Assembly (NCBI RefSeq): GCF_032444005.1
Contig: NC_091286.1
Span: 46,748,001 to 46,812,000 of the forward strand
DNA length: 64,000 bases
Source of the DNA: Ranitomeya imitator
Lineage: Eukaryota
Direction of reading: 5' to 3'
Shown: positions 1 through 64,000 of the stretch, piece after piece
Numbering within the stretch: position 1 is the first letter of the stretch
Layout: each line of letters starts with the position of its first letter
Made by a program: the position numbers and the translations under genes
Notes under the pieces: model-generated
Database searches by the model: none
The model's input: the letters and a program-made list of their open reading frames with translations, nothing else
Told to the model about the DNA's origin: nothing

Positions 1-1536
1 AGACTAAATAATCCTAATTTCGCTAATCTATCTGGGTATTGTAGTTCTCCCATCCCCTTTATTAATTTTGTTGCCCTCCTTTGTACTCTCTCTAGTTCCA
101 TTATATCCTTCCTGAGCACCGGTGCCCAAAACTGGACACAGTACTCCATGTGCGGTCTAACTAGGGATTTGTACAGAGGCAGTATAATGCTCTCATCATG
201 TGTATCCAGACCTCTTTTAATGCACCCCATGATCCTGTTTGCCTTGGCAGCTGCTGCCTGGCACTGGCTGCTCCAGGTAAGTTTATCATTAACTAGGATC
301 CCCAAGTCCTTCTCCCTGTCAGATTTACCCAGTGGTTTCCCGTTCAGTGTGTAATGGTGATATTGATTCCCTCTTCCCATGTGTATAACCTTACATTTAT
401 CATTGTTAAACCTCATCTGCCACCTTTCAGCCCAAGTTTCCAACTTATCCAGATCCATCTGTAGCAGAATACTATCTTCTCTTGTATTAACTGCTTTACA
501 TAGTTTTGTATCATCTGCAAATATCGATATTTTACTGTGTAAACCTTCTACCAGATCATTAATGAATATGTTGAAGAGAACAGGTCCCAATACCGACCCC
601 TGCGGTACCCCACTGGTCACAGCGACCCAGTTAGAGACTATACCATTTATAACCACCCTCTGCTTTCTATCACTAAGCCAGTTACTAACCCATTTACACA
701 CATTTTCCCCCAGACCAAGCATTCTCATTTTGTGTACCAACCTCTTGTGCGGCACGGTATCAAACGCTTTGGAAAAATCGAGATATACCACGACCAATGA
801 CTCACCGTGGTCCAGTCTATAGCTTACCTCTTCATAAAAACTGATTAGATTGGTTTGACAGGAGCGATTTCTCATAAACCCATGCTGATATGGAGTTAAA
901 CAGTTATTCTCATTGAGATAATCCAGAATAACATCCCTCAGAAACCCTTCAAATATTTTACCAACAATAGAGGTTAGACTTACTGGCCTATAATTTCCAG
1001 GTTCACTTTTAGAGCCCTTTTTGAATATTGGCACCACATTTGCTATGCGCCAATCCTGCGGAACAGACCCTGTCGCTATAGAGTCCCTAAAAATAAGAAA
1101 TAATGGTTTATCTATTACATTACTTAGTTCTCTTAGTACTCGTGGGTGTATGCCATCCGGACCCGGAGATTTATCTATTTTAATCTTATTTAGCCGATTT
1201 CGCACCTCTTCTTGGGTTAGATTGGTGACCCTTAATATAGGGTTTTCATTGTTTCTTGGGATTTCACCTAGCATTTCATTTTCCACCGTGAATACCGTGG
1301 AGAAGAAGGTGTTTAATATGTTAGCTTTTTCCTCGTCATCTACAACCATTCTTTCCTCACTATTTTTTAAGGGGCCTACATTTTCAGTTTTTATTCTTTT
1401 ACTATTAATATAGTTGAAGAACAGTTTGGGATTAGTTTTACTCTCCTTAGCAATGTGCTTCTCTGTTTCCTTTTTGGCAGCTTTAATTAGTTTTTTAGAT
1501 AAAGTATTTTTCTCCCTATAGTTTTTTAGAGCTTCA
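1..1536 (-). mobile_element. CR1-clade LINE, ORF2 reverse transcriptase region; 5'-truncated at about 1536, runs off the window start
   Basis: Minus strand translates without a stop for about 510 codons: KSPGPDGIHPRVL, NYRPVSLTS, QHGF, YLDFSKAFDTVPH, SGVPQGSVLGPVLFNIFINDL, IFADDTKL, YCVQFWAP, LERVQRRATKLI. Confidence 0.95.
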
Positions 1537-2050
1537 ATGGAGACGTGGAGGGAGCTATAGGAGGGCAACAACCCAGCAGCGGGACTGCTACCTCCTCCTT
1601 TGTGCAAGGAGGAGCAGTGGCAGAGCCCTGCAAAATGACCTTCAGCAGGTCACTAAGTTCCTTGTGTCTGCTCAAACTGACAGAAACAGACTCCATGAGT
1701 GTGGTATGAGGGCCTGACGTCCAATAGTGGTGTTTCCCAGACCTGAATCCAATCCAGCACATTGGGGACATCATGTCTTGCTCCATCCACCAACGTCATG
1801 TTGCACCACAGACTGTCCACGAGTTGACTGATGCTTTAATCGAGGTCTGGGAGGAGATTCCTCAGGAGGACATCCGCTGCCTCATTAGGAGCCTGCCTGG
1901 GAGGTCATAGATGCACGTAGAGGCCACACACACTATTGAGCATCATTTCCTTGTCTTGAGGCATTTCCACTGAAGTTGGATTAGCCTGTAACTTGATTTT
2001 CCACTTTGATTTTGATTATCATTCTAAACACAGACCTTCATGGTGTATTT
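1537..2050 (+). mobile_element. Degenerate, internally deleted Tc1 fragment (same family as 59496..61063)
   Basis: Colinear similarity to the 59496..61063 copy (gcaacaacccagca, gcagagccctgcaaaatgacc, ccagacctgaatcc, catttccactgaagttgga); the catalytic middle is missing. Confidence 0.8.
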
Positions 2051-3148
2051 TATGCCACGTTCAGTATTTGGTCGGTATTTTACATCAGTATTTGTAAACC
2101 AAAACCAGGAGTGAAACAATCAGAGGAAATGTATAATAAATACAGAAGTGGTGACGTGTTTCTATCATTCACTCCTGATTTTAGCTTACAAATACTGACG
2201 TAAAATACTAATCAAATACTGAATGTGTGAAGATGGCCTAAGGCAGATTAATAGCGGGAGAAAACAACTTTTTTTTTCTGTTTAATGGAAGTTATAGAAA
2301 CAGCTGAGCAAGGGTGCCGAGGATATACTCTCAGGCTGTTTTTCTACTTGGAAAATGTAGCAGATTTTCTGCTGCATATTTGCTTGGGGAACATCTCCCA
2401 TGTTTTACAGTGCCAGAACAGTGCATGAAATTGTAAGAAAACCCAGGCATGCTGTGAAATATATCCGCAGCATAAATTGGCAAGAGCTGCAGGTTTGAGA
2501 TCTGCAGAATCGCAGCATGTCCATTTATGCAGCGGATGTAGGTGCAATTATACATTTGCAATGCAAACGATCACGTTCGTGGCATAATGATATCCGTCGC
2601 GATAAATACCACTTCAGGCATCCCTGCAGGGGCTGCTCAGGGGGACAGCCGCAGTAAAGACGTGAGAACAGAGACCTATTTTTTTTTTTTTTTTCTTAAC
2701 TAAAGCCACAAGTGTGTTCAACATGGGGGGGATTCATAAAGCATGTGTTTTGTTTGTTTTTTTTATTTATTTTTTTATGTGAGTCAGGATGCAGTTTGTG
2801 GGAGTAAGATGCACCAAGTTCTTCTCATGTTTCCAGTTTGTTGTAAAATCCTCTTTTGGCTTTGGTTAAAAGATTTGCACACAAAAAAAGCTGGGTATGA
2901 AACCATCTGTGCTGCCTCCACCCTTCATCATGGGGGCCTGCTGCGCTCTGTAGTGCATTTGTAATTTCACCAGGTATTAAAGGTGGCTTTTTTTTTTTTT
3001 TTTGTTCTATGATTTTTTTTCTTTATTTGTAATTTCCTGTGAATTGCTTTTCATTTCAGTGTAGGGACTCAAGACAGTGAGGATCCTTGACATGGGTTCC
3101 AAGCTTGCGCATTTTGGCTAAAGTATCAACTAAGACATCATACATATA

Positions 3149-5667
3149 TCTACTATATAAAGCAGAATGTGTGTGTGTGTGTGTGTGTGTGTATGTCCGG
3201 GATTGGCATCTGCACCGTCGCAGCTACAGCCACAAAATTTTGCACAGTCACACGTCTGGACCCCGAGAGCGTCATAGGCTACGTTGTGAGGCGAAATTTT
3301 AACCCTGCGCGTTCCAATTCACCAAACAATTTTGCCCCTATCTACATAATGGGGAAAAAAGTGAAAGGAAAAGTGTTGGAGGCAAATTGACAGCTGCCAG
3401 ATGTGAACAAGGGGGACTTAAAGAATGAGAACGATGGCGCAAAAGAGTATATACCGTACAGTTGCTAAGGTGGGGCCCCGACATGAGATACTCACCACAC
3501 ATGGGGATATGAACACACACACAAAATGCGCCACACACTACCACGTGCTTGAACACATATACCACCCTCTGCACACATTTCACCACACATACACCAACCT
3601 CGCCACATAAAAGTCGAAACACAAAAGTCGCCGCTCAAAACTCGCCACGCGCAAAACTCGCCACATGCAAAAACTAGGCTCACACAAAACTCGCCACAAG
3701 TGCAAAACTCACCTCATGGAAAACTCGCCACACGCAAAACTTGCACATGCACAAAATTTGCAACATGTGCAAAAGTTGCCTCACACAACACTTGCACATA
3801 CTCAAAAGGCACCAGACATAAAACTCACCACGCGCAAAACTCGCCATGCGCAAAACTTGCTGCACACAACTTGCTACACTAACCTGTCACATGCAACTCG
3901 ACACACAAAAAGTTGCTACACGCATGTCGCCACACAAAACTCATCTCACAAAAGTCGCTACATGCATGTCACCACACACAACTCAACACACACAACTTGA
4001 CAAACGAAACTCGCCCTAAAACACACACAAGTCTGGTATTAGCCTTCAAAAATAAAAATCTGATTAATAAGCAGACAAACTACAAGAGCAACAAATGTAC
4101 CATATAGGAAATACAGCAGCTGTCAGTCACATGACCTGTCTATTATGTGTATGTGTGAGCTAATATATACTGCCAGGGGGAGGGCTTCCTGTTGGCTGGG
4201 GATTTATCAGGCTGCCAATTTATCTTACAAATACTGAGGTAAAAATACTGAGCAAATAACGTGTTAATGAGGTCTAATACAGGAGATCACACAGGTATAT
4301 ACTATATACAGGGGAGATGACACACAGATATATACTATATACAGGAGAGATGACACACAGGTATATACTATATAGAGGAGGAGATGACATACAGGTACAT
4401 ACTATATACAGGAGGAGATGACACACGTATATACTATATAACAGGAGCAGATTACCTACAGGTATATACTATATACAGGAGGAGATGACCTACAGGTATA
4501 TGCTATATATAGAAGATGACATACAGGTATATACTATATACAGGAGGAGATGACACACAGATATATACTATATACAGGGGAGATGACACACAGGTATATA
4601 CTATATACAGGAGGAGATGACATACAGGTATATACTATATATAGAAGGAGATGACATACAGGTATATACTATATATAGGAGATAACATACATGTATATAC
4701 TATATATAGGAGGAGATTACATACAGGTATATACTATATACAGGGGAGATGACACACAGGTATATACTATATACAGGAGGAGATGACATACAGGTATATA
4801 CTATATATAGGAGGAGATGACATACATGTATATACTATATATATAGGAGCAGATTACCTACAGGTATATACTATATACAGGAGGAGATGACATACAGGTA
4901 TATGCTATATATAGAAGATGACATACAGGTATATACTATATACAGGAGGAGATGACACACAGATATATACTATATACAGGGGAGATGACACACAGGTATA
5001 TACTATATACAGGAGGAGATGACATACAGGTATATACTATATATAGAAGGAGATGACATACAGGTATATACTATATATAGGAGATGACATACATGTATAT
5101 ACTATATATAGGAGGAGATTACATACAGGTATATACTATATACAGGGGAGATGACACACAGGTATATACTATATACAGGAGGAGATGACATACAGGTATA
5201 TACTATATATAGGAGGAGATGACATACATGTATATACTATATATATAGGAGGAGATTACATACAGGTATATACTATATCAGGGGAGATGACACAGCAGGT
5301 ATATACTATATACAGGGGAGATGACATACAGGTATATACTATATACAGGAGATGACATACAGGTGTATACTATATATAAGGGAGATGACAAACATGTATA
5401 TACTGAGGTGAAAATGAGAGGTGTGAGGTGAAAATGAAAAGGTGTGAGTGCAAAATGAGAGGAGTGAGGGAAAATAGTGGAGTGATCGGAAAATGACAGA
5501 TGTGAGGTCGAAATGACAAGTGTTAGGGGGGAATGAGAGGAGTGAGGGAGAAAATGAGAGATGTGATTGGGAAAATGAGAGGAGTGATGGGAAAATAAGA
5601 GAAGTGACGTGCTATAACTAACCACAGATATTTATTATGCCCAGGCAACGCCGGGCTCTTCAGCTAG
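3149..5667 (+). mobile_element. Non-autonomous Helitron
   Basis: Starts TC (TCTACTATATAAAG) after host A3148 and ends CTAG (5664..5667) before host T5668. GC hairpin GCCCAGGC-AAC-GCCGGGC at 5639..5656. No TSD; internal tandem arrays. Confidence 0.8.
4278..5402. repeat. Minisatellite, about 30-35 bp unit GGAGGAGATGACATACAGGTATATACTATATACA, inside the Helitron
   Basis: Directly visible tandem units with length variants. Confidence 0.92.
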
Positions 5668-6573
5668 TATATATATATAATTTATTTATTTTTTTAAATC
5701 TGTGCAGGATGCAGCCAGACTTTAGTTTTGGTGCTGGGAATAGGTATGTGTATAAATGCACCCCCAGAAGAACAGTGGTGGGAAAGAATTGGCAGCAATG
5801 CACTTGCTTTGGCAGTGCTATTGTGTACTGGGTCCTGGTAATAAATCTAATTTTGAATCTGAAGGAGAGTTACTGGAAGTATTTGTAATGAGACTCCACT
5901 TCTGCCCCACCCACACTGACTGCTGGAGATAAAGGCTTGTTAATCACACTGGGCTCTGCTGTACTTCAGCATATCTCCTCACTCTAGTGAGGAGAGCAGA
6001 TTTAGTCAGTACATGGCTCACACTGAGCCTGGTCCAAGCTTTCGTGGGGGCGTTCTTTCTTTACCCCATGTGTTGCTGCCTGCTTATGATTGGTCAGGAT
6101 CAGAGAGAGGAAGAAGGAAACACCCCCAGTGAAATCTCTCTGGTAACGCCTACTTAAAAGAAACTAACTGATTAGGTGCCAAAAACTTTAATGTTTTATT
6201 CCACTGTTCATCATGTGTCCAAATCAACATGAAAAAACCTTTATTAAAAAAAAATGGTGAGGAAGGAAAACAAAGCATGTTAGAAAGTTGCAGAACTTTT
6301 CATGTATAGAGTAGTTAAGACATTTTTGTATATTTATGTGGAAATCGCCTTTTGGTCATGGCTGAATTGTATTTTTCGCAAGGGAGGTCTGCTGACAGTG
6401 CACGGCGCTTGGTCCATGAGATTTCGGCAGAGGGACCATATCCCATTTTTTTTCTAGCACATACAGACATTTCCTTCAGACATGTTTGTCAGCAGAGTGA
6501 TAAAACTTCCACTGTCTGGTGGTTTTCTTTCCCCAATTCTGCCCGAAGCACTAATCGTTACTTCTTCTTCCAG

Positions 6574-6738
6574 GAAGATTACGACCGCTTGAGACCATTG
6601 TCTTATCCCATGACCGACGTCTTCCTCATATGTTTCTCAGTGGTCAATCCGGCTTCATTTCAGAATGTGAAGGAGGAATGGGTGCCCGAATTGAAGGAAT
6701 ATGCACCAAATGTGCCATTTTTGCTGGTGGGCACACAG
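6574..6738 (+). CDS. RHOQ: RHOQ (TC10) internal coding exon, 165 bp
   Basis: cag|GAAGAT...ACACAG|gtaggt; encodes [55 protein letters not shown]. Confidence 0.97.
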
Positions 6739-7249
6739 GTAGGTGTCGGTAACTTCTGTTTCTACTTAGTATGTGTTCGTGTCAGTCTTCACTGCAGATG
6801 TAGCATTCTGTTCGGGAACAGGATTGTGCAGCCTGGATCAGAGTTGTGTTTTTTTGTTGTTGTGTTTCTTTCATATTGTATTGTAGAAGGACAGATAATA
6901 AAATAAAAAAACGATCGGCTTCCCTATATGTGATTATCATCCGTGAGTAAAGTTTGCATCCATGGCTGCAATGATCGTCCCCTGCTGGGATAGCTTTGTA
7001 GCTGTGCTCGGAGCGCGGGTTGGTGCAGTAAGAATATTGGGTCAGGTCATTCTAGTTTTGCCTGTGCCCGTTTCTTGCTTCTCATTAAATGTGTCATTAA
7101 AAAAAGGATTCACTACACAGAGGGCACCAGGGCATAGGATGTTCTCGCTGCCTGTGATATTCCTCCGCTTCACACCTTTTTATTTGCTTTTTCACGTTTT
7201 AGAATATTCGGGGGAAAAAAAATGTGAATTTTATTTTTATGATTTGCAG

Positions 7250-7345
7250 ATCGACCTAAGAGATGATCCGAAGACTCTGGCAAAGCTAAATGATGTGAAG
7301 GAAAAACCCATTACTGTTGAGCAAGGGCATAAGTTGGCAAAAGAG
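7250..7345 (+). CDS. RHOQ: RHOQ penultimate coding exon, 96 bp
   Basis: ttgcag|ATCGAC...AAAGAG|gtaaaa; encodes IDLRDDPKTLAKLNDVKEKPITVEQGHKLAKE, in phase with both neighbours. Confidence 0.97.
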
Positions 7346-7853
7346 GTAAAAACGCTTGTTGTTTTTTTCCCTTTCTCATTTTTATTTTCTAAGGCTGAAA
7401 GATGGTGTCATTACGTGAAGAATGCTTTACTGCTCCTTATAGAAGTCTGTGCTTGGACGCTTTAATGACATTTTTATGCATCGCCCGCCACTGTTTATCT
7501 GAAGGGGAGAGACGTCCTAGTAGAAATATTAATTTCCATCTCAATAACATGCACAATTATAGCAGAAACAACCTGCATCCGATGCAGCAAGTACTCGCAG
7601 GCCGGCCTGTAAACCTAGGGGCATATTCTGTACTGGCGCAGAGCGCAATGTGTTAGACAGTATCTAGAGGGGCCGTAAAGGAATATCCCAATAGTCTGCT
7701 GCAGCTAAGTCCTTATTGCAATCAACGGGCGAGGTTCAGGAAAACGTTTATTGAGCTTAGTCCTGGACAAACCCTTTAACTTGGCTGTGAGAATTGAAGC
7801 AGATACAGTTGTGAGATTTTGTAGAATCCTTTTATGTAACTGTATCCAGAGTC

Positions 7854-8537
7854 GGCCCCAGCCTAAAGGTGTACACCGCACAGGTCCATGTGGCCCCAGC
7901 CTAAAGGTGTACGCCGCACAGGTCCATGTGGCCCCAGCCTAAAGGTGTACACCGCACAGGTCAATGTGGCCCCAGCCTAAAGGTGTACACCGCACAGGTC
8001 CATGTGGCCCCAGCCTAAAGGTGTACACCGCACAGGTCAATGTGGCCCCAGCCTAAAGGTGTACGCCGCACAGGTCCATGTGGCCCCAGCCTAAAGGTGT
8101 ACACCGCACAGGTCCATGTGGCCCCAGCCTAAAGGTGTACACCGCACAGGTCCATGTGGCCCCAGCCTAAAGGTGTACACCGCACAGGTCCATGTGGCCC
8201 CAGCCTAAAGGTGTACACCGCACAGGTCCATGTGGCCCCAGCCTAAAGGTGTACACCGCACAGGTCCATGTGGCCCCAGCCTAAAGGTGTACGCCGCACA
8301 GGTCCATGTGGCCCCAGCCTAAAGGTGTACGCCGCACAGGTCCATGTGGCCCCAGCCTAAAGGTGTACGCCGCACAGGTCCATGTGGCCCCAGCCTAAAG
8401 GTGTACGCCGCACAGGTCCATGTGGCCCCAGCCTAAAGGTGTACACCGCACAGGTCCATGTGGCCCCAGCCTAAAGGTGTACACCGCACAGGTCCATGTG
8501 GCCCCAGCCTAAAGGTGTACACCGCACAGGTCCATGT
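7854..8537. repeat. Minisatellite, 38 bp x 18 (GGCCCCAGCCTAAAGGTGTACACCGCACAGGTCCATGT)
   Basis: Exact 38-bp period with only two variant positions. Confidence 0.97.
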
Positions 8538-8762
8538 GACACGCGTCTCCTCTTCTGAACCTGACACAGGACCTATGTGTCCTTAAAATCTGTGCTGCAA
8601 CTACTGAGGAGCAGCGTTGGCTGTCAAAATAGTGTACGGCAGACCTGGCCAAAACACGGTCCGTGGGCCACATCTGGCCCGCTAGCAGCGACAGCTAAGA
8701 GGCTGAAACAGTGGTTTATGGGCCGCATCATGGTCTCTCCCACCCGCCGTTCATCCGCTGTC

Positions 8763-9816
8763 AGGGTATGTTCACACGTTCAGGATTTCCATCCTTTTTT
8801 TTTCCTGACTGTTTTTTAAAAAACTGCAGCTCTTGGCAGAAAACGCAGGTCCTTTTTTTGGTCCGTTTTTGATGCGTTTTTTGATGCGTTTTTTGATGCG
8901 TTTTTTTGATGCAGTTTTCTAGCCAGAGTCTGTGTGTTTTCTAGGAATTTTTTTAGGGTTANNNNNNNNNNNNNNNNNNNNNNNNNNNNNNNNNNNNNNN
9001 NNNNNNNNNNNNNNNNNNNNNNNNNNNNNNNNNNNNNNNNNNNNNNNNNNNNNNNNNNNNNNNNNNNNNNNNNNNNNNNNNNNNNNNNNNNNNNNNNNNN
9101 NNNNNNNNNNNNNNNNNNCTATGGGGGTGACAAAGGGGGGGGGGGGTGTCATTTACTATTTTTTTATTTTGATCACTGAGATAGGTTATATCTCAGTGAT
9201 CAAAATGCACTTTGGAACGAATCTGCCGGCCGGCAGATTCGGCGGGCGCACTGCGCATGCGCCCGCCATTTTGCAAGATGGCGGCGCCCAGGGAGAAGAC
9301 GGCCGGACGGACACCGGGACGCCGGGTGAGTATAAGGGGGGGAGATTAGGGCACGGGGGGGGCATCAGAGCACTGGGGGGGGGGCATCGGAGCACTGGGG
9401 GGGGGCATCGGAGCACGGGGGGGCGGGATCAGAGCACGGGGGGGGCAGCCACACTCCGCCCACGCACTTCCGCCCGCTCCCCGCACTTCCTGCTGCAGCG
9501 GTTCTGCACATCAAACCGCAGTAAAACCCGCAGATATATTTTTGATCTGCGGGTTTTACTGCGGTTTGGACCTCACAATGGAGGTCTATGGGTGCAGAAG
9601 CGCTGCGGCTCCGGAAAAAGAATTGACATGCTCCTTCTTTTTTCCGGGAGCTATTCAGCGCGTCTTTTTTTTTACAATTTCCGGACCATGTGCACAGTGT
9701 GTCCTGTTTTCCATAGGGTACAGTGTACTGTACCCTGCATGGAAAACAGCTGCGGAACCGCAGCGGCAAAACCGCCGCGGTTCCGCGGTAAAAAACGCAC
9801 TGTGTGAACATGGCCT
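8763..9816. mobile_element. Composite non-autonomous DNA element (Harbinger-like termini) spanning an assembly gap
   Basis: Inverted termini AGGGTATGTTCACAC / GTGTGAACATGGCCT; interior resembles the repeat at about 37050..37700. Confidence 0.55.
8962..9118. other. Assembly gap (157 N)
   Basis: Run of N. Confidence 1.
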
Positions 9817-10048
9817 CACTGCTATCCGCATCGTCAGGATTCAGACAGGATGACGCTCCAGGCTCCATCGTGAGACAGCAGAAGCGATATCGTCATTTCA
9901 TGGTCTGCTGCTGACACTTGTGTGCCAGGGGAGCAAGGTGATATTCGCATGTATATAGGAAGCTAAATGGGGGCTCGCGCTGTATATAAGGGGATGTCAG
10001 CATCTTTAATTCATAAGTGATACAATTAATATTAAGAATTATAATTAA

Positions 10049-10515
10049 AAGGGTTTTCCACTATTTTGACAACCCCATTTTGACCCAGATGTTTTGGCCT
10101 CCATAATTAAATAAAGCCTATACTCTCCTACCGTACCGGCGCCATTTCCATGGTGTCAGCACTCGCGCTCTCGGGACTCCTGTGCGGTGTTGTGATACGT
10201 CACACACGAGCCAATCATCGCTGGTGTCGCTGCCCCCGCCTTCAGACAAATCGAACAGGAAGAGGAAGTCTGGGCTGGGCTGCTGGTGACCTCTGACTTC
10301 CACTTTCTGCTCTATTTGACAAAAGACGGGGACAGTGACGCCAGCGCTGATTGGGCTCCGGCATCACGTGTCAGAACAAGAGCACGGGAGCCCCGGGAGA
10401 ACGAGTGCCGACAAGGCGGGAATGGCGTCAGCACGGGAGGTGAGTATAAGCTTTATTATTTTTATCAGGGCGAGGCATGGGGTATGAAAAGTTGTCCAAG
10501 TAGTGGACAAATTCT
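10049..10515. mobile_element. TTAA-target MITE (T2/Kolobok-like), degenerate
   Basis: TTAA on both sides (10045..10048, 10516..10519); imperfect TIRs AAGGGTTTTCCACTA / TAGTGGACAAATTCT. Confidence 0.65.
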
Positions 10516-10902
10516 TTAATCTATTCGGCCCTCCACAACAGTTACGGTCTCTCATGTGGCCCCTTGGAAAAATTATTTGCCCACCCGTGGTGCAGGGGAT
10601 GACTTACTGATTGCTGGTGGTCCACCCACTGGTACCCTCTGCGATCCCAAAAATGTTAGCTCGGAATAGCAGCCATCCATTCTTTATGGAACGGAGGTAG
10701 AGTACGGTGCTCGGGTATATCCAGCAGTCCAATAGAGGATGAATAGAGTAGAGGAGCGCATACTCTTCCACTCCATTCAGCCGAGGATCACTGCAGACCC
10801 CCTTTCTTTGGATATGTGAAGGTCTCAGCAGGTGAACTGCCACATATCAGTAAATTACCACCTGTGGATAACTTTAAAGACATTGTTTGTTTTTGAGACT
10901 TA

Positions 10903-11643
10903 AGGTACCTTCATACTGAACAACATTACAACGATAGCGATCCGTGATGTTGCAGCGTCCTGGATAGCGATATCATTGTGTTTGACACGCAGCAGCGATC
11001 TGGATCCTGCTGTGATATCGCTTGTCTGAGCTAGAAGTCCAGAACTTTATTTTGTCGCTGGATCACCCGCTGACATCGCTGAATCGGCGTGTGTGACGCC
11101 GATCCAGTGATGTGTTCACTGGTAACTAGGGTAAACATCGGGTTACTAAGCGCAGGGTAACCCTGGTTACCATTGTAAAAGTAAAAAAAAACAAAAAACT
11201 ACATACTCACATTCCGGTGTCTGTCACGTCCCCGGCGTCCGCTTCCCTGCACTCCTCCTGCATCCTGTGTCAGCGCCGGCCGGCCATAAAGCAGAGCACA
11301 GCGGTGACGTCACCGCTCTGCTTTACGGCCGGCGCTTACACAGGATGCAGGAGGAGTGCAGGGAAGCGGACGCCGGGGACGTGACAGGCACCGGAATGTG
11401 AGTATGTAGAGTTTTTTTTACTTTTACAATGGTAACCAGGGTAAACATCGGGTTACTAAGCTCGGCACTGCGCTTAGTTACCCGATGTTTACCCTGGTTA
11501 CCCGGGGACTTCGGCATCGTTGGTCGCTGGAGAGCTGTCTGTGTGACAGTTCTCCAGCGACCACACAAGGACTTTCCAAGGATCACGGCCAGGTCGTATC
11601 GCTGGTCGTGATCGTTGGAAAGTTGCTGAGTGTGACGGTACCT
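10903..11643. mobile_element. PIF/Harbinger-like MITE (AGGTACC...GGTACCT family)
   Basis: TIRs, 3-bp TSD TTA on both sides, central palindrome GCGGTGACGTCACCGC; related copies at 15932, 46871, 62310. Confidence 0.85.
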
Positions 11644-13975
11644 TTACAGCACTTTACTAATTGGGTAAAGCACAGCTCCCTGTCTGCACAATGGGTAATA
11701 TTATTATAAATGAGAGGGTAGAGGAATGTCCCCTGATCCCCCACTTTCCTCACCAGACTTCCCATACACATTGCCGGGGATCTTGCCTGCATCTCCCTGC
11801 AGTGAGCTTGACTACAATCACATCATTAATCAGGGTTTACCAGCCCTGGAAAATTACATCAGTATTCTGCCAGGAATATATTAGGATGAAATCTGAGCTC
11901 GGCTCATTACTTGTTCCTTCTAAAATATTATACAAGAATCAACATAAAACAGGAGCGGTCACTATGACATGATATTTCATGTAGGTGCGGTGTACTACAA
12001 GTGCTGCTTATTGATACTTAAGTGGGGTTTTCCTATTGTAGTCCTCCATAACATTTCCACGCAGTCCCATCCTCCATTCTGCTGGTTGTGCGGCTGCTGT
12101 CCAGCTGGTCTGAATAGAGGAGGCTATTCAAGAATTGTCTCTTTAGTGGAGCATAGCTATGCAAGCTCCTTACTCTTGGTTGCTTGGCAGGGGGCAGTTA
12201 CTTTTTTTTTTTATTTTTTTTTGTTCTGATCAGGAGCTCTGTCCTACTACAGATTACCGATCTGTCATGTTCAGAGTCTGGTTATCACGACATTTTTCAT
12301 ATAGAGATAACCGTACCATTTGATCAAGCACACACTGCTCAGGAAAGTGAGAGCCATGATCAGGAGCACTGCCCTGATTAGCATATCTAATAAACGGTAT
12401 GTTTTATTTATAGTATATTTCTTTTTGAGCTCTATGATTTTGTGTACTACTGTATCTAATATTCTTGGTGATGCACTAGAAACTGCTAATGCTTGGTGTG
12501 ATGGGATTGTGATTATGCAGGGATGATAAGAGCCCTGTCAGGAGCTGAGGGGTAGGGAGGAGAGCTGCTATCTGCTTTATATAAATGAATAGGATGGAGA
12601 TGGGTGTCTGGGATGTTTGGAGTTAACTCCTCTCCTGGAATGTTACTACTGCACACACATGGCCAGTCTCTTAGCCAAGCTCCATGGAAACCACCTGTAC
12701 ACTATGTACAGTAAAGGCTATCCTTGCAAATAACATCAGCTAGAAAAAAAATCAAGTCAATTGCACACTTTATTTTCCAGCAACACAAGAGAATAAGTGC
12801 AGCAGCGGTCGAGCATGTGCACGGCTGGTCCATTCTATCAAATTAAAGTACCCCATCCTGCCAATTTGTGCGGCGTCCCAGCAGTCTGACCCCCACCAGT
12901 CAGGAAGTTATCGCCTATCTTGCGGATAGATGAAAACTTGTTTTCACCACACAATCCCTTTTAATTGACAGCTTGCTAATTAATCTGTGACCAGTTTAAG
13001 AAGAAGCAATACACATTAGGGGTCATATGCTGAGGGACTCAAGGTGGGATTAGATCCTGGCAAAGGAAACTGCTTTCTACTGACTGTATCTCGAAGGGGG
13101 TCTACGCTTGGTGTTCCCATGCCAGCTGACAATCCAGCCCTGTTCCCTGACTGATATTACATGGCCGGTTATTAGTCTGAAGCTCCTGGCCGTATTGTCG
13201 CTGAATGCTGGATCAGCTTGCAGTTTTGTGTGACATTTCTATTCTACGTGTATCCCTCAACGAAGGCGGATGAGAATCGGCGCTTGCAATTTTCGCTGCC
13301 TACTGAACAGGAAGATAAATTGTCTTTTAGAAAAGTGGTCTTATTTCAAGGACAATGTATTATGTTCTAGCTTTTCCAGGTAATTTAGCTTTACCTTCCT
13401 CAGCCAGTTATCCTGCACTCGCGCCTGTGTCACTTTCACCAGACTGGTTCGGATATTCTCATTTCGCATCAGTATCACTGCTGCAGTGTTTCTGGTGGGT
13501 TCACTATGATTTCATTAGTTGCAATATACATAAAATGTTGAGTCGTTTTATAAATACTTTAATGGATGAAATTTTATTCTGCCATACAGTAAGTAGGAAA
13601 CTCGCTGGTCCCTAAGGGTGAATGAAACACCATCAGTTTCTGTGAAACTACTACTGTGAGAGTGCAGTAGGAAGCTGTGGCCTAGAAATACTGTACCGCG
13701 TTTTATCATTCAGATACATGGGGTGGACAGCAGTGTGAGCAGCCTCTTCTTACCTCAGGACTAGTGATGAGCGCAAATGCTCGAGTGACATGTTTGTGTC
13801 CCTGCAGCCACATGTTTTGTGGCCGTCTCATACCCACGGAACATGCGGCCTCGGGGATGTGAACATTTCACATTTTACTCTGCATACCCCAGCATCCTAG
13901 GCAAACTCGAGTTACGAGCTTTTGCGCTCAACACTACTCCTGACCCCCAGCACTAGACTAAATAGACAGGGTGGA

Positions 13976-14315
13976 CAGCAGTGTAAGCAGCATCTTCTTA
14001 CCACTGTACCCCTGGTATATCCAGTATTAGATCAGATGGACAGCAGTATGAGCAGCCTCTTCTTACCACTGTACCCCTGGTATATCCAGTGTTGGATCAG
14101 ATGGCTAGCAGGGTGAGCAGCTTCTTCTTACCACTGTACCCCTGGTATATCCAGTATTAGATCAGATGGACAGCAGCCTCTTCTTACCACTGTACTCCTG
14201 GTATATCCAGTGTTGGATCAGATGGCTAGCAGTGTGAGCAGCCTTTTTTTACCGCTGTACCCCTGGTATATCCAGTATTTGATCAGATAGCAGTGTGAGC
14301 AGCCTCTTCTTACCA
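13976..14315. repeat. Tandem repeat, 65-bp unit, about 5 copies
   Basis: Unit CAGCAGTGTGAGCAGCCTCTTCTTACCACTGTACCCCTGGTATATCCAGTATTAGATCAGATGGA starts at 13976, 14041 and 14106. Confidence 0.9.
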
Positions 14316-14911
14316 TAGCACTTCTTGTCTCAAGTCTCGGGATTCAGAAGTATATGAACCAGTTATATGGCAGTGATACAATTGAAGAAAATGATTAAGT
14401 GGTGCAGCTGCACCTTACGTAACATAGGAACACTATTGGGTAATGCAAACCGTTACACATAAAGCGAACACTTCTCATGTTGTGGCCTTTTTTTTATGCT
14501 AATTGCTCCAGTTTCAGTAAGTTTCCAGTAACCACGGCTGATTGTAGCTGCACTTTGGGGGTCACTTTAAATAACTTGCATAAGTAGCAATTCCTTTAAA
14601 ATAAGCACTCACTGATGTTTTGCGCAATCTTTAGGTTGTGGTTATGTGTCGCGAGACACCGCATCTAGTGATTTCCTATAGTGTGACAATAATCTGCAAC
14701 CTCCTGCGAAACAGAGTTGCAAATGTTTACAAATACCTTGGATTTTCTGTCACTTGTCGTAGGATTCAATTCAAGTCGCACGGAGCTGCGACTTGTGCAA
14801 TACTTCTGTTATTTAACTTTTTTTTTTTTGTTTCAGCAAACTCACAGCTCGTATTTGTTTTCTGAGTGATGCTGTGGCTCGATACTTGTTGCCCTGTAGC
14901 CATATCTTTAA

Positions 14912-15476
14912 AGGGAACCTATCACCCCCAAAATGGAAGTTGAGCTAAGCCCACCGCCATCAGGTGCTTATCCACAGCATTCTGTAATGCTGGATATAAG
15001 CCCCCGATGTATCCTGAAAGATGAGAAAAAGAGGTTAGATTATACTCACGCTGGCGGGCGGTCTGATCCGATGGGCGTCGCGGTCAGGGGCCTCCCATCT
15101 TCTTACGATGACGTCCTCTTATTGTCTTCACGCTGCGGCTCCGGCGTACCTCGTCTGCCCTGTTGAGGGCAGAGCAAAGTACTGTAGTGTGAAGGCAAGG
15201 TCAGAGCGGCCCGGCACCTGCGCACTGCAGTACTTTGCTCTGCCCTCAACAGGGCAGACGAGGTACGCCGGAGCCGCAGCGTGAATACAAGAAGAGGACA
15301 TCATCGAAAGAAGATGGGAGGCCCCGGAGTGCGACGCCCCTGGGTGAATATAACCTCTTTTTCTTATCTTGCAGGTTACATAGGGAGCTTATCTACAGCA
15401 TTACAGAATGCTGTAGATAAGCCCCTGATGCCGGTGGGCTTAGCTCTACTTCCATTTTGGGGGTGACAGGTTCCAT
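14912..15476. mobile_element. TTAA-target palindromic MITE (T2/Kolobok-like), 565 bp
   Basis: TTAA TSD at 14908..14911 and 15477..15480; TIR AGGGAACCTATCACCCC / GGGGTGACAGGTTCCAT. Confidence 0.88.
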
Positions 15477-15873
15477 TTAATGAAGAGTATGCTGGAATAA
15501 GATGCGCCATCTAATACATTTTGCTCTTCTTTCAGCTACTGTTGGCCACCACAAGAAATGTACTTTAGGTTGTAATTTACACCAATTTTGTGTTGTAAAT
15601 TATACATTTGGCAGCTGTTCTCTATCGTACCCCCTCCTAGCAAAGTTATGTCCACTTTTCAAAAAGTTGTCAGAAGTGGCCGTAAAAAGTGCCAAAAGTT
15701 GCACAAATTTTGCAACCTTTCAAACAGTTTGACCATTTTTTGTTTAAATGCTTTTAGCCAGAAATACAACTCCTCTTTGCATCTTCCAAGCTTATTGATG
15801 ACCAAGTCAGAGTTCTCCGCTTGTCATAAGTTGACAGAGAACGTGATTCAGAAGTGAGATTAGGAATATTGGG

Positions 15874-16760
15874 TTGGCATGGTGGCTCAGTGGGTAGCAC
15901 TGTTGCTTTGCAATGCTGGGGTCCTGGGTTAAGGCCCCGTCACACATAGCGACGCTGCAGCGATACCGACAACGATCCGGATCGCTGCAGCGTCGCTGTT
16001 TGGTCGCTGGAGAGCTGTCACACAGACAGCTCTCCAGCGACCAACGATCCGAGGTCCACGGTAACCAGGGTAAACATCAGGTAACTAAGCGCAGGGCCGC
16101 GCTAAGTAACCCGATGTTTACCCTGGTTACCATCGTTAAAGTAAAAAAAAAAAACAAACGCTACATACTTACCTATCGCTGTCTGTCCTCGGCGCTCTGC
16201 TTCTATGGTCTGGCTGTAAGCACAGCGGCCGGAAAGCAGAGCGGTGACGTCACCGCTCTGCTTTCCGGCTGACCGGCGCTCACAGCCAGAGCAGAGAAGC
16301 AAAGCGCCGAGGACAGACAGCGATAGGTAAGTATGTAGCGTTTGTTTTTTTACTTTTAGGATGTTAACCAGGGTAAACATCGGGTTACTAAGCGCGGCCC
16401 TGCGCTTAGTTACTTGATGTTTACCCTGGTTACCAGCGAAGACATCGCTGAATCGGCGTCACACACGCCGATTCAGCGATGTCAGCGGGACCTCAACGAT
16501 CAAAAAATGGCCCAGGCCATTCCGACACGACCAGCGATCTCACAGCAGGGGCCGGATCGCTGGTACGTGTCACACATAGCGAGATCGCTACTGAGATCGC
16601 TGTTGCGTCACAAAACTTGTGACTCAGCAGCGATCTCGCTATGTGTGACGGGGCCTTTAAATCCAACCAAGGACACACACTCCTTGCAGATGTTATCTTC
16701 TCCCATTATTTGTGTGGGTTTACTCCCACCCTCCAATTTAGATTAAGAGCCCTAATGTGT
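15874..16760 (+). mobile_element. tRNA-derived SINE interrupted by a MITE
   Basis: A-box TGGCTCAGTGG at 15883..15893; B-box-like GGGTTAAATCC is restored when 15932..16656 and one TSD are removed; body continues AACCAAGGACAC...GTGTGGGTTT. Right boundary approximate. Confidence 0.6.
15932..16656. mobile_element. PIF/Harbinger-like MITE (AGGCCCCGTCACAC TIR), 725 bp
   Basis: TIRs of about 18 bp, TTA TSD on both sides, two internal 72-nt hairpins (16060..16131, 16363..16434). Confidence 0.9.
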
Positions 16761-16911
16761 GTGGATGGCTGCTGAATACGGTGACCCTGACCTCAGCTGA
16801 GCTCACAGATGGGTTCATTGGTAACTATTTCTGTAGTTTATGAACTGTCATACACTGTAGCTGAAGAAGCCAGAATTTCATAAAAAAATGTTGGAAACTT
16901 GTAGTCAAAAT

Positions 16912-17221
16912 TAGTGATGAGCGAATATACTCGTTACTCAAGATTTCTCGAGCACGCTCTGGGGTCCTCCGAGTATTTGTAAGTACTCGGAGATTTAGTT
17001 TTCATCGCCTCAGCTGAATGATTTACATCTGTTAGCGAGCATAAGAACATGTGGGGGTTGCCTGGTTGCTAGAGAACCCCCACATGTACTTATGCTGGCT
17101 AACAGATGTAAATCATTCAGCTGAGGTGAGGAAAACTAAATCTCCGAACACTAAAAATACTCGGAGGACCCCAGAGCATGCTCGAGAAATCTCGAGTAAC
17201 GAGTATATTCGCTCATCACTA
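16912..17221. mobile_element. hAT-type MITE, 310 bp
   Basis: TIR TAGTGATGAGCGAATATACTCG; perfect 8-bp TSD GTCAAAAT (16904..16911, 17222..17229). Confidence 0.92.
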
Positions 17222-18176
17222 GTCAAAATACATGCAAGCAAAAAGATAAAAGCCCTGGAGGTCCTGACACTGGGTGTGCACGGCTGGGCTCCTCCAGTAT
17301 CGGTGCACACACAAGAACAGGGATTTGAGTTTAGGCAGTGCTCACTTTTGGCAATGGAGAACTGTCCATCAGGATCAGCGATAAACGTGTAGATTGGAGG
17401 GTGTAACTGCATCAAAGTGCACTCGTCTGCATACAAAAAAAATCATGTACCGTATGTATATTACTGCTGTATAATATTTTTTGTCACCTACATAAATGTC
17501 TTAGTGGCTGATTTTTGCATTTTGGGGGCAATGGTTTCCTTTTAAAGCTATCATTTTAATTTAATATGCAAGTAATAAATATATGTCCGCTGCCCTGCAG
17601 ACCAGTGAGCAGGATTCTGCTTATACTTAGTATTGTCAAGACTAGTAAGGAATTTTATATGCATTTACCAGCGTTTTTTTTTTTCTTTTTTTTACACTAA
17701 GCGGTTCTCCCATTTGCCTGCAAAATGATGTAAGCTCAGATATCGCCGCTTCCCTCCTCCTGTCTCCCAGCACATAGTGACTCACGAGCTGCAGTCTGTC
17801 CCAGGATCACAGGGAATAGAGCCAAAGAGCAGCCGTTCTACAGCAAATACAGAAGATCAGGGGGCTTATGCAAAAACTGACTGTGCTGCCAAATAGCAAA
17901 GGCTCATAGTGCAACCACCACTGACATCTTACTTTACACCCGTTCATAGAACAATTGCAAGGAAGCTGAGGCTATGCGACAGCACCGACTGCCTAATATA
18001 TTCTCATTACCTGTACCTGACACTGAAAACATCAATGTAGCAGACATAATAATCTTCATGGTCATGAAAGGTTTCTGATGCTGGGACCTCCAGCGATTGC
18101 ACATAGAAGGGGTCGCAGCTGTTTCTATCATTGGGGTCCATATGGATACCTTATGAACATAAAGCATGTTCATAAG

Positions 18177-18223
18177 CAGGGCTGTGGAGTCCGGAGGTTT
18201 GGCTTACCGACTCGACAGCCCTG
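18177..18223. mobile_element. Minimal hAT-type MITE core (CAGGGCTGTGGAGTC ... GACTCGACAGCCCTG), 47 bp
   Basis: 15-bp TIRs with one mismatch; flanked by an inverted rather than direct duplication. Confidence 0.6.
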
Positions 18224-18956
18224 CTTATGAACATGCTTTATACCCCAATCCATACATACAGCTTTTACGATGGTGAGGTCCTCATGGTATGGGTTAAGTG
18301 ATGAGTGAGGGTGCTCAGATAAAGTTTTATCCGAGTGTATCCTAATCAAGTTTTTTTGGCATGCTCAACAAAAATGGTCGAGATTCCGTGGGTATTCGAC
18401 AGCTGCAAAAGATCCAGGGACAGCCTAATAAACAGCCAATCCCTGCAAGTGTTGCGACTGTCGAACAGCCGTGAGACCTGGAGCGGTTTTTTTTTTTTGA
18501 GCATGCCGAAAATACTCTTATTGGGACACGAGCGCGCTCACTCATCACTAATGGGTGTTCATTAGATACTAGCAAAAATATTCACACTGGTCTAGTGTCC
18601 ACGGTGATACAACGTAGCAGCTGAACCAGGGCAGTACTGCAATGCCGGCCTCATGGGCTTCTCTTGCAGTTATTAGCCTCGACTTCATGAATAATCAGTC
18701 GGCTAATGTCAGCTGAGCCCAGGATGACAGCACTTATGTGCTAGCGAGGAAGTTCGGAGCAGCACAGAAATGAAATCTGGTAGAGCGTTGAGAACTATGC
18801 ATATTTCAAAACAAAGGTATCCGCACACAAAAAGTACACCACCCTATATACCGTACTTTATTTTTCCAATAGCTACCATCCCAACTATGTGCCATAGATA
18901 AACGCTTTTGACATTGTAAACTGAAGTTTTACCAATGGCTTTTTTTTTCCTGGCAG

Positions 18957-19112
18957 ATTGGGGCGTGCTGCTATGTGGAGTGTTCGGCGTTGACACAGAA
19001 AGGACTGAAAGCCGTCTTTGACGAGTCCATCATCGCTATTTTAACTCCAAAGAAGAACGCCATGAAGAGAAGAATAGGCTCGAGATGTATAAACTGCTGT
19101 CTGATCACGTGA
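18957..19112 (+). CDS. RHOQ: RHOQ last coding exon, 156 bp including stop
   Basis: tcctggcag|ATTGGG...ACGTGA; encodes [51 protein letters not shown], with the TC10-type CCLIT lipidation tail. Confidence 0.97.
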
Positions 19113-19182
19113 GACGGGCGCCCTGCGCCTCCAATACAAGTCCCCTGCACACGAGAGCGGTGCCACGGCTGCACAAAAGACC

Positions 19183-19188
19183 TTTATT
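19183..19188 (-). terminator. Candidate PIGF polyadenylation signal AATAAA
   Basis: First minus-strand AATAAA I found after the PIGF stop (about 180 nt downstream). Confidence 0.55.
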
Positions 19189-19367
19189 TACCCGATTTAC
19201 AGAGATGTGGTCCTCGAGGACATGATGGGTCACAAACCTCCTGAAGGAAAGATGTGGTTTCTCAGGGTCTCGTTCATAGTGACACTAGATGTGTGCAGTG
19301 CGGTAACGCTGTCTGGTCTAGTTTCGCACAAACAGGAGCTCGTGTCCTCGTCATCCTCCAGTTTTCA

Positions 19368-19481
19368 CTATCTGCTTTTGTATGTGAGCCTTTTCCTGTT
19401 CCAATAAATCCAGAATGGAGCCAGTAGAAGACCGGAAACATAGCCGAATGTAGCGCCTAGGGAGCAGGAGATCGGCCATAC
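19368..19481 (-). CDS. PIGF: PIGF last coding exon, 114 bp including stop
   Basis: cccgcag|GTATGG...AGATAG; encodes VWPISCSLGATFGYVSGLLLAPFWIYWNRKRLTYKSR*. Confidence 0.96.
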   Translation of the reverse strand, partial: VWPISCSLGATFGYVSGLLLAPFWIYWNRKRLTYKSR

Positions 19482-22400
19482 CTGCGGGAAGAAAGAAAAC
19501 CAAGTTATTTTTTAGCACAAAAGGTAGAAATGCAGGTAAAACCAGTACAAGATATGTCCACTACATAAGCTGACTGGTTTTCATTTCCAGTTACAGATTT
19601 AATGTAAGAAAGCATTAAGAGTCCTAGGTTAGTTTTACCAGGATTGGTCTCTTATGTACAGTACATGTTCTATCGCAATGGACATGATGGTGTCTATTAA
19701 AGGGCCAGGTGGGTGGATGATCTTTTCTAGCAGGGGCGATGCACATATAACACCAGGAACGCTTGTTCCAGCCCCAACAGAACAGGGGATATTTACTACA
19801 ATTGTACCCAGTCTTCTAAGAATAAACCATAATCCACACTGAGCGCGAGTCCATGGGTACGGATAGCACACGTCCCATGATAGATGTATCTCACTCGAGG
19901 TCTCCATACATATTAGATGAAAGCTGGCAGTCGCAGCTGACTAGCTGATGTGTATGGGGACCACCACATTTGTGATGTCTGTGGAAAAAAAGCTCGGGCC
20001 GCTGAAATTTCTGCTTCTTGTCTGGACTCAAGAAGATGAACATACGATAAGACTGTGAGCTGCAGGGTAGATATCAGACATTAAGCCGCCATTAAATGAG
20101 CCACAAGGGTTACCAAACACTATTTTTGACCTCTTAAAATATTTGCCGTCATGTCTTACCCATGAAATAAAAATTCTGAACAGTGTTCATCATTGTGTGG
20201 TTGTTCCTCTGTTATTCCTCCTAAAAATGTATAGCTAAATTGACATCAGGGTGTTACTATTCCCTCTGTCAAAGGGACATGTCCATACAGTCTAAGGGAA
20301 TAGTCAGACGGCCATAGAACTCTGACGAGGATCACAACGCGGTGCTCGGACTGGCCGGCAGCTCTCCTGACCTGAGCATGACAGCCGCATAGAAATACAT
20401 GCTGTCACGCTCAGGTCAGGAAGGCCGATGGCCAGTCCGAGCGTGGCGATTCTCGTCCGAGTTAGGACATTGTGGACTATAAATGGACTCTCCCCCACAC
20501 AGGTAACTTTCTGACTATTTAATTTTCCAAGAGGAATAATAAAGGAGCTGCACATAAAGAGATGCTCCAGTATTATTAGTTCATGGGGATTACAAGAGTT
20601 TACTACACCTGTTTGTACAGTTATTAAAAATCCTCATTGTATGACCCAATTGTCTACGTGCCATCTCCCACAGGAGTAGTCACAGACACACTATCTGGGG
20701 CGCATGAAGGTTTACAGGTAGCCTTTGTGATCATCCCTGTGAAGCTGTAGTAGGAAGCCATATTATATGGAGATGACACAAGGGGCTTATATTCATCCCC
20801 CACTGATTACTAGTAGATAACTGCACTTTATCCAGGACTTTTCTTACAGCTTTATCCACTGCTGTGGCTCCAAACATAATCATTTAAAGGGATTGTCTCA
20901 TCAGAGAAATAGTATAGTAGATTTCTAATCATCAGGGGTCCTTTTCCCTGAATTGGGTCAATGAGCTGACCCTGTAAGCTGTCTAACCTATAACAGTCGT
21001 GGCCTTACATATAACCTGTCCCACACCACAGACCTAAAGTACATAACGCTGACATATGGACACAAGAGTAATCTGAAAATGACCCCCATTAAAAGGGTTG
21101 TTTACATTTAGGAAAACCATAGTCTCTTTGTTGGAAACAGTGCCACCACTGACCAATGGTTTGTTTCTGGTATAGTAGCTCCGCTCTATTCACTTCAATC
21201 TGTGGTGTGGTTTCCAAAATAAAGCAACTATTACTTTGTAATAGTTGAGAACACTACCCCTAACCTTTTTTTTTTAAATTTCAAATTTAGAGAGGTTATC
21301 CACTACTTTATCATTGATGACCTATCCTTACGACCTGTGTCTAATCTGTTGAGGTCCGGCACTTGCACTGATCAGCTGTTTTCAGTGTTGGCGATGGAAA
21401 TTCTCAATTGGGAAACTGCTCAGTGTCCTGCGCCTCCTATTGATTTGAATAGGGGGAGATGTGCAGTACCGGCCGCGGCCACTAGCAGATGACTGAGCAG
21501 CGTTTCTGGCTGCTGACACCAAAAACAGCTGATTGGGGTCGGACCACTTGCGCCCCCCCCCCCCCTCAATCTAAAGGTAGGTCGATGGGTAAAGTAGTGG
21601 ACAACCTCTTTAGTGATCATGAAATAATGAAAATCCCATATATCTGATACAGAACACAATGAACGCCCTCATCTTGATTTATACCCAAACCCTAAGTGTA
21701 TGGCAGTAATCGAGAACGTGGCGGTTATATACGAGACTCCTCTAGGGTGAATTCCGTGTGACTTTTTTTTTTTAAAGATTTCTGCATGTTCTATAGTTTA
21801 CATTAAGCCTCTACATAGATGGTGTCTAGGTCTTTTCTATTAGTCTGACAACCTACAAGGCACTGTGTTTCTTTGATATTGCTTTTTTTTTCTACATTGA
21901 AGCGGTACAGAATGATTGGGTTATTTAAGGACTAAGTATGAGACGTACAAGGACTGGGAGAAAACGTTTTGCTATTTTTTACATTGAAGACTCCGTTAAG
22001 CCGCACTTGTCGATAAGGAAACCGCATTGCCTAGAGCCGAGGTATTGTCCATGTCTTGTGAAAATGCCCATCACTTCTTCACTCGCAGGCAAGCTTGGAA
22101 AACAAAAACTTTAATGCGAGCCTCTGCACAATTTGATCACGCCGATGTGCCTCAGTCTGTCTTTGGAGCAACTATCTGTGATGAGCGGAGTCCATTTCTC
22201 ATTGCCTAATAAATCCATGCAGTGTTTGCTACTCGCGTCTCTGTGTGATCACTGTCTTTCTAGTAAAAGATGGCCAATGCATATCCATCACGCCGGTAGA
22301 GGCCGCCTGCGTCTCATTCACATGACTGTGCTTGGCTGGACCACTTCCCAATTGTATATGTTTGAGATATGAAATTAAAGGGCGTCTTCCCAATTCATGT

Positions 22401-23414
22401 CCACGAGGGGCAATCACTTTATAAATCTGTCAGGGGCCGCAGAATTGCCTGCTGATTATTAAGCGCAAAAGGACCACAGCACACATTTGGTTCTACATTT
22501 CCTCTGCACAGTGCCACCCCGGCCTCCAGCTGTGCAGGGAACTGCAACAAGTCAGTCACTTGAATACAGCCGCGCCGTCGGGTCTCTTACTGTAAGGATA
22601 AAGGTAAAGCGGCTACAATGCTGAATTGATAGTGTAGCCCCTTCTCTCTCATTATGGGCTCATTCAAGACGTCCGTTCAAATCGGTCCGAGATCGTACCA
22701 CAATGCCCAGGCTGGCTGTGGATCTCCCGACCTAAGCGTCACAGCTTCCTAGAAATAAAAGAAGCTGTCACGCTTAGTTTGGAAGATCCCCAGCCTGTCG
22801 GTCCGGACATTGCTCAGACAAATTTGTATGGACGTCTGCATGAGCCCATGTGCAGGACATAGGAGGTCACCAACCAATTTCATACCATATTATAAAAAAT
22901 TATTAGCCAGATGTACCAGATCAGGCGACAGAAAATAATAATATTCTAGGACTAATTCAGGTTATGACCAGCGGAGAGCTTTCCCATAAAGAAGCCGCAC
23001 TTAAGTATCCGTTGGGCCATAAGTGATCTCAATTCTGAGGCCACCAACTTGCTGCAGGGTCAGATGACTGGAGGTTCGGGCATCATCATTTCCACTCGGG
23101 GCAGATTCCAGTGGTAAGTATGGCTTGTTTTTCTCAGTGCTTCCCACTTGTAACTTAGATGCCCCACAAAAACAAACAAACATCCCTTTCACAGCAGCTT
23201 CACTGTAGTTGTTATAAATTGCTTTTTCTGGTACAGAACGCTGGAGCAGATGTTAAACACATGTAACCGCGCTCGCCTCCTGAGCCTCTTCTCGTATATT
23301 GTACGTAGCACTGTTCTACTGGTAGCGCATCTAATAGACACGGCCCCCCGTAAGAGCTGTGCTCCATACAATACGAAGCTATTACAGTGTGCCACGTATC
23401 GGTGACGAACTCAC

Positions 23415-23523
23415 CTGCCAAGACCGATCCCAGTCTAACGGTAAAGGGAATGCTCCCAGCCAGGCTCCGATTATACTGCAGATCGTGGTTATCTGTAGGC
23501 TGTGGTCCCAGACCGACATTGCC
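23415..23523 (-). CDS. PIGF: PIGF coding exon 4, 109 bp
   Basis: tttttag|G GCA ATG...TGG CAG|gtgag; encodes AMSVWDHSLQITTICSIIGAWLGAFPLPLDWDRSWQ. Confidence 0.96.
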
Positions 23524-24583
23524 CTAAAAATATATAAAAAAAAATCTAACGTGCACAATTAAAATTGGTGCAGATTGATTCACAGGACCCAGTTCATTGG
23601 TCACATCAGTAATCTGTGGCCGTTGGAGCCGCCTCGTACCTTCCACCATCTAGGGCTCTTTTGCCAGCCTGGCACAACGTCACATGACTGTTGCGCCGCC
23701 TACTAATAGAAGAGCCGCGGGTGCCGTCAAGGCTCCCATCCGGTGGCTACAGATGACCGATCTGACTGATGGACTGGGTCCGCTCTATACATAATGCATA
23801 TACACATTCTGTAACAGATATCTGACCAATAAAACTTCCTAAAACATTGGCTGTATTACGGCTTGTTTTACATGACGACTTGTAGTTTTCATTGGTGTCA
23901 CTTTGATGTGCGTAGAACATTGTATCCCAGTTTTTTGGGAGGAGATGAACAGCTTTTGAGGCATTGCGTTTTTTTTGCATTGTTGGATGAATAACATTGT
24001 TTCGGATGTGGAAGTATTATTTAGGGTTTTGTTTTTATAACAAAACACTGTACAGGATTTTTTTTCACGCTACAATAGAACTTAATTAGTGAAGAGTGAA
24101 TGTGCTTGGACGAGGTGCTGGCAGAGTGTCTCTGGTGTGCTCAAAAAATATGTCTGAGTCCCACATGCAGGGATTATCTTTTGGTTAGGAAATCCCTGCA
24201 TGTGCTGCGGCTATGAGACATGCAGAGACTCGAACATATTATTTGAGCACGCCGAAGACTTAGCACCCGAGCATGGTGGATAACACCTTATCCCATCACT
24301 AAATTTAACCCTTTATTTTTATTTCTTAGCTAATACACTGTAATACTGCTGTATTGTCATTGCATCCGAAAAGATCTTGCCTTACGCAGGGCCTGCTTGG
24401 CTGCAGTACATGGTAGACTGGAGTCTAGGTGGGTGTCAGATGCAGGGGCTGCCGGCCACAGCTAGAGATTGCGCTGTAATTGCCCAGAATGGTCTGATTC
24501 CTACCAGCTCCCTATACCATGCTGTGTAAGAAGGGGTTAAATGTATACAATCATATTATATAAAATATCCGGATAGGTTTTAC

Positions 24584-24700
24584 CCATCTTTACTGAACAC
24601 CCTGATCCAAGCATGGAAGTTTGGTCCTAGTATACAGAGACAGCGAGATGTGGTGAAAGACGAGAGCAGGACAGCCAACAAAAACGTTTCTCCCACTGAT
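24584..24700 (-). CDS. PIGF: PIGF coding exon 3, 117 bp
   Basis: atacag|A TCA GTG...GAT GG|gtaaaa; encodes SVGETFLLAVLLSSFTTSRCLCILGPNFHAWIRVFSKD. Confidence 0.95.
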
Positions 24701-26580
24701 CTGTATAGAAAGCAGAAAAAAAACAATAAAATATGTTGTAGCTAAAATTTATATATGCAATACAGATAAAACCGTGGATCTGGTACAGTTCACCCTATTC
24801 ATACCATGCCGGCACCCATCTACGACATCATGCACTGAGATAGCAGCAAAACTGCTCAGGCGATGATAATCAGCAAAAAAGCCCACTGAAAAAGTAAGCA
24901 GTAGAAACCTGGGCACCCTTCACTTTGCATTAAAAAGATTGTTTTTTGTAACAAACGTAGCTAAAAGCAGTTTCGCGCTATTATGCTTCCTCTGAGCCAT
25001 CAGATGGCTCAGAGGAACTGTGATCTCTAAGCGAAACGACTGTTAGCCAAGGATGTTACAAGATTCCGTCTAATCTCTGTGGAATCGCAATAAAGAAACT
25101 GTTTAATGCTAAGTGAAGAGTGCCCCGTTCACTACCCTTTAGGGTATGTGCACGTGTTCTTGAGGTCTGCAGATTTTTCCGCAGCGGATTTGTGAAAACC
25201 GCAGGTAAAAGGCACTGCGTTTTACCTGTGGATTTACCGGGTTTTTTGTGCGGATTCGACTGGAGTTTTACACCTGCGGTTTTCTATTATGGAGCAGGTG
25301 TAAAACCGCTGTGGATTCTGCACAAAGAATTGACATGCTGCGGAATGTAAACCGCTGCGTTTCCGCGCCGTTTTTTTCCGCAGCATGTGCACTGCGGATT
25401 GCGTTTCCCGTAGGTTTACATTGTACTGTAAAACGCATGGGAAACTGCTGCGGACCTGGAACTGCGGAAACGCTATGGATCCGCAGCGTGTTAACATAGC
25501 CTTACTAAAATCTATGCACAGTCACCTGATTACTGTAAGACATGTCCTATGGATAACAGTGGTGCGAGGTGGAAAAAAAAAAAGTTAATTTTAATCAAAT
25601 ATGAGCAAAATCAGATAGTTGCACATGAGTTTTACTGAAAATGTCACCTTTATAACATAATAGATACACTCTGACTACCAACAAATCCTAATGCATCCGA
25701 CTAGCTTCCTTTAAGATATTCTCACGCTGGGTCTCTTTACATGGATTCTGGAGCAGAATCTTCCCAAAATCTACCGAAAAAACTTGTGTATTGTTCCGCA
25801 TGAAAAATCCTTGCAAAAAAAAAACCTTTGTGAAAATACCCTTTGGACATGTGCACGTGATATTTGCCTACGGTCTCGTTCCTGACGTGGCTTTCTTCAC
25901 AGTTTTTTTTTTAGTCATTTTTGCGGCTGCTCCATCGCCAACATCTTTTTTTTTTTCTATCGTTTAATAAACTATAACTAGCAGGCAGCTTCTGCTAAAA
26001 AAGACATACGGTACTAAGTTTCACCGCTTCACCCTCTCTGAATCCTGAAGCAGTTAAAAAAAAAAAAAGTAATAAAAAGACTGAACATGTACGCAGCAAA
26101 GTTAATTTGACATTGCTGTGCATTGTTAATTTTTTGTGCAACTTTTTCAGATGGGTTTCAGTTGGAATCCCCCTGAAAAAAAGGCGTTGTGTGCAACAGA
26201 GGTTTTGTTGTGGATCTTGGAACAGATTCAGCCCCCAAAACCCACATATAAAAGAACTTCAAATGCTCTTTCTATTCATTACAATGAGAAAACCCTCCTA
26301 AAGTGCTCATGGTGCTGTTTTTTTTCAGCGTGTGAAAAAGAAGCAACATGTCAATTCTTGCTCGTAAAAAAACAAACTCCAAATTTCACTTCTGATTGGG
26401 CAGAAAAAAAATCCCCAAAACAAAAGCAGTGTCAAAATCCACCCCCCAAAAAATAAAACTTATGAAAAATTCACGTCAAAGAACCGAGTGTGAACATAGC
26501 CTTAAGGCTTCGGCTACAATGTCAGTGGCTTAGATAATGTATCATCAGCTCAGTCAGACATGGCATTACATAAAACTTAC

Positions 26581-26672
26581 TCTATAAGAGGCGCTCCGTA
26601 CAAGACTATAATCCCATGGAACAGCAGGCAGGAGGCAGAGAAGTACAGGCAGGATCTGTACAGTTTATTGAT
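26581..26672 (-). CDS. PIGF: PIGF coding exon 2, 92 bp
   Basis: tttcag|ATC AAT...ATA GA|gtaagt; encodes INKLYRSCLYFSASCLLFHGIIVLYGAPLIE. Confidence 0.95.
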
Positions 26673-26928
26673 CTGAAATAAACAGAAAATATTAGAAATC
26701 GGTTCTGAAATAATAAAATGGCGATGGAGTTAGGTTGGGCTCTCTATTTGAAAATTAGAAAAAGGGGCCTTAGTTTCTCTTCTTACATTTATCTACAGGT
26801 TGTGTTTGATATTACAATTCCGTCCCAATATGCTGCAATACCATTCACAGCCAGTGGACAAAAGGGGCGCTGTTTCTAGAAAAAGAAAAGAAAACTCCTT
26901 AGTTTCTAATCTCAGACAACTTTAATAC

Positions 26929-27156
26929 CTTGTGTGTCAATGAGCTTCTTTTGGTTGAAGGATTTGGTTTCAGGGTCAGTAGTAAGAAAACGTTAACAGT
27001 AATCACACAAACGGAGCAGATGCAAATCCACGTGAGGTGCGTTCCCAAAAGTGAGAACTCATCTAGGAGGAGTGGTGGGACACAAAGAGAGAGGAGAACG
27101 GACAACCCACACAGGACGTGTCCTACTGAGAGTCTCCTGATCTCCGTTTCATCCAT
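26929..27156 (-). CDS. PIGF: PIGF first coding exon, 228 bp CDS (acceptor 4 nt upstream of ATG)
   Basis: ctgtag|gatcATG...CACAAG|gtatta; encodes MDETEIRRLSVGHVLC...HLTWICICS...KRSSLTHK. The five exons sum to 660 nt = 219 aa + stop. Confidence 0.95.
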
Positions 27157-28405
27157 GATCCTACAGTAAAGAAAAAAAATGTATATTATACATATACACA
27201 CACACATAATAAAAACCCAAACATAAATGTCACAGATTTAAAACAATTTGTAAAAATCTTCTTGCGCTTCTTTTTCTTTTTAATAAGCCTACTTTCACAC
27301 ATCAGGTTGTTGCAAAACACTGATGCAACGGATCCGATTTTTCGCCTCATCCGAGTATGTTCATCTGCCGGCTATTTTGGATAGAGAGAGAGAGACCAGA
27401 AAGGAAATCGTGCACAAACACTAAAAAAAAAAAGAGGCATGCTCAGTTTAAAAAAAACGGAATCCGTCGCCTGATTCCGTCATTGGATCCGTTGCTGTCC
27501 GTTTTTTCGACGAACACAAAAAAAGTTTTTCTGTCTGTTGTCTCCGGCCGCCGGACAGAAAATTTTTTCCGACTGTCAAAAAAAGGACAAAACGTGAGGC
27601 CATCTGGCGTAATCCGGCGCTAATACAAGTCTATGAGAAAAAAAAAACGGATCCGGCGGCAAATTTTGCTGGATCTGTTTTTTTTTTCTCAAAATTCGCC
27701 GGATTGTGCCCGACGGCAAAAACCTGATGTGTGAAAGTAGCCTAATTTGCCCCTTTTCATTAGCCCCAGATATGAGACTCTGGCAAGCTCCGGTCTGCAC
27801 CGAACACCCATCTTTTATCATTCCCCGCCACATCTGGCTGCAGCGCAGTGATTCTCAGTGCTCCAGGGCCTATTTACATCCCCTAAGCAGGATATTCCTT
27901 GCACCCGTTTACATTTTGATGTCTTTCCCTTTATTATTTTATCTCCCTTTTTAATTTATTTATTTTTTTCCTTAAAGAGGACCTTTCACTCGTTTGAGCA
28001 CATTAAATTAGCCACATCATGGAACAGTGGCTTGGGAAAGTATTCACCCCCTTGTTTTTTGTTTTTTTTACATCCTATTTTGTTACATTACAACCTGTGT
28101 TTATATATTTTTGTAATCTGATTTGCGGGTGATGCATCACCATTAAATAGTCTTAAGTTGGTGAAGTGAGAAAAATATAGGCAAAAATTACATTTATGGG
28201 AACAAATAACTAAAAATTAGCATGTGCATATGTATTCACCCCTTTTGCCATGAAGCCCCTAAAAATTTCTAGTGCAAGCAATTACTTCAAGCAATTACCT
28301 TCTTAAGTCACATGCTTAGTGACAGGAAGCCCCCTGTGTACAATCTAAGTGTCACATGTCTGTCAGTATATACACTTTACCTTTTCTGAAAGGCCACAGC
28401 ATTAA

Positions 28406-28540
28406 AGGGAACCTGTCACCCCAAAAATAGAAGATAAGATGCGGCCACCGGCATCAGGGGCTTATCTACAGCATTCTGTAATAAGCCCCTGATGCCGGTG
28501 GCCGCAGCTCATCATCGATTTTTGGGGTGACAGGTTCCCT
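28406..28540. mobile_element. 135-bp TTAA-target MITE nested in Tc1
   Basis: TTAA TSD at 28402..28405 and 28541..28544; TIR AGGGAACCTGTCACCCC; near-complete palindrome. Confidence 0.9.
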
Positions 28541-29388
28541 TTAACAAGAGGCACCACTAACCAAACACCTTGAAGACCAAGGAGATCTCCAAACAAGTTA
28601 GGGACTAAGTTGTTTAGAAGTACAAGTCAGGGTTGGGTTATAAAAAAAAATCCCAATCTCTGATGATCCCCGGAGCACCATCAAATCCATGATCATCAAA
28701 TGGGAACAACATGGTACCACAACAAACCTACCAAGAGAGGGACGCCCACCAAAACTCTCAGCCTGGGCAAGGAGGGCACTAGTCAGAGAGGCAGCACAGA
28801 GACAAAAAGGTAGCCCTGAAGGTGATGCAGAGTTCTCAAGCAGAGCCTGAAGTATCTGTCCATACGACCACAATACGCCGTACCCTCCATAGAGTGGGCA
28901 GAAAAAAGCATTTACTTACACACAAACATTGTTAGGCTCGTGGGAGACTCCCCAAATGTATGGAGGAAGGTGCTGTGGTCAGATGAGACCAAAACTGAAC
29001 TTTTTGGCTACCAAAGTAAACGCTATGTCTGATGGCAAACCAACACAGCTCATCACCCCAAGAACACCATCCCCACAGTGAAACATGGTGGCAACATCAT
29101 GCTGTGTGGATGTTTTTCAGCAGCAGGGACAGGGAGAATGGATGGTGTGAAATACAGGGATGTTCTTGAGCAAAATCTATTTCAGTCTGTCAGTGATTAG
29201 AGACTGGGACGGAGGTTCACCTTCCAACATGACAGTGACGCAAAGCATACTGCTAAGGCAACACTCAAGTGGTTTAAGCGGGAGAGTGTAAATGCTTAGG
29301 AGTGGCCTAGTGAAGGCCCAGACCTTAGTCAAATTGAGAATATGTGGTCAGACTTGAAGATTGCTGCTCGCCAGAGGAAATCATCTGA

Positions 29389-29741
29389 GGCCGGTTTCAC
29401 ACGTCAGTGGCTCCGGTACGTGTGCTGACTCACGTAGACACATTAAAGTAAAAGTGTCTCTGCACATGTCAGCGTGTTTTCATGGACCGTGTGTTCGTTT
29501 GCAAAACATGGAGACATGTCAGTGTTCGTGGGAGCGCACGGATCACACGGACCCATTAAAGTCAACGGGTCCGTGTGCGTTTTTCCTGTCATAGGGTTAA
29601 AATTGTAAAAATTGTTGCAATACACGGACACACGTACAGCACACGGACCCTAAAAACGTACTCACGATCATCACACGGATGGCCTACATGAGCACACGGA
29701 CAACTCCGGTACCGGAATTATCTGGACGTGTGAGAATGGCC
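29389..29741. mobile_element. Harbinger-like MITE nested in the Tc1 transposase gene
   Basis: TIR GGCCGGTTTCACACGTC / GACGTGTGAGAATGGCC; flanks TGA and TAA; Tc1 sequence resumes on both sides. Confidence 0.85.
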
Positions 29742-30249
29742 TAACCTGAAGGAGATGGAGCAGTTTTGCATTGATGAATGGGCAAAAGTCCCAGTGGCTA
29801 AATGTGGAAAGCTCATAGAGATGTAAAGTGACTTGCAGCTGTAACTGTGACAGAATGGAGGCTCTACAAAGTACAGACTTTAAGGTGGGGTGAATATGCA
29901 AATTGAAGTTTTCAGTTATTTTGTCCTATTTGTTAAAAAGAAAAACAAGTGATCACAGTTATAGGCATGATCTTTACATGAATTGATGCAAACACTTAAA
30001 AAAAAAAAAAAAAACACGGAAAATGCCAAGGAGGTGAATACTTTTGCAGGCCACGAGCACGGTAAAATGTAGTTTTATTTTTTAATTTCTCATCTCTGTC
30101 GCAGGGATATTAGCTTCTAAAATTTTGATTCTAGTTTCGCTGCCAAGCAATGTAAGAGTTAGCATACATCCGTCTCTGCGCACGGTCCGGGACGCCACGT
30201 CTAGGAGACAATCCTGCCGGCGGCCATAGCGGCTGATCCCTATATGTGA

Positions 30250-30615
30250 GGCCGGTTTCGCACGTCAGTGGCTCCGGTACGTGTGGTGACAGTTTCCTCA
30301 CGTACCGGAGACACGTACACACATTACAATCAATGTGTCTCTGCACATGTCAGCGTGTTTTCACGGACCGTGTGTAAAACACGGAGACAGGTCAGTGTTC
30401 GTGGGAGCGCACGGATCCATTAAAGTCAATGGGTGCGTGTAAACACGTATTGGACACGGTTGCCGTCCGTCTGCTTTTTTAAAGTTATAGGGTTAAAATT
30501 GAAAAAAATGCTTCAATACATGGACACCACACGGAAGAGAAACACGGACAGCACACGGAAGGCTCCGGGACCATTTTTTCACGTACCGGAAAAATCTGGA
30601 CGTGTGAGACCGGCC
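30250..30615. mobile_element. Second copy of the GGCCGGTTTCACAC MITE family
   Basis: TIR GGCCGGTTTCGCACGTC / GACGTGTGAGACCGGCC; high similarity to 29389..29741. Confidence 0.85.
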
Positions 30616-30786
30616 TAAGCACACAGTGTACACCTATATACTCGCACATTAGGGCTGAGGCTCAGAGCCTGTGCTATGCACACGTCAGTAGCATCTATCA
30701 CTGTCCGTGTATGAGGCAGCACACTACATGGCCGCCGCCGGTGTATCCCCGGTCACCGTCACCAGAGCGCAGCGCTCAGCACTCAC

Positions 30787-30860
30787 CTGCCGCTCACCAC
30801 TCCTCCTCCAACACCTGAGCCTAGCTCCGCCCACAACCAGCGAGGACGCGCAGCCAATCC
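30787..30860 (-). other. PIGF: Probable non-coding first exon of PIGF (5' end approximate)
   Basis: Strong minus-strand donor CAG|GTGAGT at 30787/30786 inside the CpG-rich segment; the first coding exon has an acceptor just upstream of ATG, so an upstream UTR exon is required. Confidence 0.55.
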
Positions 30861-30965
30861 GAGCGAGGAGGCGGCAACACGTGATCAAACGGAAGTGGCG
30901 ACACCGGAAGTGTCCTGTTGTTTACAGTTCTCCGCTGCCGGGAGCAGAGAGGAGGTCGGGAAAAG
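30820..30965. promoter_or_regulatory. PIGF/CRIPT bidirectional CpG-island promoter
   Basis: GC box 30825..30834, CCAAT 30854..30858, CACGTG 30878..30883, tandem ETS sites CGGAAGTG 30890..30897 and CCGGAAGTG 30904..30912, between divergent genes. Confidence 0.75.
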
Positions 30966-30981
30966 ATGGTGTGCGACAAAT
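30966..30981 (+). CDS. CRIPT: CRIPT coding exon 1, 16 bp
   Basis: ATGGTGTGCGACAAAT|gtaagt; encodes MVCDK(C). Confidence 0.92.
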
Positions 30982-31320
30982 GTAAGTGTCACCTGACTCC
31001 ACAGCTGTCCGGGCCGTACATACCCGGTGTGACGTGACCGCGCACCTCCAGGGTCACTACACCGGGGAACTACAGTGAGTCAGAGCATGGTGAGGGTTGT
31101 AGTATTGCAACAGTTGAAGGGTTCATTATCTTCTCAGGAAACCGAGTATTTGAGGTGCAGCCTCCAACACCAATGTGATCGTGGCCCTATGACAACTCTG
31201 ACGGTCAGGGTGACAGTCCCAGTTTTAGGCGGCGGTCCCTTCTGTGTCGGAGGCTTCATCATGGCACATGTGACGGTGAATATAGCGCTAATGGAAGTCA
31301 GAGGGGTCACGACGACACAT

Positions 31321-32440
31321 GTATGGCGCTCTCCATGCATGTATGGTGACGGCGACACACGTATGACGCTCTCCATGCATGTATGGTGACGGCGACACAT
31401 GTATGGCGCTCTCCATGCATGTATGGTGACGGCGACACATGTATGGCGCTCTCCATGCATGTATGGTGACGGCGACACATGTATGGCGCTCTCCATGCAT
31501 GTATGGTGACGGCGACACATGTATGGCGCTCTCCATGCATGTATGGTGACGGCGACACATGTATGGCGCTCTCCATGCATGTATGGTGACGGCGACACAT
31601 GTATGGCGCTCTCCATGCATGTATGGTGACGGCGACACATGTATGGCGCTCTCCATGCATGTATGGTGACGGCGACACATGTATGGCGCTCTCCATGCAT
31701 GTATGGTGACGGCGACACATGTATGGCGCTCTCCATGCATGTATGGTGACGGCGACACATGTATGGCGCTCTCCATGCATGTATGGTGACGGCGACACAT
31801 GTATGGCGCTCTCCATGCATGTATGGTGACGGCGACACATGTATGGCGCTCTCCATGCATGTATGGTGACGGCGACACATGTATGGCGCTCTCCATGCAT
31901 GTATGGTGACGGCGACACATGTATGGCGCTCTCCATGCATGTATGGTGACGGCGACACATGTATGGCGCTCTCCATGCATGTATGGTGACGGCGACACAT
32001 GTATGGCGCTCTCCATGCATGTATGATGACGGCGACACATGTATGGCGCTCTCCATGCATGTATGGTGACGGCGACACATGTATGGCGCTCTCCATGCAT
32101 GTATGATGACGGCGACACATGTATGGCGCTCTCCATGCATGTATGGTGACGGCGACACATGTATGGCGCTCTCCATGCATGTATGGTGACGGCGACACAT
32201 GTATGGCGCTCTCCATGCATGTATGGTGACGGCGACACATGTATGGCGCTCTCCATGCATGTATGGTGACGGCGACACATGTATGGCGCTCTCCATGCAT
32301 GTATGGTGACGGCGACACATGTATGGCGCTCTCCATGCATGTATGGTGACGGCGACACATGTATGGCGCTCTCCATGCATGTATGGTGACGGCGACACAT
32401 GTATGGCGCTCTCCATGCATGTATGGTGGCGGTGACACAT
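31321..32440. repeat. Highly homogeneous minisatellite, 40 bp x 28, in CRIPT intron 1
   Basis: Unit GTATGGCGCTCTCCATGCATGTATGGTGACGGCGACACAT; only a handful of variant bases in 1120 bp. Confidence 0.98.
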
Positions 32441-32888
32441 GCAGCCGATTATCCGGAGCGCTCCCGGTATCCGCGTTCCCTCTGCCGCTTATTCGGTAAG
32501 CGCTATACCTTGCCAGATAAGCAAACTCGCTCAACTCTAGTCAGGATGTCAGGGGTTAAAAAGAACCTGTGGCCTCTCCTGATATTTTAGCAAATATTTA
32601 CTCTCCTCATAACATAACACTTCTGAAGCTTCTTTTCTGAGAGCTCCACATTGTTCCTCTGTTATTCATTAGGAAAATTTGTATATACATTGACAAATGG
32701 GAGGTCCCTACCCCGTCACACCGTGTTTTTATTATGCAGTGCTCTAAGAAAGGGTTCTCCTATTATGGGGAATGTAACTATATACGAACGTCCCCCATAC
32801 ATCTTACATGGCTGTAGGACGAGCAGTATGACCGTCTCTCCCATACTTGAGAGCGCTCGCTTTGCCGAGTGTCCTGTGTTCTCTATGA

Positions 32889-33022
32889 CAGGGGTCCCCA
32901 ACTCCAGTCCTCAAGGCCCACCAACAGGCCCAGGTGATAATTGCATTGCCTGTGCAAAACAAAGGAAAACCTGAAAACATGATCTGTTGGTGGGCCTTGA
33001 GGACTGGAGTTGGGGAACACTG
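32889..33022. mobile_element. hAT-type MITE, 134 bp
   Basis: TIR CAGGGGTCCCCAACTCCAGTCCTCAAGG / CCTTGAGGACTGGAGTTGGGGAACACTG; perfect 8-bp TSD CTCTATGA. Confidence 0.92.
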
Positions 33023-34277
33023 CTCTATGAGACATCTGTGGGTGGCTTGTCTCGAGAACAAAAATATTGCTAGTTCGACATCAGTCATGCTGGATCCATA
33101 TGTCCCCCGACATCTTCTGGCAGGAGGGGTGCCTCTATGTACATTAGACTGTCTGTAGAAACCGGAAAAGATAAGGTTTTTTTTTTTGTTGCAACTTCTG
33201 TTTTCCTAGATACATTGCACTCAGTAAGTGCTGTGTACTGAATGGAAGCATTGGTAATGAGCGCTGTGCCTGTTATAGCAGAGCTGCTGGGTTCTATTGG
33301 ACCAGATGAGCTTTGTCAGTGACTTAGGTCTCTGCAGGGAGCTTTTTTTTCCCCCTTAACTGGAGCACCTGAGGAAGACTGTTAGCCGAAACGTCTTGTG
33401 TTTTTACTCTGTTTTTAAACTAAAAGACATTTTTCGCATCATAGTTACTGTACTTTATGCGAACACTCCAATTTTCATCATCTCCATTGTGGGAGACCCA
33501 CACCCCTGTATCTTTTGTCAACACTGTTATATGTATTACACTGCAATTTATGTGCATGCCAAAACAATTTTACAGAAATATTATTGTTTGTTCTACATAA
33601 AACAGAGTCTGATTAGCGGTGTGGGTGAAAAAAAAAGTTATGACTGCTGAAAAGTGGAGAAACAGAAATGGGGCGGGGGGAAACTGGTTATTATGCCTCT
33701 TTCAGGGCCTGCTCAATAAAGGGTTAATTGGAGGAAAATAATGATTAATGAGGACATTAATTTATAGTGTTAAATATGGAAGTACAGGGTGTACCGTAGC
33801 TCTTGGATGATCATCACACGCAGTAATATGAATTATGTCTGCCAATGCCTTGTTTCCTGACACATTTTACTTAAATCCTCTGCACTGTGACATATCGTGG
33901 ACTCAGTGTCCCTGATTCATTAAGACTGGAGACGTTCTTGACGTTCCTCTTAATGAGGGGGCGTGCTGGAGTCGGGGGGCGCCTGATTTATTAAGAGGCT
34001 CACAACTCTTAATAAATCAGGAGCGTCTGACAAATGGCGCGCCTCCATGCACCTCACTGCAAATCTTACTACAAGCAGGGACCGGAGTAAGATTTCTGGC
34101 TTGAGGTTCCCCACTGCTCGCCATGGCTTACACTGATTGTTCTTTCACCAGTTTGCAGCATGTTGGTGATTATTATAAGAGATGGGAATCCCATTTGAGA
34201 GCACTGACTACTATTATTTTATAATGTTCTTTGTCGACATCACAATGAATATTGCAGATGTGATATCTGTGTTACAG

Positions 34278-34343
34278 GTGAGAAGAAGCTGGGCACAGTT
34301 ATCACGCCTGACACATGGAAGGCAGGAGCCAGGAATACCACCG
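34278..34343 (+). CDS. CRIPT: CRIPT coding exon 2, 66 bp
   Basis: ttacag|GTGAG...ACCG|gtaagt; encodes (C)EKKLGTVITPDTWKAGARNTT(E). Confidence 0.96.
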
Positions 34344-36216
34344 GTAAGTCACATTTTATTGTGTCTTGTGTGTCTTTTTCTTACTTTTTAGACTTTATTT
34401 TTTTGTTGTGCGTTTGTGAACAAACTGAGTGAAATGTGCCGATGTCTAACAGTCTGAATAAGTAGTGATGAGCGAATGTGCTCAGGTAAGGTATTATATG
34501 AGCATGCTCGTGTGCTAACCGAGTGACTTCAGCGTGCTCGAATACTATGTTCCAGTGAAATGAGCAAGGCAGAATATAGTCTAGTCGAAATACGTCCGGA
34601 AGTATTTGAAATTTCGAATTGCATACCAGCGATCACATTCTCCAGCACCGGAGAATCCTCACATTGCTCAGTGTGCATGATGTGAGGATTCACCAGTCTG
34701 CAGTCATGGAGCAGGGCTATTAAAAGCATCAGTAATGAGGGTATTAGGAGGCTGATAAAGTGCTCCCTTCTAGGGGTAAATCCTGATAACACGTTCCCTT
34801 TAATAGTACCGGGACATCATAGAAATGTAGATACATGATGATACTAAAGTGTACCAAGATGGCAGTCATACTAGAACACATTTCTTTAAGTTTCCCGCTC
34901 ATTTTGAAAGCCTAAAGATGGCATAGGGTATGCTTTAGACACATTTGAGAGCGATGGGATCTTTCCACATTCGTTCAGTTATAACTGTTGTGACTCCAGT
35001 AGTTGTGGAGTATAGGAATATTAACTGTATTTGAAGTATTCTTCTTCTTTATAGGCATATTGTATTGGTACATATAAAACTGATATTGCTTTATAAATGT
35101 ACAGCTCTTTATATATGCATATTGGGGGCAAAATAAAAGTCAGGGAGTTTTTTTTTTATTTTTATTTTTTATAAAATTAGCTAATGAAAAACAGTCATAA
35201 TAATCACACTTTTTAGATACTTTCTAAAAATGTATGTCACAAACCAGTAATTAATTTACACATATTTGATGATTGGTAAATGGCATAAATAATGTCTTAC
35301 AACTATGGATAAATGGAAAACAAAATTGACTGGACATCTGAGAGTGTGGTGCATCACAAAAATGTCAGTGTATTTGTTGCATTTATGTGCATGACGGAAA
35401 TCCCGCGTCGCTGATTGGTCTCGCCAGCTGCTTGTCATGGCTGCCGCGACCAATCAGCGACGGGCACAGTCCGATTAGTTCCTCCCTACTCTCCGTAGTC
35501 AGTGCCCGGCGCCCGCATACTCCCTTCTGGTCACCGCTAACACAGGGTTAATGCCGGCGGTAATGGACCGCGTTATGCCGCGGGTACCGCACTCCGTTAT
35601 CGCTGCTATTAACCCTGTGTGTCCCCAACTTTTTACTATTGATGCTGCCTATGCCCAGCCCACGTAGTATATTGCGCAGCCCACGTTGTATATGGCACAG
35701 TCCATGTAGTATATTGCCCAGCCCACGCAGTCTATAGCAATGTGGGCACCATATACCTGTTAAAAAAAAAGGATTAAAATTAAAAATAGTTATATACTCA
35801 CCCTCCGGTGGCCCCCCGGATCGAAGCGGTTACCGACGCTCTTCGTGCGCTCCAGTCTGAAGAGTGCATTACGGTCTCGCGAGATGATGACTTAGCAGGT
35901 GCATATTTTATATACAGTATTTATGCCTAATGTAAACCTGCATGTTGGTGTGTGTGTGTATGTCCTTCACAGTTTTCCTATCTGACACGGTACTTATGCT
36001 GGTAGGTTAGTATTGAGGCTGAAAAACACAATAAAAGATCGTGGGCAGAATATCGGCTCCCTTAGTTATGTCCATGGTCTAATGCTTCATATTAAGACCG
36101 GTATAGGCTTCAGATACATAATAAATTTAGTTAGTATTTTTGTGATTTCTTTGCATTGTTTTTGTTTTTAAAATGATGTTTGGAAACTATAATTTATTTT
36201 ATCAATTAACTTGCAG

Positions 36217-36271
36217 AAAGCGGCGGCCGAAAACTGAATGAAAACAAAGCCCTGACATCAAAGAGAGCAAG
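36217..36271 (+). CDS. CRIPT: CRIPT coding exon 3, 55 bp
   Basis: ttgcag|AAAGC...GCAAG|gttagt; encodes (E)SGGRKLNENKALTSKRA(R). Confidence 0.96.
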
Positions 36272-39200
36272 GTTAGTGTCTACAGAGCCCGCTACCATCA
36301 CATCCGTGTCCTCTCCTGTATCCTCCCAGGATATTGCACGATTTGGTCATTTGCCTCTTTGCTGTGCCTGGATGCCCACGTACACAGATCTGCAGATGGT
36401 GTCTTATGTACTATCCTGTAGCACCTATACACTTTATCCACCATGCACTATAGTTATTTAGGGAAAAGGTGGACGGCAACCATTTACAATTAATGATTAA
36501 CTATTTTTTACTTTTATCATTTAATCATTTTAATTACAATCATTTCGTTGCGGGAAAAGAAATTCAGTACTCCTGCAAAAATAGATTTGTCCTATGGCAC
36601 CAGATGGACAACATTGACTATAATGGTGTCAAATTGGTTTCTGTTTGGGTGGCAGTTATTTTAACAGAGAAAAATTGCAGAGCCAGAATTACACTATATA
36701 CTTCAATATCATAGTAAGGAAAAAAAAATATTAAAAAATAAACCTATTTAATATCATTAGTCCGAAAAAATCCAATCTATCAAAATACAGAATTATTTAA
36801 ACCTTAATCTGTACGTTATATGGAGGAAAAAAAAAACCTGCCAGAATTGTAGGTTTTCAGTCATCACTCTTTAAAAAAAAAAAAAAGTCTTATCTACCTC
36901 GAAATGGTATTAATATAACGTGCAGCTTAGCAGGCAAAAAAAAACAACAAAGATCCATGGACAGAATAATATTAACATTTAACTTTTTTCCACAAAAAAT
37001 TTTACTTTAGACCCACATTTTTTATTTTCACAAGGGTATCAGGAGAAAATAGACGACAAAATGTGTTGTGCAATTCTGACTATACCGATACCCCGTATTT
37101 GGGGGGAAAGCCACTGTTTGGGCGCATGGCAGGGCTCAGAAGGGAGGTAGCACAGTTTGATTTTTTTGAACAAGAATTGTCTGGAATCGATGGCGGGCAC
37201 CATGTCGTGTTTCGAGACCCCCTGATGTGCCTAAACATTGGAAACCCCCCCCCAATTCTAACTCCAACCCTAACACATCCCTAATCCGAACCCTAACCAC
37301 AACCCAACTCTAACCCGAACTGCGAAGAATGGAAAAAATTAAGAATTTTTCATATTATTTTTCCCTAACTAAGGGAGTGATAAAGGGGGGTTTGATTTAC
37401 TATTTTTTTTATTTTGATCACTGTGATAGGGTCTATCACAGTGATCAAAATGAACAAATAGGAAAATCTGCTATTGGTGCCGGGTACCGGACAGCAGATA
37501 TAGGCCAAGACCCGGAGATTTTCCGACGCTGGGGAACGCTAGCCATTTATTTTTCAGCTCCGTTAAAAAGCGGCGCTGAGGAATAAGGCTCCTTAAGTAC
37601 AACTCAAGCCTTTCTCTGATGATGTCTGTGGAAAAATGAAAAATGTATGCCTCTTGGAATAGGAGGAGGAAAAAACAAAAGTGCAAAAATGAAAAGTGTC
37701 CAGGTACTTAAAAAGGGTAAAATGTTATATCTGATGACAGAGATCTTTAAATTGGGAGTTCACACTGGAAAGAACACCCAAGCATCTCGGTCATCGTAAA
37801 GGCATGACCACACTTTATGCGAGAACGTGCTGCAGTGCTGTGTTACTTAGGGTAGGTTCACACACTTATTTTATTTTATTTTTTTTTACAAGGATTTAGG
37901 AGCAGATTCTGAGTCCTCATCAAAAGACACTTAAAGGGGTCATCAAGTGCTGTCCAGAGCCGCAATCTTCAGCATCAGAGGTGAGCAGTGCCGATTACTT
38001 TACGGCCTCACAAACCTACCGAGACGCAAGATTGTAATGTAAGCGGCTCCGGGTGGTACCAGATAACCTCCTTTAAATCCTTAATGACTTGCGCCAACAA
38101 TGTGTGTATGAAGCAGTCTCGAGCAGATGACGGTTGTGTTACATAGCCGACATCTGCATGTAGCTGCAGCAACCAGAGCATTCTCTGATCGCTGCAAATA
38201 ACCACTGAAATGCCTCTGTTACTCTCTGACAGCGGTATTTGAATGATATCCATGCTAGGGAATGTGGTGACAGGCTTCCATTGGCTCCCCGCAACACGAT
38301 CTCTGGAAACGATTGGTTATCATGGCAGCTGGGGGCCTACTGAAGGCCTCTGTCACTGTCATCTTGGTCCTCCAATGAAGCTTACTTACAGGCAAAGGTC
38401 CATAGGAGAACCGTGATTTTTCCTATATACTGCAATACTACGATCGCAGGTTCAAATCCCCTAAGAGGATTAAAAAAATAATGTAAAATAAAAAAAAATT
38501 AAATTATGGGGTAGATGGAAAGGAAACCCCACTTACCCCATTCCACCCCAGAAAACTAAATAAAAAAATGGATGAAAAAAAATCAGAAACCCCCAAATCC
38601 TATTGAGTTCAATGAATGACGCGCCTTTTAATTGCTAACCTACTGTGTAGTGGAAATGTGCTCGCCGTATATAAACCCTATCTATCGCAGGACGGCGCGG
38701 TATTCCAGGAAGATCTTACCGAGATGTGACCATGGCAACACTTAATAATTCGTCAGCCAGGAAATTTTCCGGTAAAGGTTACTGCTATTTCCAGCCTGCA
38801 GAATAGGACAATCCTTCCTTCCCTCCATTGATTTACATGAAATCATCACTATGTAGAGACCGAGCAGCAACAAGAAATGTCATATCTCACCAACAATTAA
38901 AGGGGTTGTCTGGCCAGGCCATTTTTTTTCTCTCAAAATGCCGGGATTGTTATATATTGCTAACACTTTTACCAACTGTAACCCTTGATCGCCCCAGCAC
39001 AGTGGTGCAATGATATTCTGGACCACTGCAGCCAATCACATGCCCCAGCAGTCAGGTGATTGAAGAATGGGACGTTATTGATTCCCGTTCCTACAGAGAC
39101 CACCGTAGGGGCTGCGCTGGGTTATAGCTGTTGAGCATATATTCCTTTATGTTATAACATTTCCTGCTTTTTTAAAATAATTTTTTTTGTAAGACAGAAA

Positions 39201-39347
39201 ACTCTTATTTCAACCCCAAATACCAGATTCACTGAGGGGAGTTTTGTTTATAAATCACTAATAATAGCCTTCACCTATAGTCTCCCTAATACCGTGGACA
39301 GCAACTCGCTACGATGTCGCAGAGGCAAAGTAGGAGGGATGGTTTAA

Positions 39348-39540
39348 GGCCACGTTCACACGTTCAGTATTTGGTCAGTATTTACATCAGTATTTGTAGC
39401 CAAAACCAGGAGTGGGTGATAAATACAGAAGTGGTGCATATGATTCTATTACACTTTTCCTCTAATTGTTCCACTCCTGGTTTTGGCTTACAAATACTGA
39501 TGTAAAATACTGACCAAATACTGAATGTGTGAACGTGGCC
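39348..39540. mobile_element. Harbinger-like palindromic MITE (GGCCACGTTCACAC TIR)
   Basis: Long inverted arms; flanks TAA and TTA; a partial copy lies at about 2050..2238. Confidence 0.8.
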
Positions 39541-40611
39541 TTAGCTGTTGTCTCCTATTTTTAAAATTTCCCCTTAATGGGCCCAGGATGGTGGAAGACA
39601 TAAAAAAACTGCACTCATCTTGTGCACCTGCGCTACTTTTTTTTCACGTCGTACTGTACCCCTTGCCAGTTTCCTGACTTTCACGTTTGCCAGGGAGCAT
39701 CATGTGACCGCTGCAGCCAATCATCAGCCGCTGCCGCTTTCTCATTTTGTCGATCTTCCTATTCGGATGAAAAGTGATGGCTGCGGCCGCTGCCAGATGA
39801 TGATACTGGGACATCAGCAGTGGCCACAGTACTGAGGGCGGAGGTCAGTATAGGTGTTTTTTTAATTATTATTATTATTATTTCTTCCACCCTGGGCCCT
39901 CTAAGTTTTAATTTATGGGACATCCCTTATAAATTTCCCTAAAAAGAGGACCTGTCAATTCTGACGTTTTGCTTCTTTGCTATTCCTCTTGGAAATAAGT
40001 AGTCAACTGGACGTTCTCATTTTCCCGGTCATTGTGTCTTGTCTCTACAAAGGCTGATACTATCCAATCATTGCTGGCAGGGTCCGAAATATTGGCACCG
40101 ATGCTCCAGGATATACAGTAAATGGGGGGAGACAAGGGTCACACTGGCGTATAAGAACTCGGTCAGACATTCATCCAGAAACGTGGGGCGATTTATTTAT
40201 TTTATTTATTTTTTCTTCCTCGTCATCCGTGTACAGTGTTTTTTTTTTTTTTTCCTCTGCAGCTATTAATCATTCACAGTTCCCTATGTTACCGAATTGT
40301 AATGAATCTGTAAATATCACATGATTTGTCTTTTTGCACCTATAGACGTGAATGGGTGAAGTATCATCCGATTTACTAGTACTTGCTTTAATCTCATCAT
40401 CCCGCAGACAAGTCCCCTACATCCGTCCCGTTATTTGGGAATTTATTTGTGATGGTGTTCAAATTTTCATTCACACACGAATACCCGCAGCTATTAATGT
40501 CCATTTTCTGATCGTTTTAGCTCAAACCTATTATTTCCTAATAAATATTGCAGAATTATTAATGCAGTATTGTCATTTATTTTTTAAAAATTTTTTTTTT
40601 TTTTGTCTTAG

Positions 40612-40715
40612 GTTTGACCCATATGGAAAAAATCGATTTGCGATTTGTCGTATCTGCAAGAGTTCTGTTCATCAGCCCGGATCGCACTATTGCCAAGGAT
40701 GTGCCTATAAGAAGG
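40612..40715 (+). CDS. CRIPT: CRIPT coding exon 4, 104 bp
   Basis: tcttag|GTTTG...AAGG|gtaagc; encodes FDPYGKNRFAICRICKSSVHQPGSHYCQGCAYKK(G). Confidence 0.97.
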
Positions 40716-43045
40716 GTAAGCAATGGAAAAGAAAACCGGAGAATAATTGCAAGGATGCACTAGCTGAAATCCCTGGCCATGAGCAGCGGCCATTAGTGTC
40801 CACCGCTGGGAAAATGTATTAGTATATGATGCCCATTCAAATAAAGGATGATGAAAGCTAGCTGGGGTCCGCACATTGCAAAGGGTTTACCCTGACAATT
40901 CCTTTTGAGGTCTAATTATGTGACCCACTTTAGTCCTACAGTTTACTGCAGGACCTTGATACCCACTTTAAAGAGTTCGTACCTTCTTTTACGGTCGTGC
41001 ACCTCTGGCCCCAAGGTAAGATTTAGCACTGTGGGTTTCACTATGAGGTGTTCCCCTGGTATTCTTATACTGCCAGGATAAGTGCCCTGCGGTGCCAATC
41101 ACAAGACCATACCAAACCGGACAACCGATCTCTCATATAGGCATTTATCTCTAAAGAAACCCGTATTACCTATTCCTAGTTTTGGGGTTCAGCTTTTGCA
41201 GGGCTGTCACTGACAGGGGCTTCTCACCCAGCTTTTTCGGATATCCTGAACGGCTGATCTGCTGCTTTGCACATTTATAAACAAGAAAGAGATATATTCG
41301 ATTTTCTATCTCGGAGTCTGGGAAAGCTGGGTGACAATAAGGCAGTGTCACTACATGGCAGATATTTTCCATCTCTGATTTTGCTGCGGATTTCGCTAAA
41401 TGCATTGTACGGCTTTTCCGTAGCACAGACGTTTTCTTTTTCCAGATATTTTTTTGCTACATGTGTATGTGGGTGTGAAAACGCTGCTGGAGGGAAATCT
41501 GTGCCACACATCTGCCATGTCTGAATGTGGTCTAGACCTTGATTGGTTGCAGACCAGATTTCCCAGAGATTTTCTAGCAAAAGAAAAGTCTGGAGGCAGT
41601 ATGCAAATCCTTATTAATAGAGCTTTATAGAAGTAGATTCAAGACCCCCGTTTTTTTTTTAGTTTGAAGAGCATATTTTGCTCTATAGGGCCCAACACAT
41701 GTCTATCAACTCTTGAACCATATGTAATGCTTTGTTTCCCCTTGTGGTGGCGCTGCAGGAAATCTGAACACTTACTGCTGGATTCTCCTTCAGATTACAG
41801 CTGATTTCTGGAAGTCCCCACCTGTGATCATCACTTAAGACCATTGTAATAAAAGGGGATTGTCCACAGGATACGATCCGTTTAACCCCTTGTCAACATC
41901 CGCAGCACATTTCCGGCTGATGTGGGCACTTAACTGTTTGTGGTATATAGCTGGCACCCGACAGTGACTGCAGCAATCGGAGCTCGCACTGGCTGCAATG
42001 GTTTACCCTCTTAAGTCTTTCCCACGTCAGTATGTACGGTACAAGTGGGGAGAGTTTTCACATGTACTGGAGACACTTGCACACGTAGACCCATTCAAGT
42101 GTTTCCATGGACCGTGTGTCCGCGGGCAAATACGTTGACATGTCCAGTTTTTTAATAGCAGCACGGCCCACAAAACGTCCCACACACGTATAACACACAG
42201 GGATGTCATCAGTGTGACACGTGCCAGCGTCTGAGAAGCAGCGGTACAGTTAGCGCTGTTCCCCGGCGCCGGGTGCTGAAGACTGCTCTCATCATTCTCC
42301 CCTGCTTTGCCGGCGATCAGCACAAACAGGGGAGAATGATTATAGTTAAATTCAACTGATAACAGCAGGCGGCGGCCGATGGGACTATTATTCTCATCAG
42401 CATACACCAGCTGCCGCTAATAACAGTGAGTGCAGGCAGCGGCTGATTGGGGTATTGATCAGCCACCGCCTGCGCTATAAATAAATAATCCCGGCGTGGG
42501 TTCCCCTGTGTTCTGTTAACCAGCCAGGCAAAACCCTCAGCTGTCAGCTTTAGCAAGGCTGGTTATCAAGAATAAAGGGGTCTCCACGCTGTTTTTTTTT
42601 AAAATAAAAAATGGTCCCCCAATTTTCGACAACCAGCCTTACTAAAGCAGACAGCTGGGGGCTAGTATACTAAGGCTAGTAAGGGGCAATAGATATTGCC
42701 CCCCCCCCCCCCCCCCCCCCCCCAAGCCTAAAAATAGCAGCCTGAATCTGCCCAGAAAAGGCTCATCTTTTAGATGCCAAAGCGCTGGAAAAAATAGAAT
42801 TTTTAGAAATTTTTTCTTGTTACATCACCTCCTAACAAATTGAATAAAAATAGATAAGAAAGTCGTATGGATCAAAAAAATGGTATTGACAGAAAATCCT
42901 ACATCTCGTACAACTAAAAAGCCAGCATACAACTCTATCAATGGAAAGAATGTCTGCATGTCCTAGGGGCAACGCACTGTATAAATCATTGTAAGGCGAT
43001 GGCAACATCCTCACTCCTTCATACTTTCTATTTTTCTTGTTTTAG

Positions 43046-43110
43046 GGATCTGCGCCATGTGTGGGAAGAAAGTCCTGGACACAAAGAACTATAAGCAAAC
43101 CTCCGTGTAA
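43046..43110 (+). CDS. CRIPT: CRIPT last coding exon, 65 bp including stop
   Basis: ttttag|GGATC...GTGTAA; encodes ICAMCGKKVLDTKNYKQTSV*, ending in the PDZ-binding motif QTSV. Exons total 306 nt = 101 aa + stop. Confidence 0.97.
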
Positions 43111-43254
43111 AGAGCTGTAAGACTGTAGCATAATGCCACGGACGGAGAATTTACTTCTGTATTATCCATGTAAATATTTCATGTCCCGCTTTTAATTTTC
43201 TGAGCAGAAGAGTTATCTGAGATTTCCATTTCTGACATTAATGAATGTTTTCTC

Positions 43255-43294
<40 letters not shown>

Positions 43295-43409
43295 GGGGGG
43301 GGTGAGTTTAGTATTTTTTTCCCACTTTACTATGTTATTTTATTGTTTTTCATTTGTCATTTTCGCAGGCAGGGTTGTAGTATCACGTTGGCGTTATTGC
43401 TTCCAATTA

Positions 43410-43415
43410 AATAAA
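43410..43415 (+). terminator. Candidate CRIPT polyadenylation signal AATAAA
   Basis: First clear AATAAA about 300 nt after the stop codon. Confidence 0.45.
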
Positions 43416-43885
43416 AAAGGAACTATAGTTCTTAAAGGGAATGCATCATCAGAATGTAACCCGTTTAAATACATTTTTTTTTTATATTTTTGTCATGTTT
43501 ATTTTCAGGTCACATTCTGTTTTGAAAATAAGAACGTTTGCAATTTTCACATGTGCCGTTGAGGCTTTTTTTTTAGACTTTCTTATTGTTTCTGGAAAGA
43601 ACACCTGTACATTAGCAACAATGGTCGGATCCTGGTCCTATCTTATGTACTGAAGCATCTAATGAGCGTGTGCTAAGGTTAGGGGGAAGGGAGGGGGAGC
43701 TGTGACATCCTGTGTTGTGATTGGTGGATCCTGTGTTATCAGCTGTGTATAGCGGCGTTACCTGTCATTTTAATCCTGCCTCTGCTGATAAAGAGCCTGC
43801 TGTAAACTGTTCCTGAAAAGACAGGAAACAAGAGTCTAAAAAATAAAGCCCCCAGTGGCCAGTGTGAAAATTGCAAGATTACTAA

Positions 43886-44175
43886 NNNNNNNNNNNNNNN
43901 NNNNNNNNNNNNNNNNNNNNNNNNNNNNNNNNNNNNNNNNNNNNNNNNNNNNNNNNNNNNNNNNNNNNNNNNNNNNNNNNNNNNNNNNNNNNNNNNNNNN
44001 NNNNNNNNNNNNNNNNNNNNNNNNNNNNNNNNNNNNNNNNNNNNNNNNNNNNNNNNNNNNNNNNNNNNNNNNNNNNNNNNNNNNNNNNNNNNNNNNNNNN
44101 NNNNNNNNNNNNNNNNNNNNNNNNNNNNNNNNNNNNNNNNNNNNNNNNNNNNNNNNNNNNNNNNNNNNNNNNNNN
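43886..44175. other. Assembly gap (290 N)
   Basis: Run of N. Confidence 1.
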
Positions 44176-44876
44176 GTAACACAAAAATTTGATTTAAACA
44201 ATACAGTAGGTAATTTTTTGCTGATACATTCTCTTTTGAGAAAGCTTGTTCTTACGATTTTCAGCCGAAGTAAATAGGTCTTTAAATAGGTTATTTTGTT
44301 ATTATTATTATTTCTCTTGATTAGAATAGTAGAAATCTGGCACAACAGGCACCAGATGTGAGTGTGAACAGCTCCCGATCCGCGCGGAATAACATCAGCT
44401 GATCCGGAGTTATGAGTATTGTAAATTAAAGAAGCTGAATGTTTTAAAACGTTATGTCGTGTGATGTTTGTTGTGTATAGAAGCCGTGTTTGGACAGACT
44501 TTAGTTTTAAGATATCCCTGTATTATTTACAGAAACGTTAAAGGGGTTGTCTAACACCGACAACATATACAGTATATCCTATCCACAGGAAAGGTGATGA
44601 ATGTATCACTCATTGAGTGCCCGACCGCTGGGAATGCCACTGATCATAACAATGGGAGATCCAAAGTTCCTTGACCCCCGGCTCGTTCACTGCTCGTAGG
44701 TTGGGTGGTCTCCCATGCTCACCACTGCTTTTTTTTTTTTTTTTTACAAGGAGACAATGGGCTCCCCATTTTCAGGATCTGTCTGGGTTCTGTAGCATGA
44801 TCCACAGTGATCGTACAATTTTTGCCTGTCGTACAGATGACTGACCAAATTTAGAACTGGGGAATTTGGAGGTTAA

Positions 44877-45228
44877 AGGGGTATTTACATCTCCAAGATC
44901 CTATCCCAATATGTAGTAGTGTAATAGTAATAGTATTAGCAAATACCTCCAATAAGACTTGTAGCATAGTTCTTCTGATAACCCATGTCGCTTACCTCTT
45001 GTGCAGGGCATTGCAGTATCTTAGGTTTCCATGGTTACCACCACTCATACAGTGACAGTTGCTGTTGGTCGTAACCATGGATAGCTAAGCTACTGCAATG
45101 TCCTGTACATGGGATAAGCAACATGTTATCAGGAGAAATATACTACATTTTTAATTGGAGGTACCTGCTATTATTATTATTACACCTACTACTTGTTAGC
45201 ATAGGATCTTGGAGATGAGTATACCCCT
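44877..45228. mobile_element. TTAA-target palindromic MITE, 352 bp
   Basis: TTAA on both sides; TIR AGGGGTATTTACATCTCCAAGATCCTAT / ATAGGATCTTGGAGATGAGTATACCCCT. Confidence 0.88.
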
Positions 45229-46504
45229 TTAAGTCATTACCTAAAAGAAAAGACAACACTTAAGGGCATTTTATTTTTCTTACTTGAATGCTATCAGTCT
45301 TTCATTAACATTTTTGCACCGTTTTGACTTTTCCAAGCTTTGTTTCCCTGCACATTGCTGGCTGCTGAATTGGTAGCTGAGAATGTGTCAGTGAGCGCGA
45401 TCTGACAGAGTTTGTCCTCACAGCTGAGTTATCATCATACAGTTCGACCCAATGTTCATGTGGCCTTAAATGATCACAGAGAAGCTAGAAGACAGATAAA
45501 AGCGTTCTAAGCTCTCCCGTCAGAATGAGCTCTCTGATGGATTCTCAGTTAACTCATTCTCCAGCCAGTAAGGTGCAGGGGAACAAAGTGTAAAAGATAT
45601 ACGGTGTACATGTATTTAAGTAAAAAAGAATATAGAAGGAAGTCTGCTCTCAGAAGCAGATGCAAACACAGGGTATTAGAATCTAATTATGCAATGTTTC
45701 GGCTACATTTTAGGCTTTCTCATGCTTCAGAAAGGTAATAAATACTGTGATGTCACCTGCAGGCACAAATACTTCCTGCTTTGGTACTGCCCTAACCTTC
45801 ATACTTTAAGTATTGTAAGTATGATGCAAAAAAGGAACAGGAGATTTGTCATTTTAATGAAAGTTTTTACCAGTGTTTCCCTGTAACCCCTTCAGCACCA
45901 TGCGATTTTCCTTTTTTGCTCCCCTTCTTCCCAGAGCCATAACTCCCCCCCCCCCATCAACATAGCCGTATGAGGGTTGGTTGTTTGCACGACTTTCAAA
46001 TAGCACCATTGATTTTACCATATAGAGTACTGGAAAACAGGAAAAAGAAAAAGTACAACAAAAGTGTAATGTCACTATTTTTTAAACATTTTTATTTACT
46101 ATGTTTACTATATGGTAAAACTGACCAGGCAATATGATTTCCCAGGTCAGTCCAAGTATGCAGATCGCAAACATGCCTATAGATACTTGTTTTTTTTTAT
46201 TAAAGTGGTGAAAAAAAATTCCGAAGTTTGTAGAAAAAAAAAATTTGCTTGTCGCTATTTTCTGAGACCTGTAACCATCTCCGTTTTTGTGATCTGAGGC
46301 CGGGTGATGGTTTATTTTTTGCTTTTGGTCTCAGATACACCCATGGCGGTTAGAGGCACATGACAATATCAAAGGCAGGATACCTATACGTCCAAGGCCG
46401 TTAAGGGGTTAATAATAAAAAAGCAATTCAGTAAAAATAGTTTGCACATATAATAGTAACTGTCCTGCAATATTGTGGCTGTGTAACTTCCTTTATCCCA
46501 GCTC

Positions 46505-46870
46505 AGTTATCATCTTACATCTTCCTCCATATATCTCTGATCTAATCTCCCGATATCTTCCCTCACGTAATCTCCGGTCCTCCCAAGACCTCCTTCTATC
46601 CTCCACCCTTATCTGCTCCTCACCCAACCGCCTGCAAGACTTCTCCAGAATATCCCCCATCCTCTGGAATTCTCTGCCCCAACACGTCCGACTATCAACC
46701 ACATTCGGATCCTTCAGACGGAACCTGAAAACTCATCTCTTCAGGAAAGCCTACAGCCTGCACTGACCCCGCTGCCTCCTCACCACTACCGGAGCTACCG
46801 CCTCACCAACACCGGAGCTCCTGCAACCCTCAACCTATTGTCTCCATCCCCACCATCCTGTGGAGTGTAA
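46505..46870 (+). mobile_element. L2-clade LINE 3' fragment (ORF2 C-terminus plus 3' UTR)
   Basis: PPYISDLISRYLPSRNLRSSQD...FSRISPILWNSLP...FRRNLKTHLFRKAY* (stop 46764..46766), typical of the L2 ORF2 end. Confidence 0.85.
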
Positions 46871-47375
46871 AGGTACCTTCACACTGTCCAACTTCACAAC
46901 GATATGGATAGCGATATCGTTGTGTTTGACACGCAGCAGCGATCAGGATACTGCTGTGACATCGTTGGTCGGAGCAGAAAGTCCAGAACTTTATTTTTTT
47001 TGTCGCTGGATCTCCCGCAGACATCGCTGAATCGGCGTGTGTGATTCAGCGATGTCTTCACTGGTAACCAGGGTAAACATCGGGCTACTAAGCGCAGGGC
47101 TGCGCTTAGTAACCCGATGTTTACCCTGGTTACCAGTGTAAATGTAAAAAAAAACAAACAGTACATACTTACATTCCGGTGTCTGTCACGTCCCTCAGCG
47201 TTCTGCTTCCCTGCACTGTCAGCACCGGCCAGCCGTAAAGCAGATTACAGCGGTGACATCACCGCTGTGCTTTACAGCCAGCCGGCACTCAGTCAGTGCA
47301 GGAAACAAGAACGCCGGGGGACAGACACCGGAATGTAAGTATGTAGTGTTTGGTTTTTTTTTTTACATTAGCACC
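46871..47375. mobile_element. Truncated AGGTACC-family MITE inserted in the L2 tail
   Basis: Left TIR AGGTACCTTCACACT after TAA; family hairpin at about 47063..47133; no right TIR seen. Confidence 0.8.
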
Positions 47376-47385
47376 GATATCTTAA

Positions 47386-47704
47386 AGGGACACTGTCACC
47401 TGAATTTGGAGGGAACAATCTTCAGCCATGGAGGCGGGGTTTTGATTCACCCTTTCCTTACCCGCTGGCTGCATGCTGGCTGCAATATTGGATTGAAGTT
47501 CATTCTCTGTCCTCCGTAGTACATACCTGCACAAGGCAATCTTGCACAGCGCAGGCGTGTACTATGGAGGACAGAGAATGAACTTCAATCCAATATTGCA
47601 GCCAGCATGAAGCCAGCGGGTAAGGAAAAGGTGAATCAAAAACCCCAAAACCCCGCCTCCATGGCTGAAGATTGTTCCCTCCAAATTCAGGTGACAGTGT
47701 CCCT
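47386..47704. mobile_element. TTAA-target palindromic MITE, 319 bp (same family as 61176..61486)
   Basis: TTAA TSD; arms of about 150 bp starting AGGGACACTGTCACCTGAATTTGGAGGG. Confidence 0.92.
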
Positions 47705-48239
47705 TTAATGATAATTGTTCATTTTTACTTAAATGCATGTATTTGTTACTAAAAATCATAATCTGCACTTGGGTTGTATTAGAAATGTTGCACCGTTTGT
47801 CTTCTATAGCCTCTTTGTTGCACTGTGTTTTGCTGGCTCTGGAATGAATTATTGAGAATCTGTCAGTCAACTCACTGATCTGACAGGAGTTTATATCTCT
47901 TAGAAAAAGACATACGCTCCTCTCAGCTGATACAGCCATTGCCGAAAGTGTTGGCATCCTTGAAATTGTTCCAGAAAATTATTGCAGTTATGCATGTTTT
48001 GTTATACATGTTTGTTTCCTTTGTGCATCTTGGAGCAACACAAAAAAAGAGGGGGGAAAAAAAGGCGAATTGAACATAATTTCACATAATATCCCCCAAA
48101 AATGGTCCAGATAAAATTGTATGTTTTCTAAAATTGTCGATAGACCACTTTGTTTCAAGCATGTGATGCTCTTCATACTCAACTGTGACAAGTAATAGGT
48201 GTGGGCAATATGAAAATCTTTGCATTGTGTGTCTGTGCT

Positions 48240-48505
48240 CCACATTAAGCATGGAGACCAGAAAGAGGAGAAGAGAACTACCTGAGGACTTGAGAACCAA
48301 AATTGTTGAAAAATATGCTGCTGACACAGACAGGAAAAAAAGCTAAACTGCAGTTTGACAAAATGTACATGAGTAAGCCAAAATCCTTCTGTGAAAGCGT
48401 CTTGTGGACAGATGAGACCAAGATAGAGCTTTTTGGTAAAGCACATCATTCTACTGTTTACCGAAAACGAAGTAAGGCCTACAAAGAAAAGAACATAGCA
48501 CCTAC
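48240..48505 (+). mobile_element. Internally deleted Tc1 transposase relic
   Basis: EDLRTKIVEKY-like N-terminus followed by VLWTDETKIELFG...YKEKN. Boundaries approximate. Confidence 0.7.
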
Positions 48506-48559
48506 AACAATAGCGTTATCTCATCGATTCACTGTGAATCTGTCAATAGTGAAATTTGT

Positions 48560-48565
48560 TTTATT
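48560..48565 (-). terminator. Candidate polyadenylation signal AATAAA of the GCH gene
   Basis: Minus-strand AATAAA 125 nt after the stop codon. Confidence 0.5.
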
Positions 48566-48689
48566 AATTTTTTTTTCAGATAAACAAAAAAAATGTATAA
48601 CGTTGAGCACCGTCTGTGAATAAATCAGAAATATTACAGTTTGATTGTGTGAATATAATACTTTGCATTTTTTACATATTTCTGGTAGA

Positions 48690-48816
48690 TCATTGTTTGA
48701 TCAGTGAGAGGAATTCTTCTCTGGTCTTAGGATCGTCTCTGAAGGCGCCGTGCATTGTGCTGGTGACCGTTCTGCTGTTCATCTTCTGTACTCCTCGCAT
48801 TACCATACACATGTGC
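48690..48816 (-). CDS. gch2: GTP cyclohydrolase I paralogue, exon 6, 127 bp including stop
   Basis: ttacag|G CAC ATG TGT...CAA TGA; encodes [41 protein letters not shown]. Family certain; the gch2 label is inferred. Confidence 0.93.
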
Positions 48817-49467
48817 CTGTAATGAAGAACACAAACCTTCCTCAATAGATGAGCCCTGGAAGTGGTGCAATTAAAGTATTCAACCCCTCGTAATGGTACA
48901 AATTTCCCTTATAATTCATGCTGATTTCTGGTGTAAATTATAGGAAATCTCTTGGGCCTTTTCTTTTAATTTTAAATTTACTTATATGCATTTATTTTTG
49001 ACTAAATCTCATTTTTGCAAATGGGTTTTATTAAAAAAAAAAAAAAAATTTCACTGGTTGCTTTCTATAGCCGATGTGTTGCATTGTCTTGTTGGCTGCA
49101 GAATGAGTTAGCTAGATAATCGGTCAGTGAGCACGTCATGAAGCACACGACTTTTCAGTGACCTGCTCTCACTCTACACATGTCACCATGTTGCCCCGAC
49201 CGAAATCAACTGAGAATATCTCAGAAGAAGGAAGCTAGAATGAGATTTCTAATGGATTTTTAGTTAACTCATTCGCAGCCAGCAATACTAAGTGCAACAC
49301 AGAAGCTATAGAAGACAAACGGTGCATCAGTTTTACTAAAACCCAATTGCACAAATTTATTTTTAGCCAGAAATACATGCATTTTAGTAAAAAAAAAAAG
49401 CATCCATAATATCCTAAAGAGATTAATTTTTAGAAAAGGAAAACAATACAAGAAAGATGCTACTTAC

Positions 49468-49552
49468 AAAGCCTCTATCACAACTGCCACTCCCAATGGC
49501 TGGAGCGCCTCATTGATGGCAAGGGCAATTTGCTTCGTAAGTCGTTCTTGAA
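49468..49552 (-). CDS. gch2: GTP cyclohydrolase I paralogue, exon 5, 85 bp
   Basis: ttacag|TT CAA...GCT TT|gtaagt; encodes (V)[27 protein letters not shown](L). Confidence 0.93.
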
Positions 49553-49743
49553 CTGTAAAATATACAATAGTATTATAATTGGAGATCACAGATGATTACT
49601 AGTTTGGTAATAAGAGGTCCGAATGTTTCACAAAGTTGTTTCATTTCTTCTGTGGATTTTATTACTTTAAAATAATACTCAGCCTCCGTTCTAAATTTAT
49701 CTATGGTACAAAAAAAAAATTGTAAGCCTGTATGAAACCTTAC

Positions 49744-49775
49744 CTTGTAATCTCCGGCTGAAGATTTCTACAATT
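49744..49775 (-). CDS. gch2: GTP cyclohydrolase I paralogue, exon 4, 32 bp
   Basis: tttcag|A ATT GTA...CAA G|gtaagg; encodes IVEIFSRRLQ. Confidence 0.92.
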
Positions 49776-50244
49776 CTGAAAGAAGGAAAAAAAATATATA
49801 TCAAATGGCTGATTAATTATAGGGGGACAGCAAAAAAAATGGGCATAGATCATTAGTTATTTGTATATATATTGACTCTGAGCTGGAGAGAGGAGCTGCT
49901 ATGTTATCTCCAAAACATGGCAGAGAGAAGGCTTCCTGTTCTTCATTGATTACTTTGCACACAGAAAGAAGCAATAGCATGGAGAATAATATTCTGCAGT
50001 ACGAGCAGTGTAGATGTGAATCTGGCTCTGAGTGAGGTAAAAGACTTGTTAGAAAGCTCATCATCTTTGTGTGTCTCCCTCTGCCTGTTTTCTCATCCTT
50101 CCACTGTAACCTGACCAGTCACTGAGCTTCCTGTCAGTCTTGTCTTGCATAAGGAGGAGCAAGTTCTTTCAAAGTGGATGATGATTCATGAGGCAGCGAA
50201 GGGAGGAGGAATGACTCCTAAGTGGAAGCAGAATTCTCTAATAA

Positions 50245-52943
50245 GGGCTGCTGAGCTGTTACAGCACTGACAGCCCGACACGCCCCTGCTATCCAGAGAG
50301 AGGATGAGCTGTCACTGACAGCCTGACACGTCCCTGCTATCCATAGGGCGGCTGAGCTGTCACTGACAGCCTGACACGCCCCTACTATCCACAGGATGAC
50401 TGAGCTGTCACAGCACCGACAGCCTTACACGCCCCTGCTGTCTAGAGAGAGGATGAGCTGTCACTGACAGCCTGACACGCCCCTGCTATCCATAGGGCGG
50501 CTGAGCTATCACAGCACTGAAAGCCTGATCCTGCTATCCATAGGACGGCTGAGCTGTCACAGCACTGACAGCCTGACACGCCCCTGCTTTCCATAGGGCG
50601 GCTGAGCTGTCACAGCACTGACAGCCTGACATGCCCCTGCTATCCATAGGGCGGCTGAGCTGTCACTCACAGCGCTGACAGCCTGACACGCCCCTGCTAT
50701 CCATTGGACGGCTGAGCTGTCACTCACAGCACTGACAGCCTGATGCCACTGCTATCCATAGGGTGGCTGAGCTGTCACAGCACTGACACCCCTGCTATCC
50801 ATAGGGCGGCTGAGCTGTCACTCACAGCACTGACAGCCTGACACGCCCCTGCTATCCATAGGGCGGCTGAGCTGTCACTCACAGCGCTGACAGCCTGACA
50901 CGCCCCTGCTATCCATAGGACGGCTGAGCTGTCACTCACAGCGCTGACAGCCTGACACGCCCCTGCTATCCATAGGACGGCTGAGCTGTCACTCACAGCG
51001 CTGACAGCCTGACACGCCCCTGCTATCCATAGGGCGGCTGAGCTGTCACAGCACTGACAGCCTGACACGCCCCTGCTATCCATAGGACGGCTGAGCTGTC
51101 ACAGAACTGACAGCCTGATGCCACTACTATCCATAGGGCGGCTGAGCTGTCACAGCACTGACACCCCTGCTATCCATAGGGCGGCTGAGCGGTCACTCAC
51201 AGCACTGACAGCCTGACACGCCCCTGCTATCCATAGGGCGGCTGAGCTGTCACTCACAGCGCTGACAGCTTGACACGCCCCTGCTATCCATAGGACGGCT
51301 GAGCTGTCACTGACAGCCTGATGCCCCTGCTTTCCATAGGACTGCTGAGCTGTGACAGCATGACACGCCCCTGCTTTCCATAGGATGGCTGAGCTGTCAC
51401 AGCACTGACAGCCTGACACGCCCCTGCTATCCATTGGACGGCTGAGCTGTCACTCACAGCACTGACAGCCTGATGCCACTGCTATCCATAGGGTGGCTGA
51501 GCTGTCACAGCACTGACACCCCTGCTATCCATAGGGCGGCTGAGCTGTCACTCACAGCACTGACAGCCTGACACGCCCCTGCTATCCATAGGGCGGCTGA
51601 GCTGTCACTCACAGCGCTGACAGCCTGACACGCCCCTATTATCCATAGGACGGCTGAGCTGTCACTGACAGCCTGATGCCCCTGTTATCCATAGGGCGGC
51701 TGAGCTGTCACAGCACTGACAGCCTGATGCCACTGCTATCCATAGGGCGGCTGAGCTGTCACAGCACTGACACCCCTGCTATCCATAGGGCGGCTGAGCG
51801 GTCACTCACAGCACTGACAGCCTGACACGCCCCTGCTATCCATAGGGCGGCTGAGCTGTCACTCACAGCGCTGACAGCTTGACACGCCCCTGCTATCCAT
51901 AGGACGGCTGAGCTGTCACTGACAGCCTGATGCCCCTGCTTTCCATAGGACTGCTGAGCTGTCACAGCACTGACAGCCTGACACGCCCCTGCTTTCCATA
52001 GGATGGCTGAGCTGTCACTCACAGCACTGACAGCCTGACACGCCCCTGCTTTCCATAGGATGGCTGAGCTGTCACTCACAGCACTGACAGCCTGACACGC
52101 CCCTGCTATCCTTAGGGCGGCTGAGCTGTCACAGCACTGACACCCCTGCTATCCATAGGGCGGCTGAGCTGTCACTCACAGCACTGACAGCCTGACATGC
52201 CCCTGCTATCCATAGAGTGGCTGAGCTGTCACTCACAGCGCTGACAGCCTGACACGCCCCTGCTATCCATAGGACGGCTGAGCTGTCACTGACAGCCTGA
52301 CGCCCCTGCTATCCATAGGACGGCTGAGCTGTCACAGCACTGACAGCCTGATGCCACTGCTATCCATAGGGCGGCTGAGCTGTCACTCACAGCACTGACA
52401 GCCTGACACCCCTGCTATCCATAGGGCGGCTGAGCTGTCACTCACAGCACTGACAGCCTGACACGCCCCTGCTATCCATAGGGCGGCTGAGCTGTCACTC
52501 ACAGAGCTGACAGCCTGACACGCCCCTGCTATCCATAGGACGGCTGAGCTGTCACTCATAGCACTGACAGCCTGACACGCCCCTGCTTTCCATAGGACGG
52601 CTGAGCTGTCACAGCACTGACAGCCTGACACGCCCCTGCTTTCAATAGGACGGCTGAGCTGTCACTCACAGCACTGACAGCCTGACACGCCCGTTTTCCA
52701 TAGGACGGCTGAGCTGTCACTCACAGTACTGACACGCCCCTGCTTTCCATAGGACGGCTGAGCTGTCACTCACAGTACTGACACGCCCCTGCTTTCCATA
52801 GGACGGCTGAGCTGTCACTCACAGTACTGACACGCCCCTGCTTTCCATAGGACGGCTGAGCTGTCACTCACAGCACTGACAGCCTGACACGCCCCTGCTT
52901 TCCATAGGACGGCTGAGCTGTCACTCACAGTACTGACACGCCC
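50245..52943. repeat. 2.7-kb variable-unit minisatellite (about 45-57 bp unit) filling GCH intron 3
   Basis: Full unit GCTGAGCTGTCACTCACAGCACTGACAGCCTGACACGCCCCTGCTATCCATAGGGCG with modular dropouts; roughly 50 units. Confidence 0.96.
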
Positions 52944-53029
52944 AGCGTCCCTAGGACATTGTGGCAGAATCGTGACCGTATGATTCTTTTGTTTTCAGTG
53001 AAGAGCAGTCAGTGCCAGAGGAGTCTTAC

Positions 53030-53085
53030 CTTGCCAGTTTGCTCAGGCCAACAACTTTTTTATTTGGTAAATAGCCGATGTGCAC
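53030..53085 (-). CDS. gch2: GTP cyclohydrolase I paralogue, exon 3, 56 bp
   Basis: ttctag|GTG CAC...GCA AG|gtaaga; encodes VHIGYLPNKKVVGLSKLA(R). Confidence 0.93.
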
Positions 53086-53131
53086 CTAGAAATAAAAAAT
53101 AAATAATAATCATTACCCTGAGAACCGCACA

Positions 53132-55757
53132 CAGGGCCGCCATCAGGGCATTACAGGCATCACTGCCGTATGGGGCCCGGTGATGAGGAGCAAAAAGGGG
53201 GGCCCGAGTGAGCACGCTGGCAGCCGGTCTGGTCCGCGCTCTGCTCGGGCCCCCCTGACATTTTTATTGCGGCTGCGGCTGCCAGTGCCGCTGTGCTGTG
53301 CCTGCTGTCCCTAAATGTGCCTTGTACCTTTAAGGCGGCCGGGCCCGCGGTGCATCATGGGCCCGCCCGCCGGAAGTTAGTGACGTCACATGCTGCCCTG
53401 CTCCACTTCCGGGACCAGAGCAAAGCAGCGTGCGGCAGTGTGACACCACGTGGACGGCGGAGGGAGCAGAGAAGAGGCAGCGGGGGACCACCGGACGACG
53501 AGGGACCCGGCGGAGGAGAAGAGGCACGCGGCTGCAGCGGGGGACCGGCAGAGGAGAGGGCAGAGGCAAGCGCCAGCGGGGCCCGGGGCCAGAAGAGGCA
53601 AGCACCGGCGGGCGGCGGCAGCGGGGAACCGGCGGGCGGCGGGGGACCAGTCAGACGGCGGAGGAGAAGAGGCAGGCGGGGGAGGGGACCACCAGACGAC
53701 GAGGGACCCGGCGGAGGAGCAGACGGCAGCGGGGGACTAGAATGCTGGACACACAGGGGCAGAAATGCTGGACACAGTGGGGCAGAATGCTGGACACAGT
53801 GGGGCAGAATGCTGGACACACGGGCAGAAATGCTGGACACACAGGGGCAGAAATGCTGGACACACAGGGGCAGAAATGCTGGACACAGTGGGGCAGAATG
53901 CTGGACACAGGGGCAGAATGCTGGACACACAGGGGCAGAAATGCTGGACACAGTGGGGCAGAAATGCTGGACACAGTGGGGCAGAATGGTGGACACACAG
54001 GGGCAGAAATGCTGGACACACACAGGGGCAGAAATGCTGGACACAGTGGGGCAGAAATGCTGGACACAGTGGGACAGAATGGTGGACACAGTGGGGCAGA
54101 ATGGTGGACACACAGGGGCAGAAATGCTGGACACAGTGGGACAGAATGGTGGACGCAGTGGGACAGAATGGTGGACACAGTGGGGCAGAATGCTGGACAC
54201 AGTGGGGCAGAAATGCTGGACACAGTGGGGCAGAATGGTGGACACACAGGGGCAGAAATGCTGGAGACAGTGGGGCAGAAATGCTGGACACAGTGACAGG
54301 GGCAGAAATGCTGGACACAGTGACAGGGGCAGAATGCTGGACACAGTGACAGGGGCAGAATGCTGGACACAGGGGCAGACTGTGAGACCCAGGGGCAGAA
54401 TGCTGGACATTGGGGCAGAATGGAGATACGGGGCATGATTGGAGACACGGGGCAGGATGAAAGACATGGGGGCATGACTGGAGACAGATGGGGCAGGATT
54501 GGAGACAGATGGGGCAGAATGGAGACACGGGGCATGATTGGAGACAAGTGTCAGGATTGCAGACATGGGGGCATGGTTGGAGACATAGGGGGCAGAATGG
54601 AGACATGGGGGCATGGTTGGAGACATAGGGGGCAGAATTGGAGACAGATCGTGCAGGATCATGGGGCAGGATGGATATGATGGAGACAGATGGGGCAGGA
54701 TGGAGAGATCACATGGGGCGATCATATGGGGCAGGATGGGGAGATCATATGGGGCAGAATGGATACTCATGAGGGCAGGATGGGAGAACATCTGGCTGAC
54801 GCCAGGAATGAGACACACGGGGCCAGGCTGGGGGATATTATTAATACCATAGGGGCTAATTTAGGGATATTATTACTGCAGTGATGTATTTATTTTATTT
54901 TTTGAGTATACTGTTTTAAATGGGGGGCGGTCCTGTTACTGTATAGAGTGATACTATGTCGCCTTCTTCATGTGGTGTAATGTAGAAGTTGTGAAAAATT
55001 AAGTAATGTGTTCTGCAAGCGGAGCTCGAGATAACTGTGTTATTTCCTGCAGAGAGAAGTCCTGGCTGGATGAAATGATGGCGGTCTGTGCTGGATGAAA
55101 GATGAAGGACTTCACCTAGAGACGTCACTGGTGAGTCAGTGTGTTACCTATACACTGACACTATACACTGTATACAGAGCTCCTGTGTATAATTTCACTA
55201 GTGATCACTATATTATCTGTACACAGACACTGCATACTAAGTACAGATCTCCTGTGTATAATGGCACTTATGGTGATAGTATGGTGCTTTTTTTTAAATT
55301 ACTGATCAGAATTGTAGTATTCAGTCACTATGTGGTGGTAGTATGTGATCTGGTCATGGTGTTGTGGTATTTGTTCCTTCTATGTGATATTATTGGGCAT
55401 TTTAAAAATTGAAAAATAAATAAAAATATACCTAAATTGTATTGCATATTTTAACAAATATTTAATAGGTTACAGCAGAGTAGGGCCCGGCCAAAAGTGT
55501 CTACCGTGTTATGGTGGCGGCTTAAAAAATCTTTTGGCCAAAACAAAAGCTGCCGGCTATATGTGTGATCTGGTGATGGGAACTGTCAATGTGTGATTGG
55601 TGAGAAGTGGAGTTTTTCCAAGAGAGAGCGGTGGGACTGTGGACAGTTCGAGGGGTGGAGCCCGGAGGCGGGGCTGGGGTGGAGCCTGGGCGGAGTCTCA
55701 AGGGGGCCCCGAAAATTTTGCCTGTATGGGGCCCCGAAATTTCTAGTGGCAGCCCTG
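53132..55757. mobile_element. Non-autonomous hAT-type element, 2626 bp, in GCH intron 2
   Basis: 11-bp TIR CAGGGCCGCCA / TGGCAGCCCTG; perfect 8-bp TSD ACCGCACA (53124..53131, 55758..55765). Confidence 0.92.
53740..54790. repeat. 21-23 bp tandem array GGGGCAGAA(A)TGCTGGACACA(GT/CA), grading into a degenerate variant, inside the hAT element
   Basis: Directly visible; source of several overlapping pseudo-ORFs. Confidence 0.92.
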
Positions 55758-55953
55758 ACCGCACATGCACCGTCTCCCTGCACAGAGTGAGCAAGAGAGA
55801 TGCTGTACGGAGCAGTGAACATCTGAGACTACTAGGGATGTAACAAGGAACAATCAGGTAAAACATTTTTATAAAAAAAAAATCTATAACTTGATCCTTT
55901 TAATTAATAGCTGACAGCGTTATGTATTGTCCTTGTTTGGTTTTAGTACATAC

Positions 55954-56063
55954 CCTGCCGAAGAACGGCACCAAGTGATGTTCACAGAGCGAAAAAACAT
56001 CAATGTCCTTCACAATGACAATCTCATCATGGTCTTCATCAAATATGGCGCTGTTGAGAATAT
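55954..56063 (-). CDS. gch2: GTP cyclohydrolase I paralogue, exon 2, 110 bp
   Basis: ttgcag|AT ATT...GGC AGG|gtatgt; encodes (D)[36 protein letters not shown], including the CEHH zinc-binding motif. Confidence 0.94.
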
Positions 56064-58731
56064 CTGCAATACACAGATGCAGAAATCATTCGTTCAGTAT
56101 CCTGACAATTACACCAAATGTATCCAGGTATCGTTACCGTAAATTTTTATGATTTGTTTGTTTTTTTTATTCCAAAATTAACTAGAAATTGCGCCTAATG
56201 ACGCTTCCCCCTTAAGTTGTTCTTCTATAAAAGTGGATGGGACAATAGTGCCCTCCATTCTATATTCCATAAATCCATAAATCCCCATGCCTCTCACCTA
56301 GGAGAATGTTCACCACCGTACCCCTTTTTTTTTTGCAGTCACAAGTGGAAGGTAGGAGTAAATGGAGGACTGGTTGTGTAAAACTCCCGACACATCTCTA
56401 ACATGTTTGTACGTCTATAAATACTTTTGTTCCTCATAAAACGTTATGTCTGGGACATCATTTTGTTTTTCAACTGTTCCTCTGTTTTTTTTTTCATGGC
56501 AATACTTGAATAATTGAAATCTAGTTCCTTCTTTTACCTTTATAAATTAGCTTATGTCACTGCCCAATCTGACACATTCCTATTATCAGTGCTCAGAGAG
56601 AAATTCCCGGCCTGACTGCAGCCTTCTCATCTCTACCTGCATCCTCATGGTGTAAGATTGGATAACCTTTTTCATGTGGATTAATCTGCAATGCGTCACT
56701 GACAATCTGCATTCATCATGTTTGAGATGTATATTCTCCTAAATTTCCCTCTTCCCGCGTGCACCCCGCTCTGCAGTCTGCTCCCTTCCGGTATGCAGCA
56801 TTACGTAACCAACACTTGGGTCCACTCTCCGGTACACCAGTGGGTGTGCGCCATTTGGAAATACCTGTTTTGTGGGTTCTTCGGAAAATTGCATTTGTAC
56901 TTGGTTTTAGCCTCAAGGGGTTGTCTGGTGAAAACAAATAATCACTTATCCAGAGGACACCTTGCTGATCAGCCGGCATCCGACACCGATCTGCGGTATG
57001 GGGCACTTTTATTCCCATTAGAATGGAACGTTAGTGCACATGTGTGACCTGAGCTCCACTTATTGCATATGGCGCTGCCGAGGACTGCACTCACTTTTTT
57101 CCAGCTAGCTCAAAGAGTATGAATAGAGCGGCCGTCAAGTGCCCGACCTGCTGATCCATTTTAGATAAAAATTCCTAGTTCTGCCAATCAATGTGGGTCC
57201 CAGCGGTGAGACATCCACCGATCAGTAAGTTCTCATCCGTCCTGTCCATACGTGATAGCCTGTTTTCACTGGAGAACCCCTTTAGCCATTCATTTCACCT
57301 CTTATCCAAATCTTCCCAGGGATCCCACCTTCTGGCAATGTCCCGTTCTCACATCAATATGAATGGGCTCAACATTGCCCTTAGTGACATTAATCGAGCT
57401 ATGACCCCAAAGAAGGGGAGCGGGGGACCGACCCCCTATTGTCAGGACGTCAGGTAAGTAATATTTGGGGTCAGAGATTACTCCTTACTTTTGGATATAA
57501 GCATTTTGAAGGAGCAATCAATGCCCATAGTTCAGGACTGATCATGGAGGCCACTTTTCCTGGTCCAGCGGTTCATTTTCTGTTTATTTTGGATGTTAAT
57601 GTTACTGCATTGTGGATGACAGATAAAGTCACACGACTGCAAAGTGAACATAACACAAACAAAATCTAGATCATAATTAGTGCAAAATTAAAGGAAAGTT
57701 TATACAAGTTATTCAACTTTTTATGTAGATATCAAAACCGCCAGGAAAGGGGATAAATGGCTGATGACGGAGGGTCTGACCGCGGGAATACCCCAGTGAT
57801 TGTGAGTAGCGGGGTCGGCAGCCTGATCTTGAATGGGGCAGAAGTTCGCATGCTTGACCTCCGCTCCGTTCACTGTCAGTGGGACTGTCGGAAATAGACG
57901 AGCGCTGAACTCCGCTTCCTCCAGGAGACAAAGGATGGAGCGGAAATCCAACATGCGCACATCCACTCCATTCAGGGTCACTGGGGGGTCCCAGCAGTCG
58001 GACCTCCAGCAATCAGCAAGTTCTCCCCATTCCTGTAGATAGGGAATAACCTATGATGGTGATGGTCACTCAGGTGCACTGCTGGGTACAGGGCCATGGT
58101 TATAACTGTGGTTCGTAACAAGCAATGAATGCACTGAAGTGATCAGTCTTCAGAGATACAGAAGCATAATGGAAAATTGCATGTCTTTGTTCAGCAAAAT
58201 TCCGTCTTCATTTGCTAGAACCAGAATCTCCCCTTTTGTATACGTTATTGCCCCGCAGCACAGTAACCATAGGGTAACTTGTCCAACAACTGTTTATACC
58301 AGAATTGTGGAAGTGAGCCAGCAGGGAAGTCCTAGATCTTGCACTAGCATTATCTATGTGATTTATCAGACACTTTCTGTAGCTTGTAAAGTCTAAAAAA
58401 ATAATAAAAATAGCAGGAAAGTTAATAAAATAATAGATACTCAGCTGTTCAAGCCCCTGCAGATCAAACATTGAGTTTTTGGCTGCAGTAATCATGTACT
58501 GCCACATGACCACTGCAGCCAATCACTGGACGCAGCAGTGCTGCTAGAATGTACACCCTGTGATTGGCTGCAGCAGTCACATGGACGTACGTGATGTCAT
58601 CGCTCCCGCCAAGTAAACAATGACTGACATGCAGAGGACTGAACGTTTTTTTTATGTGCAATTTTGTCAATTCACCACCTATATCTGTGCCCCCCGACCT
58701 GCCCACCCCTGCAGTGTGCAGGTGAACTCAC

Positions 58732-59002
58732 CATGGATGTTCTCCTGATATCCCTTGGTGAAGTACTGCATGGCTTTGGCAGCTCTAAGAGGGGTCTTCT
58801 GTAAGCCTTCCCTTTCGGGATTCTCCCCCAGTTCTTTCAGGATGGTGGTGTAGGCACGTTCTATAGCCGGCAGCTTCTCTTCATGGTGCTCCTTATTGCA
58901 CTGGTTCACACTCTGCTGCACCAAAGTCTTTTTCATGTCCATGGTTCCATTGTAACTGGTGAGATAGTTGCAGTTGACTTCTCCGTTCGTGTGGCTGTTC
59001 AT
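58732..59002 (-). CDS. gch2: GTP cyclohydrolase I paralogue, exon 1 CDS, 271 bp
   Basis: Kozak CCACCATG; encodes MNSHTNG...[48 protein letters not shown], then G|gtgagt. Six exons sum to 681 nt = 226 aa + stop. Confidence 0.93.
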
Positions 59003-59079
59003 GGTGGATGGTATTGGTCACAGGGACAGTACAATGGCAGCTCTGATGGATCAGTCAGACTCATTCAGGGAATCCTCCG

Positions 59080-59220
59080 TATTTATAGATCTCCAGAGCA
59101 CCAAGGCCAATCTCCGATGATAATCTGTGACGTTCTGACTTTCCAGTGGCATGGCCTCTTCTCCCTCAGGCTCAATTGCATATGACTGATGCACATGAAT
59201 AGAAGTAAGGGGGGGCGTCT
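59080..59220 (-). promoter_or_regulatory. Proximal promoter of the GCH paralogue
   Basis: TATAAATA 59080..59087, CCAAT 59107..59111, TGACGTT 59128..59134, TCATGTG 59192..59198, G-rich box about 59209..59218. Confidence 0.55.
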
Positions 59221-59495
59221 GATAAACAGGTTAGCTATGCTGCTCTTCCAGATGAGCTGGCCATTTGCCCTCCCATTCATTACGCTTTCACACATTTTGC
59301 AATTACCACACTAGTGATGAAACATACAGCAGAACATGGTCGAGTTGTAATGCTGGGTGTAGACACAAATATGCAAGTAGTTAATTATGGAAGTAACATT
59401 CAGTTCCATGTATGAAAAGAGGAAGACGATAAAGGTAAATGTCAAACCTGTCGTGTAAAGGGTTAATTTTCCTTGTTGAATAATTTTAGGATATA

Positions 59496-61063
59496 CACTG
59501 CTCAAAAAAATAAAGGGAACACTTAAACAGCAGAATATAACTCCAAGTAAATCAAACTTCTGTGAAATCAAACTGTCCACTTTGGAAGCAATACTGATTG
59601 ACAATCAATGTCACATGCTGTTGTGCAAATGGAATAGACAACAGATGGAATTTATTGGCAATTATCAAGACACACTCAGTAAAAGAGTGGTTCTGCAGGT
59701 GGGGACCACAGACCACATCTCAGTACCAATGCTTTCTGGCTGATGTTTTGGTCACTTTTGAATGTTGGTTGTGCTTTCACACTTGTGGTAGCATGAGACG
59801 GACTCTACAACCCACACAAGTGGCTCAGGTAGTGCAGCTCATCCAGGATGACACATCAATGCGAGCTGTGGCAAGAAGGTTTGCTCTGTCAGCGTAGTGT
59901 CCAGAGGCTGGAGGCGCTACCAGGAGACAGGCCAGTACACCAGGAGACATGGAGGGGGCCGTAGGAGGGCAACAACCCAGCACCAGAACCGCTACCTCAG
60001 CCTTTGTGCAAGGAGGAACAGGAGGAGCACTGCCAGAGCCCTGCAAAATGACCTCCAGCAGGCCACAAATGTGCATATGTCTGCACAAACAGAAACCGAC
60101 TCCATGAGGATGGTCTGAGGGCCCGACGTCCACAGATGGGGGTTGTGCTTACAGCCCAACTCCTTGTAGGATGCTTGGCATTTGCTGCAGAACACCAGGA
60201 TTGGCAAATTTGCCACTGGCGCCCAGTGCTCTTCACGGATGAAAGCAGGTTCACACTGAGCACATGTGACAGACGTGACAGAGTCTGGAGACATCGTGGA
60301 GAGCGATCTGCTGCCTGAAATATCCTTCAGCATGACCGGTTTGGCAGTGGGTCAGTAATGGTGTGGGGTAGCATTTCTTTGGAGGGCCGCACAGCCCTCC
60401 ATGTGCTCACCAGAGGTAGCCTGACTGCCATTAGATACCGAGATGAGATCCTCAGACCCCTTGTGAGACCATATGCTGGTGCGGTTGGCCCTGGGTTCCT
60501 CCTAATGCAGGGCAATGCCAGACCTCATGTGATTGGAGTGTGTCAGCAGTTTCTGAAAGATGAAGGCATTGAAGCTATGGACTGCCCCGCCCATTCCCCA
60601 GACCTGAATCCGATGGACCACATCTGGACATCATGTCTCGCTCCATCCACCAACGTCACCACAGACTGTCTAGGAGTTGGCATATGCTTTAGTCCAGGTC
60701 TGGGAGGAGATTCCTCAGGAGACCATCCGCCGCCTCATCAGGAGCATGCCCAGGCGTTATACAGTAAGGAGGTCATACAGGCACCTAGAGGCCACACACA
60801 ATGCTGAGCATTATTTCCTTGTCTTGCAGCATTTCCACTGAAGTTGGATCAGCCTGTAATTTGCTTTTCCACTTTGATTTTGAGTATCATTTCAAATCCA
60901 GACCTCCATGGGATATTCATTTTGATTTACATTGATAATTGTTATGTTTTATTGTTCTGAATACATTCCACTATGCTGTGAATAAAAATTTGCAACAGGA
61001 ATATTTCATTCAGAGATATCTAGGATGTGGTATTTTAGTGTTCGCTTTATGTTTTGAGCAGTG
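59496..61063 (+). mobile_element. Near-full-length Tc1 transposon (1568 bp) with inactivated transposase
   Basis: TA on both sides; TIR CACTGCTCAAAAAAATAAAGGGAACACT / AGTGTTCGCTTTATGTTTTGAGCAGTG; transposase from ATG 59793 is frameshifted; VLFTDESRF, LMQGNARPH, SPDLNPMDHIW. Confidence 0.93.
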
Positions 61064-61175
61064 TATGTTTGCAGCATTTGAATCTCTTGTTTTTCTGATC
61101 TAGAGCCTGAATCCCTAGTGAGACATAGCATTCTAATTGCATAAAGTGGCCACTAGGTGGCGCTTAAAAGCTTAA

Positions 61176-61486
61176 AGGGACTCTGTCACCTGAATTTGGA
61201 GGGAACAATTTTCAGCCATAGAGGCGGGGTTTTGATTCACCCTTTCCTTACCCGCTGGCTGCATGCTGGCTGCAATATTGGATTGAAGTTCATTCTCTGT
61301 CCTCCGTAGTACATGCCTGCACAAGGTAATCTTGCCTTGCGCAGGCGTGTACTATGGAGGACAGAGAATGAACTTCAATCCAATATTGCAGCCAGCATGC
61401 AGCCAGCGGGTAAGGAAAGGGTGAATCAAAAACCCCGCCCCTATGGCTGAAAATTGTTCCCTCCAAATTCAGGTGACAGAGTCCCT
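61176..61486. mobile_element. TTAA-target palindromic MITE, 311 bp
   Basis: TTAA TSD; near-identical to 47386..47704. Confidence 0.92.
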
Positions 61487-61490
61487 TTAA

Positions 61491-61985
61491 CCCCTTTCCG
61501 ACGTTGGGCATAATAGTACTCCCACGTCGGACACCCTTCTTTTGATGTGGGCTCCGGCGGTGAGCCCACATCTTTCCTGGGACATGTCAGCTGTTTTGAA
61601 CAGCTGACAAGTACCCACAATAGCCACGGGTGGAATCACGATCCACCGTGGCTATTAACCCTTTAAATGCTGCTGTCAATCTCTGACAGCAGCATTTAAC
61701 AAGCGCTTCCAGCAATCGCGCCAGAAATCCGCCCACCAGTGACCCCGTCACATGATCGCGGGTCACCGGTGGGTTGGCATGACAACCAGAGGTCTCCTGG
61801 AGACCTCTATGGTTGTCATTGCCGGCTCTTGCTGTGAGCGCCGCCCAGTGGTCGGCGCTCATAGCAAGTGAGTAATTCAGCTACATATAGGCTATCTGAT
61901 CATTGCCTGTATGTAGCTGAGCCGGTGGGATTATGGCAGCTTCTAGCCTCCTATGGAGACTATTGAAGCATGCCAAAAGAAAAAA
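61491..61985 (+). mobile_element. One end of a piggyBac-like non-autonomous element (TTAA-CCCCTT terminus)
   Basis: Starts CCCCTTTCCGACG right after TTAA; no partner end seen before the (TA)n run. Confidence 0.5.
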
Positions 61986-61989
61986 AATG

Positions 61990-61993
<4 letters not shown>

Positions 61994-62059
<66 letters not shown>
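61994..62059. repeat. (TA)33 microsatellite
   Basis: Directly visible. Confidence 0.97.
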
Positions 62060-62063
<4 letters not shown>

Positions 62064-62309
62064 GGTGCCAAGGGGAGAAGTACTAGAAAACAGATATGTT
62101 TCTCCCCGTTTCATTTCATATGTATCACGGTATTGATTGTGAAGCTGTTTATTTCTCTGTAATCCGGTCCTGGTTTCTTTAGTGATCAGCCTGAAAGCTC
62201 TGGTGCTTCCCTTCCACACATACGATCCAGCTTTTGCTTCAGCTGATATAATCAAGGAACTGCTGGGATCTCAGTCTCTCATCTGCTGGTCTGGGAGCTG
62301 ACACAGTAA

Positions 62310-63021
62310 AGGTACCGTTACACTAAGCGACGCTGCAGCGATACCGACAACGATCCGGATCGCTGCAGCGTCGCTGTTTGGTCGCTGGAGAGCTGTCACA
62401 CAGACCGCTCTCCAGCGACCAACGATCCCGAAGTCCCCGGTAACCAGGGTAAACATCGGGTAACTAAGCGCAGGGCCGCGCTTAGTAACCCGATGTTTAC
62501 CCTGGTTACCATCCTAAAAGTAAAAAAACAAACACTACATACTTACCTTCAGCTGTCTGTCCCCGGCGCTGTGCTTCTCTGCTCTGGCTGTGAGCGCCGG
62601 GCAGCCGGAAAGCAGAGCGGTGACGTCACCGCGCTGCTTTCCGGCCACTGTGCTCACAGCCAGAGCAGAGAAGCCCAGCACCGGGGACAGACAGCGGTAG
62701 GTAAGTATGTAGCGTTTGTTTTTTTACTTTTAGGATGGTAACCAGGGTAAACATCGGGTTACTAAGCGCGGCCCTGCGCTTAGTTACCCGATGTTTACCC
62801 TGGTTACCAGCGAAGACATCGCTGAATCGGTGTCACACACGTCGATTCAGCAATGTCTACGGGGAGTCCAGCGACCAAATAAAGTTCTGGACTTTCTTCC
62901 CCGACCAGCGACAGCACAGCAGGGGCCTGATCGCTGCTGCCTGTCACACTGGACGATATCGCTAGCGAGGACGCTGCAACGTCACGGATCGCTAGCGATA
63001 TCGTCTAGTGTGACGGTACCT
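62310..63021. mobile_element. AGGTACC-family Harbinger-like MITE, 712 bp
   Basis: TIR AGGTACCGTTACACTA / TAGTGTGACGGTACCT; TAA on both sides; two internal long hairpins. Confidence 0.9.
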
Positions 63022-63269
63022 TAAGGTTGCACAAACTTCTTTCTTGTAGTATAGGTTTATTTTGCAGTTAGTATCTTGTTGTTAGTTAGTGGCCAGACGG
63101 CCTTAGACATTTTATTTCATGTTTGGCACGTGTAACATTGTACGGCAAATGTGTACAATAAATACGGCGCGCGAATTTTTGCCTGTAGGACATTATTGCA
63201 AGAGAGGTTGGCTGAGTAGATTACACAAGAAGGAAAACACACAGCAAGTCAGCAGGATCTAGGAGCAAC

Positions 63270-64000
63270 ATGGCAGATGTGACAACCTACATGGTGAGCT
63301 GCAGCATGTGCTACATGTTCACAGATCGACCAGAAGAAGAATCCAATTTCACCTGTCAGAAGTGTAGACTAGTGGCCCTTTTAGAAGAAAAGGTGCGGGG
63401 TCTGGAAGAAAGAATAGCAACTTTGAAACTCATCAAAGAGAATGAAGACTTTCTAGACAGAACAGAAGCATCTCTACTGGTCACAGAAGGTGCAAAAAGT
63501 GTCAGAGAACCTCCAAAAGCAGATGAGTGGAAGCATGTGACCAAAAGAAGCAAGAAGACCATGGAGAAATCACCAACCACACAACTGAAGAACCGATATC
63601 AAATCTTTGTAGAGGATGAAGATGGCACACCTAAGAATGAAGCAATACCAGCAAGCAAAAAAGAAAAGGGCACACAGCAACAAGTGACAGCAAAAAGTAC
63701 AGCCAAGAAGCAACGAAGAGTGGTGGTGGTGGGAGACTCACTACTGAGAGGCACAGAAGCAGCCATCTGCAGACCGGACATAACTGCAAGAGAAGTATGC
63801 TGCCTTCCAGGTGCGATGATCAAGGATGTGACCGATAGGATACCAAAGCTCTTCAGCTCCAAGGACGTCCACCCATTTCTTCTGATACATGTTGGCACCA
63901 ATGACACGGCAAGGAAGGACCTACCGACAATCTGCAAGGACTTTGAAGAGTTGGGGAAGAAAGTAAAGGAACTGGATGCACAGGTAGTTTTTTCTTCTAT
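63270..64000 (+). mobile_element. CR1 LINE ORF1 (zinc finger, coiled coil, SGNH/GDSL esterase); open to the window end
   Basis: ATG 63270, 243 codons without a stop: CSMC...CQKC, heptad LEEKVRGLEERIATL, VVVVGDSLLRG, CCLPGA, IHVGTND. Confidence 0.92.

Follow-up and report, generated by a model that had tools for sequence, protein, structure and literature searches.

Does the locus next to CRIPT in Ranitomeya imitator contain an intact second GTP cyclohydrolase I gene, and if so, which of the vertebrate paralogues is it? GTP cyclohydrolase I (EC 3.5.4.16) is a homodecameric zinc enzyme that converts GTP into 7,8-dihydroneopterin triphosphate. We addressed the question in a stretch of 64,000 nucleotides (the window), for which a sequence-only reading had proposed a six-exon gene of the gch2 type, sister to GCH1. 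Our analysis confirmed that the window carries an intact, spliced second GTP cyclohydrolase I gene beside CRIPT, and we put at about 0.93 the probability that this locus is the dendrobatid orthologue of gch2 (gchIb), that is, an intact enzyme gene that is spliced and transcribed, with a pigment-cell role suggested by fish and Xenopus.

The gene lies on the minus strand, at positions 48690-59002. Exon 1 (58732..59002, 271 nt) starts with the ATG at 59002, which has a good Kozak context (CCACCATGA), holds codons 1-90 plus 1 nt and ends at a GTGAGT donor; it encodes the N-terminal region, which is variable, and the first part of the GTP_cyclohydroI domain, including L72 and K76. Exon 2 (55954..56063, 110 nt), delimited by an AG acceptor and a GTATGT donor, encodes the CEHH motif with the zinc ligands C117 and H120 and the catalytic H119. 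Exon 3 (53030..53085, 56 nt) contributes V139 within KKVVGLSK and is followed by exon 4 (49744..49775, 32 nt). Exon 5 (49468..49552, 85 nt) contains the predicted guanine-binding pair Q158/E159, then A179, and ends with two of the three bases of codon L185, and the coding part of exon 6 (48690..48816, 127 nt including the TGA at 48690-48692) provides H186, the zinc ligand C188, R200 and H207. All introns are GT..AG. Splicing of the minus strand yields 681 nt, or 226 codons plus TGA, which reproduces the model of 271/110/56/32/85/127 nt, GT-AG sites and 226 aa proposed earlier, together with its zinc ligands C117/H120/C188; the peptides quoted at that time, including NSRT, are all present in the translation. 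The same length of 226 aa was independently predicted by NCBI for Ranitomeya variabilis. It had also been remarked that only exon 1 is recognisable among the open reading frames (ORFs). This is true at the default cut-off, at which only exon 1 stands out, as a 107-aa ORF (58679-59002), whereas a cut-off of 30 aa adds small ORFs for exons 2, 4, 5 and 6, and none for exon 3 (56 nt).

Two introns contain tandem repeats. Intron 2 contains minisatellites identified by TRF at 53739..54719 (periods 23/45 and about 20/39 nt), which give rise to the long spurious ORFs at 53293-54818. Intron 3 contains a GC-rich minisatellite (GC 0.58-0.61) at 50250..52943, with a period of about 49-57 nt, about 50 copies and a TRF score of up to 2,699. 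The gene spans 10.3 kb here versus 5.0 kb in R. variabilis; the intron 3 minisatellite explains part of this difference, and the intronic minisatellites together account for most of it.

The encoded protein belongs to the GTP cyclohydrolase I family. Four exon pieces match the Pfam profile GTP_cyclohydroI (PF01227, 179 positions), each scoring above the gathering cut-off of 27 bits: exon 1 covers profile positions 1-43, exon 2 positions 62-84, exon 5 positions 110-138 and exon 6 positions 134-178. The residues C117, H119, H120, S142, Q158, E159, H186 and C188 are all kept in the window protein, and these eight columns are invariant or nearly so among 143 GCH1 and 115 gch2 sequences. We take the zinc ligands C141/H144/C212 of human GCH1 to be the counterpart of the Cys-His-Cys set found here. 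A structure match was made with the R. variabilis orthologue annotated as 'GTP cyclohydrolase 1-like' (P0153) as a stand-in, which is 97.8% identical to the window protein over 226/226 aa; its residues 37-225 matched the rat/human GCH1 structures 1FB1 and 1IS7 with an E value of about 1e-95.

The genes to the left of the locus are those that had been expected: exons of all three members of the RHOQ-PIGF-CRIPT block were found at 6.3-43.1 kb, in the expected order, so that the order in the window is RHOQ-PIGF-CRIPT-gch2. CRIPT (34208..43107, plus strand) has exons near 34313, 40613 and 42985-43107, with a stop after KQTSV, and matches Pfam Cript (PF10235; E 7.9e-11, 6.7e-7); it is arranged tail to tail with gch2, about 5.6 kb apart. 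PIGF (19371..26729, minus strand) has exons near 19478, 23468 and 26603 and matches Pfam PIG-F (PF06699; E 4.9e-14). A Rho GTPase gene on the plus strand (6319..19109; Pfam Ras, PF00071, E 3.1e-12) has exons near 6570-6740 and a last exon ending in CCLIT at 19109; it is presumably RHOQ, a name that we adopted from sequence motifs and from published synteny (PMC12897640). Cript also adjoins the orthologue in R. variabilis, and the order in halibut is MutS-gch2-Cript-PigF. The flounder GCH1 gene, on the other hand, sits between WDHD1 and SAMD4A. A linkage of the gch paralogues with SOCS genes has been reported (PMC1890551); the 5 kb to the right of gch2 in the window contain no SOCS5 motif and only transposon remnants, and halibut has the MutS-family gene there.

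In a maximum-likelihood (ML) tree of 54 rows, the window protein falls in a clade of anuran 'GCH1-like' proteins together with Ambystoma and Sphenodon (tuatara). This tetrapod gch2 clade (support 100/91) is sister to the sturgeon and teleost proteins named 'GTP cyclohydrolase 2', and a branch of 0.74 (support 85/100) joins tetrapod and fish gch2 into one clade of 29 of the 54 rows, separate from the GCH1 of Ascaphus, Pleurodeles, amniotes and fishes. When the amphibian sequences were all constrained to a single clade, a group that was named after the tree had been seen, the likelihood dropped by 73.8 lnL units (p-AU 1.5e-5). Thus, the phylogeny that had been proposed as a check groups the protein with fish gch2 and rejects an amphibian-only duplication. 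It should be noted that the outgroups, a nematode and a mite, sit on very long branches and that GCH1 was not recovered as one clade; hence, the tree shows orthology to fish gch2, but a 1R/2R date for the duplication does not follow from it alone.

Individual residues lead to the same assignment. Five columns are diagnostic among 258 sequences, and the window protein has the gch2 state in all of them (L72, K76, V139, A179 and R200; from GCH1 to gch2, these are W72L, T76K, L139V, G179A and K200R). In gch2, every one of these states reaches at least 84% fixation, and in GCH1 the alternative reaches at least 92%. The motifs that had been cited earlier as gch2-like contain these five columns. In addition, His207 is specific to amphibian gch2, this position being Leu in fish gch2 and in GCH1. 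Across 25 further anuran orthologues, identity to the window protein is 74-89%. Exon 1, searched against 50%-identity representatives, returned mostly fragmentary predictions, the best representative being 86% identical, and yielded the full-length frog orthologue P0001. Exon sizes were also considered as a gch2 marker and rejected, because 110/56/32/85 is common to both paralogues: halibut gch2 has exons of 253/110/56/32/85/130 nt and flounder GCH1 has exons of 361/110/56/32/85/127 nt. The internal exons and the last exon of flounder GCH1 do agree with the earlier claim that the exon sizes found here are like those of GCH1.

Ascaphus has both paralogues (P0170 and P0354), and X. tropicalis also has a separate GCH1 besides Gch2 (PMC12897640). 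Among the 120 matches listed in a search seeded with Ascaphus GCH1 there was no dendrobatid GCH1; fish and amniote GCH1 scored alike in this search because GCH1 is so conserved. Phylogeny, the AU test, synteny and the diagnostic residues agree with the proposal that the gene is the sister of GCH1. In 2007, Braasch et al. described gchIa and gchIb as separate genes linked to SOCS genes, together with their 1R/2R origin, the absence of gchIb from mammals and birds through loss, and a proposed xanthophore role (PMC1890551). gch2 is an ancient paralogue of GCH1 that has persisted in ray-finned fishes and amphibians (on this tree, also in tuatara) but has been lost in mammals and birds; the absence of the gene from the human version of the locus, which had been pointed out for this window, is thus an instance of an already published loss.

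RNA contigs support the junctions between exons 3-4, 4-5 and 5-6, so that spliced transcripts, another check that had been suggested, are present. RNA depth is about 2,800-7,900 in exons versus 11-26 in introns, which shows that at least one RNA data set contains gch2 transcripts at very high depth. Use of the exon 3-4 junction is evident from an X1 contig whose loose end, at 49777, corresponds to window position 53032 onward and matches the 3' end of exon 3. Exon 4 has an X1 depth of about 7,879 and is connected to exon 5 by the joint 49552->49744; exon 5 itself has a depth of about 6,500-7,100 and joints on both sides, and the exon 5-6 joint (48815/6->49467/8) has a depth of 5,431. The listed X1 contigs extend only 29 nt into exon 6, and a spliced X7 contig spans 48682-48816. 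A relative's spliced contig shows three coding differences, two of them synonymous and the third being D212E. Junctions 1-2 and 2-3 are predicted from their GT-AG sites, from a frame that stays open and from agreement with orthologues. In the RNA runs X5 and X6 (about 10% of words), only intronic repeat pieces matched, at 49.1, 49.36-49.40 and 50.0 kb, and these runs are uninformative on expression.

These data bear on three other ways of reading the locus. The NCBI names ('GTP cyclohydrolase 1-like' or 'GTP cyclohydrolase 1') and internal exon sizes equal to those of GCH1 could indicate an ordinary frog GCH1 orthologue that moved next to CRIPT. However, exon sizes common to both paralogues do not discriminate between them, and the tree, the AU test and the five diagnostic residues place the gene with gch2; moreover, the separate GCH1 genes of Ascaphus and X. 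tropicalis and the position of halibut gch2 in the same Cript-PigF neighbourhood contradict such a relocation, which we regard as highly improbable. We hold it to be just as improbable that the gene is a decaying or non-functional copy, either a gene on its way to becoming a pseudogene or a relic that is still transcribed. Minisatellites have enlarged the introns, and Leu185, which is directly beside the catalytic His186, was found only in Ranitomeya and Dendrobates among the sequences examined; this position is Thr in 141 of 142 GCH1 sequences and Ser in other amphibian gch2. Yet it is also A, S, T or M in fish gch2, and a change at a position that varies across gch2 is probably tolerated. 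The open frame, the canonical splice sites, the retention of every catalytic and zinc column, the mere five amino acid differences from R. variabilis and the very high depth of spliced RNA all argue against decay.

With regard to function, by extension from fish and Xenopus, gch2 would work chiefly in pigment cells of neural-crest origin (xanthophores/erythrophores and cells of the melanophore lineage), providing the pteridines of skin colour; general BH4 housekeeping would fall to GCH1 at the SAMD4A-WDHD1 locus. It is also conceivable, albeit unlikely, that an active gch2 mainly supplies the BH4 cofactor for melanogenesis or for monoamine/nitric oxide synthesis in particular cells and has no role in skin colour: either paralogue makes the identical product, the tissue and species of run X1 are coded, and in zebrafish, melanophores and neurons express gchIb as well (PMC1890551). 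On the other side stands the X. tropicalis gene, which was named and knocked out in 2026; pterin autofluorescence was gone and melanophores formed normally (PMC12897640). Colour studies of R. imitator itself point in the same direction. In these, a 'gch1'-labelled signal (baseMean about 3,744 in skin) is up about 45-fold in orange/red versus black skin and is a hub gene with xdh, pax7 and pax3, a pattern typical of xanthophores, the paralogue behind the label being ambiguous as counts were merged by gene name.

Returning to the reading of the locus as gch2, this naming matters for how such studies are interpreted. The warning that the gene is easily mis-annotated as gch1 was reasonable, since the NCBI name for the frog orthologues is 'GTP cyclohydrolase 1-like' and a Ranitomeya skin study gives 'gch1' alone; under such names, expression counts collapsed by name can credit GCH1 with gch2 signal. 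We lean slightly towards the view that the colour-linked 'gch1' of R. imitator is this gch2 locus, its counts merged or mislabelled, and that S185L may alter the output of the enzyme. If this is true, pteridine colour variation in poison frogs would have its entry point at gch2 and not at GCH1. In work on poison-frog aposematic colour, the naming determines the locus that is to be genotyped, edited or scanned for cis-regulatory variants. As biology, the locus adds little: a frog gch2 at this location has been known since 2007 and the knockout of its X. tropicalis orthologue since 2026, the paralogue pair, its synteny, losses and pigment role have been published, and more than 25 frog genomes carry an annotated orthologue.

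Compared with known systems, the window gene is closest to those of other dendrobatids, and its 97.8% identity to the R. variabilis protein marks the window as DNA of a near dendrobatid relative of that frog. Five substitutions separate it from R. variabilis P0153 (window residue first: C11R, P45L, N88D, S95N and R200K), and the Dendrobates tinctorius 'GTP cyclohydrolase 1-like' protein (P0154) is 93.8% identical; all three have Leu185. The X. tropicalis Gch2 (LOC100496565, XP_002932426.2; P0178) was grouped in one orthology clade with the window protein. It is 74.8% identical and has 228 instead of 226 aa, the same catalytic residues and the same neighbours (Rhoq, Cript and Pigf), but has Ser185, like most frogs, where the window protein has Leu185; the published X. 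tropicalis gch2 sgRNA and genotyping primer had no match in the window within 3 mismatches, which rules out X. tropicalis as its source. Judged by its sequence, the window protein probably has the fold family, chemistry, zinc ligands and catalytic histidines of GCH1 (1FB1, 1IS7) in common with it, as well as the internal exon sizes, while its N-terminal region is shorter, with Glu57 where human GCH1 has Ser81. The teleost gch2/gchIb (zebrafish, medaka and halibut), a marker of the xanthophore lineage (PMC1890551), differs in the length of exon 1 and the N-terminus and has Leu instead of His207, and some teleosts have a further copy, gchIc, that is not seen in frogs. Nevertheless, the teleost proteins are about 72-73% identical to the window protein and have its five diagnostic residues, and their genes show the same internal exons (110/56/32/85) and the same Cript-PigF neighbourhood as the gene described here.

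The gch2 gene, a GTP cyclohydrolase I paralogue of GCH1, lies on the minus strand at 59002-48690, and splicing of the window sequence reproduced the six-exon GT-AG model proposed in the sequence-only reading. The exons measure 271, 110, 56, 32, 85 and 127 nt, and each of the five introns has a GT donor and an AG acceptor. The spliced coding sequence of 681 nt, whose start codon has a good Kozak context, encodes 226 residues followed by TGA. The protein contains the three zinc ligands that had been named (C117, H120 and C188) as well as all the peptides that had been quoted. Furthermore, four exon pieces translated from the window each score above the gathering threshold of the Pfam GTP_cyclohydroI profile, and jointly span most of its 179 positions. 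The statement that only exon 1 is recognisable among the ORFs holds at the default ORF length, where this exon alone is visible, as a 107-aa ORF, but not at a length of 30 aa, where exons 2, 4, 5 and 6 appear too and only exon 3 (56 nt) is absent. Introns 3 and 2 each contain a GC-rich minisatellite, at 50250-52943 (period about 49-57 nt, about 50 copies) and 53739-54719 (periods 23/45 and 20/39 nt), respectively. These generate long spurious ORFs, the largest of 487 aa, and make the gene about twice as long as in Ranitomeya variabilis (10.3 kb in the window versus 5.0 kb).

The internal exon sizes had been cited as matching GCH1. The match is real, but exact spliced alignment of each protein to its source locus yielded 253/110/56/32/85/130 nt for halibut gch2 and 361/110/56/32/85/127 nt for flounder GCH1. 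As these sizes are common to both paralogues, they validate the gene model but cannot identify the paralogue. The window protein is 97.8% identical to a R. variabilis protein over 226/226 residues (five differences), 93.8% identical to its Dendrobates tinctorius counterpart, and 74-89% identical to the gch2 orthologues of about 25 other anurans, which assigns the window to a dendrobatid closely related to R. variabilis but distinct from it. NCBI labels the R. variabilis and D. tinctorius proteins, like frog gch2 orthologues in general, 'GTP cyclohydrolase 1-like', a name that would fit an amphibian GCH1.

The maximum-likelihood tree of 54 proteins (LG+C20) argues against such an assignment. 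The window protein joins R. variabilis (support 99/89) and next Dendrobates (100/97) within an anuran clade, which together with Ambystoma and a tuatara protein makes up a tetrapod gch2 group (100/91) that is sister to sturgeon and teleost 'GTP cyclohydrolase 2'. The entire gch2 clade comprises 29 rows on a branch of 0.74 (support 85/100), and the GCH1 sequences of Ascaphus, Pleurodeles, amniotes, lungfish, coelacanth, chimaera and fishes are placed outside it; Ascaphus has one sequence in each of the two groups. Forcing all amphibian sequences together, a constraint group that was named after the tree had been seen, cost 73.8 log-likelihood units (p-AU 1.5e-5). Both outgroups, one a nematode and the other a mite, sit on very long branches, and GCH1 is not resolved as a single clade; the tree therefore establishes orthology to fish gch2 but gives no date for the duplication. 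Five columns of an alignment comprising 143 GCH1 and 115 gch2 sequences split the paralogues (W/L72, T/K76, L/V139, G/A179 and K/R200). The window protein has the gch2 state in all five, and these columns fall within the motifs that the sequence-only reading had taken as gch2-like. Thus, protein sequence comparison shows that the window gene is an orthologue of fish gch2.

Several other members of this clade deserve mention. The tuatara protein (P0225; Sphenodon punctatus, UniRef A0A8D0HLX9) bears the gch2 residues K76, V139, A179 and R200, and tuatara carries GCH1 too (P0309). Braasch, Schartl and Volff (2007), who used the name gchIb for gch2, listed it for teleosts and amphibians only (PMC1890551); judging from its sequence, gch2 may have survived in at least one reptile lineage. 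The fish gch2 clade also includes extra teleost 'GCH1-like' copies from Hippoglossus (P0255, 229 aa) and Sardina (P0228, 239 aa). The former has a very long branch (1.27) and probably corresponds to the gchIc of Braasch et al., and the latter is a recent gch2 duplicate.

Three genes to the left of gch2 were identified from their peptides, with Pfam confirming each: a RHOQ-like Rho GTPase (Ras family; plus strand, exons near 6.6 and 19.0 kb), PIGF (PIG-F; minus strand, 19.4-26.7 kb) and CRIPT (Cript; plus strand, 34.2-43.1 kb). CRIPT and gch2 are arranged tail to tail, with about 5.6 kb between the end of CRIPT and the gch2 stop codon, and in R. variabilis Cript is likewise the next called gene. 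The order in halibut is a MutS-family gene, gch2, Cript and PigF, and in flounder a WDHD1-type and a SAMD4A-type gene flank GCH1. Within 5 kb rightward of gch2 there is no SOCS5 motif; this interval contains Tc1-like transposase remnants. Those at 59598-60807, whose ORFs encode helix-turn-helix-like and DDE-region peptides, sit immediately 5' of the gch2 start, likely in the promoter-proximal region.

Transcription of the gene is supported by two RNA runs. In run X1, measured over 48600-50300, word depth is about 2,771 in exon 6, of which the listed contigs reach at most 29 nt, 6,500-7,100 in exon 5 and 7,879 in exon 4, versus 11-26 in the introns. Joints at 48815/6 to 49467/8 (depth 5,431) and 49552 to 49744 (depth 4,989) both leave out plus-strand stretches bounded by CT..AC, equivalent to GT..AG introns when read on the gch2 strand, and the loose end of a contig at 49777 is the 3' end of exon 3 (53032 onward). 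The RNA thus confirms junctions 3-4, 4-5 and 5-6, three of the five, as modelled. A spliced contig from run X7, which has another organism label, covers exons 6, 5 and 4 and differs from the window at three coding sites, two synonymous and one D212E. Runs X5 and X6 were rejected as expression evidence, as they matched only short intronic pieces (49096-49132, 49357-49399 and 50004-50064). These are 90-95% identical to many unrelated transcripts in several runs, and are thus pieces of dispersed repeats.

The window protein retains each residue with a catalytic role in the human and rat structures (the zinc ligands, both catalytic histidines, and the substrate-holding serine and Gln-Glu pair), and all these columns are invariant in gch2 and GCH1. 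On this basis, it would be expected to carry out standard GTP cyclohydrolase I chemistry, the step that opens the route to BH4 and coloured pteridines. Leu185, adjoining catalytic His186, is encoded by a codon split by intron 5 (TT at 49469-49468, G at 48816, minus strand). Among the sequences examined, this leucine is confined to the window, R. variabilis and D. tinctorius proteins and is missing from Anomaloglossus; at this position, 141 of 142 GCH1 have Thr, most amphibian gch2 have Ser, and most fish gch2 have Ala, Ser or Thr. Another residue, His207, is specific to amphibian gch2 in the alignment. Glu57 (58832-58834), which aligns with rat Ser72 and human Ser81, is shared by 28 of 30 amphibian and 37 of 84 fish gch2. 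The GCH1 sequences have Gly (76), Ser (46) or Ala (20) there, so a serine at the human Ser81 position is no general GCH1 feature.

In R. imitator skin, 'gch1' was upregulated in orange and red versus black and was a hub gene alongside xdh, pax7 and pax3; counts were summed over transcripts annotated with the same gene name, and the supplement gives a baseMean of 3,744 and a log2 fold change of about 5.5 (PMC11255871). Given the very high X1 depth at the gch2 locus, it is plausible that this signal stems from gch2, which lends our analysis a modest practical value for paralogue naming in frog colour genetics.

The gch2 feature is real and was correctly read and interpreted, yet it is already in the literature. 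Braasch, Schartl and Volff (2007) described frogs with two genes, gchIa and gchIb, each linked to SOCS family members and with a probable origin in the 1R/2R duplications, reported the loss of gchIb in mammals and birds, and proposed that this loss probably coincided with loss of xanthophores (PMC1890551). A January 2026 paper assigned X. tropicalis LOC100496565 to Gch2 from its position in a tree and its Rhoq-Cript-Pigf neighbourhood, and reported its knockout (PMC12897640). Paralogue, synteny and knockout being covered by these studies, the earlier interpretation was right but not new. By analogy with the published xanthophore-lineage expression of fish gch2, the proposal of Braasch et al. 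and the X. tropicalis knockout, in which tyrosinase-deficient melanophores lost pterin autofluorescence and melanophore formation was intact (PMC12897640), we infer that the gch2 of the window would act in pigment cells.
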